IMG/VR virus record: IMGVR_UViG_3300030616_000016
Coordinates: 70,561 to 134,560 of that record
DNA from: a virus
Strand: one strand, 5' to 3'
DNA length: 64,000 nucleotides
Shown here: one piece after another, positions 1 through 64,000 of the stretch
How positions within the stretch are numbered: the stretch's first letter is position 1
Layout of the letters: every line of letters begins with the position of its first letter
Notes under the pieces: model-generated
Told to the model about the DNA's origin: nothing
The model's database searches: none
Seen by the model: the letters and a program-made list of their open reading frames with translations, nothing else
Position numbers and translations under genes: made by a program

Positions 1-576
1 CTTTGTTCTACCTTTAACAAGGAAGAAGATGTCATTGGGCTTATCAAAACCTATAGATCAAACGATAGCTCGCGTGAAACTAATGTTGTCAGAACGGTGT
101 TATCTGAATGGAAGAAGAGCCTAAACATTCCAGATGCTTGTAGTTTCTGTGGAGTTCATTCTATTCTCTCCGAGTCCCAGATGGTAGCGTTGCTAGACAC
201 TATTGATTTATATGTGTGTACTTCTCGGGGAGAAGGAATGTCAGGCCCATTAATTCATGCTATGGCAATGGGAAAGCCTGTTATTTCTTCTGACTTTAGT
301 GCTATGAGTGACTTTATTTATGGCGATACATCTTTAAAGGTTGTTCGATACTGTCTAGAACCTGTTCATTCTATGTCACACATACCTTGGTATGGTCATA
401 GACAAGACTGGGCTAGACTAAACGTTTCTGATATTAGGGAAGGAATGCGTGAAGGATATGAATTATGGAGAGATGACAGAGATAGATTTGAAGAGATTGG
501 ACAGCGTGGAAGGGATTTTGTCAGAAAGATCTACTCTGACGAAGCAGTCCAGAAACGAATTAAGGAACTTATCTGA
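1..576 (+). CDS. Glycosyltransferase (GT-B, group-1-like), C-terminal part; 5' end outside window
   Basis: Frame is open from base 1 to the stop at 574-576. LYVCTSRGEGMSGPLIHAMAMGKPVISSDF resembles the conserved GT1 donor-binding region. Confidence 0.65.
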   Translation, partial: LCSTFNKEEDVIGLIKTYRSNDSSRETNVVRTVLSEWKKSLNIPDACSFCGVHSILSESQMVALLDTIDLYVCTSRGEGMSGPLIHAMAMGKPVISSDFSAMSDFIYGDTSLKVVRYCLEPVHSMSHIPWYGHRQDWARLNVSDIREGMREGYELWRDDRDRFEEIGQRGRDFVRKIYSDEAVQKRIKELI

Positions 577-712
577 TTGCAATATATTAAAGTCAAGTCT
601 TCCTAATAAACAAATTGCATATCTCTTATTAAATGGCTATAAGCCTAAAGAGATATGCAATATGTTACGCATTTCTATAAGATCGTTTTATCGTAGACTT
701 AAACAAAACTAA
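449..712 (+). CDS. Small helix-turn-helix protein (sigma-70 region-4 / LuxR-like); start uncertain
   Basis: C-terminal LPNKQIAYLLLNGYKPKEICNMLRISIRSFYRRLKQ fits an HTH pattern. The only start codons lie inside the upstream glycosyltransferase gene. Confidence 0.3.
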   Translation: MKDMNYGEMTEIDLKRLDSVEGILSERSTLTKQSRNELRNLSDCNILKSSLPNKQIAYLLLNGYKPKEICNMLRISIRSFYRRLKQN

Positions 713-719
713 ATACTTA

Positions 720-746
720 TTTTTACTAAACAGGGTTTAGTAAAAA
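720..746. terminator. Perfect hairpin between convergent genes
   Basis: tttttactaaac-agg-gtttagtaaaaa: 12-bp stem, 3-nt loop, T/A runs in the arms. Lies between the plus-strand stop at 712 and the minus-strand stop at 878. Confidence 0.4.
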
Positions 747-877
747 TGGTTTTAACCCATGCTATTGGGCTTGTCCATATTCCCATCAGGCAATGTGTAC
801 ACTGCCCTATTCTGTATAAACTATCACCAGAAATTTACTATTTAGTTATTTTTAGTTTAGTCTTATAGAAATACTCT

Positions 878-2026
878 TTAGAACGAGTCAGCGCTTTCCT
901 TTTCTCTAACTGCTCTTTTTATTTGACTACTTAGTCTTGCGTGTGATTGCTTTTCTTTTGCTATGTCTTCTAATATTTCTATATCTTTACTGCTTAACAA
1001 CTTTCTTACTCTGATAATATCAAGGTGAGCAGCATATGATAGAGTTGCAAACAATGTTTCCAACTCCTTTTTATCACATTCATAATTCATGACTTTATGG
1101 ATCCACCCTTTATATTGCTTATATTTTTTGGATCCTATTCCACTAATTCTTCTTGCCATTGTTCTACGACTTATGTCAACTCCAAATACAACACCCAATG
1201 CACTTATTCTATTTATACCGCTTAACATAACTTTTGACTTATGTTTATTAAATCTCATTCCTTCTACTGCTACGGCCTTATTTGCGCACTTGAAAATATC
1301 ATTTATCCATTCTTTCCAGAATCTTTTAGATATGTAAGGCATAGAGCTACTTAGTTGTATGTCGTCAGCATATCTTGAATATCTGATCCTTCCATATGGC
1401 CAACCCATGCTTGACATTGTTATATCAAACTTTCTCATACATAGATTTGATATTACAGGACTTGATGGAGCACCTTGTGGTAATCCATTTGTCATTGAAA
1501 CAAGAGGTATTAATGGTATCTTATATTTTCTGCAGCATGTATCTACAGTATGTAATGATATAAGCATCTTTCTAATATGTTTTGCTTTAATAGATGGAAA
1601 GAAGTTCTTAATATCCATACTAATCATTATTCTAGCTCCATCATGTATCGACTGTAATTTGTTAATTGCAGTTTGGAAGCGTCTAGAACGTCTTAGTATT
1701 CTTCTAAAAGATTCTTGTGTTGTAAACAGCGGTTTTGGACTATATGCTAAGCTATGTCCATTTCTGTCATACTTTTGCAATAGCCATGAGACATATCTTT
1801 GTGCCGTTTTTAAGTCTTCGTCTGGCTCATGTAAATGCCTGATGCCACCTGATCTTTTTCTTATCATGTGGTGTGTATATCTTGAGTCTCTATCGTTTGA
1901 GTTTTGTTGTAAGTCTTCAAACAATTGCTGAATTGTAATACCAGATGGCAAGACTAGACTTAGAAAATTGTCAGGAGTTATATCATGAAGTCTCAGTTTC
2001 TTCTTTATCTGATTCTGTTCCATCAT
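878..2026 (-). CDS. Reverse transcriptase, retron/Abi-type (bacterial group-II-related RT)
   Basis: SGGIRHLHEPDEDLKTAQ; MDIKNFFPSI; GLPQGAPSSPVISNL; YSRYADDIQL (YADD catalytic box). The NFFPSI and LPQGAPxSPxxSN pattern is typical of retron-like RTs. The DGR-type I/LGxxxSQ motif is absent. Confidence 0.8.
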   Translation of the reverse strand: MMEQNQIKKKLRLHDITPDNFLSLVLPSGITIQQLFEDLQQNSNDRDSRYTHHMIRKRSGGIRHLHEPDEDLKTAQRYVSWLLQKYDRNGHSLAYSPKPLFTTQESFRRILRRSRRFQTAINKLQSIHDGARIMISMDIKNFFPSIKAKHIRKMLISLHTVDTCCRKYKIPLIPLVSMTNGLPQGAPSSPVISNLCMRKFDITMSSMGWPYGRIRYSRYADDIQLSSSMPYISKRFWKEWINDIFKCANKAVAVEGMRFNKHKSKVMLSGINRISALGVVFGVDISRRTMARRISGIGSKKYKQYKGWIHKVMNYECDKKELETLFATLSYAAHLDIIRVRKLLSSKDIEILEDIAKEKQSHARLSSQIKRAVREKESADSF

Positions 2027-3107
2027 CTCCGCCTTCCGATTCCGTATTGTCAGATATTAATTTGGTTATATCATTGTTTGCTGCAAATTCATATAGTGCT
2101 ATTATTCCTTGCACGCTTTCTTCGCCTATGTAGTAGTATCCACCACGCTTGGTGATTTTACCATCTACAATCATTTGATCTACTAAAAATCTTTCTTCAC
2201 TAAACCCATGATTAAAGATGAATGGATATTTTACTTCGGCTCCCTCCGGCATAGTACCAGACTGTCTAGTCTTATTGATTTTCATGTAATGCATGAAGCC
2301 AATAATTTTCTCTTTCTTCTTTCCATCTTCTTCTACAATGGCAGCTGGAGCTTCGCTTTTGCTACCTCTACGAGTCATCAGCCTTACGTGTGTAAAATGC
2401 TTAACCGCATTTCCTCCCTTAACGAGAGTTAGGTCACCATATCCACCAATATTGGTGTATATTTGACCAATCATTATGATTGTTGTGTTTGTCTTTGCTG
2501 CAGGACCACAAGCAAGTCTTAGGAACTGGCTCATTTTTCTTTGAAGAACACCGATGGTATCATCGTTTAGGCTACGGTTAGTACCGGTTTTACTTTCGAG
2601 TTCTGCGCGTGGAAGCAGACCGCCAATTGAATCAATAACTACGATGTCTACTAAATTCTCTCTCATAATGTCGAGACATTTATCTAGCATGTTCTCCATC
2701 GTATCTTTCTCAATTATAAAGAGCTCATCTGTATTGACTCCTTGTACTTTTAACCACTCTTTATCCAATGCTTCTTCTGCATCAACCCAGCATGCAATAC
2801 CATGGTTTTTCTGAACTTCTGCTACACATCTTGCACATGCAGTGCCTTTAGCTGTCTGTTCTGGTCCGGCGATTGTAACAATTTTACCTCTAGGAAAACC
2901 TCCGCCTAAATAGTCATCCCAGCCTTTAATGCCGGTTGATATTCTACCGTAATCCTCTAGTCCAAAATGTACAATTTGATTTTCATCATCGATGTCTTTG
3001 TTAATAGAAGTCGCTACTCTTTTTAGACGAGCCATCTTCTCTGCTTTTATATCTTGTGGAGATACAATCTTTTCTTCACTAGTATCTTTGCTTTTTCTCT
3101 TAGCCAT
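1983..3107 (-). CDS. recA: RecA-family recombinase
   Basis: Collinear with RecA: GGGFPRGKIVTIAGPEQTAKGT..., CWVDAEEALD, VVIDSIGGLLPRAELE, GGNAVKHFTHVRL. The 3' end overlaps the RT start by 44 nt. Confidence 0.85.
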   Translation of the reverse strand: MAKRKSKDTSEEKIVSPQDIKAEKMARLKRVATSINKDIDDENQIVHFGLEDYGRISTGIKGWDDYLGGGFPRGKIVTIAGPEQTAKGTACARCVAEVQKNHGIACWVDAEEALDKEWLKVQGVNTDELFIIEKDTMENMLDKCLDIMRENLVDIVVIDSIGGLLPRAELESKTGTNRSLNDDTIGVLQRKMSQFLRLACGPAAKTNTTIIMIGQIYTNIGGYGDLTLVKGGNAVKHFTHVRLMTRRGSKSEAPAAIVEEDGKKKEKIIGFMHYMKINKTRQSGTMPEGAEVKYPFIFNHGFSEERFLVDQMIVDGKITKRGGYYYIGEESVQGIIALYEFAANNDITKLISDNTESEGGDDGTESDKEETETS

Positions 3108-3110
3108 GTG

Positions 3111-3287
3111 TTATTCTTCCAAACAAGTTTTACAGATTAAATTCCCAACGTCATCATGACTGCTACAATCTAAACAGATTGTTTTGCCACATGAACTACA
3201 TGATCCTAGATATGTGTCGGCCATAGTTTCCATAAACATTTGGTCGCATATTTCACAGTAGTTATCATTATCGTTGTTGTCACTCAT
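3111..3287 (-). CDS. Small zinc-ribbon protein (58 aa), not in ORF track
   Basis: Hand translation: MSDNNDNDNYCEICDQMF...GSCSSCGKTICLDCSSHDDVGNLICKTCLEE. The ATG overlaps the stop of the upstream gene (ATGAGTGA). Confidence 0.4.
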   Translation of the reverse strand: MSDNNDNDNYCEICDQMFMETMADTYLGSCSSCGKTICLDCSSHDDVGNLICKTCLEE

Positions 3288-3651
3288 TATCTATGCCCTG
3301 CATTAAATATAGTAAATGATCTAGCTTCAAAGTAACAAGAGTGGTTTCATTACTAGGCTTAGCACTTCCTGAAGTACATAAGATAGGAAATCTACCAGTA
3401 TTTCTTGCTTCGCCTATCAATTTCTTCCAATCTGATTTTGATGGCATAAATATTCCATCTTTATTTGTTCTTTGTTTAGCTTCGATCTGTAATAATCGGT
3501 TTTGTATATCGCTATCAGATGCAAATACATTTCCAGAGCCTGCTGTTTCTCTTAAAGATATACCATATTGCTGTGCTCTTTCAACAATGTATCGTTGCAT
3601 TAATGCAGCGTTTTTATTCCTTCCGCCAACTCTTGACATAGGAATCTCCAT
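3280..3651 (-). CDS. PD-(D/E)XK nuclease, Holliday-junction-resolvase-like (Hjc-type pattern)
   Basis: ETAGSGNVFASDSDIQ...LLQIEAKQR gives a GSG...D...E-x-K arrangement like archaeal-type resolvases. Sits beside recA. Confidence 0.5.
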   Translation of the reverse strand: MEIPMSRVGGRNKNAALMQRYIVERAQQYGISLRETAGSGNVFASDSDIQNRLLQIEAKQRTNKDGIFMPSKSDWKKLIGEARNTGRFPILCTSGSAKPSNETTLVTLKLDHLLYLMQGIDNE

Positions 3652-3752
3652 GCTTATTGCCTTTAAGTTTCTTATAGCCTGTCCATACTAATTCCCAACA
3701 GGCTATCTTAACTACCGTAGTGTATAATCTCCAGAGAATATATCCACAATGC

Positions 3753-4139
3753 CTATTCATGGCCCATATCCTCCTCAGGATTATACAAATAGGTTTTTCT
3801 GCCTATCATAAATCCTAATATACACATCTTTGTCATGCATAAATAGATATTCTTATCAAATTCTTCATCAGTATCACTATTTTCTAATATCCATTCTAGA
3901 TGGTCTTCACATACATTATCTATGAAATGCATGAGTGATCCTTCACATTCTTCTAACCAATCTTGTATCTCATTGCTCGTCTCTCTTTCTTCGAGCAATC
4001 TGTGACATTCGGAGATTATTTCTTTGGATACCATGTTGTAATCATCAAGTGTTATTTTCTTCATTGGTTTTTGGTCTCCATGTATATTTTGCATGCCAGG
4101 TTTTCTTTGCTTCAGTTGCATTGTCGTTTGTATTATCAT
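3753..4139 (-). CDS. Hypothetical protein (start uncertain)
   Basis: Co-directional ORF with no recognisable motif. Overlaps the neighbouring ORF, so a later ATG is likely. Confidence 0.4.
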   Translation of the reverse strand: MIIQTTMQLKQRKPGMQNIHGDQKPMKKITLDDYNMVSKEIISECHRLLEERETSNEIQDWLEECEGSLMHFIDNVCEDHLEWILENSDTDEEFDKNIYLCMTKMCILGFMIGRKTYLYNPEEDMGHE

Positions 4140-4584
4140 CCTGCTTTGTTTCCTGGCTCTCGTTGGCTTCGTTCTCTGGTTTAGGATCTTCTTTCTTTTC
4201 TTCTTTGATGCGATTGTGTTGATCTAAAATATCTACATTACATGTTTTGATAAATTCATTAAAGTCTGTTTCACTTAAACAGTAATCATTAACATGAATG
4301 TGATAATGTAGATGTTCAGAATCCATCTCAGAAGAAGTTACCAGTTTACCAACAATATACAATGTAGAATCCAAATCTACAGCCTTATCTATCTCCTCTT
4401 CTTCAGGATATTCGAAGTGTAGTTCGTATATATTACTATCATTTGGAGATATACTAGTACCTCTTGCTTTATATACTTTTGTAGATAGAGCTCCTTTCTT
4501 GTCATTGTCTACGGCATCGCTCATTAAATCAATCTTGATCGCCTTCAGAACTGTCATTCCTTGATTGAACCTCTGTATTATCAT
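4045..4584 (-). CDS. Hypothetical acidic protein (start probably 4524)
   Basis: Co-directional ORF with an acidic, Lys/Glu-rich C-terminus. Confidence 0.45.
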   Translation of the reverse strand: MIIQRFNQGMTVLKAIKIDLMSDAVDNDKKGALSTKVYKARGTSISPNDSNIYELHFEYPEEEEIDKAVDLDSTLYIVGKLVTSSEMDSEHLHYHIHVNDYCLSETDFNEFIKTCNVDILDQHNRIKEEKKEDPKPENEANESQETKQDDNTNDNATEAKKTWHAKYTWRPKTNEENNT

Positions 4585-5764
4585 TATTTGCTCCTACAAA
4601 AAATCCTTCTCTCGTGTTCGATGAGTCTGATTGCTCACCGTGTTGTTCTTCTACTTTCCATAGTACTATGTTATTCTCTTCATGCTTAAGTATTTTAAGC
4701 TTGATGGTATTTGTTGCACAGCATTTAATCTGTTCTGCAAACTGTTTGATCGGCAGTAATATAGAGAAATCTTCTTCTGTTTCAGTTGTACAATTTAAGA
4801 TAATATTTGTACTGCCTTCCTCGCCATTAATATTTATTCTTATCCTTTTAACATTGTCATCGCTACCTTCTTCACCTGGAATAACAATAAAGTTAGCTAA
4901 TATTAGGCTTGGATCTTTTAGTATAAACCCTGTGAGATTAATACATTCTTCTCTATTAATAATGAAGGACGCCATTTCTATAGACTGTTCTTCTATTAAA
5001 GAAACACTATTCCATTCCGGTACAGCTTGATCAATATTGCGTTTCATACACTCAATGTTAATATACCATCTAGTGTCTGCATCAAAATGCGTGAGTCTTA
5101 TAAAGTTTAAATTATCAAATACAATAAAATTAAAGCTTGGTGAATGATTTATAATACTGCTCACGTTTGATAATACATCTCTTGTAAGTATAGATGGATT
5201 GTTTATGTCACTTAGGTCTTGTGATCTAATAATACTACTTTGAATTCTATCAATACAATACATTTTTGAGTTATCAATTGTAATTATATCGCCTAGCTGG
5301 TTAAATTCAAGCTTTGTTTTTGCCATAGCTTTAATATATTGTGGTGAAAATATTATTTTCGGTAATCCAATAGCATTAGGTGTAGCACTAAATTCATCTA
5401 TTCCGTTAGTTCCTTCTTCACATAATCTAAAGTCTCTGTTGATGTTGCCGCCGTTAATACTAATAAATCTATTATCATAGCTTATATGTATGACATCATC
5501 ACATGCAGAAATAAAATCAAGTAGCTTTTTGCAGTCATATTTAGTAATGACATTAGACTCAAGCTGTTCTTCTAGAGCATTAGCTGCCATAAATTTACCT
5601 GCTTGAGATCTTAGGCACATCATAAAGATTGAGTGACTTGTAACAAAATTGTTATCGTCATTCCAGAATCCAAAATATATGTCTGATGATTGAGCTATTT
5701 TAGTGGCATTTTGAAGTAGCTCAATCAAACGTGATTTATTAATTTGCATCTCTTCTCCCATCAA
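4529..5764 (-). CDS. Hypothetical protein, weak DnaN/sliding-clamp-like pattern
   Basis: 411-aa ORF with three roughly equal segments and clamp-like strings (ISINGGNINRDFRL; IRININGEEGSTNIILN). Pattern-level impression only. Confidence 0.5.
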   Translation of the reverse strand: MMGEEMQINKSRLIELLQNATKIAQSSDIYFGFWNDDNNFVTSHSIFMMCLRSQAGKFMAANALEEQLESNVITKYDCKKLLDFISACDDVIHISYDNRFISINGGNINRDFRLCEEGTNGIDEFSATPNAIGLPKIIFSPQYIKAMAKTKLEFNQLGDIITIDNSKMYCIDRIQSSIIRSQDLSDINNPSILTRDVLSNVSSIINHSPSFNFIVFDNLNFIRLTHFDADTRWYINIECMKRNIDQAVPEWNSVSLIEEQSIEMASFIINREECINLTGFILKDPSLILANFIVIPGEEGSDDNVKRIRININGEEGSTNIILNCTTETEEDFSILLPIKQFAEQIKCCATNTIKLKILKHEENNIVLWKVEEQHGEQSDSSNTREGFFVGANNDNTEVQSRNDSSEGDQD

Positions 5765-6218
5765 TAGTTGCTCTTTTTAATGCTTCGTCTAGTTTATTAA
5801 CTAGCTGACCAGCGCTATACGAAATTCTATTAATCTTATTATATCCTGCTATTGCTTCGACATGTGCAATATACATATCTTTAGTATTCACACGTGCTTG
5901 TCTTAATGCTTCATCTCCTGTATAGTTCTTGTTAGTTGCTTCATTCTTTGTGCCTCTTAATTCGTTATATTCCTCATCTCTAGCAATTTCTCGCTCATAG
6001 TCTGCTTGTTTCTCAGCGCCTATTAATTCTCCAACCATTGGCGAGATGCTTACTAGCAATGCAGATAGGTGTAGAAGGTCATTTTGCATATCATAGTAGT
6101 TATCCCAAGTGTTTGGTTCTCCGCCAAACTCTTCTGGTGCATACTTTTGGGAGATTCTCATAATCTCCCTTATTTCCAGCTCGATGCTTCTTCTACCTTC
6201 TTCTGTTACTTCAATCAT
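5739..6218 (-). CDS. Hypothetical protein
   Basis: Co-directional 159-aa ORF with no motif recognised. Confidence 0.5.
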   Translation of the reverse strand: MIEVTEEGRRSIELEIREIMRISQKYAPEEFGGEPNTWDNYYDMQNDLLHLSALLVSISPMVGELIGAEKQADYEREIARDEEYNELRGTKNEATNKNYTGDEALRQARVNTKDMYIAHVEAIAGYNKINRISYSAGQLVNKLDEALKRATIDGRRDAN

Positions 6219-6231
6219 AATTTACACCGCC

Positions 6232-6777
6232 TTAGACTGTTGTGAAATAGAACCTATGTGACATAAGCTCGCAATCTCCGCCACAATACGGGCAGGCAAT
6301 AGTTAATGCAACCATATCTTGTTCACTATCTGATTCAACATCATCGTGAATCAGATCACAATCTTCACATATATATAATTCATTCTTGTCAGATGCATAC
6401 ATGGTAACGATGTCGCTTAAGAAATCAGATATGAATAGTTCTAGAGACACTTTATTTTCTAGAAGACCTAAAGCATAGTCTTCTGCATCTATGGGAGATA
6501 ATGTACTTGCTTTCACAAACTTAGTCATTTTGTCTATGTCTGACTTCCCATCATTTATAATATATATAAGAGCATTGTCTTTATCAATGTGTAGCATGCT
6601 CATTCCATGTTCAGCATTTGTCGACTTTGATTCACTTATTAAGTCTTCCCACATATAGGCTAGTGCAGCTGGATGTATCATCAATTCTTTAGCTATATTT
6701 ATCAATGAAGCTTTGAATTGATCTTTCATCACATCCGAATTGACTAACGCTTTTGGTAAAATGTCTGTGTCTTTCAT
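6232..6777 (-). CDS. Hypothetical protein with C-terminal CxxC...CPYCGG zinc-binding motif (start uncertain)
   Basis: CEDCDLIH...ACPYCGGDCE at the C-terminus. The 5' part overlaps ORF 6689-7069. Confidence 0.45.
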   Translation of the reverse strand: MKDTDILPKALVNSDVMKDQFKASLINIAKELMIHPAALAYMWEDLISESKSTNAEHGMSMLHIDKDNALIYIINDGKSDIDKMTKFVKASTLSPIDAEDYALGLLENKVSLELFISDFLSDIVTMYASDKNELYICEDCDLIHDDVESDSEQDMVALTIACPYCGGDCELMSHRFYFTTV

Positions 6778-7069
6778 TTTTATGTATCCATCTGTAGAAG
6801 GTTCTATCGTTAGTCCATATAAACATTAGTTTGTGTGTATATGGTATTCTTTCTTTATAAAGATCACGAAGTATCTGTCTTAGCTCTCCTGATTCCTTAC
6901 CAGTATTATGTATTATAAGAAGTTCTGTTCTTGTATACAAAGTCTTCGCATAGAATATTTGAAGCCAATCTTTGTTTAAAATAGTATGCCATGTAGACTT
7001 AGCATTCTCAATTAGTTGCTCATCATAGTTGAATAGACTAAGAGATAACAACATTTTCTGGTATAACAT
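6689..7069 (-). CDS. Hypothetical protein
   Basis: Co-directional 126-aa ORF. Confidence 0.4.
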   Translation of the reverse strand: MLYQKMLLSLSLFNYDEQLIENAKSTWHTILNKDWLQIFYAKTLYTRTELLIIHNTGKESGELRQILRDLYKERIPYTHKLMFIWTNDRTFYRWIHKNERHRHFTKSVSQFGCDERSIQSFIDKYS

Positions 7070-7475
7070 GATCAGGTACCAATGTTACTGTTTCATAATC
7101 ACTCTCTATATACCCATAGATAATAGATTTAGTATTCATATCAATTGGCATATCTTGGTTGACTTCACATTTAACATCATGTATTTTGCCTTCTTGTATG
7201 ACACCACAAGTTGAAAACATATTGATGAAGCAACGCTTGATTGTTGTTGAAATACGATCAACAATAATGTTATTCTTAAATACTTTTGCATCACAACAAA
7301 CAAAAGTATTTTTAGCAACGTTATCAATAGATGACTTTATTATAACGGGCACGATTGAAACATGGTCTTTACCATCTTTTACATACTCTTGATATATATT
7401 AAGAAACGTATGTTCCTTGTATATACATTTAGTTATAATATAGCCACCTATGATAGCGCTGATATTTTCACTCAC
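7038..7475 (-). CDS. Hypothetical protein
   Basis: Co-directional 145-aa ORF. Confidence 0.45.
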   Translation of the reverse strand: MSENISAIIGGYIITKCIYKEHTFLNIYQEYVKDGKDHVSIVPVIIKSSIDNVAKNTFVCCDAKVFKNNIIVDRISTTIKRCFINMFSTCGVIQEGKIHDVKCEVNQDMPIDMNTKSIIYGYIESDYETVTLVPDHVIPENVVIS

Positions 7476-7477
7476 AC

Positions 7478-8476
7478 TTATTCTCCTTGATTGTCTTGTG
7501 CACTTACACGAAACTCAATGTTCTCTGATGCATCCCTAATAGCATTGATCATCTTATTGATGCCTTTGTCCGTGGCTTCCAATACATTATCATCAGCTTC
7601 TGGACAAAGCTTCGTGATTTTGTAGTCACAGAAGTGAGGAGTAAGTACACATGTACGAGAAGGGCTATCGCTATTTAGTATATTTGTTAGAGCTTCGCTA
7701 TCAACTGATGAAGTGTTAAGACCAGTAAAGAAATCATTGTTAAATTTAAGGAAGGCAACAACAGTAAAATTATTTCTTCCACTAGTTTTTCTGCTGATTT
7801 GCTCGCTCTTATATACTTCTGTCAAGATTCTAAATCCCTTGTAATAGCGGACATAGCCTTTATAGAAGTCTTCTGCAGTGATATATGCAAGCACAACGGT
7901 TCTTGGATCAGGATCATTTTTGGAGAAAGACTCACTGATCTCAAGCTCTTTAGTATTAGCACGAACCATGTCTATATATTCTTTTAATTTCTGACGCTTA
8001 AGCCTAGCAATTCTACGCTGTTCAATAATGTTAGAGATACTTCCAATGGCTTCATCAAGTACTCTAACGTTACGAATCGCAGACATAAGATCATATAGAG
8101 AGTTCTTATATATAACCGCAAAGCTCTCCAGTCTTTCAAGAGCAGCTTTAGCAACTGCTTCAGCATAACTTTGGTCGTCTATCATATTATCCATGATAGA
8201 ATCGACCTCTTTTTTTACTAGCTCCTCAGAACTGTGACAATATTCTGGTATAGTCTCTGAAATAGAATAGCCTATTGCATTTGCTAGTTCTGATGGTGTC
8301 ATATTGATTATTCTGCTGATGTTTCTTAATGTATCTCCATTAGCAACTAACCTTGGCAAAGGATTGTTGAAGTTAGGTGTATAGGAGCCTTTAACAATAA
8401 CATCAGGGATCATGATACTTAAATTTTCTGTAAGAAAATTGCGTATCTTCTCTCTTTCTGTTTTAGGTGTAGACAT
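7478..8476 (-). CDS. Hypothetical protein with HTH-like segment
   Basis: DTLRNISRIINMTPSELANAIGYS resembles an XRE-type HTH. Lies immediately downstream of the JAB gene. Confidence 0.5.
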   Translation of the reverse strand: MSTPKTEREKIRNFLTENLSIMIPDVIVKGSYTPNFNNPLPRLVANGDTLRNISRIINMTPSELANAIGYSISETIPEYCHSSEELVKKEVDSIMDNMIDDQSYAEAVAKAALERLESFAVIYKNSLYDLMSAIRNVRVLDEAIGSISNIIEQRRIARLKRQKLKEYIDMVRANTKELEISESFSKNDPDPRTVVLAYITAEDFYKGYVRYYKGFRILTEVYKSEQISRKTSGRNNFTVVAFLKFNNDFFTGLNTSSVDSEALTNILNSDSPSRTCVLTPHFCDYKITKLCPEADDNVLEATDKGINKMINAIRDASENIEFRVSAQDNQGE

Positions 8477-8492
8477 TAATTAACTCCGCTTT

Positions 8493-9485
8493 CTAGACTT
8501 TGTTGAAGTCTTTAATTACATGACTATGACATCTAGGACATTCCAGATTATTTTCATCATTAATTACAAACACATTATTACATGCAGGACATGTTATTCC
8601 TTCCTCTTCATCTGCATCTATAATAAGAGGATCAGTAATATGGTTATCAATTGGATCATCGATAGGATCGCCATATCCAGCCCAATTACGAATGTTTTGA
8701 GAAGTTCTGTGATGTCTGTTACCAAACCTAGGATTGTAATAGCTACCACCTATTGGAAACATAGTTGATTTTCCTTCAACTACTTCATCTTTGTCTTCAT
8801 CATATGAATGTGTAGTCATAGATTTTACAAGCTCATTTATCTCTTCTCTACATTTCTTATATGTTTCTGTGTAATCTGCAGTTACAACATTGAGATCAAT
8901 ATTGTCAATGACAAGCTTGGGGTTTTTCTGAACATATTTGACTAAGATGTTACCAGATTTATTTCCTACAAGCATTACTGCCCATCCATGTTGCTGAAGC
9001 ATCTCATCTGCAGCATCTACATCCTGTCCACTCCAGAATGTAGGCATGTTTACATGAGAATGCCAATGGAAATTCATGCGGCTGTATATTGATTTGCCAA
9101 TGTCTTGTTTAATAGTCAGCATATCTTCTTCTGATATATCATCAACAGATATATCTTTAAACTCCTCAGAGTCTTCAATATATTTGTTGATGTAGTTATC
9201 GATAATATCATGCTCTCCCTTAATGAGAGGAAGCTCAATTCTCTTACATCTGTCTTTATTACACAAACGAAAGTAGCCTGAGCTTGCTACTTGTTTAACG
9301 ATGAATACATTATCAATGATAAGATTACCATTCTTGTCTTGGATGATGGTACCAAGTCCACCACATTCGGTTGAACAAGCATTGATCCATCCTCTGATCT
9401 TTTCTCTTAGGATTGCTGGCATGTATATATTGATGCTTTCTTTAGTTTCTAAAGCATCTTTCTCGGATTCGTTCTTGATTTGCAT
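8493..9485 (-). CDS. JAB/MPN (JAMM) metallopeptidase with C-terminal zinc ribbon
   Basis: Exact JAMM signature HSHVNMPTFWSGQD (H-x-H-x7-S-x2-D) preceded by the conserved Glu in STECGGLG. C-terminal CPACN...CPRCH. RBS AAAGGAAAG lies before the ATG. Confidence 0.8.
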   Translation of the reverse strand: MQIKNESEKDALETKESINIYMPAILREKIRGWINACSTECGGLGTIIQDKNGNLIIDNVFIVKQVASSGYFRLCNKDRCKRIELPLIKGEHDIIDNYINKYIEDSEEFKDISVDDISEEDMLTIKQDIGKSIYSRMNFHWHSHVNMPTFWSGQDVDAADEMLQQHGWAVMLVGNKSGNILVKYVQKNPKLVIDNIDLNVVTADYTETYKKCREEINELVKSMTTHSYDEDKDEVVEGKSTMFPIGGSYYNPRFGNRHHRTSQNIRNWAGYGDPIDDPIDNHITDPLIIDADEEEGITCPACNNVFVINDENNLECPRCHSHVIKDFNKV

Positions 9486-9511
9486 ATCTTTCCTTTCTAT
9501 GCAAGGAGTTA

Positions 9512-10549
9512 TTATGATGCTGATGTATCTACGCGTCCATCAGGCAATAGTTTCAAGTCTTCTTTTTTTGCATATGCTTTCCAGTGGTCAATATCTGCAT
9601 ATGTATCGCCAGAATTACAACTTTCAAGATATTCTTTCAGAATGGCAAATATTACTCCATAACTACCACATTTAAGATACTGAGGAATGGCTCTGCTAAT
9701 ATTCCCCAAGCATGGACCACCATCAACATTAACATGAGGATGTGGATTTGAAGTTTCTTTACCTGGAGGTTCAATAACTGATGTAATGCGTATTCCTGTA
9801 CTATTATATGGAATACTAACAAGATATGTTCCCATATAATAGTACATGTCATTTTCTTTTATCCAGATAGGTGGTGTAAGCCCCTTAATTGAGTCTGGAG
9901 CGAACTCAATGTTAGCATATGCACCTGATTCATATAATTTCATTACTCCAGTAACTGCTTTGTCAATCATCATTTCTTTCTCTTCACCTTCAGGTATGTT
10001 TTCTATATCTTTTAACCTTTCCTTGGCTATTTCAAGGCGTTTCATAAGAGTAAGTTGATGTGTTTGACAAGCTTTCATTTGGTTTTCTGTGAGCCTCAAA
10101 GATGTGAGAAGACTAGTTTTCTCACTATCTACATTACCAAGAAGCTGACGATAAATACATTCCCGTACATCGTTTCTCTTGTTTGCAATGTCTCGTTGAG
10201 ATCTACGACTAGAGCCACTACCTCTTCTAGAAAGAATTATTCGCGCGTCTCTAAAACTTTTAAATGCGTTTGAGATTACTGCGTCAAATATATCTTCTCT
10301 AGAAGCAAGTATTTGTAAACAGTTTGGTGAATGGGTAATAGTTTTTCTTGACTCGTCAACAAAAGGTTCCCATACATTAGATATGTTAGGAATATCTTCA
10401 ATTGGTGTAGGATTTATAATGCAAAGAACCTCTGAAGTAAAATCCTGGAATCTATCACTAATGATAATGGTTTTTGTCAGAGAGATCTCAAATGTTCTGA
10501 AAACAGCAAATAAATCTGAGCTGTTTGCAACTCCCATATTATCAATCAT
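9512..10549 (-). CDS. E2 (UBC-fold)-like ubiquitin-conjugating enzyme with N-terminal coiled-coil extension
   Basis: The C-terminal 110 aa contain NPHPHVNVDGGPCLGNI, which mirrors the UBC HPN...G-x-x-CL active-site motif. It is preceded by a beta-meander-like segment (YYMGTYLVSIPY). Confidence 0.6.
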   Translation of the reverse strand: MIDNMGVANSSDLFAVFRTFEISLTKTIIISDRFQDFTSEVLCIINPTPIEDIPNISNVWEPFVDESRKTITHSPNCLQILASREDIFDAVISNAFKSFRDARIILSRRGSGSSRRSQRDIANKRNDVRECIYRQLLGNVDSEKTSLLTSLRLTENQMKACQTHQLTLMKRLEIAKERLKDIENIPEGEEKEMMIDKAVTGVMKLYESGAYANIEFAPDSIKGLTPPIWIKENDMYYYMGTYLVSIPYNSTGIRITSVIEPPGKETSNPHPHVNVDGGPCLGNISRAIPQYLKCGSYGVIFAILKEYLESCNSGDTYADIDHWKAYAKKEDLKLLPDGRVDTSAS

Positions 10550-10587
10550 ATTTGAAAGCCTTTCTGTGTTTTATGATTAGGGTAAAG

Positions 10588-10634
10588 AAAAGTCAAGTAC
10601 TATAGTAAGTGTTTACTATAATACTTGACTTTTT
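10588..10634 (-). terminator. Long hairpin after the Ubl gene
   Basis: aaaagtcaagtactatagtaa-gtgt-ttactataatacttgactttt gives a stem of about 20 bp. On the minus strand it is followed by TTTTCTTT. Confidence 0.5.
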
Positions 10635-10684
10635 TGTGGCCACATAACTACACAAAAGTGTAGCTACATTTTTAGGGCACTTTA

Positions 10685-10900
10685 CTACTTGCCGCCATCA
10701 ACCTTCTGCTGCAGAACGACGATGTCGCCGTTATCCAGGACTGTGTCGAGGTCAGCAGCGTCGCCGTTTACACGGACTTTACGACTGCCCAGCTCAACTC
10801 CAGCTGTTGCAAGAAGGTTCGCGACGGTTGCGTTTGCCGGAGTGAGGCTGTAAGTCTTAACTTCGCCTTCACCCTGAGCCAGCTGTACACATGTAACCAT
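10685..10900 (-). CDS. Ubiquitin-like beta-grasp protein (ThiS/MoaD-like) ending ...VDGG-K
   Basis: MVTCVQLAQGEGEVKTYSL...VRVNGDAADLDTVLDNGDIVVLQQKVDGGK. A consensus AAGGAG lies 7 nt before this ATG, so the track ORF start at 10936 is probably too long. The di-glycine is followed by one Lys. About 55% GC by hand count. Confidence 0.75.
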   Translation of the reverse strand: MVTCVQLAQGEGEVKTYSLTPANATVANLLATAGVELGSRKVRVNGDAADLDTVLDNGDIVVLQQKVDGGK

Positions 10901-10939
10901 TGCAGAACTCCTTAAATAGGGTTCATGTTTTGTCAACGT

Positions 10940-11608
10940 TCAACTACAAGGCCACACTAGCCTGTAGTCCGCTGACCCTTTTAGAAACATTAATTCATCC
11001 ATAGATAAATTATGTTCATTTGCAACTATAAATCCTATGTTTCCGTAGTCATCGAATCTCATAAGAGATATAAAGTTTTCTATTCCGAACCTATTTTTTG
11101 ATTCGTTTCCACAATAAACGCAATTTGGAAATCCGTATAGCATTTTAGAACCACATAGACCACACTCTTCTTTAGACTCCAGTTTGTAAACTCTTAGTTC
11201 TTTTAGTATTCTTTCATTAATCATAAACGATTGTTGCCCAAGTTTTACCTCTGTACGTTCATGCAAATCTACAAGAGCATCAAATGGAATTCGATTGATC
11301 CAGTAATTTAATGGTCTTAAGCTAGCTGTTCTATTTCTATATATAAGTAAGTTAACTAGTATTTTGTCTGCACATATGGGAGAGCCTTCTTTAAAAATAT
11401 ATCCCATAATTTTATTAGTTCCAATAACATTTCTAGAGCTTCCAATTTCTGGCACTGCTAATGTTAAGCGATTTGGGCTTAGGACTATATCCCATTTCTT
11501 TGATAAATCTTGAGGCTCGTCTGGGTTGTGAGGAGTTATATGCGCCAGCTTTTCTTCTATAGCTCCACGAAATATTGAGCTTTTTCTTCGCTCTAGACAT
11601 TGCGACAT
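10940..11608 (-). CDS. Zinc-ribbon protein (start 11608 or 11407)
   Basis: CGLCGSKMLYGFPNCVYCGN. The ATG at 11608 has a strong AAAGGAGA RBS but lies inside the UvrD 3' end. An alternative ATG at 11407 has no RBS. Confidence 0.5.
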   Translation of the reverse strand: MSQCLERRKSSIFRGAIEEKLAHITPHNPDEPQDLSKKWDIVLSPNRLTLAVPEIGSSRNVIGTNKIMGYIFKEGSPICADKILVNLLIYRNRTASLRPLNYWINRIPFDALVDLHERTEVKLGQQSFMINERILKELRVYKLESKEECGLCGSKMLYGFPNCVYCGNESKNRFGIENFISLMRFDDYGNIGFIVANEHNLSMDELMFLKGSADYRLVWPCS

Positions 11609-13175
11609 ATACAACTCTCCTTTCGGACTCTATTTCGTCTTCTTCTACCATTGTGCATGGATAGTATCCTTCTTCCATCCCGCACATATAAACAATATCA
11701 AACTCAAGTCCCTTTACTCCGTGAACAGTAGCTATAGTCACATCTCCTGCATCGTTATCTGAGTTGCTTGTAAGTTTGATCTTATTTACTAGGTCAATCA
11801 TTGAGTCACAAGAGTCAGACATATAATCTATAATTTCATATAAGGATATCTGATACTTACTCTCGTCCATTTCATCAAGGAGTTTACAAGCATCTTTGAC
11901 TCCTTGCATATCATTGTTTAGGATCTTGTCTATTATCTCTACTATGTCCTCATTATCAACAAGAATTTTAGATTTTTCTTGGCTATTTTCTCTGTTAATA
12001 AATTGGTTAAGAAATCGTTTGCCTAATCCTCTTTTCAAGTATGCAAGAAATTGTGAGGTTCTTTCTATATTGATTCCGTCTTCTTTATTAATAGGATGAA
12101 GCCCACATATAAGATCAATAAGTCTTTTTGTCTTACCTCTTTCTGATAGTGACAGTCCACCTATTCTAGTATATGGTATAGCACGTTGATCAAAATATAT
12201 AGCTACAGTATCTAGTTGTCTATGTGTACGACCTAATATAGCCACTGAATTGCCAGCTTCCATATATCTTTGTATGTCTCGTGCCAAAAACTGATTCTCA
12301 TCAGATTCTGAGTTGAATGGATAGAAATCAACATTAGGTATACTAGCTTCTTCTGCAGTAATTTCACTGCTATAAGTATCTGCATTGCAGGATATTAGTT
12401 TATTACAATATCCAGCAATATGATTGTCAAATCTCCATGTATATGATAATGGAAGTACTTTGGCGCCTGATTCTTTTATGAGCATTTCTGTATTTTCGTA
12501 ACATGCACCACGAAATTGGTACAAGCACTGATTTTGGTCGCCTACTACTGTGAATCCTCTGTTAAAATCATACGTAAGTTCTTTAACCATATTGTATTGA
12601 ACAGTGTTGGTATCTTGCCATTCATCCACAATAATTCCATCGCAACCTACGTCTCTCATATATTCTATGGAGTCGTAAAGAAGATCACTGAAGTCTTTGA
12701 CATGGTTCTTTAGCTTGGTAGTTTTGTATATCTTAGCGAGAGAATCTAAGCTGTCTTGTACTGACAGATTATTTACTTCTACATTATTTTGAAGCTTAAT
12801 CTTTGCAGCTTCAAGTAAAAGCTTATAGATATCACTGTCAGGAGAGTATCCCATTTTCTTTATACAGCTTCTTATCAACTCTGTAGATTCGTTCTGGTCA
12901 ATAATCTCGAATTCTTGTTTGTTATTCTTGAGGAGTTGTAAGCCCAAGCCATGGAATGTTCCAATGAAAACAGCATTGTTCCCAGTTAGTCTACTTGTAA
13001 GTTCTTTTGCTGCCTTATTAGTAAATGTAATAGCAACGAACTTGTAATCTATATCAGCAACACCATAAGCTAATGTGGTTGTTTTGCCACTGCCAGGCGC
13101 AGCCATAACTACGTTTTTGTTGGCTGGGTCTTTCATATGCAAGATAATTGCTTGCTGTTCTTCAGTTGGATTCAT
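11433..13175 (-). CDS. UvrD/Rep/PcrA-family SF1 DNA helicase
   Basis: AAPGSGKTTTL (Walker A), TFHGLG, IIVDEWQDTN, VGDQNQCLYQFRGA, TVHGVKGLEFD, VYVAMSRAKKKL. The likely start is MNPTEEQQ at 13175; the track ORF extends to 13301. Confidence 0.85.
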   Translation of the reverse strand: MNPTEEQQAIILHMKDPANKNVVMAAPGSGKTTTLAYGVADIDYKFVAITFTNKAAKELTSRLTGNNAVFIGTFHGLGLQLLKNNKQEFEIIDQNESTELIRSCIKKMGYSPDSDIYKLLLEAAKIKLQNNVEVNNLSVQDSLDSLAKIYKTTKLKNHVKDFSDLLYDSIEYMRDVGCDGIIVDEWQDTNTVQYNMVKELTYDFNRGFTVVGDQNQCLYQFRGACYENTEMLIKESGAKVLPLSYTWRFDNHIAGYCNKLISCNADTYSSEITAEEASIPNVDFYPFNSESDENQFLARDIQRYMEAGNSVAILGRTHRQLDTVAIYFDQRAIPYTRIGGLSLSERGKTKRLIDLICGLHPINKEDGINIERTSQFLAYLKRGLGKRFLNQFINRENSQEKSKILVDNEDIVEIIDKILNNDMQGVKDACKLLDEMDESKYQISLYEIIDYMSDSCDSMIDLVNKIKLTSNSDNDAGDVTIATVHGVKGLEFDIVYMCGMEEGYYPCTMVEEDEIESERRVVYVAMSRAKKKLNISWSYRRKAGAYNSSQPRRASRFIKEMGYSPKPKSLNISSARNWKL

Positions 13176-13179
13176 ATTA

Positions 13180-13389
13180 TTAGTCTGTTGTAGTGTTAAG
13201 GTGGTATTCAATCTCATCAGTAATGGATTTGGTGTCTTTATGCAGCGTTTGTTCTCCCTTAATACTGAGTTTGTACTTATTTCTTTTCTTTGGATCTGCA
13301 TATTTTGTTATAGAGATGCTTATGCGTTCATCTTTCTTTTGTGCTTGTTCTTGCGGCTGTTGTGTTTGTTCTGTTACATCACCTGGCAT
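13180..13389 (-). CDS. Small Lys/Gln-rich hypothetical protein
   Basis: MPGDVTEQTQQPQEQAQKK... with GGAG before the ATG at 13389. Confidence 0.4.
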   Translation of the reverse strand: MPGDVTEQTQQPQEQAQKKDERISISITKYADPKKRNKYKLSIKGEQTLHKDTKSITDEIEYHLNTTTD

Positions 13390-14087
13390 TTTAATATATC
13401 TCCTAATTTGTCTAGGTCTGATAAAAGATCCCATTGTTTAAACATATGAAGGTCATTTATTAGTATTTTTTTACCACAGTAATAACATTCTGTAAAGTAT
13501 TCTGTGTGTGGACCAATTAATTTGTAGCGCAATATACCATCATTAAATAAATTATATGAAGCACATGAAGGACATAGGTATGGAATTAGTGCTAACATTG
13601 TTGATAGTATATTACCACGTTTTATACGAGCTGGATTTGATTTGTATATTGTTGTAAAACCAACTACTGAATTTAATAATGATCGAGACATAGCCCCAGA
13701 TGAATTTCTTCTTAATTCTTCTAGTATTGCTGTTTTTGAGTTTATTACTATGCGTTGACATGCAATACTAATACGTTGAACAGAATCATAATGCATATAA
13801 TCTGGATATATAGGTGGTATCTTTATCTCTGACATAGTTCCAATCATTTGTTCAATGATAGGTGTAACTGACCAGTTATACAAATCTCTTCCTACTAAAG
13901 AGCATCTTGTTATAGCACATGGAGGAACATATACATGTTTTTGATAACCGGGCGACAAATTATTAGTCATAGCTTTTGTAATGTCAGCATATGATACAGT
14001 AGGCACTGTCCATTTAGGGAGTATAGTGTTTTTAAGTTCTAGTGTGGAACAGATTGCTTTATTAAGACAGTTTATACATGGATGCAT
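13374..14087 (-). CDS. Cys-rich protein (multiple CxxC pairs)
   Basis: MHPCINCLNKAIC..., CPSCASYN...CYYCGKK. Lies between the E1 and Ubl genes. Confidence 0.5.
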   Translation of the reverse strand: MHPCINCLNKAICSTLELKNTILPKWTVPTVSYADITKAMTNNLSPGYQKHVYVPPCAITRCSLVGRDLYNWSVTPIIEQMIGTMSEIKIPPIYPDYMHYDSVQRISIACQRIVINSKTAILEELRRNSSGAMSRSLLNSVVGFTTIYKSNPARIKRGNILSTMLALIPYLCPSCASYNLFNDGILRYKLIGPHTEYFTECYYCGKKILINDLHMFKQWDLLSDLDKLGDILKCQVM

Positions 14088-14107
14088 TGCTCTTTTCTCA
14101 CAGAATA

Positions 14108-14575
14108 TTATTTAGATGTCTCGTATATTGCTTTGATGTCTATGTTTGATGAGTCTTCCAATAGTAATTTTACTAGTCCTATTTTATTCTTGCTGTTAAA
14201 TGAAGACATGATTGCTTTAAGTATATTATCATTGTATGCGCCACAAAATTGGCATATAATCGAGCTTCCCAGACACATACAATTTGAACATCTTTCTGTA
14301 AGTTTAGATGTAATACTTATATAATCGCGTGATATTGTTACTGGCAAGCAACCACAACTATCTATTGCCAAAATATCATAAGTATCGTTGTCTATGTATC
14401 CAACTATTATTTTTTTTGCACGCATAAATTCTTTATATATAAGGAGATTATAAGCATTATGTTCTACTTCAAATGGTATTAATATACTATCACTGTCTTG
14501 TAAGGGTTTTGTAGACCCTTCAGAAAGTGTAAGCCCAGTGAATAATATACGATCAAAACGACACGATTTACTCAT
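14108..14575 (-). CDS. Cys-rich protein, translationally coupled to E1
   Basis: CSNCMCLGSSIICQFCGAYN and SCGCLP. Its ATG overlaps the E1 stop (ATGA). Confidence 0.5.
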   Translation of the reverse strand: MSKSCRFDRILFTGLTLSEGSTKPLQDSDSILIPFEVEHNAYNLLIYKEFMRAKKIIVGYIDNDTYDILAIDSCGCLPVTISRDYISITSKLTERCSNCMCLGSSIICQFCGAYNDNILKAIMSSFNSKNKIGLVKLLLEDSSNIDIKAIYETSK

Positions 14576-15309
14576 GGTCTTTTATCCTTAAAGATATCCC
14601 ATGTCTTGAAATTAATATCTATTCCAAATGGAATTGTTTCTTCTGTTCCATTTGCAATATGATAAATACATGAGGATATCCAGCTTGCTGTCCACATTAC
14701 TGGAAATATAATGCTCTTTTCTGTACACTTGATATCAGGCATGTCTTCATCATTATCAAGATTGTTTTCCTCGAACAGCTGAACTTCATCTGGCATGTAA
14801 GGAAGTACTGCGTATGCTTCGCATTGAGTTGCTCCAATTCTTGAGTCTATAAACATGGAAATACGAGCCATATTTTGACAACTATATTCAAACAGGAGTT
14901 GTCTTGCCTTCATGTTATCGACGGCAGAAATAATAATGTCAGCTTTTCTAGCGTATTTGTCAACATCGTCTACGCTTTCAAGTCTGTCTTTATGAAATTC
15001 CCACTCCCAGTTGGGCTTTGAATATCCGCTTATAATCTTTTCAAGTTCAGCTACTTTTAGGGCTCCAGTTTGCCGCCAATTATAAATTTGGTTTGCCTGA
15101 TTATGGACTTCAATTGAATCAAAGTCTACAATAGTACATTTGGTGATACCCATTTTTGCCATAGCAACTGCAGCAAATGAACCTATGCTTCCAGCTCCAA
15201 GCATAAATACATTAAGCTTCATCAGCTTATCAATGTCAACTAGATCAAAGTGACCTTTATAAATTTCTTCATTCTCATTGAATACAAATTCTTCTTCCTG
15301 GTTAGACAT
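14572..15309 (-). CDS. E1-like adenylyltransferase (ThiF/MoeB/HesA family)
   Basis: LNVFMLGAGSIGSFAAVAMAKMGITKCTIVDFDSIEVHNQANQ (Rossmann GxGxxG and D-x-D...N-x-x-Q). AVDNMKARQLL. The ATG at 15309 follows AAAGGA; the track ORF starts at a GTG at 15336. Confidence 0.8.
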   Translation of the reverse strand: MSNQEEEFVFNENEEIYKGHFDLVDIDKLMKLNVFMLGAGSIGSFAAVAMAKMGITKCTIVDFDSIEVHNQANQIYNWRQTGALKVAELEKIISGYSKPNWEWEFHKDRLESVDDVDKYARKADIIISAVDNMKARQLLFEYSCQNMARISMFIDSRIGATQCEAYAVLPYMPDEVQLFEENNLDNDEDMPDIKCTEKSIIFPVMWTASWISSCIYHIANGTEETIPFGIDINFKTWDIFKDKRP

Positions 15310-15328
15310 TGAGTAATTCCTTTCTGGT

Positions 15329-16042
15329 CTACTCACCGAATATTGATTGCATCGAAAAGTATGTATAACATACTAGCTCATATTCCTGAATCCATTCTTC
15401 TCTTTTTGTTCCGCTTTTATCTCTTATGATGTAGCTCGGATGATAAAGACAGATTATTGGAATATCATTATTGTTATTGTTATAGTAAAATGTTTCTCCA
15501 ACTAAATCTCCCATTTTAGTTGTAGTATTTACATCTTTTATTAATGCTATAGCTGATTGTTTGCCAAGGCAAACAATCAACCATGGATCCAGTATTTCTA
15601 ATTCTTTGTGAAGAAATGGAATACATTCTTCAACACAGTCTGTGGGTGGAGGACAAGTTTTCTCACCTTGCCTGAATGGTTTGCATCTGGCTATGTTTGT
15701 TAAGTAGCATTCTGATGCTGGCAATTCGGCGGCTTCTGTCATCTCATTGAGTTCTTGTCCAGCTGGACCACAAAATGGGATGCCTTGGCTATCTTCCTGG
15801 GCCCCAGGAGATTCGCCGATAAAAACTATGTTGTATCGGTAGCTTCCTCTGCTAAAAACAGGACTAGATGCTATATTTCTTAGTCTGCATTTTGTGCAGT
15901 CTAGTACGTCCTGTTCTAAGTCTTGGAGCTGACTTTCTTTACTTATATTTTGAGTATCTCCAGACATTTTGCGTAAATCCACTAGGGGTTTTGAGTCTAA
16001 TGCGCTCTTTGTCAATACTGACAATCTCTGAGCCTGGTACAA
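15329..16042 (-). CDS. Uracil-DNA glycosylase, family 4 (start uncertain)
   Basis: CTKCRL..., IVFIGESPGAQEDSQGIPFCGPAGQELN, LYHPSYIIR. These are the family-4 UDG motifs. Confidence 0.8.
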   Translation of the reverse strand: MYQAQRLSVLTKSALDSKPLVDLRKMSGDTQNISKESQLQDLEQDVLDCTKCRLRNIASSPVFSRGSYRYNIVFIGESPGAQEDSQGIPFCGPAGQELNEMTEAAELPASECYLTNIARCKPFRQGEKTCPPPTDCVEECIPFLHKELEILDPWLIVCLGKQSAIALIKDVNTTTKMGDLVGETFYYNNNNNDIPIICLYHPSYIIRDKSGTKREEWIQEYELVCYTYFSMQSIFGE

Positions 16043-16385
16043 AGAGCTGGGCTAGGCTCATTTCAGTATACTTTGTTGAAGTTTTGGTAAGCTCTTCTTC
16101 TGACCAACCAAACTCCTTAGCCTTTGATACAGCTTCAACAAACTCACTGTCATTATATACATCAGGATTGTATTCTATATCACCGACATCAACTACCTGA
16201 CATATGATATTCTTAATCCTTGACTTGATGAATTTTGCATCGTCGTTCATATGAATATCTTCTAGTTTACTACACATGACAAGCAAGTCACCGCATAGAT
16301 TCCATGCGGGACTTGCTTGCAGTGTTTCTAGATTTGATTCTGACAGTGGAAGTATTTGCGTGATCTTTTCAGCTATAGCTTCCAT
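15939..16385 (-). CDS. Hypothetical protein
   Basis: Co-directional 148-aa ORF. Confidence 0.5.
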   Translation of the reverse strand: MEAIAEKITQILPLSESNLETLQASPAWNLCGDLLVMCSKLEDIHMNDDAKFIKSRIKNIICQVVDVGDIEYNPDVYNDSEFVEAVSKAKEFGWSEEELTKTSTKYTEMSLAQLFVPGSEIVSIDKERIRLKTPSGFTQNVWRYSKYK

Positions 16386-16396
16386 GTTGTCCTTTC

Positions 16397-16858
16397 CTAG
16401 TCGATAACGATATAATCAGAATCGACTACTTCATCTGTTTCGGGGTCAAGAATGTCAACCTTCTGCAATTTGTCCTTGTCAGAAGTATAGCCGTTTATGG
16501 CTTTGTAAATCTTGCGTGTACCCCTCTGAATGGGATTGGCCATATCTGTGCTTGTATCAAGACGCCGGCTTCCAATTGCTTTTAGCAGACCGCTAATCGA
16601 AATACAGCCAGAGTTGTCAATCAGCTCATGATTACCAATACCAAGCACTTTTCTAAGTGCATCTTCTTCAATGATAAACTCACTATCATTGATCCTGACA
16701 GTTGCAACTACCTCCTTATAAGGAAAGAGGAAGAACAAACCGTCACCTGTTTCTGCATCCTGGATAAGTACAAAGGCATTCTTGCCTATGGGTACAATTG
16801 TTACATCTTCCCAACCATACTCATCAAGGACTGTTTGGATGTCAATATTCTCATCCAT
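16397..16858 (-). CDS. Hypothetical protein
   Basis: AAGGGAG RBS before MDENIDIQ. The track ORF begins at 16879. Confidence 0.5.
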   Translation of the reverse strand: MDENIDIQTVLDEYGWEDVTIVPIGKNAFVLIQDAETGDGLFFLFPYKEVVATVRINDSEFIIEEDALRKVLGIGNHELIDNSGCISISGLLKAIGSRRLDTSTDMANPIQRGTRKIYKAINGYTSDKDKLQKVDILDPETDEVVDSDYIVID

Positions 16859-16903
16859 TACTAACTCCCTTCTGGACATGTTAATTAATCACAGCGCGCA
16901 TTC

Positions 16904-18661
16904 TCATGAATGCTTCCAAGCGCTGTATGAGATATCAATTATCTCTGTATCTAATATTTCGTTGGCCACTTGTTGTAAAACAAGTCTTGCAGGTAAGAAA
17001 GGTTTTAGCCTATTAAATGGCAGGCCTAAATTAACCTCAATAATTCCGTTGGAATATTTATATTCAGCTGACTGAATCACATGATAAACCTTAGGAGTTA
17101 CAAGGTTTTTAACTGAATATACTATTTTGTTTATTGTTTCCTTTTTGTTTGACGACATTATAGTATTGATTCTTTTAATTTCATCCAGTATAACACTTGA
17201 ACTTTCAGTGTTTCTTCTTACTGGTGGCAATTCTCTAAATGGTATTATTTCTGCAGGATATTGTCTATCGAATCCTAAGATGGTACTATTTAGAGATTTA
17301 GATACCTTCTTCCAGTTAGATAGGCTAAAGCCTGCAGGTGAACCATAGACTGTATAGAATAGATATACATCTCCGTTCTTAATCTTTCTAGACAGGCTCA
17401 TGATATGATCTTGCCATAACAGTATTGCTTCCATTTTTTGCTGGCTAAGAGGCATGACATAGTTTTCTTCAAAGCTTCTGAATTTGATTACACCTACTAC
17501 CTGAGTGCTAGATATATCAAACTTGGATAGTAGCTTTTTGTAGTCTATATCATTCTCTTCTGCGAATTTGTGTGCTCTTTCGTCACTCTTGCGTACAACT
17601 TCTACATCAATATTATGACCAAGTTCTTCCATAGACCATCGTTCTGACATAACGCCATAGTGTTTGTCAGAATCGACTACGTCGATAATATTGAACGACT
17701 TCTTGGTTTCTGTGATTCTAGCACCCCTGCCAATACACTGCATATACAGAACTTTAGAGGCTGTAGGCCTACCAAGAACTATTGTATCTATATCTGGTAC
17801 ATCTACACCCTCTGTATATATCTCACAGTTTATAAGGGTCTGAATTTTACCTTTGTAAAATGCCTCATTAATTTCTCTTCGTTCTTTTTTGGTATTCTCT
17901 TGAGATATCATTACAGGATTAAACTCTTCGAGTTCTTCAAGTAATGATTTGGCGTGAGTATTATCTACTGCGAATATAAGGGTCTTTCCTAAATATTCTG
18001 CGTCTCTCATGCCTTGTAGAATAGCCTTATTTCTTGCTTCGCTATTGACTTGCTTTAATGATTCTCTGGTAAATCTACCATTGACTTTCTTTAAGTCTAG
18101 TTTAATGCCAGTTCTTACTATATTGTATGAAGGTTTTGCGAGCCAGCCTTTTTCAACCATGTCATAGAATGTGCGTTGATAAGAAATAGAATCGAATCCT
18201 AGGTCTTTACCGTCTAATCTGGTTGGAGTTGCTGTAAGTCCTAGGATACGATTCCATTTAATTCTTTGAATTATGCCATCATCTCCTGATATGCTTGGCA
18301 TAGGGAAATGATGTGCTTCGTCACATACTATAGTATCGACTTCAGGAAGTTCATTATGTAATTCTGATGTAGATAGTATACTGGCGATTATGATATCTCC
18401 GCCAGCATCTTTCTCATCGGCATTCCATATTGTCACTTTAGAACCAAGAGACTCGAATGCACCATAGGCTTGAGATATTAGCTCATTTCTGTGTGCAAGC
18501 CAAAGAGTTTTTCTCTTCTTTGCATGAATCCAAGATGCCGCTGTAAATGTCTTACCTGTTCCAGTTGGAAGACATAACAGTGATTTCTTTCCAGGCTTGA
18601 GCTTCTTACTCATAGCTTTATGTGCTTCTTTTTGATAATCTCTTAGTTGTTTCTTAGCCAA
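16904..18661 (-). CDS. SF2 DEAD/DEAH-box helicase (type III restriction Res-like core) with C-terminal extension
   Basis: LPTGTGKTFTAA (motif I), CDEAHH (II), GLTATP (III), TEGVDVPDIDTIVLGRPTASKVLYMQCIGRGAR (V/VI). Confidence 0.85.
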   Translation of the reverse strand: MAKKQLRDYQKEAHKAMSKKLKPGKKSLLCLPTGTGKTFTAASWIHAKKRKTLWLAHRNELISQAYGAFESLGSKVTIWNADEKDAGGDIIIASILSTSELHNELPEVDTIVCDEAHHFPMPSISGDDGIIQRIKWNRILGLTATPTRLDGKDLGFDSISYQRTFYDMVEKGWLAKPSYNIVRTGIKLDLKKVNGRFTRESLKQVNSEARNKAILQGMRDAEYLGKTLIFAVDNTHAKSLLEELEEFNPVMISQENTKKERREINEAFYKGKIQTLINCEIYTEGVDVPDIDTIVLGRPTASKVLYMQCIGRGARITETKKSFNIIDVVDSDKHYGVMSERWSMEELGHNIDVEVVRKSDERAHKFAEENDIDYKKLLSKFDISSTQVVGVIKFRSFEENYVMPLSQQKMEAILLWQDHIMSLSRKIKNGDVYLFYTVYGSPAGFSLSNWKKVSKSLNSTILGFDRQYPAEIIPFRELPPVRRNTESSSVILDEIKRINTIMSSNKKETINKIVYSVKNLVTPKVYHVIQSAEYKYSNGIIEVNLGLPFNRLKPFLPARLVLQQVANEILDTEIIDISYSAWKHS

Positions 18662-18662
18662 G

Positions 18663-18932
18663 CTATGCTCCCTGTATTATCTGTCGTACAGTGAGACAAC
18701 ATGCCTTTCTGAAAGATATTTTACCATGTTTATTGACAACTTCACTAAACGCAGGCCTAAAAATCTTGTCTCGAAAGTGGACTGCTGCCTCAATACTATC
18801 AAATGGAACCGGTATCATAGTAACTACAGGCTCATTGATAATAATGTAGTTTTGACCTTCTTCCTCAATAATACAACTGGATATACTAGTGTTACCAGTG
18901 ATTATTATATTATCCTGATCGTTCTTTGGCAT
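18663..18932 (-). CDS. Hypothetical protein
   Basis: GGAGG RBS before MPKNDQDN at 18932. The track ORF is longer. Confidence 0.45.
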   Translation of the reverse strand: MPKNDQDNIIITGNTSISSCIIEEEGQNYIIINEPVVTMIPVPFDSIEAAVHFRDKIFRPAFSEVVNKHGKISFRKACCLTVRQIIQGA

Positions 18933-19251
18933 AAGGATCCTCCGGGTCGACTGCCAGGCTGAATCTTGGTCTGTTGCCGCTCTGGTCTCTGTTTTCAAAC
19001 AAGGCAATCTTAATTTGTTTGTTGTCTCTCAAAGCACCGTCAACGATGTCTTTGATTTTGTCATCGGACTCAGGGTCTTTACCAAAAAGTTCAAGTACAC
19101 CACTGTGAACTGTATCACTTCTTGTTGTCCATAATGCTCCTACAAAGAGCTTATCGCTACCCTTCTGATATCCTCTGCCACGACCTCGGTCGTCATTTCT
19201 TCCTCTGTCGTCTCTTCTCGAACTACTATTGTTTCCGCGCCAGCTCATATT
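18910..19251 (-). CDS. RG/RGG-rich small protein (possible nucleic-acid binder)
   Basis: AGGAGG RBS before MSWRGNNSSSRRDDRGRNDDRGRGRGYQKG. Confidence 0.5.
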   Translation of the reverse strand, partial: NMSWRGNNSSSRRDDRGRNDDRGRGRGYQKGSDKLFVGALWTTRSDTVHSGVLELFGKDPESDDKIKDIVDGALRDNKQIKIALFENRDQSGNRPRFSLAVDPEDPYAKERSG

Positions 19252-19568
19252 TATCCTCCTATGGTATAAAGTATAGCTGTGTCCCAGTTTGCTCCGCATA
19301 CTTTACATTTGTATCCGGATGTATATAAAGGTTTTAATATAGTTGTAGAACATGTTGCACATTTATATATTCTATTGTGACTCATATTGCCAACAGCATC
19401 TTCTTTATTTCTTCTATCCAGCTCTTCCATTACATAATTATCAAGAGGAGCACGAAGGGGAGTATTATCTAGCCATACTAAATATGCTGTTGGTATTTGA
19501 GCTAAAAACGTGCCTTTATGCTTTCCAAAGGGTATTCTAAAGTTCTGAGCAGACATATTTGTCACCAT
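19251..19568 (-). CDS. DUF3820-like protein
   Basis: FGKHKGTFLAQIPTAYLVWL is the characteristic FGKHKG...P..YL.WL motif. C-terminal CxxC pairs. Confidence 0.55.
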   Translation of the reverse strand: MVTNMSAQNFRIPFGKHKGTFLAQIPTAYLVWLDNTPLRAPLDNYVMEELDRRNKEDAVGNMSHNRIYKCATCSTTILKPLYTSGYKCKVCGANWDTAILYTIGG

Positions 19569-20196
19569 TCAAGTAATCGTCTATTTTGTTTGCTTCTAGC
19601 TCAATGCCTGGTAGAAATGATGCTTGTTTTCTACTGGCAATAAAGTCCGCTAGCTGCACAATTTTTACTTCAATATCATCACATTTTACTGCGAGATCGG
19701 CTTCAATTTTTGGTTTAGAAAATCTATACATATGGAATCTGACACACCGTGCTAGCATCATTTCAGTTACTTGAAATGAATACGTGTCTCTAAAGCTCAT
19801 AATATATTCAAAACCTAGGATGCCATGCCGATAATCTGTTTTATCTTTCCACCTATGTCCATTCTTTCTTATGTCATGTACAATAGCTGCACCGACTACT
19901 GCATCTTTCATATCTCCTGGTATGTCAAAGTATGTGGCGAGCTGTCCTGCTATATACATAACTTTGATAGTATGTCTAAGCAAGCCATGCTCTCCATTAT
20001 CTTCTGGTGGATGATATTTACCACTAGATGATGCAGCGGCATAGAAGAATTGTTCATCTGCTTCTTTCAGTGCACTTGATACTAGATTTCTTATATTTTT
20101 GTCTTTTATATTGAGTACAATACGGTTAATGAAATTGTCAATGTTCATATATTCTTCTTTCTTATTTTGATGCCCACCTATCTCTATATTTAGCAA
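19537..20196 (-). CDS. HD-domain phosphohydrolase
   Basis: LLRHTIKV...AAIVHDIRK...D gives an H...HD...D arrangement. Confidence 0.65.
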   Translation of the reverse strand: MLNIEIGGHQNKKEEYMNIDNFINRIVLNIKDKNIRNLVSSALKEADEQFFYAAASSSGKYHPPEDNGEHGLLRHTIKVMYIAGQLATYFDIPGDMKDAVVGAAIVHDIRKNGHRWKDKTDYRHGILGFEYIMSFRDTYSFQVTEMMLARCVRFHMYRFSKPKIEADLAVKCDDIEVKIVQLADFIASRKQASFLPGIELEANKIDDYLNGDKYVCSEL

Positions 20197-20386
20197 AAGT
20201 GTTGTGCATTGCTTTATTCATTTCCTCTATTTTATGAGGCATGTCACACAATTCATGAACAATCTTATTGTTAAAAGATTTGCCACGGAATAGCTGTAGA
20301 GTTGCTCTGATAAATATGGTTATTATTACCCATATAATATATAGGTATAAGAACAATTTGTCAAGCAATAATAATTTATTTGTCAT
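20162..20386 (-). CDS. Small membrane protein
   Basis: One hydrophobic helix: LFLYLYIIWVIITIFI. Confidence 0.4.
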   Translation of the reverse strand: MTNKLLLLDKLFLYLYIIWVIITIFIRATLQLFRGKSFNNKIVHELCDMPHKIEEMNKAMHNTFAKYRDRWASK

Positions 20387-20536
20387 CTAGTTTATTCTCA
20401 AAAGAGAAAGAAAAGCTATTATCTTTGGCGCTTGCCATATAGAGTTCCCACTAAATATGAGACAAGCTGTAAATGATATACTCCTTAGTAGGTGTAGTTA
20501 TTTACTTAGATAATAGCTTTTCATAGTAATGACAGA

Positions 20537-20851
20537 CTATGTAGCACCAAGATCCCATGGTTCTTTTGGTGGTTCAGTCGCGTCTCCGTTAGTTACAGCT
20601 TGTAATGTTTGCTCCACATTGTGTTTAAATCTCATTGCAAACTGACTAGGCTTAAGGCTTGTAATACCGCAAACCTTAGTTAACGCCTCCTTATAAACAT
20701 TATAAATATTATCTCTTTCCTCAGAGCTAAGTATTTTGCCTTGTAATAGCGTCAGGCAGCTTACTATTTCAACCATACGTTTTAAATCTTCTTTGTCTAC
20801 ATAGTAATTACCTTCTAAGCTCTGCTTGTTCATAATACAGTTCCATAGCAA
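20537..20851 (-). CDS. Hypothetical protein
   Basis: Co-directional ORF downstream of a sigma-70-like promoter. Confidence 0.5.
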   Translation of the reverse strand: MLWNCIMNKQSLEGNYYVDKEDLKRMVEIVSCLTLLQGKILSSEERDNIYNVYKEALTKVCGITSLKPSQFAMRFKHNVEQTLQAVTNGDATEPPKEPWDLGAT

Positions 20852-20904
20852 CTGGTTTTGATTTATATCCCATACTCCTTTAAAGAGTGTAAGATAAAAC
20901 TTTT

Positions 20905-20932
20905 ATTATATCATAAATGTGTGTAATATCAA
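20905..20932 (-). promoter_or_regulatory. Sigma-70-like promoter TTGATA-N16-TATAAT
   Basis: The minus strand reads TTGATAttacacacatttatgaTATAAT, about 50 nt upstream of gene 20537-20851. Confidence 0.5.
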
Positions 20933-20948
20933 CCTTTATGTTTCAAAA

Positions 20949-21001
20949 AACGGGTACTTACTCTACTTCGATTAAAAAAAGAAACGGGTACTTACTCTAC
21001 T
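20949..21001. repeat. Two identical 19-bp direct repeats (operator-like)
   Basis: aacgggtacttactctact at 20949-20967 and 20983-21001. Each copy is flanked by A-runs. Both lie just upstream of the promoter above. Confidence 0.7.
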
Positions 21002-21036
21002 GATAAAAAAGAACTTATGCACACAAAAAACAAGAT

Positions 21037-21195
21037 TCACTTCTTTTCGTCACCACAAATAGTACATCTGTGACCTGAGGATGTTTTGTTGTGGACGCGC
21101 TGAAACTTTCCGTATCTCTTGTCCTGAAAGATAGCGCCGGCTTTATTCATCTTGCCGTTTGCAATATGACCTTCACAAGTACAAGTTTTTATCAT
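21037..21195 (-). CDS. Small zinc-ribbon protein (52 aa), not in ORF track
   Basis: Hand translation: MIKTCTCEGHIANGKMNKAGAIFQDKRYGKFQRVHNKTSSGHRCTICGDEKK. Confidence 0.45.
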   Translation of the reverse strand: MIKTCTCEGHIANGKMNKAGAIFQDKRYGKFQRVHNKTSSGHRCTICGDEKK

Positions 21196-21221
21196 GATGT
21201 GCTCCAAATTGGTAAAAGATA

Positions 21222-21273
21222 GAGACCATCTAAAGTAATATTCTATTCAAAGAGTATTAAAGTAGATGGTCTC
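21222..21273 (-). terminator. Hairpin terminator after gene 21459-21845
   Basis: gagaccatcta...tagatggtctc forms an 11-bp stem with an inner taata/tatta pairing. On the minus strand it is followed by TATCTTTT. Confidence 0.5.
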
Positions 21274-21458
21274 ATGATTTGATGCGATGGAAATTAATTC
21301 CAATCTCATCAATGAATGAAAGATAGCCCAGAGCGATTAACGCTATTTTCGTGCTATCAATTCATATATAATATTATCTGAAATTAATATTAGTGCATAG
21401 TCGCTTCTCCGTCAGAATTTAGATTTCTGGAATTGTTATTCTTGAATGTTATTTGAAA

Positions 21459-21845
21459 TTATCTGGTGTCAATTTTGCTACTCTCTCCTGTTTCTATGCA
21501 ATAATGGACTGTTGTTTCATGACCTGTCATTACTATCATATGATTTCCGCACATATTTATTACATTAGTACTTTCTAAATCATATACATTAAATACCTTT
21601 TGCAGTTCTTTGTCTTTGAATATGAAGACAAGATCCATATCGAACGCACTAAACTGTGTGTTAGTATCTGATACATTTATTATGTAGTCGAAATCTATCT
21701 TTTTATTGATGGATTCTTCAAGATATTCTTGATAATTTTCATCAATATCCTGAGGGTCTTCTACTCCATATACTTCTGATATTTCTTCTTCTGTCAAGAC
21801 TTCCTTGATTGTTTTGCCTTCGATTTCATCAATGTTTCTATACAT
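21459..21845 (-). CDS. Hypothetical acidic protein
   Basis: The likely start MYRNIDEIEG at 21845 follows AAAGGA. The longer track ORF (to 21872) takes its ATG from the IS right end. Confidence 0.5.
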   Translation of the reverse strand: MYRNIDEIEGKTIKEVLTEEEISEVYGVEDPQDIDENYQEYLEESINKKIDFDYIINVSDTNTQFSAFDMDLVFIFKDKELQKVFNVYDLESTNVINMCGNHMIVMTGHETTVHYCIETGESSKIDTR

Positions 21846-21865
21846 TGAATTTCCTTTCTGAGAGA

Positions 21866-23164
21866 GTGACATTACCCCACGCCTAAAGGCGGGGGCTTCC
21901 TAATTCATCGAAAATTGCGTTCCATACTGGCTACGTCTTACATCTTCTCCAAAGGCTTTAGGTTCCCCTTGCCCAGGGGTACAAAATGCAAAATTCAAAA
22001 TATTACTAGATGCAAGGGCATCTCTATCGTGTTTGGCACCACAAGTGCAAGTCCAATATCTGTCACTTAGCTTAAGATTATTATTTATAGCGCCGCACTG
22101 GTTACACATCTTGCTGGATGGTTCAAATCTTCCTATAGTCAAAACATGCTTTCCATACCAACCTGCCTTATACTCAAGAAAGGTACGAAAAGTATACCAT
22201 CCAACATCAGAGATAGCCTTGGCCAAACAATGATTCTTCACCATTCCAGAAACGTTTAAATCCTCAAGACACACTGCTTGGTTCTCGTCAATGAGCCTTT
22301 TGGACAATTTATGCAAAAAATCTTTACGTTGATTAGAAATCTTCTCATGTATCAACGCTACCTTCCTACGAGCCTTGTTTCTATTTGAAGAACCTTTCTT
22401 CTTCTTTGATAATTGTTTTTGCTTTCTTGCCAATCTTCTTTCAAGTTTCTTTAGGTATCTTGGATTATCTATTTTCTCGCCTGTTGATAGTGTTGCAAAA
22501 TGTTTTAATCCAACGTCAACACCTACACTATTATCTCGTTCAGGATTACATTTGATAGGTAATTCTTCTCCATTGTCAACCAAAATAGAAGCAAAGTATT
22601 TCCCAGAAGGAGCCATGAATATAGTTACAGTTTTAATATTGCCTTCAAATTGTCTATGGAATTTGCATTTGATGCCATCACGGAATTTCATTACATATAG
22701 CCTATTATTATCAAAATCCACATTACTTCCTTGTGGAAATTGACAAGATTGCTTTTTGAATTTCTTCTTAAATTGAGGATATCTTGCCTGTTTCTTAAAA
22801 AACCGCCGGAAAGCATTGTCAAGGTTTCTAAAGGCCATTTGCAAAGATTGACTATTAACTTCCTTCAGCCAACCATGCTCAGATTTCATATGTTTCAATT
22901 GCTTTATCAAATCAAAACAGGAAGGAGATTTCCCCGTTTTTTGATAAGACTCTGTTTTCTTTTGGAGTCCCAAATTGTATATGAACCGTACACAACCAAA
23001 ATGCTTCACAAGAAGCTCCTGTTGTTTTTTGTTGGGGTATATTTTGTATTTATATGCTCGTATCATTATATTTATAGTATAGCACAGGTTTCTGTAAATG
23101 TCAAGAGAAAAACGCATTCTTATATCCCCATGGCTAAAGCCAGGGGTCTTACGAATGCACCTTG
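21866..23164 (-). mobile_element. IS200/IS605-family element carrying tnpB only (IS1341-like), 1.3 kb
   Basis: The ends are defined by comparison with copies at 33637-33883 and 62734-62781. The left end (LE) starts CAAGGTGCATTCGTAAGACCCCTGGCTTTAGCCATGGGG immediately after TTAT. The right end (RE) finishes CCCCCGCCTTTAGGCGTGGGGTAATGTCAC. Both ends have subterminal imperfect hairpins. No tnpA is present. Confidence 0.8.
21900..23066 (-). CDS. tnpB: TnpB (OrfB) RNA-guided-nuclease-family protein
   Basis: MIRAYKYKIYPNKKQQELL, GVDVGLKHFATLSTGEKIDNP (RuvC-I Asp), VCLEDLNV (RuvC-II Glu), CNQCG...CTCG (zinc finger), HDRDALASSNI (RuvC-III Asp). Confidence 0.9.
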   Translation of the reverse strand: MIRAYKYKIYPNKKQQELLVKHFGCVRFIYNLGLQKKTESYQKTGKSPSCFDLIKQLKHMKSEHGWLKEVNSQSLQMAFRNLDNAFRRFFKKQARYPQFKKKFKKQSCQFPQGSNVDFDNNRLYVMKFRDGIKCKFHRQFEGNIKTVTIFMAPSGKYFASILVDNGEELPIKCNPERDNSVGVDVGLKHFATLSTGEKIDNPRYLKKLERRLARKQKQLSKKKKGSSNRNKARRKVALIHEKISNQRKDFLHKLSKRLIDENQAVCLEDLNVSGMVKNHCLAKAISDVGWYTFRTFLEYKAGWYGKHVLTIGRFEPSSKMCNQCGAINNNLKLSDRYWTCTCGAKHDRDALASSNILNFAFCTPGQGEPKAFGEDVRRSQYGTQFSMN

Positions 23165-23296
23165 ATAAAAGAGCAGGAGGAAGGTATCCTCTTCCCCCTG
23201 CCAGGTTTCATTATCAAAAGCTCCAGCTGCTTTCAATTATCAGTTGAACGCTGGAATTCAATGAAATGTTGCATTTATGTTGTCTACGGCGCTATA

Positions 23297-23411
23297 GCCA
23301 ATTTTTAGATCTAAGTACCTGCGACCTGCCATTAGTCCAAGGACACATAAGGAATAAAATGGAGTGTCCTGAGGGACTTGAACCCTCAACTCAGGCATAG
23401 TTAATATTGGC
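23297..23411 (-). ncRNA. Circularly permuted tRNA-like element (3' half, encoded CCA, 13-nt linker, 5' half)
   Basis: Minus strand: GCCAAT-ATTAACTA-TGCCTG-AGTT-GAGGG-TTCAAGT-CCCTC-AGGACAC-T-CCA-TTTTATTCCTTAT-GTGTCCT-TG-GACT-AATGGCA-GGTC-G-CAGGTA-CTTAGATCTAAAA-ATTGGC. All four cloverleaf stems pair, but only across the permuted order. Confidence 0.4.
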
Positions 23412-23489
23412 GTTCGAGAAGACAACGCAACAAATGCTGAGCTTTCAGGGAATAGTCTGAATTTAGCGTGCTTTCATATTATCACCAGC

Positions 23490-23553
23490 TTTCGCCGCGT
23501 ATGCCAGTTCCGCCATCTTCCCATATAGTGGGAAGAGCAGGGTTCGAACCTGC
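23490..23553 (-). ncRNA. Second tRNA-like module (T-arm, 3' acceptor, 7-nt loop, 5' acceptor, D-arm)
   Basis: Minus strand: GCAGG-TTCGAAC-CCTGC-TCTTCCC-ACTATAT-GGGAAGA-TG-GCGG-AACTGGCAT-ACGC. Canonical U8, A14, G18G19 and A21 are present. No convincing anticodon stem was found. Confidence 0.3.
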
Positions 23554-23608
23554 ACGGTGAAGGAAAGTACTTATTTCAGCTTAACCTTAAGCTTCAGCTT
23601 GCCCTGTA

Positions 23609-24346
23609 TTATCCGAAAATGAAGTTACAGATGTCCTTGCCGATTTCTTTGCGTTCAACAGACGTGTTGTTTGCTTCTTCTCGTGCAAACTTGACTGCTC
23701 TCATAAGAACAGCAATTTTGTCAAGCATTTCTTTCTTACGAGTTGCAGAAATACATGTACTGAGCTTTGTAGTAGTCCAGTAACCGATAATCTCATCGCT
23801 GACTACAAGCTGAGTCTGTGCAGGATGCTTTTCAGTAGCAGCATAAAGAACGATAGGTTTCTCAACCTTACGTGTTTTATGTGTCTGACGCGCGCCTGAT
23901 TTGAACATTCCGGAATCTTCATCACGAGCCCATGTTTCTGCTGGATCCAGTTCAGGAAGTTTCTCGACATATGTTTTAATATCGTTCAGCTGTTTTTCGA
24001 GGTACAGCAAGAATGTGGGAGGGGCGTCTTTTACAATTACTGTGTCGCCAACCTTAATATCTGCTTTTGCAATGGTATTGCCAAAGTCTTTAGTTGCAGT
24101 AACATCAAACAGATCTGCGAGAGATTCCGCTACTTCGTTAATTACATTGTTCAGATTTTCTTGTACCTTTACTGATTCTTCTGGAAAGTTCTCACCTTCT
24201 TCGTCTTTAGGCTCATATACTTTATGAAGGCCATTGAATATTTGTGGTGCATCTGACAAACGATGAGCCTGAGTAATGATAGAATTATGGCGGGATTTTT
24301 CGCCCTTCTCAACTGCAATAATCTGATTAAGTTTAACTTCAGACAT
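23609..24346 (-). CDS. Conserved-looking hypothetical protein
   Basis: 245-aa ORF, visibly more GC-rich than its neighbours. It begins MSEVKLNQIIAVEKGEKSR. No family name recalled with confidence. Confidence 0.6.
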   Translation of the reverse strand: MSEVKLNQIIAVEKGEKSRHNSIITQAHRLSDAPQIFNGLHKVYEPKDEEGENFPEESVKVQENLNNVINEVAESLADLFDVTATKDFGNTIAKADIKVGDTVIVKDAPPTFLLYLEKQLNDIKTYVEKLPELDPAETWARDEDSGMFKSGARQTHKTRKVEKPIVLYAATEKHPAQTQLVVSDEIIGYWTTTKLSTCISATRKKEMLDKIAVLMRAVKFAREEANNTSVERKEIGKDICNFIFG

Positions 24347-24371
24347 TTGTTACCTCCTTCTGTAAGATTTA

Positions 24372-25121
24372 TTATTCAATTATTTCTTTTATTTCTTTTA
24401 TGATACTTTCTTTTGATTTAATTTTTGGTTTTGACTCATGCAATATATTATTAGTACTTTCTTGTATCATATAATCTTCAACTTGGATAGATTTTAATGT
24501 GTCTTTATACAAGTCATCGATTGTTATATCTGAAATATCATTTACACTATCAGAATATGTTGATATCATGTTATTAAATTTTGATTTAAGCTCTACTTGT
24601 TTAGACTTTGCCCTCAGAGAAATGAGCTTAGAATCATATTCATTACATTTCTTTTCATATTCTTTTATCTTATTTTCCCAGCTAATCAGAATTTTTCTTA
24701 AAGAGCTTAGTGTTTCTTTTTTAAGCTTAACTTCTTCTTTCATTTTCTTTAGAACAAGTGACCTAGAATGAATCGTTTCTAGTTCTTTTAGGTTTCGCTC
24801 TACATTTGATTCTTTTAGATTTTTCTTTATGTTACTTGTAACTTCTTGTATATTTTGTTCAAGTCCATAAACTTCTTCTTCCAGAAACTTTATATCTATT
24901 TTTAACTCTATTGCCTGTGATTTACTTACTTTCAAATTACTTTTCAGGTCATCTATAACGACCTCGATTCTATCAATTTTTACATCTGTAGGAATTGATT
25001 TTTCTATCTTCTTAACAGTAGTTTTCTGTGCTGTTTTGACATAGCTTTTAACTCTGCTGTATCCAATAAATACGATTGCTAATATTGTTATTATGGCTAC
25101 GACAACAAGTTTTTTAATCAT
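24372..25121 (-). CDS. Single-pass membrane protein with long coiled coil
   Basis: N-terminal helix LVVVAIITILAIVFIGY followed by a Lys/Glu-rich heptad-like sequence. Confidence 0.55.
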   Translation of the reverse strand: MIKKLVVVAIITILAIVFIGYSRVKSYVKTAQKTTVKKIEKSIPTDVKIDRIEVVIDDLKSNLKVSKSQAIELKIDIKFLEEEVYGLEQNIQEVTSNIKKNLKESNVERNLKELETIHSRSLVLKKMKEEVKLKKETLSSLRKILISWENKIKEYEKKCNEYDSKLISLRAKSKQVELKSKFNNMISTYSDSVNDISDITIDDLYKDTLKSIQVEDYMIQESTNNILHESKPKIKSKESIIKEIKEIIE

Positions 25122-26298
25122 TCAATTTCTCCTCTGATTTTGTTGATTTTTGTAGATTATATTGCATTATGTTTTTATCAAATTCTCTAATCTGTGTCTT
25201 CATTTCTTCTGATTCTTTTATAAGTTTGCTATATTTATGTTTGATAATAGCTTTAGAATGTAATAAGCCAATATGTTCAATAAGTTTATTAAATTTGTAA
25301 GCGAATCTAGTAGCTTTTGCTGGAATTTCTGTCAATGCTTCTACTTCTTGATCAGTTAGAGTTGAAGTTTTTAATTTATCAACTCTTGATTTTAATTCAT
25401 TAAGTTTACTTTGTGGTAATTTCAACTTATTTAATTGGTATTTGAAATCATCTTTGAGGAGATCTGCGAACTTTCCTTCTTTTGCTTCAAGTATATTATC
25501 AAAGAATCCTGTACCTTTCTTAGGTTCTTCTTCTATATATTTATCAAATCTAGTTACGGGTTCTTCCGGAGCACTCGCAAGTTCTTTCAGATACTCTGAA
25601 GGCTTAGGTAATGTTTTAGGTTCTTCTGTTGTTATTTTCTGTTGTAATGATCTTATCCACTCAGCACGTCCATCAAACTTGATGCTGTTTAAAGAAATAT
25701 GGTTATAATAATATTCAATAAGACAATCTGTTACATTTTTTAATATTTGTTCTTTTGGCATTTGATATATACAAGTCTTAAGACATTTTTTACTAATACT
25801 TTCCAAAACATTTTCTTTAATGTTTGGATATTCTGCTTTAATGTATTCTTTTATTAATGGAAGTCTTCTTTCAATAAGTTCATTATTTCTAAGATTATTC
25901 ATCATTAATAATATTACGATTGTTAAGCAAGTTCCAAAAATATATGGATTTATTTTGGTCTCAACTTTTGCAGCATCTCCATATAAGCTATGCCATATTA
26001 CAATAAGTTTTCCTGCTTGGATTATTGAATATACAATTAATGGGATAAATAATATGTATCCTAATGCCTCATATGCACTCATATATGGAAGTGTATTTAT
26101 ATTCATTATTGGCATTGGCTCCTTGGTTTGTGGAACATGGACATTGCTAAGTATTGATATAAGAATAAGTACAAACGAGATTATTAGTGCACAAAATAAT
26201 GACTTACTGGTTTGTATGATTTCAGATAAAAGTATTATCAATGCAAGTAATGGTAATCCAATACAAATGATTATTATAATGTATATAAGCACTACCAT
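25114..26298 (-). CDS. Polytopic membrane protein with C-terminal coiled-coil domain
   Basis: At least four hydrophobic helices in the first 130 aa. Overlaps the downstream gene by 8 nt. Confidence 0.55.
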   Translation of the reverse strand: MVVLIYIIIIICIGLPLLALIILLSEIIQTSKSLFCALIISFVLILISILSNVHVPQTKEPMPIMNINTLPYMSAYEALGYILFIPLIVYSIIQAGKLIVIWHSLYGDAAKVETKINPYIFGTCLTIVILLMMNNLRNNELIERRLPLIKEYIKAEYPNIKENVLESISKKCLKTCIYQMPKEQILKNVTDCLIEYYYNHISLNSIKFDGRAEWIRSLQQKITTEEPKTLPKPSEYLKELASAPEEPVTRFDKYIEEEPKKGTGFFDNILEAKEGKFADLLKDDFKYQLNKLKLPQSKLNELKSRVDKLKTSTLTDQEVEALTEIPAKATRFAYKFNKLIEHIGLLHSKAIIKHKYSKLIKESEEMKTQIREFDKNIMQYNLQKSTKSEEKLND

Positions 26299-26300
26299 AA

Positions 26301-27305
26301 TTATCTCATTAAATATAGATTGCGTAGTTCATCTCTATCATAAAACACATTACGGATTTCTTGTCTAATATTATAGTCTTGAAATATTCTATCATAAAAA
26401 CTAGTAGTATCTCCACCAAGAAATTCTATTGCATCATTTATTGGTTGAGTTGTATTATGGTCTGGAGTAATTCCAATTCCTTCTTTCTCGACTCCATATA
26501 TATCATATATAATTCCTGCTGTGTAATTGAATCCATCGCCTCTATAAAACTTATATGCTTGTACGGCTCTAAAAGCACCAAATGTTTTAGAGCCAAATAT
26601 TGTAGCTTCTGAATAGTATTTCATTGCTGAAACAAATATTTCTGCGAATTGAAATGTACAAGCACTCGTAAGTATACACATATTATTTTTATGAAGCCAT
26701 GTATTTTCTGTTTGCACAGACATATCTGCAAAATCACTAAACGCAAATGCTGTATTATTAATTGCTGCAACTAATTCATTAGAATAAGTTTTGTGAGTAA
26801 ATCCAGCAAGCAGTTTTATGTATTCGCCTAATCCGCCATTATTACAATATCTAAGATCGAGAATTAAAGAATTGCATTCGAATTCATACATGTAATGGTT
26901 GACATTAAGCATAACAGTTTCTGCCATTCCAGCAGACATTTTATCTACAGATATATATAATATATCTGGTTCAATTTTATATATTTTTAATGTTCCTGAT
27001 GCTTCATTATCTGATATGGCTGCTTCCATTTCTTCGCTGTTTATATACCTTGTATATAAATCTGTTTCAGAACGGAGTCTATTTATATATGATTCTAAAG
27101 TATCTGAAGTTAAAGGTGGTTGAACGTTTCCATAAATATAGCCTTGTGATAATACCGAATATGCTTCTTGTAGATATTCTTCATCTACGTTTGTAATTTG
27201 ATTTTCTGTATTTGGATTGCTACTATTTCCTCCTCCTCCACAGCCATTACAAAATATAATTATGATACATAATATGAACAAATTAATTTTGATATTTTTT
27301 ATCAA
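26301..27305 (-). CDS. Lipoprotein, S41 (C-terminal processing peptidase)-like domain
   Basis: Signal and lipobox LFILCIIIIFCNGC|GGGG. LILDLRYCNNGGLGEY resembles the S41 DLR-x-N-x-GG motif. GSKTFGAF aligns with the G-x-x-T-x-G-K region but lacks the Lys. TTG start with an AAGAGG RBS. Confidence 0.45.
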   Translation of the reverse strand: MIKNIKINLFILCIIIIFCNGCGGGGNSSNPNTENQITNVDEEYLQEAYSVLSQGYIYGNVQPPLTSDTLESYINRLRSETDLYTRYINSEEMEAAISDNEASGTLKIYKIEPDILYISVDKMSAGMAETVMLNVNHYMYEFECNSLILDLRYCNNGGLGEYIKLLAGFTHKTYSNELVAAINNTAFAFSDFADMSVQTENTWLHKNNMCILTSACTFQFAEIFVSAMKYYSEATIFGSKTFGAFRAVQAYKFYRGDGFNYTAGIIYDIYGVEKEGIGITPDHNTTQPINDAIEFLGGDTTSFYDRIFQDYNIRQEIRNVFYDRDELRNLYLMR

Positions 27306-27428
27306 GACTACCTCTTTCTGTTTAATAATGGTTGTAATGAATAGGAAAGTCTCTGGTAAGGCAAAAGGATGAAGAGCACGAGGGCTCTTTGGGGGAAGTC
27401 GAAAATTCTCACCAGAGACGGGATATAT

Positions 27429-28220
27429 TTAGAAATCAGTTGATTTTGCGGTTCTCATACCGCGAGCCATCATTTCTTTCACAAAGTCTTCTCCAAGACT
27501 TTCGAAGGTCGCTACATTTGAAGTTGTATCTTCAATTAATACAAACTTCTTAATATTCTCATCGCCGAAGTTATCAGCAATGTCTCTTACTGTATTTGCA
27601 ACACAGTGTGACAGAGCTTCTCCAGTTATGAGAATATCGTCTGCTTCCAGTAGGCTATCAAGAAGATTGCCATTAAGTCTTGTAGTAGGGTCAGACGGGT
27701 CTTCTACATCGGCTTTTACTGCTGAGTAGTGTTCTGTAAAAGGATTAGACCCTTTAGTAACATAGTCAATCATAGCAAACTGATTTTCCCACTCAGTTAT
27801 TGCTTCGAACACATTAGCATCGATTGAATGTCCTTGCGAACCAATAAGACAATGTGGCCGCCAGATGCAGAGAACATATCTGCCATTGTCTTCAAGTGTT
27901 TTTGTATAATCTGAAGCTTTCTGTTGAAGAGCTGGGTTATAGGAATGCCAGACACCATTTTTTACATCATCATGGGATATTACTGTAAATGGGTTTGGAT
28001 GTTTACCATCTTTATCAACCCAGAATATAGGATGTGCAATATGAATGGTTCTGTGAGAATCCATTGTAATATGGATATCATCTAATCCGTCTTTCATTCT
28101 GTTGACCATTTCTGCAAGACGTTTCATATCCTCATCTGCTCTAGGAACAACTAGGGCTCCTTTTGGATTACAGAAGTCATATTGAGGATCAATAGCAAGA
28201 AGATGAGTTTTCTTGTTCAT
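27429..28220 (-). CDS. pncA: Nicotinamidase / isochorismatase-family cysteine hydrolase
   Basis: LLAIDPQYDFCNPKGALVV (catalytic Asp region), MDSHRTIHIAHP (metal-binding D-x-H...H), ITGEALSHCVANTV (catalytic Cys). Confidence 0.7.
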   Translation of the reverse strand: MNKKTHLLAIDPQYDFCNPKGALVVPRADEDMKRLAEMVNRMKDGLDDIHITMDSHRTIHIAHPIFWVDKDGKHPNPFTVISHDDVKNGVWHSYNPALQQKASDYTKTLEDNGRYVLCIWRPHCLIGSQGHSIDANVFEAITEWENQFAMIDYVTKGSNPFTEHYSAVKADVEDPSDPTTRLNGNLLDSLLEADDILITGEALSHCVANTVRDIADNFGDENIKKFVLIEDTTSNVATFESLGEDFVKEMMARGMRTAKSTDF

Positions 28221-28239
28221 AATTGCTGACCTTTCTTAG

Positions 28240-29895
28240 TTATTTTTTAATACTGATAGAGAACATTTCTTTATCCTCTGTAAAGTATACACTGGTACCA
28301 TCAGTGTATAGTGGCATTGATGAGTCTATCGGCGGATTAGTAATAATGCGTTTTTGATTATCTTTAGAGATCTCAATCTTTTGATCGCTAAATACATCAA
28401 TGCAAACTCCATTATTAAGAACAATGAAATTGATATTATCAACATCGCGCTCTTCTTTGTCTAGCAGAATACCTTTATTTTCTTTGCTGCATAGTTTGAA
28501 TCGGAATCTATAATATTTACCAGATTCTTCTGCTATGCATACTAGAATTCCTCTGCTATGTTTTGCATTGATTATTCTAAGTCCATGGAGTTCCTCAATA
28601 GGACCTAGAAAACTACCAGAATCTTCTAATGGCGCATATGCCCAACATTTGTCTAGGAAGTTGCTAATTACTACTCCACTAAACATTTGATTCATAGTAC
28701 CAAGATTTTGGGATGGATTCGAGCATGCCGCGCTCTTATTCCCCATATTTTTTGCATATACCTCATATACTGAGGCGCCGTTTCTGCAAAATATACTACC
28801 ATTGTATATCATGGCTTTGTCTGCGGCAAATTTACCTGGTATATCCGTTTCTATTTCTACACAGCCATTATCAATTATGCCTAACACAGGGTCAGGAGAT
28901 AGATTGCATAGAAATGCCTTTTTATTGGATATATCCTTAAATATGGATTTACCACAGTATATTGCCTTATCCGTAAATGTATAGAAAATACCATTTAGGA
29001 ATTGTATTGATTTAATCGGCTCATTGTACTTATACATTGATTTAATGTCAAAATTTGCTGTGCTTCTTATAGTCTTTTGAACCATAGCTATATTAATTGT
29101 AGCGTCAGGTTTAGGTGGAGCGCTGCGTTTATTCTCAATGAATATTGACTTAAACCACTCCATATGAGCTTTAGGAATAACTGAGAAGTCTTGACATACG
29201 GATGGAATGGTAACCTTACTATCAAATACGGATATACCATCATCCATTCGCTTAGTAAATTCTCTTGGTTTATAGTCTGGGTGTTTACCCTTATAAGGAT
29301 GGATACCAACATAAAGCTGAAATGCTATTACTGCAAACGAGAACCAATCGCTTAGTTCTGTGAACTTTTTGGCTAAGCGGTCTCTTATTGAATCCATAAT
29401 AGCATTAGCTGGAAATGACTTTGTCTGATAACTGTCAACGTCAATAAAGTAAGGTACTTTATGACCTTTGTCTATCAGAAAGTTCATTTCATTCATATCT
29501 ACTATCAGGCATTGTTTAGAATGAATGTGCTCGACCGTGTCTTGTATATTGCGCACAATTTCTAATACTTGATTAGGAGATATATTATTATCTTTTCTGT
29601 ACTGCTTAGTAAAGAGCTTGCATAGAGCACTTGTCTCTTTAATATACTTCATTGTATATCCGATGACATTGCTTGTCTTTTTATCGCAAACAATATCTTC
29701 CGGTTTGATAACATTGCCGGCTGTTATATAGCCAAGCTCTTCAATCTTTCTTAATGGTATCATATGCTTGATATCATTATAAATCTTGAAGGCAATATTG
29801 TCTTTTTTATATACAGAACCTTGACCACCAGATGCAATAAAATCATTGTCTTTCAGGTCAAATGAAGCCTTTGTTCTATTTACAATGACTCTCAT
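28240..29895 (-). CDS. Ser/Thr protein kinase with large C-terminal domain
   Basis: IASGGQGSVYKKDNIAFKIY (Gly-rich loop and Lys). HSKQCLIVDMNEMNFLI (catalytic-loop D..N). FIDVDSY (DFG-equivalent). Confidence 0.7.
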   Translation of the reverse strand: MRVIVNRTKASFDLKDNDFIASGGQGSVYKKDNIAFKIYNDIKHMIPLRKIEELGYITAGNVIKPEDIVCDKKTSNVIGYTMKYIKETSALCKLFTKQYRKDNNISPNQVLEIVRNIQDTVEHIHSKQCLIVDMNEMNFLIDKGHKVPYFIDVDSYQTKSFPANAIMDSIRDRLAKKFTELSDWFSFAVIAFQLYVGIHPYKGKHPDYKPREFTKRMDDGISVFDSKVTIPSVCQDFSVIPKAHMEWFKSIFIENKRSAPPKPDATINIAMVQKTIRSTANFDIKSMYKYNEPIKSIQFLNGIFYTFTDKAIYCGKSIFKDISNKKAFLCNLSPDPVLGIIDNGCVEIETDIPGKFAADKAMIYNGSIFCRNGASVYEVYAKNMGNKSAACSNPSQNLGTMNQMFSGVVISNFLDKCWAYAPLEDSGSFLGPIEELHGLRIINAKHSRGILVCIAEESGKYYRFRFKLCSKENKGILLDKEERDVDNINFIVLNNGVCIDVFSDQKIEISKDNQKRIITNPPIDSSMPLYTDGTSVYFTEDKEMFSISIKK

Positions 29896-30731
29896 GGCTT
29901 ATCCTTAAGCAGTGTAGCACATGCTATATCATCAAAGTGCTTATTGTTTATTTTGGAATCCATGATGCGTATTTTCTTCATTCTTCTTTTTACAAACTCT
30001 CCTTTGAAGGTTTTATATACAGTCATTCGTATAGCGTTATCAAGCACACTTGTATTTTCAAAAGAGCTTATACCATCAGTGAACAGGCTTATGCTCATTC
30101 CTTCTGCCATTGGCGCACTAGACATTATGTATGGCTCGAACATGGGGATTGTAGAGCTCTTAAAGTCTTCGTCTGGGTTATATGACAATACTGTTTTTTC
30201 TGGATTGCCCAATATATCCATAGTATTCATATAGTCTTTAATCTTTTCATCTTCCATGCGATATGCAAGATAGTATGGCATGTTAGATGTATATGATATT
30301 TCTTCAATACGAATCCATGGATTTGGGTCATTCGCTCTATCAAAACCATCATTAAAGACAACTACTCCATCTCCCCATACTGCTATGCCAAATCCCTCAT
30401 TATTGGCTATTACTACCATAAGCGTGGCATAGAATGTCTGGATGTCAAGACAAAGAGCTATTGCTACTTTTGATAGCGCTCCCAACACTTTATTTTCAAA
30501 TGAACAAAGAGCAGTTGATAATGTCTTGTGTCCAAACATAACTATTGAGCTTCTTAATGCTTGTTCTGCAGCAATTCCAAGTATTTTTGCACCAAGGTCT
30601 GTGTTTTGTGCAGAAGAACAGCCGTCACAGACGATACCATAGGAATAACCATAGATATCGCCTGTGATAGCATAATCTTCACACATATCATGACTGGCAC
30701 CAATTTCTACAAAACTATCTTTCTGTATCAT
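29892..30731 (-). CDS. PP2C-family protein phosphatase
   Basis: IGASHDMCEDYA, VCDGCSSAQNTDLGAKI, LFTDGISSF. This is the PP2C_2-type pattern. Overlaps the kinase start by 4 nt. Confidence 0.65.
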   Translation of the reverse strand: MIQKDSFVEIGASHDMCEDYAITGDIYGYSYGIVCDGCSSAQNTDLGAKILGIAAEQALRSSIVMFGHKTLSTALCSFENKVLGALSKVAIALCLDIQTFYATLMVVIANNEGFGIAVWGDGVVVFNDGFDRANDPNPWIRIEEISYTSNMPYYLAYRMEDEKIKDYMNTMDILGNPEKTVLSYNPDEDFKSSTIPMFEPYIMSSAPMAEGMSISLFTDGISSFENTSVLDNAIRMTVYKTFKGEFVKRRMKKIRIMDSKINNKHFDDIACATLLKDKP

Positions 30732-30747
30732 TGGTACTCCCAGTCAT

Positions 30748-31497
30748 TTAGAAGTTAAGAATTGAAGATGCCGAGCCGGATCCAAGAGACTGTGATTGTG
30801 AGGATATGCTTTGACTCACAAATTCAGCCAGCTTTGCAAGCTTGGATGGAGTAGCTTCTCCGACAGATACGTATTTATCAAGGTTTGCATTATCCTTGAA
30901 TGTAGTCAAGAAATTCTTGACTGCAGGATCTTTATCAATCCCGATAAGAACCGTAATAATTGATTCGAGGCTTTCTTCTCTTGTGATATCATCTACTAAC
31001 GTAGCAACTTGTACTGGCGCATTATTTGATTGATTATCAGCGCCATCTGTAATGATAAATACAATTGCATTTGTTAGGAGATCTACTTTATCATACATCT
31101 GCTTGCTATACTGATGTGTTGCTTCGATGCCTTCATATGTTGCATCAAATAATGCAGTTGTACCGCCTGTACGGATGATATTAGAGTATTCATCATCACT
31201 AATATCACTTAGGAGGCGGAAACCATGCATTTCGTTCAGATTAGCATTGAATGTAGTGAAGCGAACCATTAAGTTTTCTGCACGTGGAGACTTTTTGCAT
31301 GATTCGATTACAGTTTTCAGCATATCCTCAATATCATCTTTGTATGGAGACACTGAAGAAGATACGTCGATAATAATTGAAACGAGTGTATATTCAGAAG
31401 CACCTAGTTCATCAAGCTTTACAGCACTGAATCTGAAGTTTGATGCAGTCTGCATACTGGTTATGTTTGCAAGATCTTTATCCATTAATCTTGGCAT
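30748..31497 (-). CDS. von Willebrand factor A (vWA) domain protein, TerY-like
   Basis: MIDAS residues: IIIDVSSSVS (DxSxS), GGTTALFDA (Thr), FIITDGADN (Asp). Confidence 0.75.
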   Translation of the reverse strand: MPRLMDKDLANITSMQTASNFRFSAVKLDELGASEYTLVSIIIDVSSSVSPYKDDIEDMLKTVIESCKKSPRAENLMVRFTTFNANLNEMHGFRLLSDISDDEYSNIIRTGGTTALFDATYEGIEATHQYSKQMYDKVDLLTNAIVFIITDGADNQSNNAPVQVATLVDDITREESLESIITVLIGIDKDPAVKNFLTTFKDNANLDKYVSVGEATPSKLAKLAEFVSQSISSQSQSLGSGSASSILNF

Positions 31498-31499
31498 GG

Positions 31500-32486
31500 T
31501 TATTTCCTTTCTTTGTTAAGCCTGTTTCCTTCTCCTAAATGCATAAGGGGAAGCGGTTTAGGGCTATCACCATTTAGGAAGTATACCTTGGTAGCCGGGT
31601 CTTTTGTAATTGTACCTAGTGCTTTAAGTGCTTCAAGCTGGATATATGCAGGATTATTTGCAATAGCATCGTTAACTTTCTGAATTTCATATGCTTTTGC
31701 GTCTGCAAGGATCTTCTGTTTTTCTGCTGAAAGCATTGCGGCGTCTTTATCTGCCTGAGCAGTTTTAACTTTCTTCTGCTGTTCAGTCTCAAACCTGCGC
31801 AACTCTGCTTTCTCACGTTCAGCTTCCTGCTCGCGTTTCTTCTTACTCTCAACACCTTGCTGGATTGTGTTGGGAAGTTGAATATTTCTAATGAGAACAG
31901 CTTCAACATCAAGGCCCTTTGGTGCAACGTATTCTTTAATTGAAGTAAGAAGATTTGCCTGCATCTTTTGCTGAATTTCTTCCCTAAAGAATGACTCTGC
32001 AGTTTTCACACTTTTACCTTGTTCTCGCAATAAGCTTCGGAACTTGGGTAACATGTGTACTTCCATAAGGTCTTTAGGATTACCGGTTTCTTGCAGAATG
32101 TCTGGAGCCATAGACTTGATAATTCGATACTGACAGCTTACATCGAATGTCGTAACAAGCTGGTCCATACTTGGGATGGGAACCTGGCTCATTGTAATAC
32201 TTTTCTGACGACAATCGAATTCTTCCCAATCATACAAAGGATTGGTAAGGTGAATGCCTGCTTCATAGGGCTGATCAACGACTTTACCAAAGAATGTAGC
32301 TACTCCAATATGTCCTGGAGGTATTGAGATAACACATGAAGCGATGAGAGTAATAGCGCCGACGGCTCCTACCAGTAGACCGCCAAGAATATAAGGACGC
32401 CTTTTTTCTTCTGATTTAGCCATAAGACCATATACAAACACCAACAAACCGATTAATGCAATTATAATACCAAGAGCAAGTATCAT
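31500..32486 (-). CDS. SPFH/Band-7 (prohibitin/HflK/C-like) membrane protein
   Basis: Two N-terminal TM helices, then IPPGHIGVATFFGKVVDQPYEAGIHLTNPLYDW and a C-terminal Lys/Glu/Ala coiled coil. Confidence 0.75.
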   Translation of the reverse strand: MILALGIIIALIGLLVFVYGLMAKSEEKRRPYILGGLLVGAVGAITLIASCVISIPPGHIGVATFFGKVVDQPYEAGIHLTNPLYDWEEFDCRQKSITMSQVPIPSMDQLVTTFDVSCQYRIIKSMAPDILQETGNPKDLMEVHMLPKFRSLLREQGKSVKTAESFFREEIQQKMQANLLTSIKEYVAPKGLDVEAVLIRNIQLPNTIQQGVESKKKREQEAEREKAELRRFETEQQKKVKTAQADKDAAMLSAEKQKILADAKAYEIQKVNDAIANNPAYIQLEALKALGTITKDPATKVYFLNGDSPKPLPLMHLGEGNRLNKERK

Positions 32487-32508
32487 ATTACTACCTTTCT
32501 AAATCAAA

Positions 32509-32646
32509 TTACTTTTTAGTATATATACCAATGAAACCATTCCACTGGTAATTTTTGTACTTAATACCACAAATGAATCCAAACAATAGTGTAGATAGAA
32601 CAACAAAGCCTATCATTATTAAAGTAGCTTTTGCTAATTGTTTCAT
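32509..32646 (-). CDS. Small membrane protein (45 aa), not in ORF track
   Basis: MKQLAKATLIMIGFVVLSTLLFGFICGIKYKNYQWNGFIGIYTKK, directly upstream of the SPFH gene. Confidence 0.35.
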   Translation of the reverse strand: MKQLAKATLIMIGFVVLSTLLFGFICGIKYKNYQWNGFIGIYTKK

Positions 32647-32921
32647 TCTACACCTCTATAATAAGTAAGTTTCCGTATAGCAGCCAACTCCTGGGGAAAT
32701 CGACATTAGGAAAGCATGTCGACTAACTATATGTCTCCATATAGAACAGGTGAAACGTTGGTTTCTCGATTAACTTTCACCTTTCAGCTGTCAACTTTCA
32801 AATCCTGAACTTTGAATTTTAAAGTTTGAGCTTTGAAGGGCTAAGTTTAGTTCGTATTATGAGTACGATACGTAATTCCTATTTTCTTTTCTCCCTCTTC
32901 GCTATGGAAAACTTATTGTAT

Positions 32922-33440
32922 TTATTCTATTGTAATAGTAGTCGTTGCATTGATCATTGACAGCTTACCGTCAATTTCATCTTCAATTTCGCCAAGCTCT
33001 TCCAGTTTCTTATGAACACTTGGTGCATCGACACTGATGACAAGTCCCGCACTGTCTTTGTCGAAGCTGTTGTTCATCGATTCTTCTTGCTTTACATGGC
33101 TATAAACTTGCATATATGAAGTTTTAATTGAAGGGAGAGTTTCTCTTCTCCAAATTAGCCATTCTGCAATTGTCATTTCATAATTGCCAATTTTAACAAC
33201 AGTTGCTTCATTTGCAAGCTGAATTGCCATTCTGATGTTCTTTTTGCGTTCGGCAAGATCAGTGATTGTTTGCATTGTATCTTGCACGAATTTTGCTGAT
33301 CCGCCTTCATTTTCGTATGGATCCTTAAATTTCTCATTCCTTATAGAAACATCAATAACTGCTTTAGTTTTCTTGTTAATCTTATTATTGATGAGTTTAA
33401 TTTCTGCGAGCCCTTCCGTAATAGTCATGTTTGATTCCAT
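32922..33440 (-). CDS. DIP1984-family-like protein
   Basis: The GAGGAAAGG RBS precedes the MESN initiator at 33440; the family-like architecture begins at MTITEGLAEIKLINNKINKK. LAERKKNIRMAIQLANEATVV...TIAEWLIWRRETLP...EEIDGKLSMINATTTI matches the family architecture as recalled. Confidence 0.55.
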   Translation of the reverse strand: MESNMTITEGLAEIKLINNKINKKTKAVIDVSIRNEKFKDPYENEGGSAKFVQDTMQTITDLAERKKNIRMAIQLANEATVVKIGNYEMTIAEWLIWRRETLPSIKTSYMQVYSHVKQEESMNNSFDKDSAGLVISVDAPSVHKKLEELGEIEDEIDGKLSMINATTTITIE

Positions 33441-33636
33441 GCTGAACCTTTCCTCTCTATTAATTTGTTTTAACCAAAAATTCACCAAACAACACAACTT
33501 GCTTATTAAATGATAATTAGATAGTTACTTAGATAATCAAATTATTTGATAGATCGGTAACATATCTCAATTATGCAATTTTTTGGTAATATATGTATAT
33601 CACTGTGCCTTAAAATGAGTACCTATTATCGTTTAT

Positions 33637-33883
33637 CAAGGTGCATTCGTAAGACCCCTGGCTTTAGCCATGGGGATATAAGAATGCGTTTTTCTCTTGA
33701 CATTTACAGAAATCTGTGCTATACTTTTGCTAATGATCGAAAACCAAGATCATTGGCAAAGAATTTAGATACCGCAGGGCATGCGGAAATTTACGCCTTT
33801 GGAGAAGATGTAAGACTTGTCTGCTTGAAAGCAGTCTTCAGTGAATTAGGAAGCCCCCGCCTTTAGGCGTGGGGTAATGTCAC
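33637..33883 (+). mobile_element. Non-autonomous miniature derivative (MITE/PATE-like) of the tnpB element, 247 bp
   Basis: The first ~97 nt match the IS LE with one mismatch. The last ~41 nt and an internal 22-nt block (gcctttggagaagatgtaagac) match the IS RE and tnpB 3' end. Preceded by TTAT. Track ORF 33573-33866 is an artefact of this element. Confidence 0.8.
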
Positions 33884-33887
33884 CTGA

Positions 33888-35558
33888 TTAGTTTATAAGG
33901 CAAAACAGATACTTCTGAATTCTGTCACTGCCTGTTGCATATTCGTCTATCAGGCGATATAAGAGCTTGTCCCAGCCTTTAGATAGCATCAACTGCATTA
34001 CAGTGATGTATATCCTTGTTCCAGACCTCTTACCACTATTTGCATATATTCCATCATCAGATAGCTTACGACTGCATGCATGAGTATTTGTCTGGTGGCT
34101 GAACTTATCTAATACTATCCAGAACACTTTCCCAGACCATGCCTCAACTGTCTGTCCGTTATAAGTATGCTTTTGTGGCTTGCATTCTTTTATAAGAGCA
34201 GATGGTATATTCCCATCTTCTCCTTCTAGAAAGTGAGGAACGGGCGCCGGCCCTGATTCCTCTGCAATATTATTAAGCATAGCTTCTACTATCTGACCTG
34301 GATTCCTACGCTTTAGAGTTGCAAGAGCGTTGGTTACCACTTCTGCTGGTTTGCCATCTATCTTAGGCATTTGCTCGTCTGGTATAATATTTACTATACC
34401 TTTATTACCGTGACGATTTGTAATTTTGTCGCCACTTCTGAGAATATGAAATCTCTCGTATTCGACAATAAGTTTTGTACAAACTGTGTTTGCTACTTTT
34501 GTTCTTATCTCACTGATATTAGACAGTTTAGCTTCACGCTTGACATGACATTTAAGCGTGATTGTTTCTTCTCCATCAGAATAAGAACCAATTATCTGAT
34601 TTGGTCTTACAATGTCTCCGGCTTTGGCTTCCATCTTTAGGCTTTGTTTGCACCATCCTGGTACTACGAATGTCTGTTTCTCAGGAATGACACATGTCAT
34701 TTTTCTAGCTGCTGACTTACTCATAACAATCTGTTCTTTGTATACACCAGGCATGATTGCATGAACTGTAAGTAAGTGCTTGCCATTAAGATTGTTATCA
34801 TAATCTTCTGGAAACACCATAGGTTTATCTGGACTAACTAGCTTGCTGGAAGCCTTGAAATTAGATGCAGTGGTTCTGCGGCGATTATATTCTGGTACAA
34901 TAAGATTCTTATTGAGTATATCGCAATAAACCCGACCTCTTTTGGTGAAGCATCCAATATCGTTTATTTTGCATTCTTCAGCCATGTACATTGTGCGACC
35001 ACAATTCCCCGATGACTGACTTATACTTGTCCAATCAAGAATGCCTTCTGTATTGAATGGCATAAATTCATCCGTTCGTTCTTGAAATAGCTCTAATGAT
35101 ATTTTGGGTCCATAGTGAGTAGCTATTCCCTTTACGACATGAGATAATCTTGAAGTTTTAAGTAAATTATCGAGCTTCATTTGAGCTGTGGTAGAATCTT
35201 CTTGATGTCCGAACATAAAGAAGTCTGACAGTTGTGTAGCATATGCTTGCTTAATGAATTTAAGAAGAAGCTCGTATGGTGTTGATAAATATGTGTGATT
35301 AATATTCATACATCTGTTATTAAAGATTGGCATTGGATTAAGTGTATAGCATAATTGCCGGCTTATTCCATTTACAGAAAACATACCCTTGTTATCAATC
35401 TTAGGTATATTTAGTTTTACGACTGTTTGCATGCTCTGGGATGCCTCTTTAACAAGCATTTTTGTATGAAATAGGTCATCATATTCTTCTATATGACAGT
35501 CAACAGGCAAACAATTACATATAGGAAACAATCTTGCAAGATGAGACTTATTCATCAT
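33888..35558 (-). CDS. Multisubunit RNA polymerase beta-like subunit, C-terminal fragment
   Basis: RSGDKITNRHGNKGIVNIIPDEQMPKIDGKPAEVVTNALATLKRRNPGQIVEAML is collinear with the RpoB GDK..RHGNKG...DMP...NP...R.N.GQ region. Confidence 0.75.
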   Translation of the reverse strand: MMNKSHLARLFPICNCLPVDCHIEEYDDLFHTKMLVKEASQSMQTVVKLNIPKIDNKGMFSVNGISRQLCYTLNPMPIFNNRCMNINHTYLSTPYELLLKFIKQAYATQLSDFFMFGHQEDSTTAQMKLDNLLKTSRLSHVVKGIATHYGPKISLELFQERTDEFMPFNTEGILDWTSISQSSGNCGRTMYMAEECKINDIGCFTKRGRVYCDILNKNLIVPEYNRRRTTASNFKASSKLVSPDKPMVFPEDYDNNLNGKHLLTVHAIMPGVYKEQIVMSKSAARKMTCVIPEKQTFVVPGWCKQSLKMEAKAGDIVRPNQIIGSYSDGEETITLKCHVKREAKLSNISEIRTKVANTVCTKLIVEYERFHILRSGDKITNRHGNKGIVNIIPDEQMPKIDGKPAEVVTNALATLKRRNPGQIVEAMLNNIAEESGPAPVPHFLEGEDGNIPSALIKECKPQKHTYNGQTVEAWSGKVFWIVLDKFSHQTNTHACSRKLSDDGIYANSGKRSGTRIYITVMQLMLSKGWDKLLYRLIDEYATGSDRIQKYLFCLIN

Positions 35559-37074
35559 TATCTTTCTCCAATACTAGGACTCTGTCCCTGAGATACTTGA
35601 TGAGTTGATTTTTGTCTTCGTTATTCAGTACATTCATGATGTGTTCTATGGCTAGAGTATAGAAAGCGTCGCCTTCTACCATGCTTAGTCTAGGATCAAA
35701 CACTGCATAGAATATAGAATTCTCTGCGTCTACTATATCATTAATTAACTTAGGGTTATCCCTATTATATAGTAGATTAAGATATGGCTCGACTTGTTCT
35801 ACGTCTATCTCACAATCTTTAAGTATTTCGCGAGCTACGTTTATGTCGCTAATACCATCATTTTTAAGTACTTTAATGAGACTGACATATGATTCATCAA
35901 GTTTATGTTTAGAATCAAATAGGCGCTGGTTTGCTTGTTCTGATAGCTTATCTGCAGCTTTGGCTATTTCTATATTGCCATCTGCCAATACTCTTGCACG
36001 ACATGCTGCGGCTCCAGCCTTGCCAATCTCTGATTTCTGGAGAATGAGGCCTTTTGCAACCTTGATGTCGTCTTCTCGTATTTCAGATAAGGACTTGCCT
36101 TTAAAGAATCCTGTAAGGTCCTTAACGTCAATGTCTTCTGCATTACACATGGCTTTTATTGTCTCAGAATTTTCTGTGTCAATAAGGTCATGTGGTCCAA
36201 TTACTCTGAATTTTGAGATTCTTTTTACACCATCATCTATTATGTTTTCCAAGTCAGGGGTTTCTTCTTGATTATCGATAAGAAACTCTTTGTCCCACTT
36301 TGTTGTGGACCAGTCTTCTTCTATATCAATATCAGGATACCCAAGTACTGTTTCAATTAGATCTCCATCGGAATCAGCACCCATGCCATCAGTAATAATG
36401 GGATGAATAATGATCCTGTTGGATTTAGTAGGAAGTATGTATAACTTGCGCATAGAATCGTTGTGTAGCAAGGGATTTCTGAATGCAATTACATAAGGCT
36501 TCCCTTCTGTATTGGACTCTTCTTTCCTTTCTTTCCACTTTTCTATGAACTTGACATATATATGCTGAGGTAATTTTATGTGGTCATAAGGCATTCTGAA
36601 GTCGGTAGCAATATGGCCTTTACCAGAATATAATGCTCTGAAACCAAGGATATATGTATTAAACAATCCTGATTTACCGACCAGCTCTTTAGCCATTATT
36701 TTCCATACTCTTTCAGCACTATCTTCCACTACTTCTGTGTCAATATTGCCAATACCAAGTTGGCTAATTGACACAAGTAGTTTTTCTGTAGCGATTTGTA
36801 TATCATTTAATACTATGTGCCCGGCTACTGGTCCTGGCATATTCATATTAGGGATTATTACTTTTTGAACCTTCTTGCCGAAGTAATTATTTATTTCAAT
36901 CGGCAAGTGTACATACCCGCCATACTGAAGTACATCTTCATCAAGTATGGTGTTTTTGAGGTTCTTATTAAGTAAATCCGGTTTTGAAATGATCGCTTTT
37001 GTTGTATTCGAAAATAGATTTCTTCGTATCTGTATATTACCACACTGTTTCGATAAACTCGTCAGATTCATCAT
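35548..37074 (-). CDS. Multisubunit RNA polymerase beta-prime-like subunit, N-terminal fragment
   Basis: LVGKSGLFNTYILGFRALYSGKG, AFRNPLLHNDSM (NRxPxLH) and ITDGMGADSDGDLIE (variant of the catalytic NADFDGD). Confidence 0.7.
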   Translation of the reverse strand: MMNLTSLSKQCGNIQIRRNLFSNTTKAIISKPDLLNKNLKNTILDEDVLQYGGYVHLPIEINNYFGKKVQKVIIPNMNMPGPVAGHIVLNDIQIATEKLLVSISQLGIGNIDTEVVEDSAERVWKIMAKELVGKSGLFNTYILGFRALYSGKGHIATDFRMPYDHIKLPQHIYVKFIEKWKERKEESNTEGKPYVIAFRNPLLHNDSMRKLYILPTKSNRIIIHPIITDGMGADSDGDLIETVLGYPDIDIEEDWSTTKWDKEFLIDNQEETPDLENIIDDGVKRISKFRVIGPHDLIDTENSETIKAMCNAEDIDVKDLTGFFKGKSLSEIREDDIKVAKGLILQKSEIGKAGAAACRARVLADGNIEIAKAADKLSEQANQRLFDSKHKLDESYVSLIKVLKNDGISDINVAREILKDCEIDVEQVEPYLNLLYNRDNPKLINDIVDAENSIFYAVFDPRLSMVEGDAFYTLAIEHIMNVLNNEDKNQLIKYLRDRVLVLEKDNDE

Positions 37075-37417
37075 CTATGTCTCCGTCTTCAATTTTTGTT
37101 TTATACCAGAAAGATATTGTATCATTTCCATAGTTCTTTCCAGGGATTCTGGAACCATGGAGTTCTCCGAATGCTGCGTTGCTTTCGCAACTCCAGGGAA
37201 GATTTATATGCATCTTATTCTTTAATCTTCCGTCTTCGGCTCTTTCTAACTTTCTGACTTTAACAAAAACTGGAACAGGCACGTATACAGAACCATCTTC
37301 TTCCTTTTTAACTGGCAATCCGCATATTTTGCCCTCTTGATCCTTTGAACTTGTGAATCTTACTGCTTGATCGATAATCTCAGTGAAGCGCTGATTAGGC
37401 TTGAGAAACGTTAGCAA
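37037..37417 (-). CDS. Hypothetical protein
   Basis: 126-aa ORF upstream of the RNAP genes. Confidence 0.45.
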   Translation of the reverse strand: MLTFLKPNQRFTEIIDQAVRFTSSKDQEGKICGLPVKKEEDGSVYVPVPVFVKVRKLERAEDGRLKNKMHINLPWSCESNAAFGELHGSRIPGKNYGNDTISFWYKTKIEDGDIDDESDEFIETVW

Positions 37418-37525
37418 TTGGCAACTCCTTACGTCTTTTTTGAGGTAGGAAGGGAATAAAAAGAGCTGGAATACTTACCAATAAAGGTAAATATTCCAGC
37501 TCAATCCATGTTTGGAGACATTGGA

Positions 37526-38344
37526 TTAGATTTCGTCGACGCTGAACTCTCCGACAACACCACTGTTACTTGCACTGAGTACATCAGACGGATCTCCAAT
37601 GAGAATATCGTCTGTAGCAACGTTATTGTCGCTGTTTGACCTTGCATTATTGTTACCATACATGATCCTATCGATCACTATACGGTGGAACAGAGGTTGT
37701 ACAATTGCTCTTTCATTATTGTCTCCGACCCATCCTTCGAGGGTCTCAGCAGGACCTGGATCTGATTCCAGATGACCAATAATATAGGAGCGAGGAGAAT
37801 CTTCGATATTGAGTCGATGCTCACGACGCATGATATGAATCCATGCAGGAACGTCATCAAGTGACTTTCCCATGATGACACGAGACTTACTATTATGGTA
37901 AGGCTTGGCCTCACCTTTGGCAATAATTGATCCGGCACACTGAGTAGAATGACGTGTCTGCGGGATTTCTTCATCCGCAACAGTTACGATTCCGTCTACA
38001 TAATTAAGCCTGAATCCTTCCTTGGTAACTACGTTTCCTTCCTCATCAGTAGCCTTTATAACTTTACCATCTTCAGTATTGTATGTAAAGGGCATATCGA
38101 TGATTTTGGAGCGCATATTGCCAATTACAATGACGTATTCGCCATGTTTGATCTCGCGTTTTGATACTACCTGAATGATGTTTTCAAAGAAAGAACCACC
38201 ATTGCGAGCCCTCCGTTTTGCAGATACAGTCGACAGAAAACCGAGTCCGTCAATGTGAATCCCACCAAAGCTCTGACCGATAACGGTTACACCCACACTG
38301 GGTCTATCCGCATTGTTTGCACTATTGTTCCTTGTAATGAACAT
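37526..38344 (-). CDS. Hypothetical protein with acidic C-terminal tip
   Basis: 272-aa ORF, relatively GC-rich, ending GEFSVDEI. An SSB-like role is only a guess. Confidence 0.55.
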   Translation of the reverse strand: MFITRNNSANNADRPSVGVTVIGQSFGGIHIDGLGFLSTVSAKRRARNGGSFFENIIQVVSKREIKHGEYVIVIGNMRSKIIDMPFTYNTEDGKVIKATDEEGNVVTKEGFRLNYVDGIVTVADEEIPQTRHSTQCAGSIIAKGEAKPYHNSKSRVIMGKSLDDVPAWIHIMRREHRLNIEDSPRSYIIGHLESDPGPAETLEGWVGDNNERAIVQPLFHRIVIDRIMYGNNNARSNSDNNVATDDILIGDPSDVLSASNSGVVGEFSVDEI

Positions 38345-38446
38345 GTGCTAACTCCTTCCTACAAATAAGATTAGAACGATTACCAACACAAAATATTCAC
38401 AACTATACACACCAATACAAGCTGAACAAAAGTCAAATTGGGACAA

Positions 38447-38770
38447 TTATTCCATGATTTTAATGTGTGGTTTGGTTATTTTCTCGAACCTTACGTTGTC
38501 TTGATATAAAGTTGTATCAGTTAAATCAGGCTTTTCTTTTGGCTTTTCATCCTTGTTTTCTTTGCCATTTATGGTGACTTCGAAGCGTTTTAACATGCTT
38601 TTAGGAAGCACTTCTCTTGCTACTTTTCTGTATAATTCTGCCTCCTGAGGCTTGGTTTTCATTAGTTTAACAAGAGATGACATGGCTTTATCATGGCCAT
38701 TTTCTTTGAGTTCTTTTACCAAGTTTTCGTACTTTTCTCTTGCTTTCTGCTTCTTTTCTGCGCGTGTCAT
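38447..38770 (-). CDS. Lys-rich small protein
   Basis: MTRAEKKQKAREKYENLVKELKENG... Confidence 0.45.
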   Translation of the reverse strand: MTRAEKKQKAREKYENLVKELKENGHDKAMSSLVKLMKTKPQEAELYRKVAREVLPKSMLKRFEVTINGKENKDEKPKEKPDLTDTTLYQDNVRFEKITKPHIKIME

Positions 38771-38936
38771 TGACTGCTCCTAAAAAATAGATACTGTTTT
38801 TGGTGTCACAAATTTCCAACTAGTTCGACACCAATATTGCTACTAGGATTGAAATTGCCAGAAATCCCCTTATTATAATAGGATTTCTTACACCTCTAGT
38901 GCCAGTTGCCCCAAACGGTTAGTTTTTGAGCAAAAA

Positions 38937-39185
38937 TTATTTTTTGTTCATTTTTATAGACTTCATATTGAACACAAGAACTTCGTCTTTATCAGAGATT
39001 CTTGTGTCAAGATCGTCTACTATTACACCATTCAGAATAACAATTCCATCTTTAGCAATTTGATTTACTTCTGACTTCTTCATTCCCTTAGATAGTAAAT
39101 CAAGAATAGTTGCTTGCTTTTTGACACGTATATCCTCAGATCTACTGACAAGAATACGTGCGCCAACTCTTAGACGTACCTTCAT
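38937..39185 (-). CDS. Small beta-grasp (ThiS/MoaD-like) or S4-like protein without terminal GG
   Basis: IVILNGVIVDDLDTRISDKDEVLVF parallels VRVNGDAADLDTVLDNGDIVVL of the Ubl at 10685-10900. It ends ...NMKSIKMNKK. Confidence 0.4.
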   Translation of the reverse strand: MKVRLRVGARILVSRSEDIRVKKQATILDLLSKGMKKSEVNQIAKDGIVILNGVIVDDLDTRISDKDEVLVFNMKSIKMNKK

Positions 39186-39254
39186 GTTGCACCCTCAGTG
39201 TATTTTATGATTATCTTGTAGATTAGCATAATCATATTATAGCACATCCAGATG

Positions 39255-39737
39255 CTAAGTCCAACGAAATAATTTTGAATCTAGAAACAGATGCACTAAC
39301 CATCCGATGGACATAGAGATACAAATTAAAAGAATATTTACAAGTTCTTCGTCTGTATCTTTCCTTAAACAGTATACCATGACAAACGCTATTGTAGGGC
39401 AAAGTATAGCAAAGACTTGTGAATGCATGTATCCACGGTGTTTTGAAGTTTGTGGAAGCAGTGCACATATTGCTACTATATTGGCAATAGCATGTTGTTT
39501 AACAATGAACATGATTAGAAGCGCCAGACAAACAAAACGATTGAACCATCTTTGTGGAATGGATCCAATGTCGAGGTCTGGGATTAGTGAACCACTGAAT
39601 GTGAACAAGCCGCACGCTATTGCTATATCTGGTTTATGACATAAATAGTATGCGCCTGTAGATGTAGCAATGGAAGTTAGTACTCCCATACTACAATGTG
39701 CTTTGAAATTCATTGTCATTCTCCAATTAGAACACAT
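39255..39737 (-). CDS. Membrane-bound metal-dependent hydrolase (YdjM/DUF457-like)
   Basis: Four hydrophobic helices. LIPDLDIGS and SKHRGYMHS match the family PD-x-D ... HRG-x-x-HS motifs. Confidence 0.55.
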   Translation of the reverse strand: MCSNWRMTMNFKAHCSMGVLTSIATSTGAYYLCHKPDIAIACGLFTFSGSLIPDLDIGSIPQRWFNRFVCLALLIMFIVKQHAIANIVAICALLPQTSKHRGYMHSQVFAILCPTIAFVMVYCLRKDTDEELVNILLICISMSIGWLVHLFLDSKLFRWT

Positions 39738-40083
39738 TGCCTTCCATATCGCTTGCCCATCGACTTACTATATCTTCTGATTCTTCAAGACTCATCTGAG
39801 TAATACGGGCAATTAGTATGACTGTAGCGTTAGATACTTCTTTGTCATTACTAACATTTTTGCCTATATTGTCCTTAAATGAATTTTCAATGAACTTAAG
39901 TGCCTGTTCTTTATCAGCTTCATAGGCGCTTTTTATTATCATGAACGCCGCGTCTATGTTTCTCATCATAGCAAGAAGTATTTTCTGATTATCCAGGTTA
40001 TAGATCATATCATAGCCGATGCTTCTTGCAATTTCTTCCATAAGTTTATTTTTGCATTCTGACATTTTGCTACTCCTTCTCAT
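39727..40083 (-). CDS. Hypothetical protein
   Basis: Co-directional 118-aa ORF. Confidence 0.45.
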   Translation of the reverse strand: MRRSSKMSECKNKLMEEIARSIGYDMIYNLDNQKILLAMMRNIDAAFMIIKSAYEADKEQALKFIENSFKDNIGKNVSNDKEVSNATVILIARITQMSLEESEDIVSRWASDMEGNVF

Positions 40084-40414
40084 CTTCGTTTACTAAGTGT
40101 GGGAATTTATTCACAATTATCTTGCATTGTAGTACTGACTCAAGTTTTCTGATTGTGTCCTTTGTTGTACATACTTCTAAACCGATTGATCTGTCGCCGC
40201 ATAAGTAGAACTGATCGTTTGCTTTTAGTAAGGTACCAGCAGCAAATGCAACGCTCTTATCTTCTTTCTCATCAAGAAGCTCGTCGCTTCTGGTTAAGTG
40301 ATTAAGATTATATTCAATGAATCGCATATCGCCACCTGTTGTTTCAAGAAACTTTATAACGATATTGTTCTTTCTATGAATATCTTCCACCGATAGTATC
40401 TTTTTATTGTGCAT
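40070..40414 (-). CDS. Hypothetical protein
   Basis: Co-directional 114-aa ORF. Confidence 0.45.
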   Translation of the reverse strand: MHNKKILSVEDIHRKNNIVIKFLETTGGDMRFIEYNLNHLTRSDELLDEKEDKSVAFAAGTLLKANDQFYLCGDRSIGLEVCTTKDTIRKLESVLQCKIIVNKFPHLVNEDEKE

Positions 40415-40598
40415 TACCTTGCTCCTTGAAATCTTTATTGGTTATCATGTTACCATTTGCTCTATCTTTTGGAGGTACATAATTATGGTTTAGGGCCTCA
40501 TTTTTTGTAATGCCATGCTCCAATTCTACTCTATTCCAATCTATAAGATCTGATATGCTACTTAGAAAACGTACTGAATCATTTTTATCTTGCGACAT
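40404..40598 (-). CDS. Hypothetical small protein
   Basis: Co-directional 64-aa ORF. Confidence 0.35.
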   Translation of the reverse strand: MSQDKNDSVRFLSSISDLIDWNRVELEHGITKNEALNHNYVPPKDRANGNMITNKDFKEQGNAQ

Positions 40599-40631
40599 CT
40601 TTATCTCCGATAATAATTCATTCTATACATA

Positions 40632-40974
40632 TGGTATATTTATTCTTCGTGATTCATTCGTTTGGCATGGTATTTCAATTTGCTTGATTCGCTAATGAGT
40701 AGTGGTGTTTCAATATTTTTGGCTCATTTTAATACTTTGTTCTATTCTTTCATATGATTCATTCCTTGGTCCTGGTATTTTAGGGCTGATGGCTCATTCA
40801 GTACAATTGGTATTTTCGTGTTCATAATTCATTCTTGTTGTTTGGTATTTCCACCAAGATGACTCATTCTAATAAAGTGGTTGTTCAAATAAAGTGATTC
40901 ATTCTTCCACGTTGATGTATTCAATTGCATAGTTCATTCTTTTCTTGTGATATTTCGTGTAGATTGATTCATTC
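40632..40974 (+). repeat. Array L: 10 phased units of a 35-bp bipartite repeat
   Basis: TGGTATTTC-N9-GATTCATTC-N8. The A boxes fall at 40668, 40703, 40738 ... 40948, exactly 35 bp apart. The N segments are unrelated to each other. No ORF. Confidence 0.9.
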
Positions 40975-41610
40975 ATGAAAACTATGATATTCACTCCAGA
41001 ATAACTTTTCTCTGTAATCCTTACATGCTTTCATGTATTCTTCTAAAGTCTGTAGAAATGATTTCTGTTCTTTTCTATTGTATGTTATAGGCATAGGAGG
41101 AAATCTTTTTATATATTCCTCTTGCTTTTTCTTTTGTATCTTCTTACGCCTATTTTTTCTTGCAAGTTTTCTTCTTGCTTTCATGCGTTGTGTTTTATTA
41201 AGTTGTACAATTTCACTTGTAATTGTTCTTCTATGAATAATCCACGATTTCCTAAGTTCTTGTTTAAATTCCTTAAAGAAATCCCATTCTTCTATAGCTC
41301 TGATTTTTCTTTTGAGACGCCTTCTTATTTTAATCCTTGATTTTCTAATGTGATTAAGTGTGAATATTTTACTACTTATATCTTTGGGCTCATGTTTATC
41401 GAATCCTGGTATCCAGTTATATTCACACCATAGGGTAAGATCTTTTGTAATTTGTTGAACATGCTCGTAATCTGGTTTTACATAATATGTTCTATATTCT
41501 GGAAGATAATGATTGTTTCTTTGTTCTTCAACGAGTTTGTTTGCTACAATAATTACGCAGCCTTTTAGTGATTTTATTAGATGTTCTCTAACAGATTTTG
41601 TTCGATTCAT
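40969..41610 (-). CDS. Highly basic protein flanked by the repeat arrays (candidate array-binding / initiator protein)
   Basis: 213 aa with long Arg/Lys runs (IRKSRIKIRRRLKRKIR; KARRKLARKNRRKKIQKKKQ). Its stop lies inside the last repeat unit of array L. Confidence 0.55.
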   Translation of the reverse strand: MNRTKSVREHLIKSLKGCVIIVANKLVEEQRNNHYLPEYRTYYVKPDYEHVQQITKDLTLWCEYNWIPGFDKHEPKDISSKIFTLNHIRKSRIKIRRRLKRKIRAIEEWDFFKEFKQELRKSWIIHRRTITSEIVQLNKTQRMKARRKLARKNRRKKIQKKKQEEYIKRFPPMPITYNRKEQKSFLQTLEEYMKACKDYREKLFWSEYHSFHE

Positions 41611-41637
41611 TTAGTTTATCCTTATATACAATATGCT

Positions 41638-42030
41638 TTAGAACAAAAACCTTACGTTTGGATACTCCTTGAGACATTCAAGACCGGGTTTGATTACTTC
41701 CTGGAAGATATTATATCTGTTAGCTAGCCCGCCACCTAATCTGCTAATTAAGAAGATATAATCATCATATTCTTCTATTCTTCTCTCTAGCTTGGCTAGT
41801 TCTGTTTGGAATTTAGGCTTATATTCTTCTGGCTTATAAAAGCTACCGTCATTGTTATTAGGCGCCTTCTTTGTTACGAATCCATATGTATTTGGCATAT
41901 CACGCAGCTTAGCAGCTCCGCCATATCCCTTATGTAATAGATTGTCGCCAAATACAAATATTTCATATCTATGTCTCTTTAAATAGGCCCTTGTTATTTT
42001 TGTCTCACCGCCGCTTCTATTAGATTCCAT
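41638..42030 (-). CDS. Hypothetical protein (FVFGDN...GYGGAA...LGGGLAN motifs)
   Basis: 130-aa ORF with conserved-looking Gly-rich motifs. Family not named with confidence. Confidence 0.5.
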   Translation of the reverse strand: MESNRSGGETKITRAYLKRHRYEIFVFGDNLLHKGYGGAAKLRDMPNTYGFVTKKAPNNNDGSFYKPEEYKPKFQTELAKLERRIEEYDDYIFLISRLGGGLANRYNIFQEVIKPGLECLKEYPNVRFLF

Positions 42031-42079
42031 TTATATCTCCCTTAATAAATTTGAGCCGCAATTATTACGCAGGATTCAA

Positions 42080-42298
42080 TTGAGAGCAGAGGTAGTTGGT
42101 GTCCAATGTCTGTTGGTCAATCCTGCTTACACATCCCAGACTTGTTCAAAGTGTGGTTATGTCCACAAGCTCAATCGGAATGGTGAGATATTTAATTGCA
42201 GGAATTGTGGCTGCAAAGGGGATGCTGATTTAAATGCATCTCGAAATATCTTGAATCTTGGATTGGCTCAGGAGTCTATAGTCCCTGAAAAAACATAA
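42080..42298 (+). pseudogene. TnpB/OrfB C-terminal relic (zinc finger and RuvC-III only)
   Basis: NPAYTSQTCSKCGYVHKLNRNGEIFNCRNCGCKGDADLNASRNILNLG corresponds to the last ~70 aa of TnpB. The N-terminal ~300 aa are missing. Its sequence differs from the intact tnpB. Confidence 0.7.
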
Positions 42299-42329
42299 AA
42301 GAATATTCCTCTATAAATATTCTAACTAT

Positions 42330-42916
42330 TGGTGTTTTCCTTTTTGTGATTCATTCATTATAACTGATGTTTCTATAAGTGTGATTCATTCTTTAATAAT
42401 GGTAATTTAATGGCTTTGATTCATTTTTCCCCAATGGTATTTCTTATGTAATTATTCATTCTTTATACTTGATATTGTGACTACATTGATTCATTTGTAT
42501 GGACTGGTATTTCATATTTAGTGATTCACTCACTTATTTTGGTATTTCCATGGGTGTGGTTCATTCCGGCATGATGGTACTTCTAGGCAATTAATTCATT
42601 CTTATAGTCTGGTACATTGTCCTATCTGATTCATTCCTTCTTTATGGTATTTCGTGACTGATAATTCATTCTGTTCAGCTGGTATTTTGGAGCTTATGAT
42701 TCGTTCGCAATTAATGGTACTTTCTGATTTATAACTCATTTTCTCCGAATGGTATTTCAGATTGAGTGATTCATTTGTTCATGTTGAATTATTGTGCAAA
42801 GTGATTCATTCTCGCGACATGGTATTTTGGGGCTAATGATTCATTCATAATATATGATATTTTTTGGATAATGATTCGTTCATGTTGCATGGTAATTCTA
42901 GGACGCTGACTCGCTC
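42330..42916 (+). repeat. Array R: 17 phased units of the same 35-bp bipartite repeat
   Basis: The A boxes fall at 42330 + 35n for n = 0 to 16, without a single indel. Same orientation as array L. Core consensus TGGTATTTC / GATTCATTC. Confidence 0.9.
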
Positions 42917-43009
42917 CAAGGGCTTGTAATCTTAACGGATTTGGCTTATGCTATTTATTAGTAAAACAGGGCAAGCCATTGTAGCTTGCCCTGTAATATA
43001 TTCTTCATA

Positions 43010-44020
43010 TTACCAAGGCCAGTTAGGGACCTCGATCTTATGAACATGTTTCAAGTGATCGAATGCATAAGGCTGGAAAGGCGCTTCGACGCCATAATGA
43101 GCACGATAAGCAACTTCCCACCAGTGAGACAGGAATATCTTAGTAGCCCATCTCTTACTTCTCATATGAATCTGACTATTGGGGAGCTTGCCTTCGCGAT
43201 ATATTGCCCTCTGTTTATGACCAGGCACTCTTCGAAGAACTTCTCGTGCAATATGCGCATATTCCTTGGCTTCATTCTTACGCGACTCGATAATCTTCCT
43301 TTCAACAACAAGATGTCCATAGAGATCTTTTGGATTGTTGCATGTCATATTGAAAGACTCACCGATTTTCCAGCAGAGTGTTTTCAGTTCTGAATTCCAG
43401 GGACGCATTGACAGACCTCTGTAAAGCGTCTTGCCTGTATGAACTCCGCCTCCTTTCTGTAATGAGAGACGAAGTGCGGTAGCTGCTTTGATTCCTCCGG
43501 CTTCTTGTATCGCATTTGCTACCTTAATAGCATCTTCTTCAGATACTCTTCTTGTACTATCAGGATTAATACCGGCTTCGTCAACCATGATTTCTCTTGT
43601 AACTTTCTTGCCAAGCCAGCGCTTTCCGTCTACAAGACCAGCATAGCTATAGATATGTCCTGGAGTCTTAGCTTTGTCCATATCTATATGGGCAATAAGA
43701 CCGGCGCTGATAACAGGGCCAATACCTACAACTGATTGAGCCCATGTACCAATTTTTGTTGATAATGAGAAATGATTGAGCGCGAGCTTCACCTGATTCT
43801 CAAGACGCTCCGCATTCTTAAGAAACCAATCAAGCACTTCCATTGGAGGGTCGTCTACGCCCTGCTCTGCTGCTCTAAGCTGACCAGCAAGCCTGATTCT
43901 CTGGTTCTGCATGGTATAATAACTATCTACCAGATAGCGGGCTTCCTGACGCGTAATCTTTCTTGACGCGTTTCTTATGTCTTTACCTACTCTTTCAATA
44001 ATTTCTTCAATAGCCATCAC
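43010..44020 (-). CDS. Protein with IS110/IS116/IS902-type transposase C-terminal (HhH) domain-like region
   Basis: VVGIGPVISAGLIAHIDMDKAKTPGHIYSYAGL resembles the GIGP..A..L.AEI....F......YAGL motif. I could not see the N-terminal DEDD catalytic domain. Confidence 0.4.
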   Translation of the reverse strand: MMAIEEIIERVGKDIRNASRKITRQEARYLVDSYYTMQNQRIRLAGQLRAAEQGVDDPPMEVLDWFLKNAERLENQVKLALNHFSLSTKIGTWAQSVVGIGPVISAGLIAHIDMDKAKTPGHIYSYAGLVDGKRWLGKKVTREIMVDEAGINPDSTRRVSEEDAIKVANAIQEAGGIKAATALRLSLQKGGGVHTGKTLYRGLSMRPWNSELKTLCWKIGESFNMTCNNPKDLYGHLVVERKIIESRKNEAKEYAHIAREVLRRVPGHKQRAIYREGKLPNSQIHMRSKRWATKIFLSHWWEVAYRAHYGVEAPFQPYAFDHLKHVHKIEVPNWPW

Positions 44021-44038
44021 AATGTCTCCAAAAATTAA

Positions 44039-45196
44039 TTAAAGCATGTTTACCATGCTATTATATAGACCCGCATACTCTTGCGGGCCTGAACGTTTGC
44101 CTGGGTTATCGGACAATTTAACAGTAGGAACAAAGCCCTCTCTATTATATGAACAGGCAGTCATTTTAATAACGATATTAAGAGGATCTACTCCAACATC
44201 ATTAGTGAAATTAGTGCCTATACCATATACTGTTTTGATTCTTTTGTTTACATATTCTTCTATCTCAAGAACCTTGTCAACATCAAGAGAGTCTGAGAAT
44301 ACAATGGTTTTTGTACTTGGATCTATACCAAGGCTCTCATAGTGTTTTATTATTTTGTCAGCAAATTCCATAGGATCGCCTGAATCTTGCCTTACACCAT
44401 CCCAAAGACTCGCTCTGACATAATCAAATGATCTTAGAAACCAATCAGTTGTATAAGTATCAGTAAGCGCTATGCCTAGTTTGCCCTTATATGTCTCTGC
44501 CCATTTATCAAGGGCAATAGAAGTAGCCATTTGAGGACCAAATATGGCGCCGTGGAACATAAACCACTCATGAGCTTGTGTGCCAATTGGTCGCATGTTA
44601 TGAGTGGTTGCTAATAATACATTACTTGTACCAAGACAGTATTGTGAAATTTGTTTTCTTGTAGACATGTCATCCAGAAGTTCATTCTGTACACCAAATG
44701 AAAATCTGCGTCTGGTTCCGAATTCTATGAAGTTGACTTTGTGCTTGATGAGTTTGTCAACCTTGTCTACATTTGTTTTATATCTTTCTTTCCTGAACTT
44801 AGGCGCTATACCAAGCTTAAGATAGTATAGCTCGCTAATAGCCGCTAATAGCGGTACTTCCCATAGTATAGCAGAATACCATGGCCCGCATATTTCTACT
44901 TTGAGATCTTCGTCTGTTTGTGTAACACATACTTCATTAGGATTGAATCGATGATGTCGTAGGTATTCTAGATATGTTGAATCAAAGACTCCAATCTTTC
45001 GCATAGCTGTAATACTATCGTCTATAAAGTATGTATGTTGCATATGATCAATAAACTCATTTAATTCCTTTTGCATACTTTCAGGGAACTCAGTCTTTGT
45101 TCTTGACTTGAATTCATATTTTACTAATGCAGATGGATAGTGTTTAAGTACTGCATTTTGCATGGCGAACTTATAGAAATCATTGTCTGCTGCCAT
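44039..45196 (-). CDS. pncB: Nicotinate phosphoribosyltransferase
   Basis: NDFYKFAMQNAVLKHYP (TD-x-YK-x-TM region). LGTSNVLLATTHNMRPIGTQAHEWF (GTSN...GT.AH). 385 aa. Confidence 0.75.
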   Translation of the reverse strand: MAADNDFYKFAMQNAVLKHYPSALVKYEFKSRTKTEFPESMQKELNEFIDHMQHTYFIDDSITAMRKIGVFDSTYLEYLRHHRFNPNEVCVTQTDEDLKVEICGPWYSAILWEVPLLAAISELYYLKLGIAPKFRKERYKTNVDKVDKLIKHKVNFIEFGTRRRFSFGVQNELLDDMSTRKQISQYCLGTSNVLLATTHNMRPIGTQAHEWFMFHGAIFGPQMATSIALDKWAETYKGKLGIALTDTYTTDWFLRSFDYVRASLWDGVRQDSGDPMEFADKIIKHYESLGIDPSTKTIVFSDSLDVDKVLEIEEYVNKRIKTVYGIGTNFTNDVGVDPLNIVIKMTACSYNREGFVPTVKLSDNPGKRSGPQEYAGLYNSMVNML

Positions 45197-45219
45197 TGTT
45201 ATCTCCGATAATGAATATG

Positions 45220-45642
45220 TTAATATATAGCATCTAATCCTTCACCTGCACGAAATATTTCTGCCTTTTCTATGGCTTCTAATAAACCCTTACATTCACA
45301 ACCGCAATGTATACATATTGCTAATTCTTTTGGATCTACTCGATCTTTCTTATTCAAAAGCTCATTGTTAAATTCTCTGGATCCACAGTAATTACATTGT
45401 GCTCTAAATACTTCTTCAAGTAACCAAGTAGAAATACCCTCTTTCCCTGTTGTGCATGTATGTTCTGGCTCCATACTTGTCAGATGGATATAATCATTTG
45501 GATAAGTTATAGTTTCTGTTCTTATAACTCTATGAAAATATCCAATACATTTCCTTAGTTGTTCTCGATAATCGCTATCTGGGCCAAGATCATCTGCTAT
45601 TTCATATGGTAATAGAATTTCTCCAACATTATATGTTTCCAT
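45220..45642 (-). CDS. Small protein with C-terminal double CxxC (zinc-ribbon family relative)
   Basis: GGAG RBS before METYNVGEIL. CNYCGSREF...CIHCGCEC. Confidence 0.5.
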   Translation of the reverse strand: METYNVGEILLPYEIADDLGPDSDYREQLRKCIGYFHRVIRTETITYPNDYIHLTSMEPEHTCTTGKEGISTWLLEEVFRAQCNYCGSREFNNELLNKKDRVDPKELAICIHCGCECKGLLEAIEKAEIFRAGEGLDAIY

Positions 45643-45644
45643 GA

Positions 45645-46190
45645 CTACTCCATCCCGATGGTATCTATGAAGTATTGTCCATCTCTTAATAATGTCACAC
45701 AAGAATGTTTGGATAATAGTTCGCGTGTATCAAATGGCTCTGTAATTATATGACAGCCATTTAAGGTATCAATTTTGGCTACTTGATTATCAGAAGGAAG
45801 TAGATTCATGATATCGATTATTGTATCTTGATCTGTAGTATCTACATCAAGCATAAACATCTTATCACTATGTGCATGCTCTTTTTGCATTAGAGCAGTG
45901 CGCCACCATGAATCAATAGAAGCTGATATTTCTGGATGGTCAATCATCTTCTTCATAAGCCATTTCATTGCTGCTTCACAATTACGGCTATTGACAGTCT
46001 TGTAAATACGCCACATTCCTCCCCTAATAGTGAGTTCTTCTTTAAGAATTTCTAGATCTATATCATGATCTTTAATAACGCGACGAATACATTTAGGCTT
46101 ATTATCGTTTATCTCCTGGTCTTTATTTCTTCGAACTGCAATGAACAAATCCACAAACTTTGAATAAAATGTTGGCTCTTTGTTTGACAT
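45645..46190 (-). CDS. Hypothetical protein
   Basis: AAAGGA RBS before MSNKEPTFYS. The track ORF starts at a GTG at 46205. Confidence 0.5.
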   Translation of the reverse strand: MSNKEPTFYSKFVDLFIAVRRNKDQEINDNKPKCIRRVIKDHDIDLEILKEELTIRGGMWRIYKTVNSRNCEAAMKWLMKKMIDHPEISASIDSWWRTALMQKEHAHSDKMFMLDVDTTDQDTIIDIMNLLPSDNQVAKIDTLNGCHIITEPFDTRELLSKHSCVTLLRDGQYFIDTIGME

Positions 46191-46327
46191 TTCTATTCCT
46201 TTCACAATAAATTGCCACAGAAGCTACCTAGCAATACAGAAATTGTGCCAAGAAGTAATCCTATGAGCAGTGGCCATACTGCTTCAAGCATCTTTTTAAA
46301 ATCTTCCATAATAATAACTCCTTGCAT

Positions 46328-46669
46328 TCAATTGACTGATTTGGATCCACAGTTTGGACATTCAAATAAGAGTTTAATATCATAGCCACAATAAAAGCAT
46401 TGATTATACGGCTCAAGATATTTTATAGTATTGACTGTATTAATAGTTGTGCCAAGTGCGACATTGCTATTAGGGTTTAGAGTGGCATTAGAAAGCTGAA
46501 ACATATTCCATTTTAATCTTTTAGTTATATATACATTGTGCTTATGAGTCCAATTGTATATATAATTCCTATGTACATCGGAAATATCTTCGTTACAAGT
46601 AAGTATGTTCTTGTGATATCTGACGCGTATGTGTCGCTTCATTACTTTTGCGGCTTCTCTATATTTCAT
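46328..46669 (-). CDS. Small protein with C-terminal zinc ribbon
   Basis: CFYCGYDIKLLFECPNCGSKS. Confidence 0.5.
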   Translation of the reverse strand: MKYREAAKVMKRHIRVRYHKNILTCNEDISDVHRNYIYNWTHKHNVYITKRLKWNMFQLSNATLNPNSNVALGTTINTVNTIKYLEPYNQCFYCGYDIKLLFECPNCGSKSVN

Positions 46670-46854
46670 TGTGATGGTCCATTTCCGAATACGACTCCGT
46701 CTCTGTACCCTTCTGTATGTCCAGCATTATATCCTGCCGCATAGGCTTTCTTTGCTAGTTCTTTTTGCTTTTTATCTTTTATACTAGCAGCTCTACACCA
46801 TTTCTTGAATTCCTTCTCACTGTATTCCATCATCCTCCTCCTCATAGCGGTCAT
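46666..46854 (-). CDS. Hypothetical small protein
   Basis: 62-aa ORF whose stop overlaps the next start. Confidence 0.4.
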   Translation of the reverse strand: MTAMRRRMMEYSEKEFKKWCRAASIKDKKQKELAKKAYAAGYNAGHTEGYRDGVVFGNGPSQ

Positions 46855-46910
46855 CTTCAGTCATCTTATGGCGACTTAAGAATGCCCATATTATTATGAT
46901 TATCAATAAT

Positions 46911-47099
46911 TCAACCCCCATTGTTGTCTCCATCTACATGATGATTTTTGCAAATTCTTACCTTGTGTCCTTGATAGTCAATTTCTTTTGTATCCGCCAT
47001 GGCATTCAATCTGCCACAAATAATACATCTTCCAACTGACTTTCTCTTTTCAGCTATTTTATTGCCCAGCAATGCTTTACTATCATTATTTTTGCTCAT
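46911..47099 (-). CDS. Small zinc-binding protein
   Basis: AGGAG RBS before MSKNNDSK. CIICG...CKNHH. Confidence 0.45.
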   Translation of the reverse strand: MSKNNDSKALLGNKIAEKRKSVGRCIICGRLNAMADTKEIDYQGHKVRICKNHHVDGDNNGG

Positions 47100-47109
47100 A
47101 AAAATTCTC

Positions 47110-47403
47110 CTATTGGTTATGTTGTTGTCTGATAACATTAAGGAATGCATCAATTCTATCAGAAGGTCTTTTGCGCAATTCTTGAATATAAATCGCGCGT
47201 CTTTTGGTAAGATTATCTATCCTCTCTTTTAGTTTCACTTCTTTCCTTGAAATATAAAACTTTCTTACTATTGGTGATAGAACAAACCATCTACTCTTTA
47301 GTTTTTCGTACTTTACTTTCAATAGCCATATTTCATCATTTAAATTGTTTATGGCAATAGATAAATCAGCACCTGACATTTTTGGAATAAGGTTAGTTTT
47401 CAT
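47110..47403 (-). CDS. Hypothetical coiled-coil protein
   Basis: GGAGAG RBS before MKTNLIPK. Confidence 0.45.
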   Translation of the reverse strand: MKTNLIPKMSGADLSIAINNLNDEIWLLKVKYEKLKSRWFVLSPIVRKFYISRKEVKLKERIDNLTKRRAIYIQELRKRPSDRIDAFLNVIRQQHNQ

Positions 47404-47417
47404 GCTCTCTCCATATT

Positions 47418-47759
47418 TCATAATAATGTAGAGCCGCATAAATCACAAATCTTCTGCTCTATATTAATATCTTTATTCCCACAAAATGGACATAATGCTA
47501 AATGAATGTTCTGAATGTCTGTTGATGTTAATGCTGCTGTATGCCAATAAGAGTCTATGACTATTGATTTATACTCCATGTGTATTCTAGATATTTTGAT
47601 ACTCTTGTTTGCTATAGTATTTGGAAGCCTGCATTGATACATTGTTGTACCATCTCCTTTATCATATATAGCACCATTAATAAGAGGAGAGTTTTCATCT
47701 TGTACATAAATTACAGACCATTGGTTTTCGTATGCAATAACACATTCTTCATAGGTCAT
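47418..47759 (-). CDS. Zinc-ribbon paralogue family member
   Basis: AAGGAG RBS before MTYEECVIAYENQ. C-terminal LCPFCGNKDINIEQKICDLCGS. Confidence 0.6.
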   Translation of the reverse strand: MTYEECVIAYENQWSVIYVQDENSPLINGAIYDKGDGTTMYQCRLPNTIANKSIKISRIHMEYKSIVIDSYWHTAALTSTDIQNIHLALCPFCGNKDINIEQKICDLCGSTLL

Positions 47760-47784
47760 TATGATACTCTCCTTCAATAATCAA

Positions 47785-48108
47785 TTAGTATTCTATAATG
47801 ACTTCTGGCTGTTTATACTCATTTGTATCTTTGTTAGTTTTAACCGGCGGCAAGACATTAATGATCCTACCATATGTGTCTTTTACTGTGCGGCTCGCTT
47901 CAAATTCTTCTTGTGTTAGTTCATTGGGATTGCCATACTGTTTGACCCATCCATTATATAGCTGCTTAGCATTTCTTTCTCTTTTTTGTATGATGCTTTT
48001 GCTGCTTCTAAATGTACATATAATCATTGATGAAAGTATGCAGATTATCGCTAATAGTACTACTAATTCAATAAAGGCAAACCCTTTATTACACTTTAAT
48101 ATTTTCAT
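47785..48108 (-). CDS. Protein with type-IV-pilin-like N-terminus (prepilin cleavage/methylation motif)
   Basis: MKILKCNKGFAFIELVVLLAIICILSSMI fits the G|F-x-x-x-E hydrophobic pilin signal. Confidence 0.55.
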   Translation of the reverse strand: MKILKCNKGFAFIELVVLLAIICILSSMIICTFRSSKSIIQKRERNAKQLYNGWVKQYGNPNELTQEEFEASRTVKDTYGRIINVLPPVKTNKDTNEYKQPEVIIEY

Positions 48109-48119
48109 GATATCTCCTG

Positions 48120-48488
48120 TTAGTCAATGTACCCATTTTTCTTAAAGCTAACTAATACTATCTTATTTTTCTCGCGATCATGTTGAAGCTTGATGTATAC
48201 TTTGGTATTACCTATTACTGTTTTGTATACATCCATATATTTTCTTACGTATAGATTTGCTTTTGTTGCATAAGCAAAATCTGGCTCTTTTAAGTTGAGC
48301 AGAGTTTCTACAACTTGGCTTTTTGAAAAGCTAAAGTCTTTTTGCGCATGATATCTCGCATCTCTTAATATCATATATCTATCATTCTTAATGAGAGTTT
48401 TTGCGCCTTCTAACTCAATAGAAGGCATGGCTCTCCTTTTTATGACAGGGAGATCTATGTCATTATTATTTGCTAAAGATACTTTCAC
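48120..48488 (-). CDS. mqsR: MqsR-family toxin-like protein
   Basis: LKEPDFAYATKANLYVRKYMDVYK...TKVYIKLQHDREKNKIVLVSFKKN aligns by eye with E. coli MqsR LSESDFYKSMTT...WQDVYR...QVYLKITVIHDVLIVSFKEK. Confidence 0.55.
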   Translation of the reverse strand: MKVSLANNNDIDLPVIKRRAMPSIELEGAKTLIKNDRYMILRDARYHAQKDFSFSKSQVVETLLNLKEPDFAYATKANLYVRKYMDVYKTVIGNTKVYIKLQHDREKNKIVLVSFKKNGYID

Positions 48489-48516
48489 TGGTCATTACTC
48501 CTCTGACAAAAAATGT

Positions 48517-48912
48517 TCATGGTAGTTCTGAATCGCAGCCGCAATTATTGCAAGCCTTATGCTTAATGTCTATATCTTGATTACCGCAATATTTGCATCT
48601 TATTACTTCAAGATCCTCAATTGATACATTTAGGTATAGAATTGTTTCTCCATCTGATACTGCAAATCCGCCTACATTCTCTGAATTTATCACATTAAGT
48701 TCATCTTTTACTATATCGACTCCTACAATATTTAGTGTCTTACCACGAAATATATCCACATAACAAGGCCCACAAATTGATGATTGTGAGACACAACCAT
48801 TTTCATCTATGTCAGCATGTCTTGCAGTTAAATTATATTCTTCATGTTCACCTATATTTAAGAATACAGGTGTTTTGTTAATATATGCCCGAACTGCCTC
48901 TTTGAACGTCAT
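48517..48912 (-). CDS. Zinc-ribbon paralogue family member
   Basis: MTFKEAVRAYINK... and C-terminal RCKYCGNQDIDIKHKACNNCGCDSE. Confidence 0.6.
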   Translation of the reverse strand: MTFKEAVRAYINKTPVFLNIGEHEEYNLTARHADIDENGCVSQSSICGPCYVDIFRGKTLNIVGVDIVKDELNVINSENVGGFAVSDGETILYLNVSIEDLEVIRCKYCGNQDIDIKHKACNNCGCDSELP

Positions 48913-49036
48913 GATTTATCCTCACGGTCTTTAAAGATTATCAATAGTATTTTTAGCGAAATAACATACAGTATGAGAATACCTAGAAATAGCTTTAACC
49001 ATAGAAATAGCATCGAATATTCTTCTCGATAGTATA

Positions 49037-49381
49037 TTATTTCGCTTCACGGACATCAATCCCAAGTTTGTCTTTAATCCACTTTGCAACAAGATGTCTG
49101 TGACAAAACTTCGTTGATCCTTCCCAGCATAATAGTATGGGTTCGCCGTCTACTAGCTCATGAATTTCATCATAAACTTCAGCGGCATTTAATTTACTTA
49201 GAATCTTGTCGTATTCTCGTACATAGGCTATTTTATCCAAGTTTCTTCTATAGGACTGTAATAATTCTTGTGATGGAGCTAATGTACGATATGTTGAGCC
49301 TATATAGAATTTTGGAGGAAATAGCGCTATAGACACTGCATCTGGATGAGTACCATAATTTCTGAAGTATGAAGTTTTCAA
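49037..49381 (-). CDS. DUF488-family protein
   Basis: LAPSQELLQSY...ILLCWEGSTKFCHRHLVAKWI (LLC.E....CHR..va.w). Confidence 0.6.
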   Translation of the reverse strand: MKTSYFRNYGTHPDAVSIALFPPKFYIGSTYRTLAPSQELLQSYRRNLDKIAYVREYDKILSKLNAAEVYDEIHELVDGEPILLCWEGSTKFCHRHLVAKWIKDKLGIDVREAK

Positions 49382-49614
49382 TTATCTTCTCCTTTGCTTT
49401 TATTATAATAGTATCTGTAAGCTTCTGTGGCTAATGCGCTCATCATAATTAGTGTGGAAGAACGATTGATATCATTTATTCTTATGAACTCATCAGTGAG
49501 CATACGTAATTTGCAATCGCCAATTTCTCCCTTATCTCTTAGAGTTTCATAATTAGATAGCAGTTCTTTTCTATCTTCGTCTGTCATTTCACCAATATAT
49601 TCTTCCATACTCAT
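49378..49614 (-). CDS. Hypothetical protein
   Basis: 78-aa co-directional ORF. Confidence 0.4.
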   Translation of the reverse strand: MSMEEYIGEMTDEDRKELLSNYETLRDKGEIGDCKLRMLTDEFIRINDINRSSTLIMMSALATEAYRYYYNKSKGEDN

Positions 49615-49617
49615 TAT

Positions 49618-50052
49618 TTAATCTCCATTGAGAGTTTCTATTGCACGCTCTTTAATGATTTCTTTTACTTTGTCTTCTATCTCATCCATTTTATCTTCAT
49701 CAAGATTATTTGATTCTGGTTTACGAGGACAGCTTGATTCCCAGTCACATTCGAAATCTACTGCAGATTTATCTGGTTCAATTGTGTATGTAGCACGACC
49801 ATGATAATCTTGATATCTCCAATCAGTACTTACTGTCTGTACTGATTTATAATTGGAGAGTTTTACTGTATTATGCTCTCTTGCTTCTTGTATATCATCC
49901 TGGATTTGTTCTTGTGTAACAATCTTATAGATTTGAGTAATATACTTTTTATTACAAGAAGTTTTCATAGCTGCATCATGTATGGTTTCTGCTTCTATGA
50001 TCTCGCTTTGTCCATTACAGCATAATACCTCAAAATGTGCTTTATTACTCAT
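49618..50052 (-). CDS. Hypothetical protein
   Basis: 144-aa co-directional ORF. Confidence 0.45.
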   Translation of the reverse strand: MSNKAHFEVLCCNGQSEIIEAETIHDAAMKTSCNKKYITQIYKIVTQEQIQDDIQEAREHNTVKLSNYKSVQTVSTDWRYQDYHGRATYTIEPDKSAVDFECDWESSCPRKPESNNLDEDKMDEIEDKVKEIIKERAIETLNGD

Positions 50053-50294
50053 TGCTTGTCCTCCTTCTCCATGAATTCAAGTGTATTGTAATCAATAGCT
50101 TTGAAGCCCTTCTCTTCGAATGTTTCCATATATTTAAGCTGGCGCTCAAGATCTTTCAACAAAGCTTGAGCATTTGCTCTAGGAGAGCCTTCTGCAGGTA
50201 TGTTCTTCTTAACAAGATCAATTTTATCTCTGAGCTTCTGCTTAAATACATTCCTGTGTTTCATTGTCTCAGGGATATTTACTTTATGTGGCAT
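50049..50294 (-). CDS. Hypothetical protein
   Basis: 81-aa co-directional ORF. Confidence 0.4.
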   Translation of the reverse strand: MPHKVNIPETMKHRNVFKQKLRDKIDLVKKNIPAEGSPRANAQALLKDLERQLKYMETFEEKGFKAIDYNTLEFMEKEDKQ

Positions 50295-50295
50295 A

Positions 50296-51069
50296 TTACT
50301 CCCTTTCTAGACAGAATGTCTCCATCATGTGATTTTGAACTCCTCTGTATTGCCATTGAAAAGTACAATTGACTCCCTTAATCTTAGGAAACTCTCCAAC
50401 ATTTCTATCTTGTATTTTGCTATTTCTTGAGTCACTCTGAATAGTTATGAAAATTAACTTACAATCGCTTTTGTTCACGAGATGTTTGACTGAAGATATT
50501 CTTTGATGCGTTAGTGGACCATTATAATCTAAGTGTGCTACATCAATGTCTATACGACTACATTTCTTGAGAAATGAATCGACATTCTGGTTTATCAGTT
50601 TTACATCCTTACTTAGCTTGCTCTTTATCGAGTTTTCGCAGATTGTATATATACTGTTTTTCGCCTCAAAGGCTAGAATGTTGTATGTATCTACTCCAAC
50701 CATGTTATTAATTATTACTAATTCAGTTCCTAGGTATGGTAGACATAGAAATTTGATGCTTCTTAGTCCTTTTGAGTGAATAATATTGCCTATGCTAGTA
50801 ATGCTATACCGCTTACCTATTGTGGCATATTTATCATTATTAGCGTCAATATTATTCTTTTTCTTAATGATTGGAAGGTTGGTTCTAACTTTTGTTTTGA
50901 TGTTATGCAAATGTGTCTCAACAGTTCTTGGCTTTATATCAAGCTTAGCTGATATTTGAGGAATAGAAAGACCACGCATGAATAGATCAACATGTTCTTT
51001 TTCTCTCTTTGTAAACAAATGCTTTTTATTAGAGACATCTGACGGCAAATGAACTTTTGTCCTATTCAT
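50296..51069 (-). CDS. LuxR/GerE-type HTH protein with uncharacterised C-terminal domain
   Basis: LFTKREKEHVDLFMRGLSIPQISAKLDIKPRTVETHLHNIKTKV. Confidence 0.6.
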   Translation of the reverse strand: MNRTKVHLPSDVSNKKHLFTKREKEHVDLFMRGLSIPQISAKLDIKPRTVETHLHNIKTKVRTNLPIIKKKNNIDANNDKYATIGKRYSITSIGNIIHSKGLRSIKFLCLPYLGTELVIINNMVGVDTYNILAFEAKNSIYTICENSIKSKLSKDVKLINQNVDSFLKKCSRIDIDVAHLDYNGPLTHQRISSVKHLVNKSDCKLIFITIQSDSRNSKIQDRNVGEFPKIKGVNCTFQWQYRGVQNHMMETFCLERE

Positions 51070-51310
51070 CTGGATTCCTTTCTGCTGAAGTATCTCTATC
51101 TGGTCCTCTTACTATTGATCTTAAACTCCATGATTTAGACTGTGGACAGGTTACGAAATGGCTTGTAAAGCATTCTGTTAAATGCCACTTCCCATTTTTA
51201 TCTTTTGTCCAAGCTTTTATTGGATCGACATCTAATGGCATACGTTTGCCATTGGCTGTTGTGATCCATTTAATATTTGCTTCACATGTTCTGCATTTCT
51301 CATATCCCAT
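51062..51310 (-). CDS. Small zinc-binding protein
   Basis: CRTCEANIKWITTANGKRMPLD...SHFVTCP (C-x2-C ... H-x3-C). Confidence 0.5.
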   Translation of the reverse strand: MGYEKCRTCEANIKWITTANGKRMPLDVDPIKAWTKDKNGKWHLTECFTSHFVTCPQSKSWSLRSIVRGPDRDTSAERNPDE

Positions 51311-51330
51311 ATCTTTCTCCTATCTTTGTT

Positions 51331-51621
51331 CTAAAGTCCAAACAGTTTTCTGTCTGATCCTAGGTGATCAACTATTTCACGAGCTAATCTTCTAGTAACG
51401 AGAATACGTATCATATCATCATCTGCATATGGCTCCTTTCTTTCAAAGTTCAATTGAAGATGTTCTTCTTGTGTGCGCAGTGCAATGACTATTTCAGCAA
51501 ACCACGATTCCATTTTACTGACTTCCATTTTTGCTTTATGTAGCTCGGAACTCATCTCCCAACATTTTTTATTTAGCTTCTTTTCGAGCTCTGTTTTTGG
51601 TTTTTGATTATGACAGTTCAT
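51331..51621 (-). CDS. Hypothetical protein
   Basis: 96-aa co-directional ORF. Confidence 0.45.
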   Translation of the reverse strand: MNCHNQKPKTELEKKLNKKCWEMSSELHKAKMEVSKMESWFAEIVIALRTQEEHLQLNFERKEPYADDDMIRILVTRRLAREIVDHLGSDRKLFGL

Positions 51622-51693
51622 TTTTTTCCTTCCTGTTGGACAGAAATATATGGGGTCGGGCTCTATTCCCTTATGCTAAAATTATATGTTAGT

Positions 51694-51972
51694 TTACCAC
51701 CCTTCCAAAAAACCTAAATTTTCCCAATGGATGTTTTCTTCCTTGTCTTTTTTCCATCCTCGTACTACAGTAACTTTCCTAAACCACTTTGTTTTAAAGT
51801 TTATTGTTACCGGTAGTATGGCAAACCAAGTTTTTATTTCTATCTCTGTTTCATCTCTTTCAGGATCTAAAAATCTCGCCAGTTCCCATCTTTTATCAAT
51901 CATACATTCCATTATTGCGACTACTTGTTCCAACCATCGAGTTTCATTATTAGTTTTGCTCGTCGCTGGCAA
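51694..51972 (-). CDS. WFALLPVT-repeat protein; N-terminus separated by a C7 tract (see findings)
   Basis: Two WFA(L/I)LP(A/V)T...(ETR)W units. The frame stays open upstream to a stop beside a homopolymer. The track start is a TTG. Confidence 0.45.
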   Translation of the reverse strand: MPATSKTNNETRWLEQVVAIMECMIDKRWELARFLDPERDETEIEIKTWFAILPVTINFKTKWFRKVTVVRGWKKDKEENIHWENLGFLEGW

Positions 51973-52128
51973 TAATGCAAACCAAGACTTAATTTCTACA
52001 TCACCACAAACAGGGGGGGTTTACGTTTACGCTTTATTCTCATTTCTCTTATATCCTTAACAAAAAAGTCAGTGGACCGGTTACTACTCAGACTACATCT
52101 TTACCTATTAATTCTATTGCTATGAACT

Positions 52129-52560
52129 TCATGTCTTGTCCTCTCGCCTAACTAAAAATGGCCCGCTTTGGTTATCCTTCACAAGCCTTTGTATTGTACC
52201 CTCGTCCAACTCAAAGCATTCCAAATTAGCCGATGTATGAGCAGACGGGACATGCGGAGCATAATCAGGATGTGATGACAAGCCCGCAGATGTTCTTAAA
52301 ATTCCCTTATCAAAAGGAAGCTCAAATACAGTAAAGTAACCATTATCGTTAGTAGCTTGTATTGCTTTTGATTGAGCTTGCTTCGAATTAAATCCGGTTG
52401 TTCTAACTTCATAATTAAAAATACAAAGCACATCACCAGATTTCAAGTCAGAAGCGTTATGTACTACAACCAAATTAAACTTATCTTGGATTTCTTTGCT
52501 AAAGTTAAAGCATCCTCCAGCTTCTACTATTTCATCAGACATTTTTGACTCCTTATCCAT
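52129..52560 (-). CDS. Hypothetical protein
   Basis: 143-aa co-directional ORF. Confidence 0.5.
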   Translation of the reverse strand: MDKESKMSDEIVEAGGCFNFSKEIQDKFNLVVVHNASDLKSGDVLCIFNYEVRTTGFNSKQAQSKAIQATNDNGYFTVFELPFDKGILRTSAGLSSHPDYAPHVPSAHTSANLECFELDEGTIQRLVKDNQSGPFLVRREDKT

Positions 52561-52696
52561 TAAGGTCTTTGTGCCGGTGGTGCTATATCGGGCTTTGGTG
52601 TTTTAGGAGGCTCGTTTACACCACCTTTTTGATATGCCCTTCTTTAATTGGATGTACTTGTCCCAGCACCTCCTAGCCCCGCCCTGAGAATATAAA

Positions 52697-52754
52697 CCTT
52701 GACTGGGCAAAACAAACCTGCTTCCCCTCAGGAAATCGAAAATCCCAGTCAAGG
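52697..52754 (-). terminator. Compound hairpin after the ligase gene
   Basis: CCTTGACTGGG...CCCAGTCAAGG forms an 11-bp stem enclosing CCTG-AGGGGAAG-CAGG. On the minus strand it is followed by TTTATATT. Confidence 0.45.
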
Positions 52755-52761
52755 AGGTTAA

Positions 52762-54402
52762 TTACTTATCGAGATGCCATGAATCGAATTGCGCGGCTCT
52801 TCCTTCATGCCCACCAAAATGATTAACTTTTGCGACTCTACCAATATAATCATTTGGATTGTTCATAATTTGGATTACCTCTTCGCGGCTTCCCATACTT
52901 GAAGCTCCAATCTTAAATGGCTTGCCTGATTCTAGGCTTTCGAAATTGACAACGCCGGCTATTCCGCCTTTGTCACCTGGTTTAAGATTGACACTTGTTA
53001 CTTCCCAATCTGCCTCATCGTCCTTAAACTTGAACTTTCTTCCGTCATTAATAGAGGCGTTGGCAGGAACACCAACAAACCCTTCAATATCTCTATGTCT
53101 ATCGATATTGTTTATGTCTGCCTTTTCGGGTAATTTGATTAATCCGCCGCTTTTTGATACAAGAGACTTAAGTATGCTGTGATTATCAGACTGGCTGACT
53201 TCTCCAATAGACTTATTGTCTATTTTATCTGCCCGATATGCTCTTATCTCAGGTTTGATTGTTGGATCAAGGTTAGATCCATTGAGAATACCACCAATCT
53301 CATGCGCTTTGAGATATTTGCCATCTCTCTTAAAAGTAAGCTCGCCCATTGATAGCATCTTCTTGGAAGTCTTTATTTTCTCAATACCAGGAACTTTTGC
53401 GGTATATTCAATACGCTGACCAGTCTTCTTGCTAATTCTTGGAGACCAAAGCCTTGTGCCTTTGGGTCCGCTTTCAATATAAGCACTAGCACCGTCGTAT
53501 TTTATTCTTACATCACCATCTTTACCAACAATTCTTTTGAACTTATCAATATCCTGGTCATATGTTAGATGGAGCCTGTCTTTAACAGCCGGCGCGTTTG
53601 GTTTCTTAACTCCAAGACTAATAATAGGCACACTTCTATTATCATTCTTATCCATGATTTTATATAGATAGAGTTTTCTATTATTGATAATATGAGGCGC
53701 GCTTATCTCTAGTGAGTTCTCACTACCATGCATATATATTGTCTTAGATGAAACTACCTGTCTGGATTCGCCTGCTCCATAGCCTGTAGGCCCATTCTCT
53801 TCTCCTATCCAGGATGTTTCTGCATCCTTAGGAGAATGATCAAGATTTTGTGCCAGCCAGGCATTACCTTCAAATTCAGACCTGACAAGCTGCATGATTC
53901 TATCTTTAGTTGCTTCAGTAATAGAACCATCAGTATTTTTGCTTATCTTAAAATCTTGTGGAAGACGCTTCACAATACTAATGTTACCAATGTGTATATC
54001 TACATGGTTACCTGCCTTATTTGCTTCATGTAATATAATGACCATTTTGGTAAATTGCGCCTTAGCCTTAGTAAATTCATTTGTTCTTCCTGCAGATAGA
54101 TTGTTAGCAGAAGTAGGACGGCTTGTGTTTACAATTGATGTTAGCATTCTTGCACAAGACTTTGCACATGGTTTTCTTACTGCTTTATTGAACAACATAT
54201 TACCAATATGCTCAGGAAGCCTGTCTTTCTTGTATGCATCATACAACTTGTAAGCACTTCTGAATCTTCTGGCTCTACTAATTACTTTTGCAAGTCTTCT
54301 GCTCTTGAAAATGAGCGGACCTACAATTAGCTCTTCTGCTACTTCTCTATATAGAAATTCAGCGTCATGAGTTTTCTTCTCAACTCTCGCTAGAATGTTC
54401 AT
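52762..54402 (-). CDS. ATP-dependent ligase-like nucleotidyltransferase fused to LigD-type 3'-phosphoesterase-like N-terminal domain
   Basis: N-terminal half: ILHEANKAGNHVDIHIG...FEGN...GYGAG (LigD PE-like H-x-A...H-x-D-x-R/H...FEG...YGAG). C-terminal half: RIKYDGASAY (motif I KxDG), SMGELTF (III), EGFVGV (IV), RKFKFK (V). Confidence 0.55.
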   Translation of the reverse strand: MNILARVEKKTHDAEFLYREVAEELIVGPLIFKSRRLAKVISRARRFRSAYKLYDAYKKDRLPEHIGNMLFNKAVRKPCAKSCARMLTSIVNTSRPTSANNLSAGRTNEFTKAKAQFTKMVIILHEANKAGNHVDIHIGNISIVKRLPQDFKISKNTDGSITEATKDRIMQLVRSEFEGNAWLAQNLDHSPKDAETSWIGEENGPTGYGAGESRQVVSSKTIYMHGSENSLEISAPHIINNRKLYLYKIMDKNDNRSVPIISLGVKKPNAPAVKDRLHLTYDQDIDKFKRIVGKDGDVRIKYDGASAYIESGPKGTRLWSPRISKKTGQRIEYTAKVPGIEKIKTSKKMLSMGELTFKRDGKYLKAHEIGGILNGSNLDPTIKPEIRAYRADKIDNKSIGEVSQSDNHSILKSLVSKSGGLIKLPEKADINNIDRHRDIEGFVGVPANASINDGRKFKFKDDEADWEVTSVNLKPGDKGGIAGVVNFESLESGKPFKIGASSMGSREEVIQIMNNPNDYIGRVAKVNHFGGHEGRAAQFDSWHLDK

Positions 54403-54414
54403 GGTCTTTCTCCG

Positions 54415-54747
54415 TTAGTGTTGTGAGCCACAGCTTGAACACACGCGTGTATCTACTGAAACATCTCCCCCACAAAATTTGCATATAAAGTTCTTTGTAT
54501 CTTTTATGTTTTTGACACTGCACGACTCACATACGTTACTATATTTCGCTATTGTTTCTATATCTATGTTCTGTGGAACAAGGAATGCGACTATTTGTTC
54601 GTATTTCCCAGCAGTGTAGTAATCTTGACAGGTTATGCAAACGCATTCCTCGATGAACTGATATACATCATACTTATATGTATCAGGGTCTACCCATTTT
54701 TTGATTTTAATTAAGTCTCCTTGTATGAACTTTAGGTATGTCCTCAT
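54415..54747 (-). CDS. Zinc-ribbon paralogue family member
   Basis: C-terminal ICKFCGGDVSVDTRVCSSCGSQH. Confidence 0.6.
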   Translation of the reverse strand: MRTYLKFIQGDLIKIKKWVDPDTYKYDVYQFIEECVCITCQDYYTAGKYEQIVAFLVPQNIDIETIAKYSNVCESCSVKNIKDTKNFICKFCGGDVSVDTRVCSSCGSQH

Positions 54748-54756
54748 CTGAATCTC

Positions 54757-55101
54757 CTAAATACTTGTCTCACATCCGCAGTTCTTACAAACACCTTTTT
54801 GTATTTCATCGCTGCCACAGAATTCACAAATTGCTAATTTCGCATATCTAATCGATTCGGATATTAAAAAATATTTTGAACCATTTGATACTATAAAGCA
54901 ATCGGTAGGAAATAGTGCATCAACAGACTGTATGGTACAAATTTTATCTCTTATTAAGTCTTCCACAAGTACATCAAATAGTTCTGTGCTTCTAATTCCT
55001 TTTGCATCAGTAAGTGTTGTTTTCATAGGATATGAACGAGGTATATCGAATACGATTTTTAGCTTATGTTTTATGGCATGCATTGCTTCTTCTATGGTCA
55101 T
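54757..55101 (-). CDS. Zinc-ribbon paralogue family member
   Basis: AAAGGA RBS before MTIEEAMHAIKHK. C-terminal AICEFCGSDEIQKGVCKNCGCETS. The track ORF is longer. Confidence 0.6.
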   Translation of the reverse strand: MTIEEAMHAIKHKLKIVFDIPRSYPMKTTLTDAKGIRSTELFDVLVEDLIRDKICTIQSVDALFPTDCFIVSNGSKYFLISESIRYAKLAICEFCGSDEIQKGVCKNCGCETSI

Positions 55102-55124
55102 AATATTATCCTTTGGAAATGATA

Positions 55125-55328
55125 TTAGGCAGCAAGCTTCCATACTCCAGCTGAGGCGCCTGCTAATGCCCATGTAGAAGAAATGCCCATATATGTCAAT
55201 ATACTTGCTCCTCCAAGAGTGGAGAGGCATAGCAATGAGAATCCTTTCCAGTGATTAGCTATTCCTAAAAAGAAATTTTTTGCTGATGACACGAATGAGT
55301 TTGTAGTTCTTGTAATAAAGTCTTTCAT
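55125..55328 (-). CDS. Small Gly/Ala-rich membrane protein
   Basis: LLCLSTLGGASILTYMGISSTWALAGASAGVW, with an AGAGG RBS. Confidence 0.45.
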   Translation of the reverse strand: MKDFITRTTNSFVSSAKNFFLGIANHWKGFSLLCLSTLGGASILTYMGISSTWALAGASAGVWKLAA

Positions 55329-55355
55329 CAATATACCTCTGATAAAATGTTAGTT

Positions 55356-55544
55356 TTAGTAATTTGCTATCTGACATAGTGTCACTGCAATAAGAGTTGT
55401 TACGACTATGGCGAAGCTTATTGACGCAAGTGAGCCGCATCCCATTAGATTTGTAAAGAAATATATGGCCGCGCCGCATCCTCCTCCAATAGCTCCATTC
55501 ATAAACTTCTGCATTTTTGTTAGTTTTCTTTTGTTATCGTACAT
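55356..55544 (-). CDS. Small Gly-zipper membrane protein
   Basis: TAGGAGA RBS before MYDNKRKL. GAIGGGCGAAIYFF and a second TM helix. Confidence 0.45.
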   Translation of the reverse strand: MYDNKRKLTKMQKFMNGAIGGGCGAAIYFFTNLMGCGSLASISFAIVVTTLIAVTLCQIANY

Positions 55545-55554
55545 GTTGGTTCTC

Positions 55555-55866
55555 CTAAGTATTAGTTTCACATCCACAATTGCAGCATACTTCATCTTGA
55601 ATCTCCTTACTGCCACAAAATTGACATTGTATTTCATAAGGAATTATATATCCTTCATCTACCCAGCGTCTGAGAGTAGTTGCTGTAATTGCGCTCCAGT
55701 TACTGCCACACCCTATTTCATTTAGATTACAATCTAGTCCAATCAGATAAAATGCAGCATCGCAAACGGAATGACGTTCTACTCTGAATATTTGTCCTGA
55801 ATTGCGCTCAATTTTATCTGTCCATTGCCATAGCTCACCAACTTGTGGCATTCTTGTTTCACTCAT
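55555..55866 (-). CDS. Zinc-ribbon paralogue family member
   Basis: AAGGAGGAG RBS. C-terminal IQCQFCGSKEIQDEVCCNCGCETN. Confidence 0.6.
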   Translation of the reverse strand: MSETRMPQVGELWQWTDKIERNSGQIFRVERHSVCDAAFYLIGLDCNLNEIGCGSNWSAITATTLRRWVDEGYIIPYEIQCQFCGSKEIQDEVCCNCGCETNT

Positions 55867-56038
55867 TTCTCCTCCTTAGATGACAGTGCGCAATATATGC
55901 CATATCTGCTATTACTCCTGCAAATAGTGAATTTGAGAAGTCGGCGCCAAGTGCCTTCATAAGAGAAAACATGATAAGTCCAATAACTGTTGCTATAAGA
56001 ATTTCCTTACTAGCATTATATGTTTCTTTAGAGCTCAT
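55859..56038 (-). CDS. Small membrane protein (59 aa), not in ORF track
   Basis: MSSKETYNASKEILIATVIGLIMFSLMKALGADFSNSLFAGVIADMAYIAHCHLRRRNE. Its stop overlaps the next start. Confidence 0.35.
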   Translation of the reverse strand: MSSKETYNASKEILIATVIGLIMFSLMKALGADFSNSLFAGVIADMAYIAHCHLRRRNE

Positions 56039-56099
56039 TATTATATCTCCTATTATTTGCTATGCATTTCTTGTCAAAAGTTGCCAAAAACGTGTGCGT

Positions 56100-56312
56100 G
56101 CTTCTTGTTCCCATGCTATACGCCGGTCTTTTACGTCAGGGCCATCGCATTACACGTCTCAGATTTGTTCTGAGTGCGGCAAAAATGTCAAGAAATCGTT
56201 GTCCGCAAGAACCCACATATGCTCCTGCGGATTCGTTGCGAATCGAGATCACAACGCAGCGTTGAATATTTTGCGACTCGGGATGGAGTCGCTTGCAGCT
56301 TCGACTGCATAG
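56100..56312 (+). pseudogene. Second TnpB/OrfB C-terminal relic
   Basis: YTSQICSECGKNVKKSLSARTHICSCGFVANRDHNAALNILRLG (zinc finger and RuvC-III). GC-rich relative to its surroundings. Followed by the hairpin ctcggcaa-ttca-ttgccgag. Confidence 0.65.
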
Positions 56313-56324
56313 ATGCTCGGCAAT

Positions 56325-56756
56325 TCATTGCCGAGAGCATTCACTTTTGCGTTCTTCTATAGGCATTTCTGAATTGCAGCCGCAATTTAAACATACATCC
56401 TTAATCTCATTATGCCCGCAGAATTTGCATATGGCAATAGACAGCTCACGTGGCTCGATAATTATATAGATATCTGATGTCCATTCTAAGATAACAAAGT
56501 CTATCTTCTCTCCATCATAACCCGTTTCTTTATAGACTCTTGCTATCTTCAATGGTTCGTGGTCTGCGCACTCAAGTGAGATACATAATAGCACGCCTTC
56601 TTCATCTACAATATAGCGTTCTTTATTATGTATTACATTTTGAGCCTTAAGCGCGGCAGGATTAAATGCATACCATGCATAATTATCATTAGGATCAACT
56701 ATAACCATAACCTTTAGTCCATTCTTGTAGCACTGCCTTACTTCTTTCAGTTTCAT
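56325..56756 (-). CDS. Zinc-ribbon paralogue family member
   Basis: MKLKEVRQCYKNG... and C-terminal AICKFCGHNEIKDVCLNCGCNSE. Confidence 0.6.
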   Translation of the reverse strand: MKLKEVRQCYKNGLKVMVIVDPNDNYAWYAFNPAALKAQNVIHNKERYIVDEEGVLLCISLECADHEPLKIARVYKETGYDGEKIDFVILEWTSDIYIIIEPRELSIAICKFCGHNEIKDVCLNCGCNSEMPIEERKSECSRQ

Positions 56757-56786
56757 TATTTTTTCTCCAATATGGATTCACTTGTT

Positions 56787-57083
56787 CTAACTATCAATCG
56801 TAAAATCTATTGGATGGTGTATAGTATCGCCTCCTGGTTGTACTTTTGTGTCTTCTCTACTTTGTTGGTCTGTAAATTCGACATTGACCCATTTAAGAAA
56901 ACGCATTGGCTCATATGTAAAATCACTAAATGACATTAACTCCTGTGCCTCTTGAACTACTGTTACTCGTTCCAGCCATCGTGTTTCTTTAATGTTATTC
57001 TTACATATGGTTACTGGCAATAATGCAAACCATGATTTTACACGTCTATTGCCTTCTTTCATTTCTTTCTTTTGGAATCTCAC
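56787..57083 (-). CDS. WFALLPVT-motif protein (paralogue of 51694-52043)
   Basis: GAGGAG RBS before a GTG start. MRFQKKEMKEGNRRVKSWFALLPVTICKNNIKETRWLERV. Confidence 0.5.
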   Translation of the reverse strand: MRFQKKEMKEGNRRVKSWFALLPVTICKNNIKETRWLERVTVVQEAQELMSFSDFTYEPMRFLKWVNVEFTDQQSREDTKVQPGGDTIHHPIDFTIDS

Positions 57084-57085
57084 GC

Positions 57086-57331
57086 TTAATCTCCTCTCAT
57101 TTCCTCAAGTAGGATATTCAGTGCTTCCCTAGCACGGTCTGTAAGCCATTGTTGGTCACATGACATACGTAATAATGTGCATTTCATCGGCTTTTCTTCG
57201 CTATACATCCATTCAATAAGCTCCTCTGCTTGCTCCCTGTCTGCAACCTCGACAGTCAGGTAAACAATTTTCTTTCTTGTAAGCATATCTACTATGCCGT
57301 TAAAAGTTTTCTCTGCTTGTTCAGGGTTCAT
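57086..57331 (-). CDS. Hypothetical protein
   Basis: The likely start is MNPEQAEK. The track ORF extends to 57439 and overlaps its neighbour. Confidence 0.4.
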   Translation of the reverse strand: MNPEQAEKTFNGIVDMLTRKKIVYLTVEVADREQAEELIEWMYSEEKPMKCTLLRMSCDQQWLTDRAREALNILLEEMRGD

Positions 57332-57413
57332 CTGTATCACCGCCTTTCTTTGCCATAATCGATCTCCTATAGCGTTAATATAACAACTGTAGCGTATCCC
57401 CTTACATCTCCTT

Positions 57414-57644
57414 TCAATATACGATACCGTTAATGTCAAATTCTTCTATCTTATTTTCTACAGGCCCGATTTTATTACCTAATATGATTCCAGCTGCAAA
57501 ACATTTTGCACATATAATACCTACATCCAAGTTACCTTGTGATCCATGTAGCTTGGAATAATTACTTTGATTTATTTCATGATGTGTTATTGTTAATCTT
57601 GATTTGCCTTCAGTTCTAACTAAATAAACATATGTTTTATTCAT
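57414..57644 (-). CDS. Hypothetical protein
   Basis: 76-aa co-directional ORF. Confidence 0.4.
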   Translation of the reverse strand: MNKTYVYLVRTEGKSRLTITHHEINQSNYSKLHGSQGNLDVGIICAKCFAAGIILGNKIGPVENKIEEFDINGIVY

Positions 57645-57669
57645 TGCTTATTCCTTTCATATTTTGGCA

Positions 57670-58047
57670 TTACAAAAGCATTGCGATTTCTTGAATAATA
57701 AATAGTTTGGGAGCAACGCATATTTTAACTAAGCATATTGTATTACAAATTATAAATGGTATAGAAACCAATCCGCAAGTAATTCCTGCTACCCAATAAA
57801 ACACTTCTTTATTATCGCAAGAATCAAACTCCTTGGTAATCAAGCAGTAAAAACAATAAATAGCTGTTGTCAATAATATAATGCCTGCTGTAACTCCAAT
57901 TATAGACAACCAGAAATTATACCTTAGGAGCTGATTGACTATATCTGGAGCCTGAGAAATAGCAAAATCCTTGGTTTTGACTATTGATTCCAGAATTTCC
58001 TTGACTAACGACATTGATTCTTTCTCCATATTAAATTTCCTTTCCAA
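57670..58047 (-). CDS. Membrane protein (three predicted helices)
   Basis: FWLSIIGVTAGIILLTTAIYCFYCLI; VFYWVAGITCGLVSIPFIICNTICLV. Confidence 0.5.
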   Translation of the reverse strand: MERKFNMEKESMSLVKEILESIVKTKDFAISQAPDIVNQLLRYNFWLSIIGVTAGIILLTTAIYCFYCLITKEFDSCDNKEVFYWVAGITCGLVSIPFIICNTICLVKICVAPKLFIIQEIAMLL

Positions 58048-58073
58048 TAAGGGTTAAATTGGCCTAATTCTTT

Positions 58074-58403
58074 TCACGATTGTTCACTTCCGCAGTTTGT
58101 GCATGTAGTACCACTAAGATTTGTATAGCCACAATATTTACAACTGGCTGTTTCTACAACACTACTGTATGTCCAATAGTATCCTCCTGCAGATATGCAT
58201 ACCAATAAGTATTCGTCTATCTTTGATGCACTTGTTTTTATAGTATCAATTATAAATGGAATGTTAAGCGGCGGCTGCATGGTCTCAGATAAGGAGTAAT
58301 GGTCGTGCTGTGTTCCAAAACTTGGATATTCATTAGGTGTATGCCTTCTAATAACACACTTGGTTTTATTCTCCTTGGCTATTTGAAGCTCTTGAATTGT
58401 CAT
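58074..58403 (-). CDS. Zinc-ribbon paralogue family member
   Basis: MTIQELQIAKENK... and C-terminal SCKYCGYTNLSGTTCTNCGSE. Confidence 0.6.
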   Translation of the reverse strand: MTIQELQIAKENKTKCVIRRHTPNEYPSFGTQHDHYSLSETMQPPLNIPFIIDTIKTSASKIDEYLLVCISAGGYYWTYSSVVETASCKYCGYTNLSGTTCTNCGSEQS

Positions 58404-58476
58404 TTGATATTATCCTAACCATGGTAATATTCTTCAAGTTCTTCTACGAACTCATGCAATTCTTTAAAGACTGTTT

Positions 58477-58740
58477 CTACGCATTTGAGACTATGCCATC
58501 CGGCTTCTTTCCACTTTTGCAATTTCCTCTGTTGTAATATCCACTGTTGTTTTTCTCATCTACAGCCACTTTAATATCCTCCTTTGACAGATTTTTAACA
58601 AGTTTTATTTTATTTGTACACGCCTTATCCGAACATACTATACGGTCATTGTCAAATCCACATCCGTACACTGGCAACATGATTTCACCACAAATATCAC
58701 ACTTGATCTGCACCTCAATAGCCCTTATAAATTGGTTCAT
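58477..58740 (-). CDS. Small zinc-finger protein
   Basis: CDICGE...CSDKAC. Confidence 0.45.
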   Translation of the reverse strand: MNQFIRAIEVQIKCDICGEIMLPVYGCGFDNDRIVCSDKACTNKIKLVKNLSKEDIKVAVDEKNNSGYYNRGNCKSGKKPDGIVSNA

Positions 58741-59105
58741 TGTTCACCGTCCTTCAATAATTCCGGGTTCTCGTGGATGTTGCCGATAATTTTGCCACTT
58801 GTGGCACCATAAAAAATTTGCCCGTCTTCGGTTTCAATATAAAAAGTTCCTCCCATCCATTTAACTACACCAATGAGGACGATTTCGAGATCGTATTTTA
58901 TAATATCACCTTGATAAACATCTTTGTCATCCCTGTCTTTAATATCGGTGAAGAACTCAGCAATACAGCCCTTTGCCAGCCTCTGAAAATAAGTGTGTCT
59001 AAGGTCAGCAACACAAAGCTCGCCGTTTGGGTTGAGGTAATATTCATCTTCGTCATGGTCATACTTGCCTTCGTTTTCATTCCATACCCTGAATTTACCA
59101 GTCAT
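58737..59105 (-). CDS. YopX-family protein
   Basis: FRVWNE...VYQGDII...GKIIGNIHENPELL (characteristic C-terminal GNIHENPELL). Confidence 0.7.
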   Translation of the reverse strand: MTGKFRVWNENEGKYDHDEDEYYLNPNGELCVADLRHTYFQRLAKGCIAEFFTDIKDRDDKDVYQGDIIKYDLEIVLIGVVKWMGGTFYIETEDGQIFYGATSGKIIGNIHENPELLKDGEQ

Positions 59106-59153
59106 TGTTCTCCGTCCTCCTGTTCTGGTTCTGGTTCCGGTCCACCGTCTGGA

Positions 59154-59615
59154 CTATTGCTCTGATCCCACCACCTCAAACCACCGACACCGATATTTAT
59201 TTCCAGCTTGATGAATTTCAGATAATTTAGTTCGTACTTTAATAATCTCTACCTTATTGACACTGTATTCTTTCGCATGTCGCAAAGTGGGCCATAAATA
59301 TAAGCCGGGATGACATTCTGTGGTGCATACTGAGAAAAAATCAGCCGAGTAAAACCGACCATCTCTATATTTATCAATATGCCCAGCTTCCCGAGTTCGA
59401 TAACCAATAGCATAACCTTCGTCAATTTCGGGCCAGTCCGTTGGCGTGTTTAATGTCGCGTTCGGATCTAAAACGGTGTTCGACAAATTGGCTCCGGACA
59501 GATTAGCTCCGGACAGGTTGGCTCTGTACAGATTAGCTCCGGACAAATAGGCTCCGGACAAAGATGTCCCTTCGATCTCTTTTAACAATATTCCATCTTT
59601 ATTTTTGATTTTCAT
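59154..59615 (-). CDS. Pentapeptide-repeat protein with C-terminal globular domain
   Basis: LSGAYLSGANLYRANLSGANLSGANLSNTVL. Confidence 0.7.
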   Translation of the reverse strand: MKIKNKDGILLKEIEGTSLSGAYLSGANLYRANLSGANLSGANLSNTVLDPNATLNTPTDWPEIDEGYAIGYRTREAGHIDKYRDGRFYSADFFSVCTTECHPGLYLWPTLRHAKEYSVNKVEIIKVRTKLSEIHQAGNKYRCRWFEVVGSEQ

Positions 59616-59835
59616 TTTTTATCTCCATCAGCCACTGCCTTTCCCGATAATAATCGTCCCATCTTTCCTTCCAATACGCATCGTTCTCTTTCCTGCAATC
59701 CGGGCAGAGTGTAACCCAATTTTTCTCTTCATCAGTAAAAAGCGTGTTCTGTCTATATCTTTCAGCGTCATTTGCACCGCACGCTTGACATTTATTCTCT
59801 TTTTTAATATCCTTTAACTGAGATTCTGTTTTCAT
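59599..59835 (-). CDS. Small zinc-ribbon protein
   Basis: CQACGAND...CPDCRKEN. Confidence 0.45.
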   Translation of the reverse strand: MKTESQLKDIKKENKCQACGANDAERYRQNTLFTDEEKNWVTLCPDCRKENDAYWKERWDDYYRERQWLMEIKNENQK

Positions 59836-60335
59836 TGTTCACCGTCCTTCCAGACGATGCCGACGATTTTGGCACGCTTAATTTTTTTGTAATCTAAATG
59901 GTATAACGAATTGTACCAGCCGCCGCTGTTTGCCCCAAACCAGCCATGAGTAGTGCTTATTATATAATTATCAGGACGGCCCGGTTCCACCTGTAGCAGG
60001 CCGAGGCATTGGTTGAGATCCATGAGTTTGGATTCTGTTTTTAAAAGACCGTATATTTTATATAGTCTTTTAGTTCCAAATCTTTCTTTGTGACGTTTTT
60101 TCTCCGGCTCAATTAATCTGTACCCCTCTGGCAACTGGTAAATAGGCTTCTCTGGCTCTAGCTCTTTGAGTTCCAAGCCGATTTCTTCTGGGTCGGTGTA
60201 TCCCATTGGGCTGTTATAACCACAACAACATACTATATAGTTTGACATTGTACTTAGTGTAAGTTTATGGCCAAGCGAGGTTGCTGCTTTGTTTATCACA
60301 TTCTCATACGGACATTTATAATCTTCAATCTTCAT
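59832..60335 (-). CDS. Hypothetical protein
   Basis: 167-aa co-directional ORF. Confidence 0.5.
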   Translation of the reverse strand: MKIEDYKCPYENVINKAATSLGHKLTLSTMSNYIVCCCGYNSPMGYTDPEEIGLELKELEPEKPIYQLPEGYRLIEPEKKRHKERFGTKRLYKIYGLLKTESKLMDLNQCLGLLQVEPGRPDNYIISTTHGWFGANSGGWYNSLYHLDYKKIKRAKIVGIVWKDGEQ

Positions 60336-60634
60336 TCACCATCCTCCTGTGGTTTGATAGTTATTTTGCCATCTAAACAAAAGTGTTTGCAGTTTTTTCT
60401 TCTACCTTTTATTGATTTACATAGTATATTTTTATATGCGTAGCAAACTGCAAAATAAGAAATATTCCACGCTGAAATACCCCATGCTGAAATGTCCCAT
60501 GCTGAAATATTCTCTGCTGAAATATTTCTTGCTGAAATATCCCCTGCTGAAATACTAAAACTAATATCAATGTCACAGCATATGCACACATCATCATCAA
60601 TAACAGCAGTATTAGTTTTATCAACGTATTTCAA
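60332..60634 (-). CDS. Small protein with ISAxN/D pentapeptide-type repeats
   Basis: SAGDISARNISAENISAWDISAWGISAWNISYF, encoded by 15-nt tandem repeats at 60471-60555. Confidence 0.5.
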   Translation of the reverse strand: MKYVDKTNTAVIDDDVCICCDIDISFSISAGDISARNISAENISAWDISAWGISAWNISYFAVCYAYKNILCKSIKGRRKNCKHFCLDGKITIKPQEDGE

Positions 60635-60681
60635 TAACTCTTCCTGTTTTTTATTATAATCATTCTCCGTCCTCCTCTGGT

Positions 60682-61008
60682 TCAGTCAATAACGTTTCGT
60701 ATTTCATTTTCAAATGGATCGACCTCACGTACAATTCCGATTTTATATTTGCCGGGCGATAGTGTTACTGGTCCATGCTCCTGATGCATAACGATTGCCT
60801 CTTTATCAACATAGCAATAGTGTTCGCCAGTGGCATCTTCCATTAGCATAACTCCGTCTGCAACACACGAATGATGGTGCCCTGTGACTTTTCCTTCAGC
60901 AAAAGTAACAAGTCCTTTTCGTGTGTTTTTTACCGGCTTTAAATTCGCAGGTATGCTATCAACTTCCTTAAACAGTACATCTCCCTGCTGTATTAAACGT
61001 TTCTCCAT
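60682..61008 (-). CDS. Conserved phage protein (QGDV...GHHH... motif, small beta-barrel-like)
   Basis: QQGDVLFKEV...AEGKVTGHHHS...MHQEHGPVTLSPGKYKIGIVREVDPF. A decayed second copy lies at 63842-63912. Confidence 0.55.
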   Translation of the reverse strand: MEKRLIQQGDVLFKEVDSIPANLKPVKNTRKGLVTFAEGKVTGHHHSCVADGVMLMEDATGEHYCYVDKEAIVMHQEHGPVTLSPGKYKIGIVREVDPFENEIRNVID

Positions 61009-61019
61009 TATTTAAACTC

Positions 61020-62240
61020 CTATGTCAATTGTTCTGGAATAAGCTCGCTTTGATTTCTCCAATTTAGAGCTTGTTCCACTGTTTTGATATTTTGTGGTAC
61101 GCATTCCATGTGCCATGTACCAATGCTTGGATTTAGCATTTTAAGATAAGGCCATTTGCCGGTCTCACCCTTCAGATCTACTACAACCAATTCATAATCT
61201 CCTTGCGTGTCCAGTGATTCAGCGCCCGTAGATTTGACAATTCGTTCTATACCTACCTTTCTTATAAACTCCCTACGGACTTCTGCATTATCAAGTTCTG
61301 CGAATTTAGCAGGGTCAATGTCATGCTCATTCGTTTCTGCTAACCACTGCGGAACTCGTACATTATTCAAATGCCACAGTCCCCAACCGTCCGCAAATTT
61401 TACAGACATTCCTCCATCTTTATGCAGATGACTGGCTTTCCAGTTTATTTCGATTGGATTCCGACTTACAATAGCAACATTTTTATACAGTGCGCTTGAG
61501 GATATTTTTCTGTTGTAATTTAGAAATATATCATATTTTTCTTTCTCATATTTAACGCCTATATATTTCCCAAACTCGTAAACTCCGCACCAATCATTCC
61601 ACCATATGTTTATATACTGCTCGGTTTTTAATTTGTTGGCACTAAGCCTGTCACGAAGGCTGTCACGAAGGCTGTCACGAAGGCTGGCATCAAGACTGTT
61701 ACGAAGACCGGCACTAAGACTATCATAAAAACTATTATGAAGACTGTCATAAAGACTGTTACGAATATTGTCATGAAGGCTGTTACGAAGACTTTTATGA
61801 AGACTGGCATAAAGACTGTCATAAAGACTGGCATAAAGTTTGTCATAAAGATTGTCATGGAGACTGTTACGAAGACTTTTACGAAGACTTTTACGAAGAC
61901 TGGCATCAAGACTGTAATAAAGACTGTCATAAAGACTGGTATAAAGTTTGTCATAAAGATTGTCATGGAGACTGTTACGAAGACTTTTATGAAGATTGTC
62001 ATGAAGATTGTTATGAAGATTGTCACTAAGCAAATGTTCTGTTAGTGCTGTTGTTAATGGGCTATCACAGATTATAATTTTAATGGCATTATCTGCACCA
62101 GTCATTTTTACAATAGGCAATACTGCGTGTTTAATTTCTTCATCACTGTATTGCGCCGATATGAGGTTTAAACAGCGATTTATATGTCTTGGTATCATTT
62201 TTTCTTGTTCTTTTGTTAAACTCATAATTTCCTCTTTCAT
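61020..62240 (-). CDS. Repeat protein: central (x-S-L-x)n tract and a C-terminal DUF6745-like domain
   Basis: About 130 aa of LHDNLYDKLYASLYDSLRNSL... repeats. C-terminal HLHKDGGMSVKFADGWGLWHLNNVRVPQW...DNAEVRREFIRKVG. Confidence 0.6.
   Translation of the reverse strand: MKEEIMSLTKEQEKMIPRHINRCLNLISAQYSDEEIKHAVLPIVKMTGADNAIKIIICDSPLTTALTEHLLSDNLHNNLHDNLHKSLRNSLHDNLYDKLYTSLYDSLYYSLDASLRKSLRKSLRNSLHDNLYDKLYASLYDSLYASLHKSLRNSLHDNIRNSLYDSLHNSFYDSLSAGLRNSLDASLRDSLRDSLRDRLSANKLKTEQYINIWWNDWCGVYEFGKYIGVKYEKEKYDIFLNYNRKISSSALYKNVAIVSRNPIEINWKASHLHKDGGMSVKFADGWGLWHLNNVRVPQWLAETNEHDIDPAKFAELDNAEVRREFIRKVGIERIVKSTGAESLDTQGDYELVVVDLKGETGKWPYLKMLNPSIGTWHMECVPQNIKTVEQALNWRNQSELIPEQLT
61641..62030. repeat. 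Roughly 32 tandem copies of a degenerate 12-nt unit inside gene 61020-62240
   Basis: Units such as gactgtcataaa / gactgttacgaa. There is a higher-order duplication of a ~100-nt block. All three frames on both strands are open, which produces the artefact ORFs 61628-62026 and 61737-62045. Confidence 0.85.
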
Positions 62241-62512
62241 TCTGCGTCCTCCTGTTCTGGTTCTGGTCTTGTTACTTTAAATCCCATGTTTTCAACTTCA
62301 TCCAAAGTATAAGCATCCTTCCGTGGTTCTTTATATTTTCTGCTTAATTCTATCCATTTATTACAACTTGGACAACGGCTATACATGTTCCTGATTTCTG
62401 TAGGGTCAACCTTATTCAGCATGCACTCTCCATCTTTGCTTTGAAATGAATCAACAGTGGTTCCACAAAAAGGGCAATACATTTCAAAGTTTACATAGTC
62501 ATACATTCCCAT
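62237..62512 (-). CDS. Small zinc-ribbon protein
   Basis: YDYVNFEMYCPFCGT...CPSCNKW. Confidence 0.5.
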   Translation of the reverse strand: MGMYDYVNFEMYCPFCGTTVDSFQSKDGECMLNKVDPTEIRNMYSRCPSCNKWIELSRKYKEPRKDAYTLDEVENMGFKVTRPEPEQEDAE

Positions 62513-62733
62513 TCTACGTCCTCCTCAATTATTTTTTGAAGACTTTTGAAATCTGACTTTAAGTCAAAAATTGCTTTTATCATCCATCCTATCGATGTTA
62601 GTATAAATGTGATAAAGCAATAGAAAACTATATCCATTTGGTATTCTCCTGTATGTGTATCCGGCCATTTATTAGGCCAAAATGGCCTGATTGATAATTA
62701 AGTTTGTTCGATAGGCGCCGCTTAACCGCTTAT

Positions 62734-62781
62734 CAAGGTGCATTCGTAAGACCCCTGGCTTTAGGCGTGGGGTAATGTCAC
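62734..62781 (+). mobile_element. 48-bp minimal relic of the tnpB element (LE start fused to RE end)
   Basis: TTAT|CAAGGTGCATTCGTAAGACCCCTGGCTTTAGGCGTGGGGTAATGTCAC. The junction falls in the CTTTAG loop shared by the LE and RE hairpins. Confidence 0.75.
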
Positions 62782-63024
62782 TTCTAAATCTAGTTCATAT
62801 TTAATTGTTTTTACTAGATCATTAATTAATTCTGGACGTGTAGCCATAGTTTCTACATTCCAATTTCTGTTGATGTATTGTGGTTTACATCTTAAATTAA
62901 AATTTCCTCCAATATCAGAGATAGATTCAATTATAGCTTTGATTCTTTCAGGAGTTAAACCAGCATTATGATAGTCTTCAAAACTCAAATGGATTATTGT
63001 TGTTGTATAATAATTAAGTTTCAT
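62761..63024 (-). CDS. Hypothetical protein whose last five codons and stop derive from the IS relic
   Basis: The C-terminal ...EVTLPHA* is encoded by gtgacattaccccacgcctaa, the reverse complement of the RE end. Confidence 0.45.
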   Translation of the reverse strand: MKLNYYTTTIIHLSFEDYHNAGLTPERIKAIIESISDIGGNFNLRCKPQYINRNWNVETMATRPELINDLVKTIKYELDLEVTLPHA

Positions 63025-63274
63025 TGTTCAATTCCTTTAGTTTAGCTTTCCATTGTTTTTCTGAATACCATTTGCCATCGAGACACCAAGCCTTATCTCC
63101 ACTAGCCCACTCAATTGAAGGTCCATCTTCTCTGTGATATTTGTCATTAATACACCAATACTTACTTCCATTGAAACCCTCAATTGCTGGAGCACCTTTT
63201 CGATGTAAGATTTTGTTTTTATCATAATGATCAAGAATGCTACCATCTTTATAATAGAATTTACTTCTTCTCAC
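63014..63274 (-). CDS. MORN-variant repeat protein
   Basis: HRKGAPAIEGFNGSKYWCINDKYHREDGPSIEWASGDKAWCLDGKWY (repeated G-P-[AS]-I-E...G-x-K-x-W...G-K-x-H). Confidence 0.55.
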   Translation of the reverse strand: MRRSKFYYKDGSILDHYDKNKILHRKGAPAIEGFNGSKYWCINDKYHREDGPSIEWASGDKAWCLDGKWYSEKQWKAKLKELNNET

Positions 63275-63318
63275 GTTTAGCCCTTTCTCTTATTAAATAA
63301 TTAATCTATTTTCAATAT

Positions 63319-63792
63319 TTAAGTGGTTTGTAACTCGGCAATAAGTAATGTGTTTCGTAAGATACTGCGCACGCTCTCAAAACTAAGATACAAATCGCTG
63401 TAGCAATCATTACATGACTCATATGGATAGTTATTGTATATATTATCACTCCCACAAAATGGACATGTTAATTTATATAAACTATCAGATACACATTTGT
63501 TAATATTGAATGTGAATAATTTTAATGTTAGTGCGTTGCCTTCATCGAGCGGGACTTTGAACAATAAACTATAGGTACATATATTGTCACTCCCCTTTTT
63601 TCCTATACTTTCTAGATAAAGCGGCAATTTTCTTTGTTGGCCTATGTTAAGTTCTTGAGATACAACAGTCTCCTCCTCATCTGTCATATGGAACCTATAG
63701 TTAGTCGTTTGAGTCTCGTTAAGTGTATATGGGTTAGCAATATAAATAAGCGGCCATTTCTCTTTCATAGCCTTAAGTAAGTTCAATTCCAT
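63319..63792 (-). CDS. Zinc-ribbon paralogue family member (divergent)
   Basis: MELNLLKAMKEKW... and C-terminal LTCPFCGSDNIYNNYPYESCNDC. Confidence 0.5.
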   Translation of the reverse strand: MELNLLKAMKEKWPLIYIANPYTLNETQTTNYRFHMTDEEETVVSQELNIGQQRKLPLYLESIGKKGSDNICTYSLLFKVPLDEGNALTLKLFTFNINKCVSDSLYKLTCPFCGSDNIYNNYPYESCNDCYSDLYLSFESVRSILRNTLLIAELQTT

Positions 63793-63841
63793 ATTTGATT
63801 GCTCCTTCTTGCCATCAATGTTGTTTTATACATTGATTATA

Positions 63842-63912
63842 TTAGTCACGAACCATGTTAATTTCTTTTTTGAATGGATCTACTTCTCTTACAATGTCTA
63901 TCTTTTCTCCAT
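63842..63912 (-). pseudogene. Internally deleted, frameshifted copy of gene 60682-61008
   Basis: ATGGAGAAAAGATAG... keeps the MEK(R) start, then jumps out of frame to the last 22 codons (EKIDIVREVDPFKKEINMVRD*). Confidence 0.6.
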
Positions 63913-63922
63913 TGTTTGACTC

Positions 63923-64000
63923 CTATGTCAATTGTTCTGGAATAAGCTCGCTCCGATTTCTCCAATTTAGAGCTTGCCGCACTGTTTTGATATTTTGTGG
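63923..64000 (-). CDS. 3' end of a second copy of the DUF6745-like repeat-protein gene (continues beyond window)
   Basis: 63921-64000 is near-identical to 61018-61097 (a handful of substitutions). It encodes ...PQNIKTVRQALNWRNRSELIPEQLT*. Confidence 0.7.
   Translation of the reverse strand, partial: PQNIKTVRQALNWRNRSELIPEQLT

Follow-up and report, generated by a model that had tools for sequence, protein, structure and literature searches.

A 64-kb stretch of viral DNA (the window) appears, on a somewhat better than even judgement, to contain a divergent retron that a large-phage lineage carries in its recA operon, with a reverse transcriptase (RT) and a cognate RNA that together would make msDNA. 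Characterised retrons in the literature that we searched are all parts of bacterial anti-phage systems, in which the reverse-transcribed DNA restrains an effector. Retrons are known as weapons of bacteria against phages rather than as conserved phage recombination parts, which makes a phage retron unusual. Here, the RT and its RNA have a fixed place in the core recombination operon of a large-phage group, and come without a known effector.

We found that the RT is retron-type, both by sequence profiles and by predicted fold. Its open reading frame contains DIKNFFPSIK, GLPQGAPSSPVISN and RYADD, the retron/Abi hallmark strings to which an earlier, sequence-only reading of this DNA had pointed. 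The classification called for in that reading came out with retron profiles best by a wide margin: the RT matched NCBIfam retron_St85_RT at 1e-40 (139.8 bits, below the 235-bit cutoff, as are the 168–199 bits of the relatives' RTs) and PADLOC RT_II-A at 1.4e-37, with Pfam RVT_1 at 7.6e-20. Group II profiles (1e-16; TIGR04416, 61 bits with a cutoff of 300) and DRT profiles (Drt3a, 1.6e-15 and 57 bits with a cutoff of 200; Drt2, 46 bits) were far lower. The best PDB sequence match was the Ec86 RT (4.4e-14). The AF2 model (pLDDT 88.2) has the predicted fold of a retron RT, including the C-terminal msr-binding region, and its top 11 PDB fold matches were all retron RTs (Ec86, Ec67, type I-A, Eco7 and Ec83). 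The TM scores, normalised to target length, were 0.73–0.82 for stand-alone retron RTs and 0.38–0.40 for the longer Ec67 fusion chains.

It is very improbable that the RT belongs to another class, that is, to group II intron maturases, DGR RTs or DRT/Abi defence RTs. Such an assignment could appeal to generic RT motifs, which are common to the classes, and to the group II and Drt3a matches, which are sub-threshold. However, group II and DRT profiles are at least 20 orders of magnitude worse than the retron ones, group II RTs matched the model with a TM of about 0.47–0.5, and DRT2, DRT9 and Abi-P2 ranked below every retron RT. A maturase is further opposed by the lack of a maturase X or endonuclease domain and by the absence of intron or other Rfam RNA. 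A DGR is opposed by the absence of a template/variable repeat pair throughout the window; a second copy of the region 577–877, sought across all 64 kb, was not found. The RT has no extra (fused) domain.

Retron RTs are marked by an NAxxH motif in region X and a VTG triplet in region Y (PMC7736814). In the four phage RTs, region X reads L(K/Q)xxH and region Y (A/V)LG, so that of the two motifs just the best-conserved H and G remain, whereas motifs of the NAxxH and (V/I)TG types were present in 48 of 48 bacterial homologues compared, a few with minor variants.

The gene upstream of the RT encodes a RecA homologue, which matched Pfam RecA (1.6e-40), PHROG 97 UvsX-like (1.1e-49) and TIGR02012 (9.7e-47, below its equivalog cutoff). 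Judged by its sequence, the protein has the RecA core domain with ATPase motifs; the Walker A motif reads as a variant, GPEQTAKGT, and is invariant in four homologues. The proposed overlap of the RT start with the last 44 nt of this gene proved exact (1983–2026), with the two genes in different frames, and GGAAGGCGGAG stands before the RT ATG. In silico, the RT is packed against recA both transcriptionally and translationally. A zinc-ribbon gene and then a resolvase-like gene had been placed further upstream, and both lie there (Table 1). The first product, with four CxxC pairs, gave sub-threshold Pfam zinc-finger matches only, and homologous small genes are present at the relatives' loci. For the second, the PD-(D/E)XK resolvase-like label is plausible rather than firm, because the match to PHROG 2002 'Holliday junction resolvase' is 9e-7 and that to the Hjc structure 1gef is weak (E 0.27); a D...ExK-type string (D48...E57-A-K59) in the translation speaks for it.

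Table 1. Features around the RT–recA locus (window coordinates)
Feature	Position	Strand	Basis or remark
Group-1 glycosyltransferase, 3' part	1–576	+	Convergent with RT; module boundary
Small HTH protein, 87 aa	449–712	+	Convergent with RT; overlaps glycosyltransferase 3' end by 128 nt
Outer 14-bp stem, 3' arm	669–682	-	Inside HTH coding region (other strand)
Candidate msr/msd-like ncRNA unit	707–847	- (RT-sense)	Folds, covariance model R1
a2	707–715	-	Closing stem with a1
Linker AAG	716–718	-	G before a2
Long hairpin, 13 bp, msd-like	719–747	-	
Hairpin 3	748–776	-	
Purine-rich motif UGAUGGGAAUAUGG	774–787	-	
Hairpin 2	788–807	-	
Hairpin 1	810–832	-	
Unpaired G	838	-	After a1
a1	839–847	-	Closing stem with a2
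Outer 14-bp stem, 5' arm	861–874	-	Starts 4 nt after RT stop codon; pairs with 669–682
Retron-type RT, 382 aa, catalytic YADD intact	878–2026	-	Sequence profiles, predicted fold
RecA/UvsX-like recombinase, 374 aa	1983–3107	-	Pfam RecA; last 44 nt overlap RT start
Small four-CxxC-pair protein, 58 aa	3111–3287	-	Precedes recA in every lineage
Hjc-like (PD-(D/E)xK) Holliday-junction-resolvase-like protein, 123 aa	3280–3651	-	PHROG 2002

The DNA probably comes from a phage, as had been supposed. The source contig (231.6 kb; all genes on one strand) carries phage-type helicases and genes for a phage multisubunit RNAP beta-like protein, Pol III alpha, RuvC and HU. Neither a capsid nor a terminase gene could be identified in the 64-kb window. 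A DNA similarity search of INPHARED phages gave no match to the window, and a tRNA search found none. The ORF convergent with the RT is, from its conservation, a real small HTH gene: it is kept in two related loci (L001 and L007), each with the identical 128-nt overlap, and the L001 copy exceeds the cutoff of Pfam HTH_23 with 36.4 bits, the window copy reaching 21.7 bits.

The RT clade has only four members among 5.8e9 proteins; the E-value drops from 1e-140 within it to 1e-42 at the next matches, which are St85-family retron RTs. The relatives' genomes are probably those of related, jumbo-sized phages. In all four lineages the RT comes directly after the same RecA homologue, within one syntenic replication/recombination block, and the linkage, whose conservation the sequence-only reading had named beforehand as a point on which it could fail, is kept. 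Nevertheless, because gene order is common to the four lineages over the whole ~20-kb block, the adjacency cannot count as independent evidence for a functional link. The RT is 31–39% identical between lineages, and the RecA relatives, each followed by the RT, are 58–66% identical. Outside the clade, 185,579 species genomes contained only distant retron RTs, scans of IMG/VR and JGI metagenomes for RT or RecA relatives returned nothing close, and the 3 kb around each of 84 further retron-type RT loci contained no RecA. Another viral contig (L004; 215 kb) has a retron-like RT without a RecA neighbour. The closest bacterial RT, from Shewanella, is preceded and overlapped by an STM3845-family gene; RecA thus occupies the slot where the nearest bacterial retron has its effector gene.

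We then consider the RNA. The non-coding interval downstream of the RT (713–877, 165 nt) and its two hairpins (719–747 and 788–807) are as first described. The gap folds far better than shuffled sequences (z = -5.4, 0 of 200 shuffles), and within it a candidate unit could be delineated on the RT-sense strand, with the a1 and a2 inverted repeats for which a search had been suggested (Table 1). That the RNA partner of the RT lies in this gap is supported by the recurrence of the same unit in relatives. There, a1/a2, short msr-like hairpins and a long msd-like stem-loop can be drawn in eight units in addition to that of the window. In 9 of 9 units an unpaired G, a candidate branching G, stands directly at the inner end of a1, and likewise 9 of 9 have a G before a2. 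In the nine-unit table, 79 of 81 cells are canonical for the closing stem and 62 of 63 for hairpin 2.

Every lineage has downstream copies. The relatives' form tandem arrays of 2–4 copies with strong covariation, while the window lineage has a downstream copy only. Among six units from L007 and L010, 97% of cells are paired (shuffles, 67%), and both sides have changed in 13 of 18 pairs. The RT-sense strand folds better in 4 of 4 downstream regions, and the stem pairs include 10 G-U as against 1 A-C in the strand test. Covariance models also recovered units on which they were not trained, all on the RT strand: L010_U2 (E 1e-4), the L007 upstream unit (1e-3), L007_U1 (5e-3) and the L010 upstream unit (1.4e-2). 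The units of L002 and L001 can be aligned in sequence from hairpin 2 onward. The msd-like hairpins, in contrast, are wholly different between units and between lineages, and cross-lineage MAFFT alignments of units were misaligned and not usable for RNAalifold. A 178-aa ORF after the RT in L007 was dismissed as an artefact of a GC-rich structured region.

For the window's own copy, membership of this RNA family is only moderately supported, because the match to one covariance model is marginal and two broader models miss the unit. The former, R1, was built only from two units of one distant relative; the window unit is its top match in the whole window (13.7 bits, E 0.075), and part of this match is explained by the C-terminal codons of the HTH gene on the opposite strand, the stop codon of which falls within a2. 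The broader R2 and R3 failed to recover the window unit and also miss the L001 unit, both of them AT-rich; R3 additionally misses L010_U1. Rfam, at gathering and at permissive thresholds, matched neither a retron msr nor a group II intron nor any further family in the window or the loci, so that the covariance-model scan proposed at the outset yielded a marginal match to our own model and no known msr. Hairpin 2 with the purine-rich motif ranks first of 14 comparable hairpins of the window, by criteria set after all units had been seen.

Several other signals around the gap were set aside. A descriptor of the closing stem (a stem of at least 8 bp, G after a1, AAG before a2) was not specific in AT-rich DNA, with 14 matches per 64 kb where ~9 are expected by chance. 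A 30-nt block shared by the window and L007 was rejected as RNA evidence, being coding conservation of the HTH gene. The outer stem (669–682/861–874) and a 19-bp hairpin at 609–666 are of doubtful relevance since they lie in coding sequence.

These results also bear on the possibility that the RT has no dedicated RNA partner downstream in the window, the hairpins of the gap being terminators or regulatory elements that resemble the units by coincidence. The failure of R2 and R3, the marginal R1 match, the many chance stems of AT-rich sequence and the overlap of a2 with a coding stop codon would all fit such a coincidence, and bidirectional terminators are expected between convergent genes such as the RT and HTH/glycosyltransferase. 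Yet no T-run terminator signature was found in the gap, the gap folds with the z-score given above, and the order a1, G, hairpin 1, hairpin 2, motif, long hairpin, G, a2 matches that of eight other units. The rank of hairpin 2 with its motif and the alignable L001 unit point the same way, and we know of no retron-type RT that works without a cognate RNA. We regard this explanation as improbable.

In the window, the usual retron order, with the ncRNA directly upstream of the RT, is not observed, and the sequence-only reading was right that recA coding sequence stands in place of msr/msd. This does not extend to two sister lineages, where the same RNA unit occurs once between recA and the RT; the upstream units of sister lineages lie at 11020–11161 in L007, 263–394 in L010 and 3372–3479 in L009. 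In two lineages a1 contains the recA stop codon, and the RT start falls within a2. Because two sister lineages show the canonical order of msr/msd then RT, the arrangement in the window is less anomalous than was supposed.

If the RT and RNA form a retron, recA, RT and RNA would come from a single transcript. The RT would bind the 5' hairpins and the purine-rich motif as the msr-like part, priming would take place on the 2'-OH of the conserved unpaired G beside a1 (window position 838), and the linker and long hairpin (~718 through 747) would be copied into a short hairpin msDNA. RecA is a ssDNA-binding recombinase, and the msDNA/RT complex might be its bound cofactor or regulator, or a recombination substrate. 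We hold it possible, although short of probable, that the complex works with the co-expressed phage RecA; the 'cDNA-plus-recombinase function' initially put forward is suggested by linkage. Classical toxin-based abortive infection is probably not what the system does. We recognised no known retron effector, neither as an associated gene nor as a fused domain of known type: the RecA, zinc-ribbon and resolvase-like proteins had no PADLOC matches, and the HTH protein had only weak ones (E 0.002–0.03, to mad1/Csa3/CARF-type models).

A somewhat more doubtful explanation is that the retron stands alone and is of use to the phage in conflict. Its msDNA could then counter a host defence or nuclease, as a decoy or an inhibitor, or be directed at competing phages, and its place beside recA would be a frozen accident that goes back to an old insertion. 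In the literature searched, all characterised retrons act in phage–host conflict, effector-less (msr-msd)-RT cassettes exist (PMC7736814), and retrons occur in prophages such as Klebsiella phage 4LV2017 and the Pf phages. The RT evolves much faster than RecA (31–39% against 58–63% identity), a pattern typical of conflict genes. The msd-like hairpins are completely different, and the linkage is uninformative given the syntenic ~20-kb block. Against an accidental neighbourhood, the RT is kept in 4 of 4 lineages at a fixed core-block site and not in a variable hotspot, it is tightly packed with recA (codons inside a1/a2 in two lineages, the 44-nt overlap in the window), and a toxin-like partner gene is absent.

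Coupling to RecA could go as far as domestication, the retron having become part of the phage replication/recombination machinery, which we consider unlikely. The RT would then turn the RNA units into short ssDNAs that are, by construction, homologous to their own locus; co-translated RecA would load on them and drive strand invasion at that locus, and the D-loops would prime recombination-dependent replication, or RecA filaments would otherwise be seeded. In the relatives, the tandem arrays would be a source of several such primers. This would amount to a natural 'retron plus recombinase' system and give a retron a non-defensive role.

Should msDNA be made at all, this would be the first case found of a retron kept by such phages for their own use, be it counter-defence or recombination and replication. 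It would also offer a compact natural RT-then-ncRNA cassette with diversified templates, relevant to retron-based DNA production and editing. We noticed no integrase or lysogeny gene in phages of this group.

Of the closest known systems, type II-A retrons (St85/Sen2; Ec86/Eco1) gave the best profile matches (RT_II-A, retron_St85_RT) and the best structure match (Ec86). Their RT is of similar size and without a fused domain, and their ncRNA likewise has an a1/a2 stem with a G after a1, short hairpins towards the 5' end and a long one towards the 3' end. In the nearest bacterial relative of the window RT, too, a partner gene lies directly upstream of, and overlaps, the RT. In contrast to type II-A retrons, the host here is a large phage and not a bacterium, the upstream partner is RecA and not an STM3845/RcaT-type gene, other residues take the place of NAxxH/VTG, the RT scores under the family cutoff, Rfam msr families do not match, and the ncRNA is downstream of the RT in the window and multi-copy in relatives. 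Stand-alone (msr-msd)-RT cassettes occur in RT clades 2 and 11 of Mestre et al. 2020 (PMC7736814). They resemble the present locus in having an RT and ncRNA with no recognisable effector domain or gene, but are bacterial with the ncRNA upstream, whereas ours lies in a phage recombination operon and has tandem RNA arrays in relatives.

Temperate phages and satellites also carry retrons, for instance in P2-like hotspots (PMC9122126). These, and the 4LV2017 RT, share with our case a retron-type RT on a phage genome; the RTs are, however, only 23–30% identical to that of the window, and the systems are accessory defence cargo with effectors in variable prophage hotspots, unlike a conserved replication/recombination block kept in all known relatives. 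Staphylococcus jumbo phages encode an uncharacterised 58.9-kDa RT, conserved in the group and without DGR features (PMC10638138). It is a weak homologue of the window RT (29% identity), but a different, larger protein for which no RecA linkage or ncRNA is reported. Retron-plus-recombinase editing tools, or 'recombitrons', are artificial and combine single-strand annealing proteins with donor-encoding msd sequences. Engineered operons with the RT ahead of the ncRNA, likewise artificial, allow RT-DNA to be made, and in natural retrons the ribosome-binding site of the RT often lies within the ncRNA (10.1101/2024.01.25.577267). The window shares with these constructs the RT-then-ncRNA order and a retron paired with a recombination protein; here, however, the pairing is natural and the protein belongs to the RecA family.

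Four co-directional minus-strand genes, encoding a resolvase-like protein, a small CxxC protein, RecA and the reverse transcriptase (RT), were recovered in our ORF list where the sequence-only reading had placed them. As it had described, the RT gene begins 44 nt before recA ends; the two are in different frames. A Shine-Dalgarno-like purine-rich run lies upstream of the RT ATG. The RecA assignment was supported by Pfam (1.6e-40), PHROG 97 'UvsX-like recombinase' (1.1e-49) and TIGR02012; the 123-aa protein matched PHROG 2002 'Holliday junction resolvase' (9e-7) and, faintly, the Hjc structure 1gef (E 0.27). The RecA Walker A motif (residues 81-89, window about 2840-2870) is GPEQTAKGT, versus the usual GPESSGKTT; this variant, with Ala before and Gly after the Lys, is invariant across all four phage homologues.

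The 231.6-kb source contig encodes a UvrD-type helicase, Pol III alpha, RuvC, HU, a phage-type RNA polymerase beta-like protein and TnpB-like genes, and a DnaG-DnaB fusion is present on the syntenic contig L001. This gene content points to a jumbo phage, although no structural genes were found within the 64-kb window. The gene for the phage multisubunit RNA polymerase beta-like protein (33888-35558, -; PHROG 3295, 2e-14) and a nicotinamide phosphoribosyltransferase-like gene (44039-45196, -; PHROG 448, 2e-19) are typical cargo of large phages. The window also holds two transposase-like ORFs, 21900-23117 and 43010-44020 (-), matching PHROG 506 (1.5e-133; TnpB/IS200-605-type annotation) and PHROG 4285 (5e-32). 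At 15538-20260 of L002, the locus of the window's contig, Pol III alpha is split into 893 and 391 aa by a 273-aa LAGLIDADG-type ORF. Its counterpart in L001 is intact (1143 aa, 15236-18667), pointing to insertion of an intein or a homing endonuclease. Rfam family RF03531 ('C. difficile sRNA included into helicase gene') gave sub-threshold hits of 39 and 37 bits (cutoff 65) at the same place in L002 (373-471) and L001 (51-150); they fall inside the UvrD-type helicase gene and are probably conserved helicase coding sequence.

The proposed retron-type assignment of the RT held, with retron profiles far ahead of those for group II, DRT and Abi enzymes. The best PADLOC models were retron RTs (type II-A, 1.4e-37, then III-A, XIII and I-C), and NCBIfam retron_St85_RT scored 1e-40 versus 1e-16 for group II, 1.6e-15 for Drt3a and 3.5e-12 for Drt2. 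The closest solved structure by sequence was the Ec86 RT (4.4e-14). The top eleven PDB fold matches of the AlphaFold model (pLDDT 88.2) were all retron RTs; TM scores, normalised to target length, were 0.73-0.82 for stand-alone retron RTs, about 0.47 for group II RTs and lower for DRT/Abi. Judged by sequence, this retron-type enzyme keeps its catalytic motifs intact, and its gene is packed tightly against recA. It is an outlier of its type, scoring 140 bits against the curated retron_St85_RT cutoff of 235 and lacking the retron RT signatures NAxxH and VTG (PMC7736814). All four phage RTs carry L(K/Q)xxH and (A/V)LG instead, retaining only the H and G, the most conserved residues of these motifs, whereas canonical motifs or close variants were found in 48 of 48 bacterial homologues compared.

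Among 5.8 billion proteins, a sequence search returned only one close RT relative (37% identity), and a profile search a clade of four members in all, past which scores drop from E 1e-140 to the 1e-42 of the first ordinary St85-family retron RTs. IMG/VR, the JGI metagenome contig collection, INPHARED phages and 185,579 species genomes yielded no relative. UvrD, several unknown genes, the resolvase-like and zinc-ribbon genes, RecA and RT form a syntenic block common to all four loci, so that the RT-recA adjacency is conserved in the relatives, and the adjacency check set in the sequence-only reading did not refute it; beyond the RT, where contigs reach, lie convergent glycosyltransferases and RuvC, and the two longest loci also have Pol III alpha there. 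GC content is between 35% and about 49% across the contigs, with identities of 58-63% for RecA and 31-39% for RT. As the whole block is syntenic, adjacency does not prove functional coupling of RT and RecA. A RecA gene within 3 kb was absent from all 84 further retron-type RT loci. Another huge viral contig, L004 (IMGVR_UViG_3300045016_000151; 215 kb), has within 5629-11932 a retron-like RT (RVT_1, 2e-20), accompanied by a radical-SAM-like protein and by a protein of 826 aa in which Major Vault Protein shoulder and Vault_3 domains were recognised (9e-27), with no RecA nearby. After the four phage RecAs, the named proteins among the top-scoring RecA homologues (36-39% identity) came mostly from candidate-phyla-radiation bacteria (Falkowbacteria, Uhrbacteria, Magasanikbacteria), which may hint at the host or the gene's origin.

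Since the HTH ORF downstream of the RT is conserved, the true non-coding gap is 713-877, as had been stated. That this ORF is spurious was ruled out by its conservation in two relatives, by its overlap with the 3' end of the glycosyltransferase gene, which in each of the window, L001 and L007 is exactly 128 nt long and in a different frame, and by HTH_23, whose Pfam threshold one copy passed. In two of these loci the HTH stop codon is in, or next to, a2 of the final RNA unit, and HTH partners occur in some retron types. The HTH coding sequence includes a 19-bp near-perfect inverted repeat (609-666) that spans the codons for KQIAYLLLNGYKPKEICNML.

Coordinates of genes and RNA units in the window and related phage loci
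Locus	Feature	Position	Strand	Remark
Window	Holliday junction resolvase-like, 123 aa	3280-3651	-	ORF list; PHROG 2002
Window	58-aa protein, four CxxC pairs	3111-3287	-	ORF list
Window	RecA homologue, 374 aa	1983-3107	-	ORF list; Pfam, PHROG 97, TIGR02012
Window	RT, 382 aa	878-2026	-	ORF list
Window	HTH gene, 87 aa	449-712	+	overlaps glycosyltransferase 3' end; conserved in two relatives
Window	Glycosyltransferase gene, 3' end	576	+	
Window unit	a1	839-847	-	
Window unit	G	838	-	
Window unit	Hairpin 1	810-832	-	
Window unit	Hairpin 2	788-807	-	
Window unit	Motif UGAUGGGAAUAUGG	774-787	-	
Window unit	Hairpin 3	748-776	-	
Window unit	Long hairpin	719-747	-	
Window unit	AAG	716-718	-	
Window unit	a2	707-715	-	
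L001	Small HTH gene (~88 aa)	11197-11469	-	
L007	Small HTH gene (~88 aa)	13477-13743	-	
L007	Larger first unit	12304-12972		GC-rich insert
L007	Three clean tandem units	12978-13177, 13180-13329, 13331-13480		
L010	Two downstream units	1389-1619, 1629-1771		

The post-RT region is strongly structured (z = -5.4 in the window, -5.2 in L001), and the RT-sense strand folds better than the opposite one in all four loci. Inspection of L007 and L010 revealed a unit, about 105-200 nt long, that is repeated. A stem formed by a1 and a2 closes it; a1 is followed by an unpaired G, by hairpin 1 and by hairpin 2, which has 7-8 bp and a tetraloop with G-C next to it. Then come a purine-rich motif with AUG(U) at its end, a long, variable hairpin and, before a2, a linker whose last base is G (mostly YUAARG). 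Inside the first L007 unit, 12480-12940 is an extremely structured stretch of ~500 nt with 60-70% GC (surroundings about 47%) and no Rfam match; a 178-aa ORF called on it is spurious. A first covariance model, trained on two L007 units only, recovered an L010 unit (E 1e-4) and, unexpectedly, a unit in the L007 recA-RT spacer (E 1e-3); a second recovered the unit L007_U1 (E 0.005) and the L010 recA-RT spacer (E 0.014). L009 carries the same a1/a2 pair as these upstream copies, in which a1 contains the recA stop codon and the linker UAAGG plus a2 (AGACAUUAU) includes the RT ribosome-binding site and start codon. The upstream copies are thus in canonical order, msr/msd then RT; a ribosome-binding site inside the ncRNA has been described for natural retrons (10.1101/2024.01.25.577267).

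The model alignment of six units had 97% of its cells paired, versus 67% in shuffles (0 of 500 reached 97%) and 30-46% in slid controls, and both sides had changed in 13 of 18 pairs. Over nine units the stems comprised 131 Watson-Crick and 10 G-U pairs, with 3 mismatches; these pair types identify the RT-sense strand as the RNA strand. By these comparative criteria the units are a covarying RT-associated RNA family with retron msr/msd architecture on that strand.

The window and L001 contain one unit each, with elements in the same order and alignable by sequence from hairpin 2 on. When both strands of the window (128 kb) were scanned with the two-unit model, R1, the window unit ranked first, matched at full length, on the RT strand and with the predicted ends, but at no more than 13.7 bits and E 0.075; the end of the match overlaps the last HTH codons, conserved there for coding reasons. 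Among the 14 window hairpins that have 7 bp and a tetraloop closed by a G-C pair (criteria picked after all units were seen), hairpin 2 was by far the best for the motif, at 6.8 bits versus 0.8 for the next, with a matrix trained on L007 and L010 only. The broader models R2 and R3 recovered neither this unit nor that of L001, and the closing-stem descriptor is by itself non-specific. On balance, 707-847 is probably a functional member of the family. In silico, the msr/msd whose usual place the sequence-only reading had found occupied by recA has a candidate downstream of the RT in the window and on both sides of it in relatives, which resolves the puzzle.

By analogy with retron biochemistry (PMC7736814), the RT would bind the 5' hairpins of a unit, prime on the 2'-OH of the G beside a1, start copying the template immediately 5' of a2 and continue through the long hairpin, yielding one short hairpin msDNA per unit. 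PADLOC detected no known effector at the locus. The nearest bacterial RT (Shewanella) is overlapped by an upstream STM3845-family gene, STM3845 being the Sen2 toxin RcaT; in the phage, RecA, an ssDNA-binding protein, occupies this slot. Because RecA takes that place and no known effector is present, we favour an msDNA/RT complex that would act together with the phage's RecA. Its main rival is that the retron serves on its own in conflict, as a decoy or in anti-defence, and lies next to recA for historical reasons; this fits well with an RT that evolves faster and with msd-like hairpins that have diverged wholesale. Overall, the sequence-only observation stands, and its interpretation finds partial support.

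A full-text literature search turned up no account of a retron in a lytic or jumbo phage or of one linked to RecA; uncharacterised RTs are mentioned for Staphylococcus jumbo phages (PMC10638138). Specialists would be surprised by a retron that is a fixed part of a phage's recombination operon and comes with tandem template RNAs. Type II-A retrons and effector-less (msr-msd)-RT cassettes come closest among known systems; this one differs from them in its phage host and core-operon location. It differs also in that RecA takes the place of the effector, in its altered signature motifs, and in a putative template RNA that lies downstream of the RT in the window and forms multi-copy arrays in relatives.

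Follow-up and report, generated by a model that had tools for sequence, protein, structure and literature searches.

A predicted four-part ubiquitin-style tagging pathway encoded by a large phage-like genome

Several described systems combine parts of a ubiquitin-like cascade. The bacterial ISG15-like antiphage systems BilABCD (Type I and II) comprise a ubiquitin-like protein (Ubl), an E2, a JAB deubiquitinase, and an E1. E1, E2, and JAB chemistry is also found in Cap2/Cap3 of Type II CBASS; however, Cap2 has E2 and E1 fused in one protein, and what it conjugates is the CD-NTase itself. Archaeal SAMPylation employs SAMP1/2, the E1 UbaA, and the proteases HvJAMM1/PfJAMM1 and is not known to involve an E2. 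In Caldiarchaeum subterraneum, which possesses a eukaryote-like ubiquitin operon, the Rpn11-like protease processes the ubiquitin precursor (PMC6043591). Phages lambda and T1 encode a pair made up of TAPI, a ThiS/MoaD-like Ubl ending in Gly, and TAPK, a JAB-NlpC/P60 peptidase (PMC1779556). We found no paper describing a phage-encoded cascade of the kind presented below.

The analyzed window, a 64,000-nucleotide stretch of a viral record from IMG/VR, encodes a putative E1, E2, Ubl, and JAB (Table 1). A sequence-only reading had placed these four components on one co-directional block, and all four ORFs were recovered at those positions on the minus strand with intact catalytic motifs. The five extra genes said to split the set were also found: the E1 and Ubl genes are kept apart by ORFs for a 155-aa Cys-rich protein, a 237-aa zinc-ribbon protein, an 84-aa protein, a UvrD helicase, and a 155-aa zinc-ribbon protein. 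The presence of a four-part ubiquitin-style tagging pathway in a large phage-like genome was thereby confirmed as a sequence-based prediction.

Table 1. Coordinates of the module genes and neighboring features in the window.
Feature	Position	Strand	Basis
332-aa protein directly downstream of JAB	7478..8476	(-)	ORF
JAB/JAMM (MPN+) metalloprotease with C-terminal CPxC...CPxC zinc ribbon	8493..9485	(-)	motif + profile
E2, 345 aa	9512..10549	(-)	N-terminal region + coiled coil + UBC-fold domain
Intergenic hairpins after Ubl gene, terminator or attenuator candidate	10550..10684	(-)	RNA fold
Ubl, 71-aa SAMP2/MoaD/ThiS-like beta-grasp modifier ending VDGG-K	10685..10900	(-)	family profile
155-aa zinc-ribbon protein (CGLCG...CVYCG), intervening	10940..11407	(-)	gene call on source contig
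UvrD/Rep-type superfamily 1 helicase, intervening	11433..13217	(-)	Pfam + PHROG
Small basic protein, about 73-84 aa, intervening	13180..13434	(-)	ORF
237-aa protein, N-terminal CxxC + C-terminal CxxC...CxxCG zinc ribbon, intervening	13374..14087	(-)	ORF
155-aa Cys-rich protein (CSNCMC...CQFCG), intervening	14108..14575	(-)	ORF
E1, minimal single-domain ThiF/MoeB-type Ubl-activating enzyme, about 245 aa	14572..15309	(-)	Pfam ThiF
Uracil-DNA glycosylase (UDG) family protein directly upstream of E1, conserved neighbor, not a component	15329..15967	(-)	Pfam UDG 6.3e-30

The E1 carries the GAGSIGS motif and matched Pfam ThiF at 77.2 bits (E 1.4e-21), above the cut-off of 28.1 bits. Its ORF also opens at GTG 15336; comparison with the homolog in L001, one of two syntenic relatives of the window (L001 and L003), indicated ATG 15309 as the likely start. 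The family profile matched UBA5 at 6.5e-19, followed by ThiF, UBA6, MccB, and Cap2, and Cap2 in the PDB was matched by the E1 at about 1e-9. Residues S53, D71, D73, N79, K94, D140, R145, R166, and C204 are invariant in the family, C204 being aligned with Cys184 of ThiF. The position of the canonical Arg in the NLxRQ motif is occupied by Asn throughout the family, and that of the N-terminal YxRQ arginine by Gly in the window's clade; therefore, the competence of the E1 for adenylation is not certain.

None of the models in Pfam, NCBIfam, PHROG, or PADLOC covered the E2, and tblastn against GenBank phages gave no match. The protein consists of a clade-specific N-terminal region (residues 1-115), a coiled coil (about 118-208), and a UBC-fold domain (about 209-330) with the putative active-site residues HPH270-272 and Cys280, and the sequence HPHVNVDGGPCLGN was confirmed in it. 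In the PDB, nearly all matches to the profile of the C-terminal domain were UBC E2 enzymes, and the alignments paired HPN and Cys; H270, P271, H272, C280, and G282 were invariant in 66 diverged relatives of 17-57% identity. The HPH variant (HPHV...C) also occurs in the human E2 enzyme UBE2W, which is catalytically active.

As a single sequence, the Ubl matched ThiS weakly (E 0.0025, under the Pfam cut-off); its family profile gave a full-length match to Pyrococcus furiosus SAMP2 (1.3e-8) that ends at Gly-Gly. The terminal Gly is invariant in the family alignment, and the residues after GG differ (K, KIS, TAGALAA); nearly all JAB-containing operons have 0-5 variable residues at this place. The pattern fits the processing of the BilA precursor by BilC, which was shown biochemically (PMC10557695). 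The Ubl gene is a GC-rich island (55% vs 36%) with a GC3 excess. It is followed by hairpins, namely a 12-bp stem and a perfect 21-bp stem, then UUUUCUUU; the RNA fold of 10550-10690 had an MFE of -43.7 kcal/mol (z -6.6). Stem and U-tract terminators were present at the equivalent place in L001 and L003, and all three clade members thus have terminator-like hairpins. Since such a hairpin lies 3' of the Ubl gene, the window block is probably not one operon.

The JAB sequence HSHVNMPTFWSGQD corresponds exactly to H-x-H-x7-S-x2-D. The single protein matched Prok-JAB at E 0.0018, under the Pfam cut-off, and its zinc-ribbon matches were weak; in a 22-member alignment, E40, H142, H144, S152, and D155 were invariant, and the profile of this alignment matched Rpn11 at 1.9e-8, then the Caldiarchaeum Rpn11-like protease, PfJAMM1, and CSN5.

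According to the sequence-only reading, the proposal would have failed if the E2 domain and the 71-aa protein had unrelated folds, if homologs lacked the key residues, or if the four genes did not co-vary. None of this occurred, and every assignment first made from motifs stood up to profile and structure tests: both proteins fell into the expected folds, HPH, Cys, and GG were conserved in the homologs, and co-variation held in related genomes. Folds, motifs, motif conservation, and gene linkage are observed for the module.

The set is not a one-off; the module belongs to a large unnamed family present in about 100 uncultivated phage and prophage-like DNA segments. The E2 query returned 1490 representative clusters at E<=1e-3, almost all matching the half with the coiled coil and UBC domain. 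The E2 motif scan yielded 25 viral contigs (IMG/VR) and 72 loci in metagenome-assembled genomes (MAGs), in which the module genes were always on the same strand. Because the four families were found together, on one strand, in some 100 independent loci, chance was excluded. In 61 loci, the sequence continued for 2.5 kb or more on the downstream side of the E2; this flank held JAB in 48, E1 in 49, and both in 42. By BLAST, the E1 recurred in 21 loci, the E2 in 23, the JAB in 13, and the Ubl in 5, with further Ubls detected by HMM; within window positions 1-32000, only these families recurred widely, other genes being found in at most three loci. The compact order Ubl-E2-JAB-E1 on one strand is usual in the family. 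Only the window's clade has the split layout, the window, L001, and L003 having a common gene order. A JAB-less subgroup has the order E2-E1-Ubl with a Ubl ending ERPQGS, and in some Myxococcota loci no E1 was found within 6 kb.

Model searches gave no family match for the Cys-rich 155-aa protein, the gene of which is absent from L001; by eye, L003 has a similar Cys motif at 621-1148, without a BLAST match at E<=1e-4. The 237-aa protein, also without a family match, has a homolog in L001 (BLAST 2e-23), and L003 encodes, in synteny, a 220-aa protein whose CxxC motifs are similar. The small basic protein has syntenic, visibly similar counterparts in L001 (73 aa) and L003 (81 aa), and both relatives contain syntenic ORFs with a CxxC...CxxCG motif similar to that of the 155-aa zinc-ribbon protein. 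The helicase, whose start was inferred from a 594-aa gene call, matched Pfam UvrD-helicase (7.8e-37), UvrD_C (5.8e-37), and phrog_1967 (5.7e-92). For the 332-aa protein, no family match was obtained in model searches; it is conserved only in L001 (2e-63) and L003 (4e-16), at the equivalent position, and is possibly a clade-specific partner or target of the module.

The carrier had been described as looking like a large phage genome. The context and the IMG/VR relatives support this, but no structural gene (capsid, terminase, or tail) was identified in the scanned part of the window, and the phage nature of the carrier is inferred. The window genome has a split RNA polymerase beta-subunit-like gene and looks like a large lytic-type, jumbo-phage-like phage; its context genes include UDG, UvrD, a DEAD-type helicase, and RecA. 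A UDG gene also lies beside or near a ThiF-like gene in L001, L023, a crAss-like phage, and FpV4, the last two having a ThiF and JAB pair near primase/toprim and UDG genes. The crAss-like records label the E1 "thiamine biosynthesis protein." In MAG locus L031, genes for a Rad52-like protein and a PD-(D/E)XK nuclease directly follow E1. Replication or recombination genes are thus recurring neighbors of the module, although no statistical test was applied.

We favor, with fair though far from full confidence, a complete and catalytically intact Ubl-conjugation cascade of a jumbo-phage-like carrier, representing a large unnamed (pro)phage module family with the canonical order Ubl-E2-JAB-E1. There are no biochemical data; the chemistry is inferred at every step, and so is the direction in which the Ubl is transferred. 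A Ubl precursor ending GG-K would be made, probably in excess over the enzymes, as suggested by the atypically GC-rich codon usage and the terminator-like hairpin after the gene. The JAMM protease would trim the residue(s) after Gly-Gly, and the minimal ThiF-like E1, probably a homodimer as in ThiF, MoeB, and UBA5, would adenylate the exposed Gly and form a thioester on Cys204. The Ubl may then be handed to Cys280 of the UBC domain, the site of which has the HPH-x7-C form common to UBE2W, and the E2 would transfer it onto an amino group of target proteins. No E3 or target was identified; since no E3 is evident, the variable N-terminal region and coiled coil of the E2 may choose the targets. 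The JAMM protease might also reverse the modification. With low confidence, we infer that phage or host proteins are tagged by the phage in the course of infection; because the module repeatedly lies inside replication/recombination gene blocks and not in defense islands, DNA replication, recombination, or repair factors, or host defense proteins, are tentatively the likeliest targets.

Prophages often carry defense genes, and the module could be a Bil-type antiviral system that tags structural proteins of competing phages and does not serve the carrier's own cycle, the outcome being superinfection exclusion or a benefit to the lysogen. We consider this unlikely, although it cannot be set aside. 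The parts and canonical order match BilA-B-C-D (10.1101/2023.09.04.556158), some relatives have tandem di-Ubls resembling the ISG15-like BilA, and many copies reside on chromosomes of bacterial MAGs, some genomes having several. However, the Bil E1 is multidomain (IAD-AAD-CYS), whereas the module E1 amounts to a single adenylation domain (about 250 aa), its Cys falling where ThiF has Cys184; in the Bil E2, a conserved His comes after the Cys and the classical His is missing, whereas the module E2 has HPH 7 residues before Cys; and the Bil Ubl is nearer to Ub/SUMO than to ThiS/MoaD, unlike the SAMP2/MoaD-like Ubl of the module (PMC10557695). In addition, the neighbors are replication or recombination genes and not defense genes, PADLOC yielded only matches to CBASS E1-E2 models (5.9e-18 for the E1) and JAB models, with none for the E2, and the window genome, with its split polymerase gene, resembles a lytic-type phage.

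It is less probable still, and indeed improbable, that a sulfur-carrier pathway (ThiS/MoaD, CysO, or TtuB type) is made up of E1, Ubl, and JAB, with the E2-like protein as a relay or scaffold, supplying a thiocarboxylate for a thiolated nucleotide, a cofactor, or DNA/tRNA modification. In its favor, the nearest matches of the Ubl are SAMP2, MoaD, and ThiS, the E1 matched ThiF and MoeB best among NCBIfam models, the crAss-like annotation points to thiamine, and JAB, E1, and ThiS/MoaD operons were listed for sulfur chemistry (Iyer et al., 2006; PMC1779556). However, the E1 scores were all far under the equivalog cut-offs, and almost all loci have a linked UBC-fold protein with invariant HPH...Cys. 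Among the linked genes scanned, none was recognized as a rhodanese, cysteine desulfurase, ThiG/MoaE, or another sulfur-acceptor enzyme, although the majority of neighbors were merely grouped by BLAST. Moreover, SAMP2 is a protein modifier. Finally, that the genes are mere neighbors, with the E2-like protein an inactive RWD/UEV-type scaffold and JAB and E1 acting on something other than the 71-aa protein, is very hard to credit, for although five other genes split the window set, a terminator-like hairpin separates Ubl from E2, and non-catalytic RWD and UEV domains are among the fold matches, those domains lack the Cys (PMC1779556), Cys and HPH are invariant at 17-57% identity, the GG end is conserved, and the four families remain linked.

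The favored phage conjugation cascade was compared with the known systems. Unlike it, the lambda/T1 TAPI-TAPK pair lacks E1 and E2 and belongs to the tail gene cluster, and proteolytic processing is believed to be its sole mode of action. CBASS has no free Ubl, and the module has no CD-NTase or effector gene. With the Caldiarchaeum and eukaryotic systems the module shares the UBC fold, the HP[N/H]-x7-Cys site, and a JAB closest to Rpn11 and its Caldiarchaeum counterpart; however, no RING E3 or true ubiquitin was recognized, the E1 is minimal, without a Cys domain or ubiquitin-fold domain, and the E2 has a long N-terminal extension and coiled coil. Archaeal SAMPylation is similar in its small single-domain ThiF-like E1, in Ubls ending GG, and in SAMP2 and PfJAMM1 as profile matches, the former being the best for the Ubl, and differs in that the module has a tightly linked UBC-fold E2 and a viral carrier. 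The earlier comparison with Bil and Cap2/Cap3 was apt as an analogy: Bil and the module share the absence of an E3 and a conserved Ubl Gly before a short non-conserved tail that JAB would trim. Identity with Bil was rejected on the E1, E2, and Ubl features given above. Bil lies in bacterial defense islands, whereas the module occupies phage replication/recombination blocks, with five genes interrupting it in the window. As the defining Bil features are not met, the module represents a separate lineage.

The putative set of activating enzyme (E1), UBC-fold conjugating enzyme (E2), 71-aa modifier (Ubl), and JAMM protease (JAB) lies in a gene block on the minus strand, as do nearly all long ORFs of the window, which has a GC content of 36%. 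The gene calls of the source contig match the 155-aa, 71-aa, 345-aa, and 330-aa products. Every motif quoted in the sequence-only reading, which had claimed a complete phage-borne E1-E2-Ubl-JAB set, was present in the window ORFs, and its count of five genes between E1 and Ubl was correct according to the ORF listing. The observation was real, and its interpretation was supported by family-level profiles, conserved active sites, and gene linkage. Single-sequence scans were only partly informative; therefore, the assignments of E2 and Ubl required family-level evidence.

Coordinates of the gene block, of the tandem Ubl genes in viral relatives, and of other genes in the window
Feature	Positions	Strand	Remark
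UDG	15329-15967	minus	first gene of the block in the direction of transcription
E1	14572-15309	minus	directly after UDG
155-aa Cys-rich protein	14108-14575	minus	between E1 and Ubl
237-aa zinc-ribbon protein	13374-14087	minus	between E1 and Ubl
~80-aa basic protein	13180-13434	minus	between E1 and Ubl
UvrD helicase	11433-13217	minus	between E1 and Ubl
155-aa zinc-ribbon protein	10940-11407	minus	between E1 and Ubl
Ubl	10685-10900	minus	
E2	9512-10549	minus	
JAB	8493-9485	minus	
Conserved 332-aa protein	7478-8476	minus	last in the block
Tandem di-Ubl, L017	982-1392		
Tandem di-Ubl, L021	5418-5828		
Tandem di-Ubl, L028	11179-11589		
Tandem di-Ubl, L023	2103-2516		
Tandem di-Ubl, L006	8677-9093		
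Reverse transcriptase	878-2026		RVT_1 7.6e-20; adjoins RecA
RecA-like gene	1983-3107		
DEAD-type helicase	16904-18661		
TnpB/IS605 OrfB-type gene	21900-23117		phrog_506 1.5e-133; Pfam OrfB_IS605 and Cas12f1-like TNB domain
Protein-kinase-like gene	28240-29895		score just under the Pfam cut-off
RNA polymerase beta subunit-like fragment	33888-35558		Rpb2 domain 6
Second transposase-like gene	43010-44020		phrog_4285
Nicotinate phosphoribosyltransferase (NAPRTase)	44039-45196		

The ThiF/MoeB-type E1 proposed from the sequence alone passed the family threshold of Pfam ThiF (77.2 bits; cut-off 28.1) and also matched the CBASS "E1-E2" models of PADLOC; with the NCBIfam UbaA model it scored only 37 bits (cut-off 450). 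The family profile matched UBA5 (6.5e-19) and ThiF (3.6e-16), followed by UBA6, MccB, Uba1, and Cap2. The protein (245-254 aa; family range 207-338 aa) consists of one adenylation domain, into which no Cys domain is inserted. The GxGxxGS loop and residues D71, D73, N79, K94, D140, R145, R166, and C204 were invariant in 22 E1 sequences, and MAFFT aligned C204 to C184 of ThiF, the position of Ubl linkage in the crossover loop. The sequence taken as ThiF in that alignment agreed with PDB chain 1zud_1 in its hmmsearch score (62.5 bits) and matched range (residues 23-140). Two deviations were notable: the Arg of the NLxRQ motif, one of the nucleotide-site residues, is Asn or Pro-Asn throughout the family, and the Arg of the N-terminal YxRQ motif is Gly in the clade formed by the window and the contigs of its two close syntenic relatives, L001 and L003.

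As a single sequence, the window E2 had no match in Pfam, PADLOC, PHROGs, or NCBIfam; no model for the family was found in NCBIfam, Pfam, or PADLOC, and none of 66 E2 members was matched by a PHROG. When 48 C-terminal E2 domains were compared as a profile with all PDB sequences, the matches were almost exclusively UBC E2 enzymes, the best being UBE2L3 (E 0.0016), followed by UBE2N, UBE2A, and UBE2D. In the HMMER alignment, which takes in helix 1 and the sheet, "HPHvssdgspC" falls on "HPNIDEKGQVC" of UBE2L3. Residues H270, P271, H272, C280, and G282 are invariant across 66 relatives with 14-57% identity, and the layout of the active site, with HPH at 270-272 followed by seven residues and C280, is also invariant in the 48-sequence alignment. 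AlphaFold modeling of the full-length protein with three sequences gave a pLDDT of 52; AlphaFold2 modeling of the E2 domain only, with the 48-sequence alignment, gave a pLDDT of 93.4 and a pTM of 0.86. The predicted domain has the alpha/beta fold of UBC proteins, with a helix at the N-terminus, an antiparallel sheet, and helices at the C-terminus, and the top Foldseek match was UbcH5b, with a probability of 0.96. Since the fold scores were modest, we regard E2 as a divergent member of the UBC superfamily. The earlier proposal of a UBC-type E2 was thus borne out by the profile and fold searches and by the HPH and Cys residues kept in the relatives. The Asn of the HPN motif is replaced by His in the window E2, and human UBE2W (VHPHVYSNGHIC) shows the same change with the same spacing. 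The N-termini of proteins are modified by UBE2W, which is active as an E2; by analogy, the Asn-to-His change need not, in principle, disable the window E2, for which no thioester data exist.

Single-sequence scores of Ubl and JAB were below the Pfam cut-offs (Ubl, 18.7 vs 22.5 bits for ThiS, E 0.0025; JAB, 18.5 vs 25 bits for Prok-JAB, E 0.0018). The Ubl family profile matched P. furiosus SAMP2 (1.3e-8) over positions 2-69 of 70, up to the GG, and after it MoaD, SAMP1, and ThiS. This agrees, on sequence evidence only, with the 71-aa beta-grasp protein inferred previously, and the GG end is kept; the last Gly is invariant in the family. A search of PDB sequences with the Ubl profile revealed no natural ubiquitin or SUMO chains at E<=10; the designed ubiquitin-derived chain 6l0l ("Hydra-1ubq") matched at E 0.085. 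The JAB family profile matched Rpn11 (1.9e-8), followed by the Caldiarchaeum Rpn11-like protease, PfJAMM1, CSN5, and AMSH. The JAMM zinc site, E40, H142, H144, S152, and D155 (E...H-x-H-x7-S-x2-D), was invariant in 22 JAB sequences, and the JAB peptidase of the sequence-only reading therefore stands.

The word-indexed protein search returned only 2-5 proteins per query, and with the window E2 it gave two close homologues (57% and 45% identity). The contigs that carry them, L001 (41 kb) and L003 (14 kb), share the gene order of the window: (UDG)-ThiF-x-x-x-UvrD-ZnR-Ubl-E2-JAB-x. An exhaustive search of 1.84 billion representatives with the E2 profile yielded 1490 proteins at E<=1e-3, of which 204 reached E<=1e-10, and the coiled coil and C-terminal half of the query were matched in almost all of them. 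No relatives were obtained from IMG/VR with the 3-sequence E2 alignment. We also used a degenerate DNA pattern for HPH[VI]x3GxPCxGN, which carries about 39 bits of information, so that less than one chance match was expected. This pattern detected 25 loci in IMG/VR, on viral contigs of 12-180 kb. At these viral loci, HMMs from the window proteins placed E2, JAB, and E1 next to each other and co-directional in nearly all cases, with Ubl immediately upstream of E2 or downstream of E1. Among genomes limited to one per species, the pattern gave 72 loci, every one in a MAG (these included Myxococcota, candidate-phyla-radiation bacteria, Planctomycetota, and Gammaproteobacteria), and the order was again Ubl-E2-JAB-E1. 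Where the sequence continued for 2.5 kb or more beyond E2 on its downstream side, JAB was found in 48 of 61 loci, E1 in 49 of 61, and both on the same strand in 42 of 61. According to BLAST with the window genes at 1-32000, only the E1, E2, Ubl, and JAB families recur widely; the others occurred in three loci at most. The four families are thus linked across related viral and MAG loci.

The split layout with E1 upstream was found in the window, L001, L003, and L023. A variant with the order E2-E1-Ubl and no detected JAB was found at L033, L035, L040, L041, L051, L055, L096, and L101. Myxococcota MAGs carried multiple copies of the module, 3-4 in some genomes (L036, L052, and L082 on chromosome OZ223209.1; L031, L046, L097, and L098 on contigs of bin-1730), which points to several prophages or mobile elements of related type. 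Neither blastn of the 7-kb block nor tblastn of the window E2, the family consensus, and a second member gave a match among GenBank phages; the low-complexity filter may affect the result for the consensus. The E2 family seems to be absent from cultured phages.

A partial counterpart was observed in the uncultured crAss-like phage cr111_1 (4658-6663 of its locus) and Flavobacterium phage FpV4 of Fipvunavirus (4686-6618), in both of which a "metalloprotease" with a JAB motif (HSHNNMQTFFSGTD) lies directly upstream of a ThiF-like E1. Genes for primase/toprim and UDG lie near the pair. Neither E2 nor Ubl was detected at the ThiF and JAB loci of crAss-like phages and FpV4, which have only E1 and JAB in common with the module. 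The ~420-aa protein upstream of JAB in these phages was considered as an E2 counterpart and gave no significant HMM match. The label "thiamine biosynthesis protein ThiF" in crAss-like and Flavobacterium phages is probably misleading.

The C-terminus of Ubl is VDGGK, VDGGKIS, or VAGGTAGALAA in the window, L001, and L003, with a constant Gly-Gly and a variable tail. A check of tail co-variation, which asked whether Ubl stops exactly at GG in operons without JAB, carried no information on that point, since Ubl there ends in ERPQGS, not in GG. These JAB-less E2-E1-Ubl loci are mostly on candidate-phyla-radiation or unclassified MAG contigs, and the ERPQGS end is conserved among them. In several viral relatives, Ubl is a tandem di-Ubl (136-138 aa) in which both halves end in GG, similar to a mini polyubiquitin or an ISG15-type precursor.

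The Ubl gene is a GC island (GC 0.55, GC3 0.56) compared with E1, E2, and JAB (GC3 0.23-0.30) and the window as a whole (GC 0.36). The excess was also observed in L001 (9591-9809) and L003 (5111-5341) and was weaker in other clades. Its retention in diverged relatives with 30-48% GC indicates that it is maintained and does not reflect a recent import; one possible cause is codon adaptation for high expression. Right after the Ubl stop codon (10550-10684, minus strand), the transcript can fold into two hairpins, one of 12 bp and then a perfect one of 21 bp that is followed by UUUUCUUU. The minimum free energy of this region is -43.7 kcal/mol (z -6.6; L001, z -5.8). Terminator-like elements composed of a stem and a U-tract occupy the same position in L001 (9806-9950) and L003 (5338-5430), with unrelated sequences, which points to termination or attenuation in the interval from Ubl to E2. 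From the GC excess and the hairpins, we infer that Ubl is produced in excess over the enzymes and that there are at least two transcription units.

CxxC...CxxC(G) zinc-ribbon motifs are present in the Cys-rich and both zinc-ribbon proteins between E1 and Ubl, as well as at the C-terminus of JAB (about 8493-8600). Three more small tandem paralogues with such motifs were found in L003 (2050-2941). The zinc-ribbon proteins between E1 and Ubl might serve the system as adaptors or be among its targets.

The source contig (ENA ERZ27252234, k141_1275754) spans 231.6 kb (231,593 bp). The RNA polymerase-like fragment, nicotinate phosphoribosyltransferase, and the kinase-like gene are typical jumbo-phage accessory genes, and we infer that the window genome fits a jumbo phage. 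No tRNA genes were found in the window. No structural gene was matched among the window ORFs scanned, so the term "phage" is inferred; relatives on IMG/VR viral contigs support it, as do matches in fold to proteins from uncultured phages that are uncharacterised. The pair of reverse transcriptase and RecA also occurs in L001. In the Myxococcales MAG locus L031 (2979-4436), the module is immediately followed by genes for a Rad52-like annealing protein and for a PD-(D/E)XK nuclease, a phage-type recombination pair. The neighbors of the module belong to replication or recombination rather than to defence.

Conserved active sites and gene linkage lend good support to a putative process-activate-conjugate-deconjugate logic, for which there are no biochemical data. 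A system of this kind could be a defence related to BilABCD, the bacterial antiphage system, with which it shares the set of Ubl, E2, JAB, and E1 and a parallel in canonical gene order. However, the Bil E1 is a multidomain IAD-AAD-CYS protein (PMC10557695, PMC11601596), whereas here E1 is one adenylation domain of ~250 aa. The Bil E2 has a conserved His after the catalytic Cys and no classical upstream His (PMC10557695; PMC1779556 rows 6c, 6d), in contrast to the invariant classical HPH upstream of Cys in the present family. In addition, the Bil Ubl is nearer to ubiquitin/SUMO than to ThiS/MoaD (PMC10557695), whereas the best matches here, judged by primary structure, are SAMP2, MoaD, and SAMP1. 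Three defining features of Bil, namely E1 architecture, E2 His position, and Ubl type, are thus unmet. Among the operon types described by Iyer et al. (2006), 6c and 6d contain E2-like proteins without the classical His, and 6e contains an inactive E2-like domain in which Cys is missing (PMC1779556).

Because of the genomic context and the failed membership in Bil, we favor, with modest confidence, the view that the phage itself uses the module, on targets in replication, recombination, or host defence, over Bil-like defence; the role remains open. As a tentative extension, rather less than an even prospect, thousands of uncultivated tailed phages might carry their own ubiquitin-type tagging and use it while infecting, modifying replication, recombination, or repair factors or disabling host immunity. 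The literature searched, including papers on Bil, Bub, and jumbo phages and Iyer et al. (2006), contained no phage-encoded E1-E2-Ubl-JAB cascade; an earlier mention is not excluded. Bacterial Ubl conjugation has so far been characterised as antiphage host defence (Bil and type II CBASS). A widespread phage cascade would show prokaryotic viruses wielding the same chemistry, and Ubl conjugation in prokaryotes would then serve viral offense or regulation and not host defence alone; such a cascade would also open a search for targets among host defence proteins, replisome parts, and virion proteins. Apart from those of archaea and eukaryotes, few versions would be as eukaryote-like as the classical-site E2 and Rpn11-like JAB, which would bear on the origin of canonical E2. 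The family offers a minimal mechanistic system, comprising an E1 of ~220 aa, a classical-site E2, a SAMP-like tag, and a JAMM protease, and one more data point for tracing how eukaryotic E2 and Rpn11-type enzymes arose. The system is a good candidate for experimental follow-up.

Comparison with the other known systems revealed further differences. In type II CBASS, Cap2 is an E2-E1 fusion encoded beside a CD-NTase and an effector, and there is no free Ubl, whereas here the two enzymes have separate genes that lie 4 kb from each other; when the ten proteins of the cluster (7478-16042) were scanned with Pfam and PADLOC, no CD-NTase was detected. Archaeal SAMPylation is an E2-independent conjugation by a UbaA-type E1. 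It resembles the present system in its Ubl, JAB, and small E1 but lacks E2, which here is linked at nearly all loci. The E2 site and the Rpn11-type JAB of the present module recur in the Caldiarchaeum and eukaryotic systems, which in addition possess a RING E3, large E1 enzymes, and true ubiquitin.

Follow-up and report, generated by a model that had tools for sequence, protein, structure and literature searches.

Organisation of the Locus

The window (the whole 64-kb stretch of DNA that was analysed) belongs to a contig of a phiKZ-like jumbo phage of about 232 kb (the parent contig, k141_1275754 in ENA ERZ27252234, is 231,593 bp long), on which a fragment of a phiKZ-type RNA polymerase is present. 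The minus strand of the window contains a short gene (positions 10685–10900, 71 codons and a stop, MVTCVQ...QQKVDGGK) for the predicted precursor of a SAMP2/ThiS-type beta-grasp ubiquitin-like modifier (Ubl), and gene calling on the parent contig gave the identical 71-aa protein. Along this strand, the genes are arranged in the following order: a ThiF-type E1-like adenylating enzyme of 245–254 aa (14572–15309), which lies directly downstream of a UDG gene; five ORFs occupying 3.7 kb; Ubl; a 345-aa protein, the candidate E2-like enzyme, directly 3' of Ubl (9512–10549); and a 330-aa JAB/JAMM metallopeptidase (8493–9485), which was already placed two genes downstream of Ubl in a sequence-only reading of this DNA. 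The module sits in the replication region among DNA-metabolism genes, and the linkage of UDG and E1 is recurrent.

The neighbour of Ubl on its upstream side is a conserved ORF of 155 aa (10940–11407, minus strand), whose product has a CxxC...CxxC zinc ribbon. Gene calling likewise gave this ORF on the parent contig; its homologues lie in the corresponding slot of the related loci L002 and L010, and the alignment of the relatives shows conservation of its C-terminus. Since the gap between this ORF and the ATG of Ubl is only 39 nt, the two genes are probably co-transcribed.

No near-identical DNA was found among 50,697 GenBank phages, and tblastn searches of the same phages with Ubl, the 345-aa protein, and a triple-Ubl relative gave no match. 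Pattern scans for close relatives gave no match in the viral contigs of IMG/VR or in 185,579 species genomes; in JGI metagenomes, they recovered two loci only, both duplicates of known members.

The Ubiquitin-like Protein and Its C-Terminal Tail

As a single sequence, Ubl remains below the Pfam threshold (ThiS, E = 0.0016, 19.4 bits versus 22.5; SAMP2, E = 0.031). Over positions 5–71, a profile of 21 family members matched both Pyrococcus furiosus SAMP2 in the PDB (5lda_B, E = 1.1e-8, full length, with the terminal GG aligned) and PF1061 (1.7e-8), and its similarity to the tail assembly protein TAPI (8iyk_I) was negligible (E = 0.37). Judged by these homologies, Ubl is a SAMP2/ThiS-type ubiquitin-like protein, for which a beta-grasp fold may be inferred. 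Proteins of this family, for which 87 cluster representatives were found, are either single-domain or composed of two to four tandem units; many members are such tandem poly-Ubl proteins, including the product of the triple-Ubl gene of L006. The Ubl gene is conserved and under purifying selection, with dN of 0.22 and dS of 0.86 in the comparison with L001.

The 71-aa form, which the sequence-only reading had preferred to an 83-aa one, proved to be the real one: the extension is not conserved, gene callers and homologues use the same Met as the 71-aa form, and the ribosome-binding site in front of it is invariant in four relatives. The protein ends in QQKVDGGK, where G69–G70 are encoded at 10691–10696, the cap residue Lys71 at 10688–10690, and the stop at 10685–10687 (minus strand), so the di-glycine is indeed covered by a single Lys, as had been pointed out earlier. 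Three syntenic relatives, from genomes of 30–52% GC, retain QKV[DA]GG, and the tails following this invariant GG are hypervariable in both length and sequence (K, KIS, NV, and TAGALAA). Conservation of GG in front of differing tails suggests that the tail belongs to a precursor and is trimmed off. Among the 21 family members, G69 is the sole invariant column, while at position 70 the wider family has G, N, or A; the frequent replacement of the second Gly by Asn or Ala makes the exact mature end uncertain. The one-residue cap is ordinary and matches known JAB-processed precursors. Some BilA proteins carry 1–9 residues past the reactive Gly, which are removed by BilC (PMC10557695; bioRxiv 10.1101/2023.09.04.556158), and in E. 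aridi BilC trims a single Ala, with BilA being cut at Gly97|Ala98 (PMC10557695).

Enzymes Encoded in the Module

The JAB protein was recognised by the Prok-JAB (E = 0.0018) and PADLOC JAB (E = 6e-4) profiles and has a C-terminal CxxC...CxxC zinc ribbon; a search of the PDB with its own profile revealed nothing significant. The JAMM motif E...HxHx7Sx2D (E40, H142-x-H144, S152, and D155) is intact and invariant in three JAB homologues. This protein is a candidate enzyme for both maturation and deconjugation of Ubl.

The E1-like enzyme consists of a single ThiF domain (Pfam ThiF, E = 1.4e-21, residues 33–231). In the PDB, it is matched best by the minimal E1 UBA5 (2e-7), and in NCBIfam by ThiF and MoeB; read by eye, it does not have the Arg of the usual SNLxRQ motif. 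It is 68% identical to the L001 homologue found at the same position, and in L006 and L015 the ThiF gene directly adjoins Ubl.

Only three homologues of the 345-aa protein are present among 5.8 billion proteins. It has a coiled-coil middle part and a motif-bearing C-terminal domain; no Pfam match was obtained for the protein or, at E ≤ 10, for the isolated C-terminal domain, and a profile search of the PDB gave nothing significant. The C-terminal domain carries the invariant motif YPHPHVxxxGxPCLGNIS with the candidate catalytic residue Cys280, and the arrangement H270-P-H272-x7-C280 with G277, invariant in three homologues, matches H75-P-N77-x7-C85 with G82 of UBE2D2. Alignment with an E2 profile by hhalign placed HPH/C280/NPxD on HPN/C85/PNPxDP (probability 34%, E = 4e-4); the AF2 model of the protein is poor (pLDDT 52), and the best Foldseek match is the Knl1 RWD domain (E = 0.11). 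These similarities weakly suggest an E2-like enzyme.

Base Composition and Codon Usage of the Ubl Gene

The Ubl gene has 55.1% G+C, compared with a mean of 36.1% for the 64-kb window, and its flanks at 10300–10599 and 10900–11399 have 32–35%, in line with the earlier hand count of about 55% between AT-rich flanks. In a sliding profile of 216 nt (standard deviation 4.4 points), the maximum of the whole 64 kb, 56.0%, falls at the Ubl gene, and the second-highest peak, 50.5%, is located at an IS/TnpB remnant. Among 96 ORFs, Ubl ranks first in GC (0.551, next 0.451), GC1 (0.708, next 0.606), and GC3 (0.556, next 0.457), and its GC2 is unremarkable (0.389). The sequence-only reading had allowed for many genes being just as GC-rich; no other ORF is, and Ubl is the lone outlier of the profile.

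The GC-richness could be a passive by-product of a protein rich in Gly, Ala, Val, and Asp, with no selection on codons. The high GC1 is consistent with such an origin, and the amino-acid composition alone lifts the expected GC from 36% to 44.5%. However, 55.4% is observed, and the GC3 exceeds the expectation from the amino-acid sequence, with 39 of 71 codons ending in G or C versus 19.8 expected (z = 5.2–5.7), as it also does in four other loci (z = 3.1–6.0); furthermore, the synonymous divergence of Ubl is below that of its neighbours. As a full explanation, the by-product origin is therefore contradicted and appears very improbable: amino-acid composition accounts for about 44% of the GC excess and G/C-ending codons for about 56%. 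The contribution of amino-acid composition was a factor absent from the sequence-only reading.

The codons CTG, CGT, AAC, CAG, GGC, and GAC are favoured in Ubl, and TTA, AGA, AAT, and CAA are absent. Its GC3 excess, 0.27, is double the value of the gene in second place, and hence the window shows no general class of highly expressed genes with such codons; across the window ORFs, which do not include the virion genes lying outside it, the strength of the ribosome-binding site did not correlate with GC3 excess (p = 0.38). No tRNA genes are present in the window, and phage tRNAs encoded there therefore cannot explain the codon choice. The likeliest, although unproven, cause of the excess is tuning for high expression, the second explanation offered in the sequence-only reading.

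Ribosome-Binding Site and Hairpins

The ATG of Ubl (10900–10898) is preceded by AAGGAG at 10913–10908 with a 7-nt spacer, ttctgca, just as had been described from the sequence. Together with the preceding T, it makes up the Shine–Dalgarno sequence TAAGGAG (10908–10914, minus strand), a 7-nt match to the anti-Shine–Dalgarno complement; matches of at least 6 nt were found in only 16 of 93 window ORFs. In the alignment, AAGGAG is invariant across all four relatives at a spacing of 7–8 nt. No shared promoter was seen 5' of Ubl in this four-way alignment, and sigma-70 matches in the scan were no commoner than in shuffled sequences; the phage probably has its own RNA polymerase.

Two hairpins are predicted by folding downstream of the stop codon on the same strand. 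The first (10642–10669) has a 12-bp stem and a UUUU loop. The second (10580–10633), a putative intrinsic terminator and/or mRNA stabiliser, contains at 10588–10633 a perfect 21-bp stem with a 4-nt loop (dG −25.3 kcal/mol, z = −9.4, none of 200 shuffles being as good), slightly longer than the stem of about 20 bp estimated earlier; the 3' region as a whole folds with z = −6.6. Besides the hairpin at 10588–10633, the coding strand of the window has only two further terminator-like hairpins that are strong (dG < −20). The 21-bp stem is AT-rich, with 4 G–C pairs, and its 3' arm closes with UUUU, after which CUUU follows; the hairpin is absent from the list produced by a consensus terminator scan. 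In L001, L005, and L010, hairpins with G+C-rich stems and a U-run, unrelated in sequence, occupy the same place after the Ubl stop. A hairpin with a U-run follows the stop in L008 and L009 as well, and in L006 and L015 there is a hairpin with no visible U-run.

One could also suppose that the composition serves a structured RNA or an additional product encoded in antisense, given that the mRNA folds somewhat better than shuffled sequences (z = −2.3) and that a 54-aa antisense ORF is found at 10689–10853. However, antisense ORFs are expected by chance in GC-rich coding sequence, and no part of the window matches an Rfam family. The fold of the four-homologue alignment has few compensatory pairs and a covariation term that is unfavourable (+0.69), and the idea of a conserved RNA structure within the coding region of Ubl was therefore rejected. 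The origin of the GC-rich composition in such a product is extremely unlikely.

Conservation and Age of the GC Excess

Recent horizontal acquisition was one of two explanations offered in the sequence-only reading for the compositional contrast. In this case, the islet would have come from a GC-richer genome and would not yet have been ameliorated. The compositional boundary is sharp at either end of the Ubl gene, and the true foreign elements of the window, the IS/TnpB genes, are likewise GC-enriched. However, four relatives carry a GC-enriched Ubl at the syntenic position although the proteins of their neighbour genes are only 24–70% identical, and the neighbour genes have pS of 0.65–0.78, which corresponds to saturation, versus 0.51 for Ubl at similar dN. 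The GC3 excess was observed in L001 (z = 6.0), L010 (z = 3.1), L005 (z = 4.6), and the triple-Ubl gene of L006 (z = 5.2), and an excess also in L015, L009, and L008; the enrichment is present in distant tandem-Ubl genes of other phages as well. The family member in L014 has no GC excess. Neither a bacterial donor in the pattern scan of 185,579 species genomes nor a homologue in 50,697 GenBank phages was found. Since the relatives all share the GC excess, AAGGAG, and a hairpin with a U-run past the stop codon, while the synonymous sites of the neighbours are saturated, recent horizontal transfer was rejected, and we regard it as a most improbable source of the islet.

The excess of G/C-ending codons persists across genomes of 30–60% GC. 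The GC-richness of Ubl thus appears to be a maintained property, resulting partly from amino-acid composition and partly from selected codon usage. The islet could be a clean natural case of selection on codons and composition persisting against strong mutational bias, and such islets would provide a simple sequence signature for finding genes of this kind in AT-rich phage genomes.

Proposed Function of the Module

We consider it fairly probable that the GC-rich gene encodes a SAMP2/ThiS-type ubiquitin-like modifier of the phage, which is synthesised as a precursor with a short tail, and that the gene is adapted to a high output with a tuning of its own. In the proposed mechanism, the JAB enzyme would remove Lys71 and expose Gly70, E1 would adenylate Gly70, and Ubl, probably after transfer to Cys280 in the 345-aa protein, would be passed on to lysine residues in proteins of the phage or its host, while the JAB enzyme could also undo the conjugation. 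The hairpins, acting as a terminator or stabiliser, together with the codon choice would give a stable, efficiently translated message, and, as a consequence, the modifier may be made in large excess over its own enzymes.

Alternatively, Ubl could be a sulfur carrier similar to ThiS, MoaD, or QbsE, uncapped by JAB and adenylated by E1, whose thiocarboxylate would supply the sulfur when genes of the replication module modify a nucleotide, a tRNA, or a DNA base. The best sequence relatives of Ubl are ThiS, MoaD, and SAMP proteins, those of E1 in NCBIfam are ThiF and MoeB, the module lies among DNA-metabolism genes with recurrent UDG–E1 linkage, and L006 and L015 have E1 (and L006 also JAB) with no E2-like gene. 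Known examples of capped carriers that a JAMM peptidase uncaps are QbsE (GG-CF, with QbsD) and CxnE (GG and 10 aa, with CxnF), which share with Ubl a ThiS/MoaD-like GG followed by extra residues, a clustered JAMM gene, and ThiF-type activation (PMC5925218). In contrast to these systems, no rhodanese, cysteine desulfurase, PP-loop thiolase, or other sulfurtransferase or sulfur-accepting enzyme was found among 18 neighbour proteins compared with Pfam, PHROGs, NCBIfam, and PADLOC, many of the ORFs being without any match. Moreover, the E1 is a bare ThiF domain, and an invariant HPx...Cys protein adjoins Ubl. Poly-Ubl proteins of two to four units, common in the family, fit a ubiquitin-like precursor, and to our knowledge tandem poly-units are unknown for sulfur carriers. 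The poly-Ubl relatives and the E2-like neighbour point to protein conjugation rather than sulfur carriage, and the sulfur-carrier role seems unlikely to us. SAMPs perform both jobs, and the two roles are not mutually exclusive.

Ubl conjugation in prokaryotes has been known so far as a host process, in sulfur transfer, sampylation, and the anti-phage Bil, CBASS, and Bub systems. No description of a phage-encoded Ubl/E1/JAB module was found in the literature searched. We tentatively suggest that the locus represents an undescribed family of virus-encoded Ubl modifiers with their own E1 and JAB, and with a new E2-like enzyme in the clade of this Ubl; their genes lie in replication modules of large phages, jumbo phages among them. 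In that case, phages would run their own protein conjugation, a mirror image of the ubiquitin-like Bil and CBASS defences of their hosts, and the terminator-flanked Ubl genes, rich in GC and C-ending codons, would reflect the need for a stoichiometric modifier. A conserved Ubl/E1/JAB module in jumbo phages, together with the candidate E2, would show that bacterial viruses use Ubl chemistry; its possible roles are the regulation of phage replication or virion proteins and the countering of host defences.

Comparison with Known Systems

The closest solved relative of Ubl is SAMP2 of the archaeal sampylation system (SAMP2/UbaA/JAMM1; 5LDA, Pyrococcus furiosus), which also shares a small single-domain ThiF-type E1. 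In sampylation, the JAMM peptidase processes linear fusions so that the C-terminal Gly becomes free, and it also cleaves off conjugates; HvJAMM1 exposes the C-terminal Gly of SAMP, which is conjugated by the E1 UbaA (PMC4443979). Unlike this system, the module described here is phage-encoded, its Ubl has a C-terminal tail and tandem poly-Ubl relatives, its JAB enzyme has twice the length and carries a zinc ribbon, and a candidate E2-like protein is present, whereas sampylation proceeds with no E2.

The Bil system (BilA, Ubl; BilB, E2; BilC, JAB; BilD, E1) has the same parts list, the E2 being only a candidate here, but the phage proteins showed no detectable similarity in sequence to those of Bil. 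The Bil operon serves the host in defence against phages; here the module resides in a phage and its genes do not form one compact operon, with E1 being five ORFs away from Ubl. The E1 is a bare ThiF of about 250 aa, in contrast to the IAD+AAD+CYS architecture of the Bil E1, and the candidate E2 has a canonical-looking HPx...C motif, while the Bil E2 is of the CEHH type.

Precursors of eukaryotic ubiquitin, NEDD8, and SUMO require a dedicated peptidase before E1 activation. They share with the phage protein a reactive GG under a short variable tail, and the wider Ubl family has tandem head-to-tail poly-Ubl. However, the affinity of the phage protein is to ThiS and SAMP, the peptidase is a JAMM enzyme, and the context is viral and prokaryotic.

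A phage beta-grasp Ubl with a conserved C-terminal Gly and a JAB partner is also found in lambda and T1, as the tail assembly protein I and the JAB-containing protein K (PMC1779556). That pair belongs to the tail module and has no E1, whereas the genes described here are located in the replication region together with an E1.

Composition and Signals of the Ubl Gene

The gene of the 71-aa ubiquitin-like protein (Ubl; 10685–10900, minus strand) has a G+C content of 55.1%, compared with 36.1% for the window and 32–35% for both flanks, in agreement with the GC-rich islet of about 55% proposed in the sequence-only reading. Profiling of the 64 kb in 216-nt sliding windows (mean 36.1%, standard deviation 4.4 points) placed the overall peak of 56.0% on this gene, with a runner-up peak of 50.5%. 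None of the 96 non-overlapping ORFs compared surpasses the Ubl ORF in total GC (0.551; next 0.451), GC1 (0.708; next 0.606), or GC3 (0.556; next 0.457), and its GC2 of 0.389 is ordinary; other genes are not equally GC-rich.

The sequence AAGGAG at 10913–10908 is separated by 7 bases from the ATG at 10900 and, including the preceding T, matches the anti-SD complement over 7 nt, at least 6 matching bases being found in just 16 of 93 ORFs of the window. Downstream of the TAG codon are a 12-bp hairpin (10642–10669) and a perfect 21-bp hairpin (10588–10633; dG −25.3 kcal/mol, z = −9.4), and the whole 3′ region has a folding z of −6.6; in all, the coding strand of the window has only three hairpins of such strength that lead into T-rich sequence. 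The protein ends in VDGGK. The consensus RBS, the stem of about 20 bp after the stop, and the GG-K terminus had all been noted by eye, and these measurements show that every element of that observation is real and well beyond chance; the interpretation attached to it was partly supported. A 54-aa antisense ORF within the gene (10689–10853, plus strand) is most likely a by-product of the few stop codons in GC-rich sequence.

Identity and Translated Form of the Protein

Pfam matches of the 71-aa protein are all sub-threshold (ThiS, E = 0.0016). Searching 1.84 billion cluster representatives exhaustively with HMMER yielded 87 relatives (E ≤ 1e-3), and a profile built from 21 single-domain family members matched SAMP2 of Pyrococcus furiosus (PDB 5LDA chain B) over the full length with E = 1.1e-8, the C-terminal G-G of the family being aligned onto the terminal G-G of SAMP2. 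This match identifies the predicted protein as a SAMP2/ThiS-type beta-grasp ubiquitin-like protein. Its translated form is the 71-aa one and not the 83-aa TTG-initiated ORF considered earlier, since the equivalent Met is the start in all close homologues, AAGGAG at 7–8 nt spacing is invariant across the window and its three syntenic relatives (L001, L005, and L010), and no similarity was found among the upstream in-frame extensions of the relatives.

Genomic Context

The 231.6-kb metagenomic contig from which the window comes (ENA ERZ27252234) is a jumbo phage. Its genes lie almost exclusively on a single strand. They include genes for a RecA-like protein, DEAD-box and UvrD helicases, and UDG, as well as a partial gene (33888–35558) for the beta subunit of a phiKZ-type multisubunit RNA polymerase; the match of this fragment to phrog_3295 assigns the contig to the jumbo phages that encode an RNA polymerase of their own. 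A reverse-transcriptase-like gene (878–2026) adjoins the RecA-like gene (1983–3107) and is kept in L001.

Directly downstream of Ubl lies the gene of a 345-aa protein (9512–10549), followed by that of a 330-aa JAB protein (8493–9485) with a complete JAMM motif (E40, H142-x-H144, S152, D155); three homologues keep this motif and the C-terminal zinc ribbon without change. A single-domain ThiF-type E1 (14572–15309; Pfam 1.4e-21, best PDB match UBA5) is encoded five ORFs upstream of Ubl and adjoins the UDG gene. The gene order UvrD, small zinc-ribbon ORF, Ubl, and 345-aa protein is common to three other phage lineages, L001 (30% GC), L010 (48% GC), and L005 (52% GC; a 1.8-kb contig ending within the 345-aa homologue), and L001 and L010, whose contigs are longer, also have JAB in this arrangement. 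Neighbouring proteins are 24–70% identical between the window and these relatives; Ubl, with 72% identity, is the best conserved protein of the neighbourhood. The ORF just upstream of Ubl (10940–11407) has a CxxC...CxxC ribbon, and zinc ribbons also occur in three small paralogues (see below).

A UDG-superfamily gene is located directly upstream of E1 both in the window (15329–15967) and in L001 (where 5261–6781 is the region concerned). In the cultured Flavobacterium phage FpV4 (L013 1–4618), such a gene lies three genes upstream of a ThiF gene, and the protein encoded before ThiF matches the JAMM motif weakly; crAss-like Bacteroides phages also carry ThiF genes, annotated 'thiamine biosynthesis protein'. 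The linkage of UDG, JAB, and E1 may be recurrent in phage replication modules. Downstream of E1, directly in L001 (ORF 6823–7554) and one ORF further in the window (13374–14087), is the gene of a Cys-rich protein (237 aa in the window, 31% identity) with several CxxC pairs and no family match, which may serve the Ubl system as a RING-like or treble-clef partner.

Origin of the Compositional Excess

With the codon usage of the window, the Ubl amino-acid sequence would have 44.5% GC against the 55.4% observed; thus, about 44% of the excess over 36% results from amino-acid composition, namely Gly, Ala, Val, Asp, and Glu codons, which also account for the GC1 of 0.71, and about 56% from synonymous choice. 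G/C-ending codons number 39 of 71 versus 19.8 expected (z = 5.2): Leu is encoded only by CTG, CTC, or CTT and Arg only by CGT, with AAC used in 4/4, CAG in 4/4, and GGC in 6/8 cases, and NNC in 10/13 against a background of 0.31. Conditioned on amino-acid sequence, GC3 excess was likewise observed in L001 (z = 6.0), L010 (3.1), L005 (4.6), and the triple-Ubl gene of an unrelated phage contig of 56% GC (L006, z = 5.2); by raw GC and GC3, the distant Ubl loci L015, L009, and L008 are also enriched and L014 is not.

The recent horizontal acquisition suggested in the sequence-only reading was rejected. The excess is kept in the relatives, although synonymous sites of neighbouring genes are saturated between the window and L001 (pS 0.65–0.78); Ubl itself has a pS of 0.51 at similar dN. 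Without selection, a foreign composition would have been lost by amelioration long since. A pattern scan of 185,579 species genomes and a search of 50,697 GenBank phages revealed no donor. RNA structure was also discarded as a cause, the four-way alignment fold having an unfavourable covariation term; the Ubl mRNA is just mildly more stable than shuffles.

The other suggestion was expression-driven codon bias. The strong invariant RBS, the hairpin and U-run after the stop (conserved in position, not in sequence, in all four relatives), the C-ending codons, and the reduced synonymous rate fit high output; more distant Ubl relatives have hairpins right after the stop as well. The runner-up in GC3 enrichment (37526–38344, z = 4.2) shares the AAGGAG+7 RBS with Ubl and is followed by another of the three strong terminator-like hairpins (17 bp, 37463–37502); its 272-aa product has no family match, and it is possibly another highly expressed gene. 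However, RBS strength does not correlate with GC3 excess across the window (p = 0.38), the Ubl excess is double that of any other window gene, and no virion genes are recognisable in the window for comparison. Therefore, expression-linked selection is the best available explanation of the GC3 excess, but is not demonstrated. A terminator between Ubl and the candidate E2-like and JAB genes would presumably lead to more modifier than enzyme, which is the expected stoichiometry. Nothing about the cap, RBS, and putative terminator is out of the ordinary, but a compositional islet upheld by selection across phages of 30–60% GC is unusual.

C-Terminal Tail and Predicted Processing

The sequence QKV[DA]GG is kept in all four relatives and is followed by K, KIS, NV, or TAGALAA. 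In the 21-member alignment, G69 is the sole invariant column, with tails of 0–3 residues after position 70. A conserved, presumably reactive Gly after which the residues vary freely is typical of a propeptide, and E1 enzymes require the free carboxylate of a terminal Gly. The predicted removal of the Lys cap by JAB, as the sequence-only reading envisaged, appears well supported by comparison, given the variable tail and known JAMM precedents, and is not novel in kind. BilC cleaves BilA after Gly97, removing the one Ala that follows (PMC10557695), and overhangs of 2–9 residues are present in twelve BilA homologues (bioRxiv 10.1101/2023.09.04.556158). HvJAMM1 releases the C-terminus of SAMP1 when it is part of a linear fusion (PMC4443979), and uncapping of the sulfur carriers QbsE and CxnE by QbsD and CxnF has been proposed (PMC5925218). 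The candidate mature end should be read with the caveat that position 70 is Asn or Ala in many family members and tandem units end in KGN.

Most Ubl relatives consist of 2–4 head-to-tail units of about 68–70 aa (P0003–P0016 and others; L006 2004–2624; L015 1618–2232; L014 312–1220), each ending in KGN, sometimes KGG or KGA, with Asn replacing the second Gly at the junction. The tandem gene directly follows a ThiF gene in L006, L015, and the 187-kb contig carrying P0003; in L006, a JAB-like gene precedes the ThiF gene.

Candidate E2-Like Protein and Proposed Mechanism

Among 5.8 billion proteins, just three homologues of the 345-aa protein were found, and it has no sequence match in Pfam, PHROG, PADLOC, or PDB. 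It carries an invariant YPHPHVxxxGxPCLGNIS motif, in which H-P-H, Gly, and Cys are spaced exactly as in the active-site loop HPN...G..C of UBE2D2. Using hhalign, this motif and the following NPxD were found in register with an E2 profile, with a probability of 9.7% for one manually entered E2 sequence and 34% (E = 4e-4) for four. A low-confidence AF2 model (pLDDT 52) comprises, in this order, a helix, 4–5 strands, a loop, and helices, and its best Foldseek matches are Knl1 RWD domains, which have an E2-like fold (E = 0.11). Together, these data make an E2-like function plausible but unproven.

Most likely, a Ubl-K precursor would be made in excess, Lys71 would be removed by JAB, and Gly70 would be adenylated by E1; lysines of phage or host proteins would then receive Ubl, with Cys280 of the 345-aa protein as the probable intermediate, and JAB could reverse the conjugation. 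The main rival explanation, that Ubl is a sulfur carrier, draws on its affinities to ThiS/MoaD, on the capped sulfur carriers already known, and on the replication-module and UDG context that recurs in FpV4, where ThiF comes after the weak JAMM match. However, no sulfur-relay enzymes were found near Ubl among the 18 neighbouring proteins scanned, and the many tandem poly-Ubl proteins of 2–4 units adjoining ThiF, and in one case JAB, suit a ubiquitin-like precursor better than a sulfur carrier. Since SAMPs act as both protein modifiers and sulfur carriers, the two roles could coexist.

Archaeal SAMP2 is nearest to Ubl in sequence, whereas Bil is nearest to the phage module in parts list but differs from it in how E1 is built, in operon structure, and in genomic setting. 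It is also unusual for a phage to encode Ubl, E1, and JAB together, with a possible new E2 among them, as predicted here; no description of such a module was found in the literature, of which coverage was incomplete, so that an earlier one is possible, or in a survey of 224 jumbo-phage genomes, which mentions ubiquitin only in passing (PMC7824862).

Mobile Elements and Small Paralogues

IS-type elements explain several lesser GC peaks of the window, including the second highest (50.5%, around 56090). They encode a 405-aa TnpB-like protein (21900–23117) and a 335-aa transposase (43010–44017; phrog_4285), and a fragment at 55971–56312 (plus strand) carries a TnpB C-terminal zinc-finger motif. 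Three paralogous small proteins (54757–55230, 55555–55866, and 56325–56756, all on the minus strand) share the C-terminal zinc-ribbon motif C-x-F-C-G-...-C-x-N-C-G-C.
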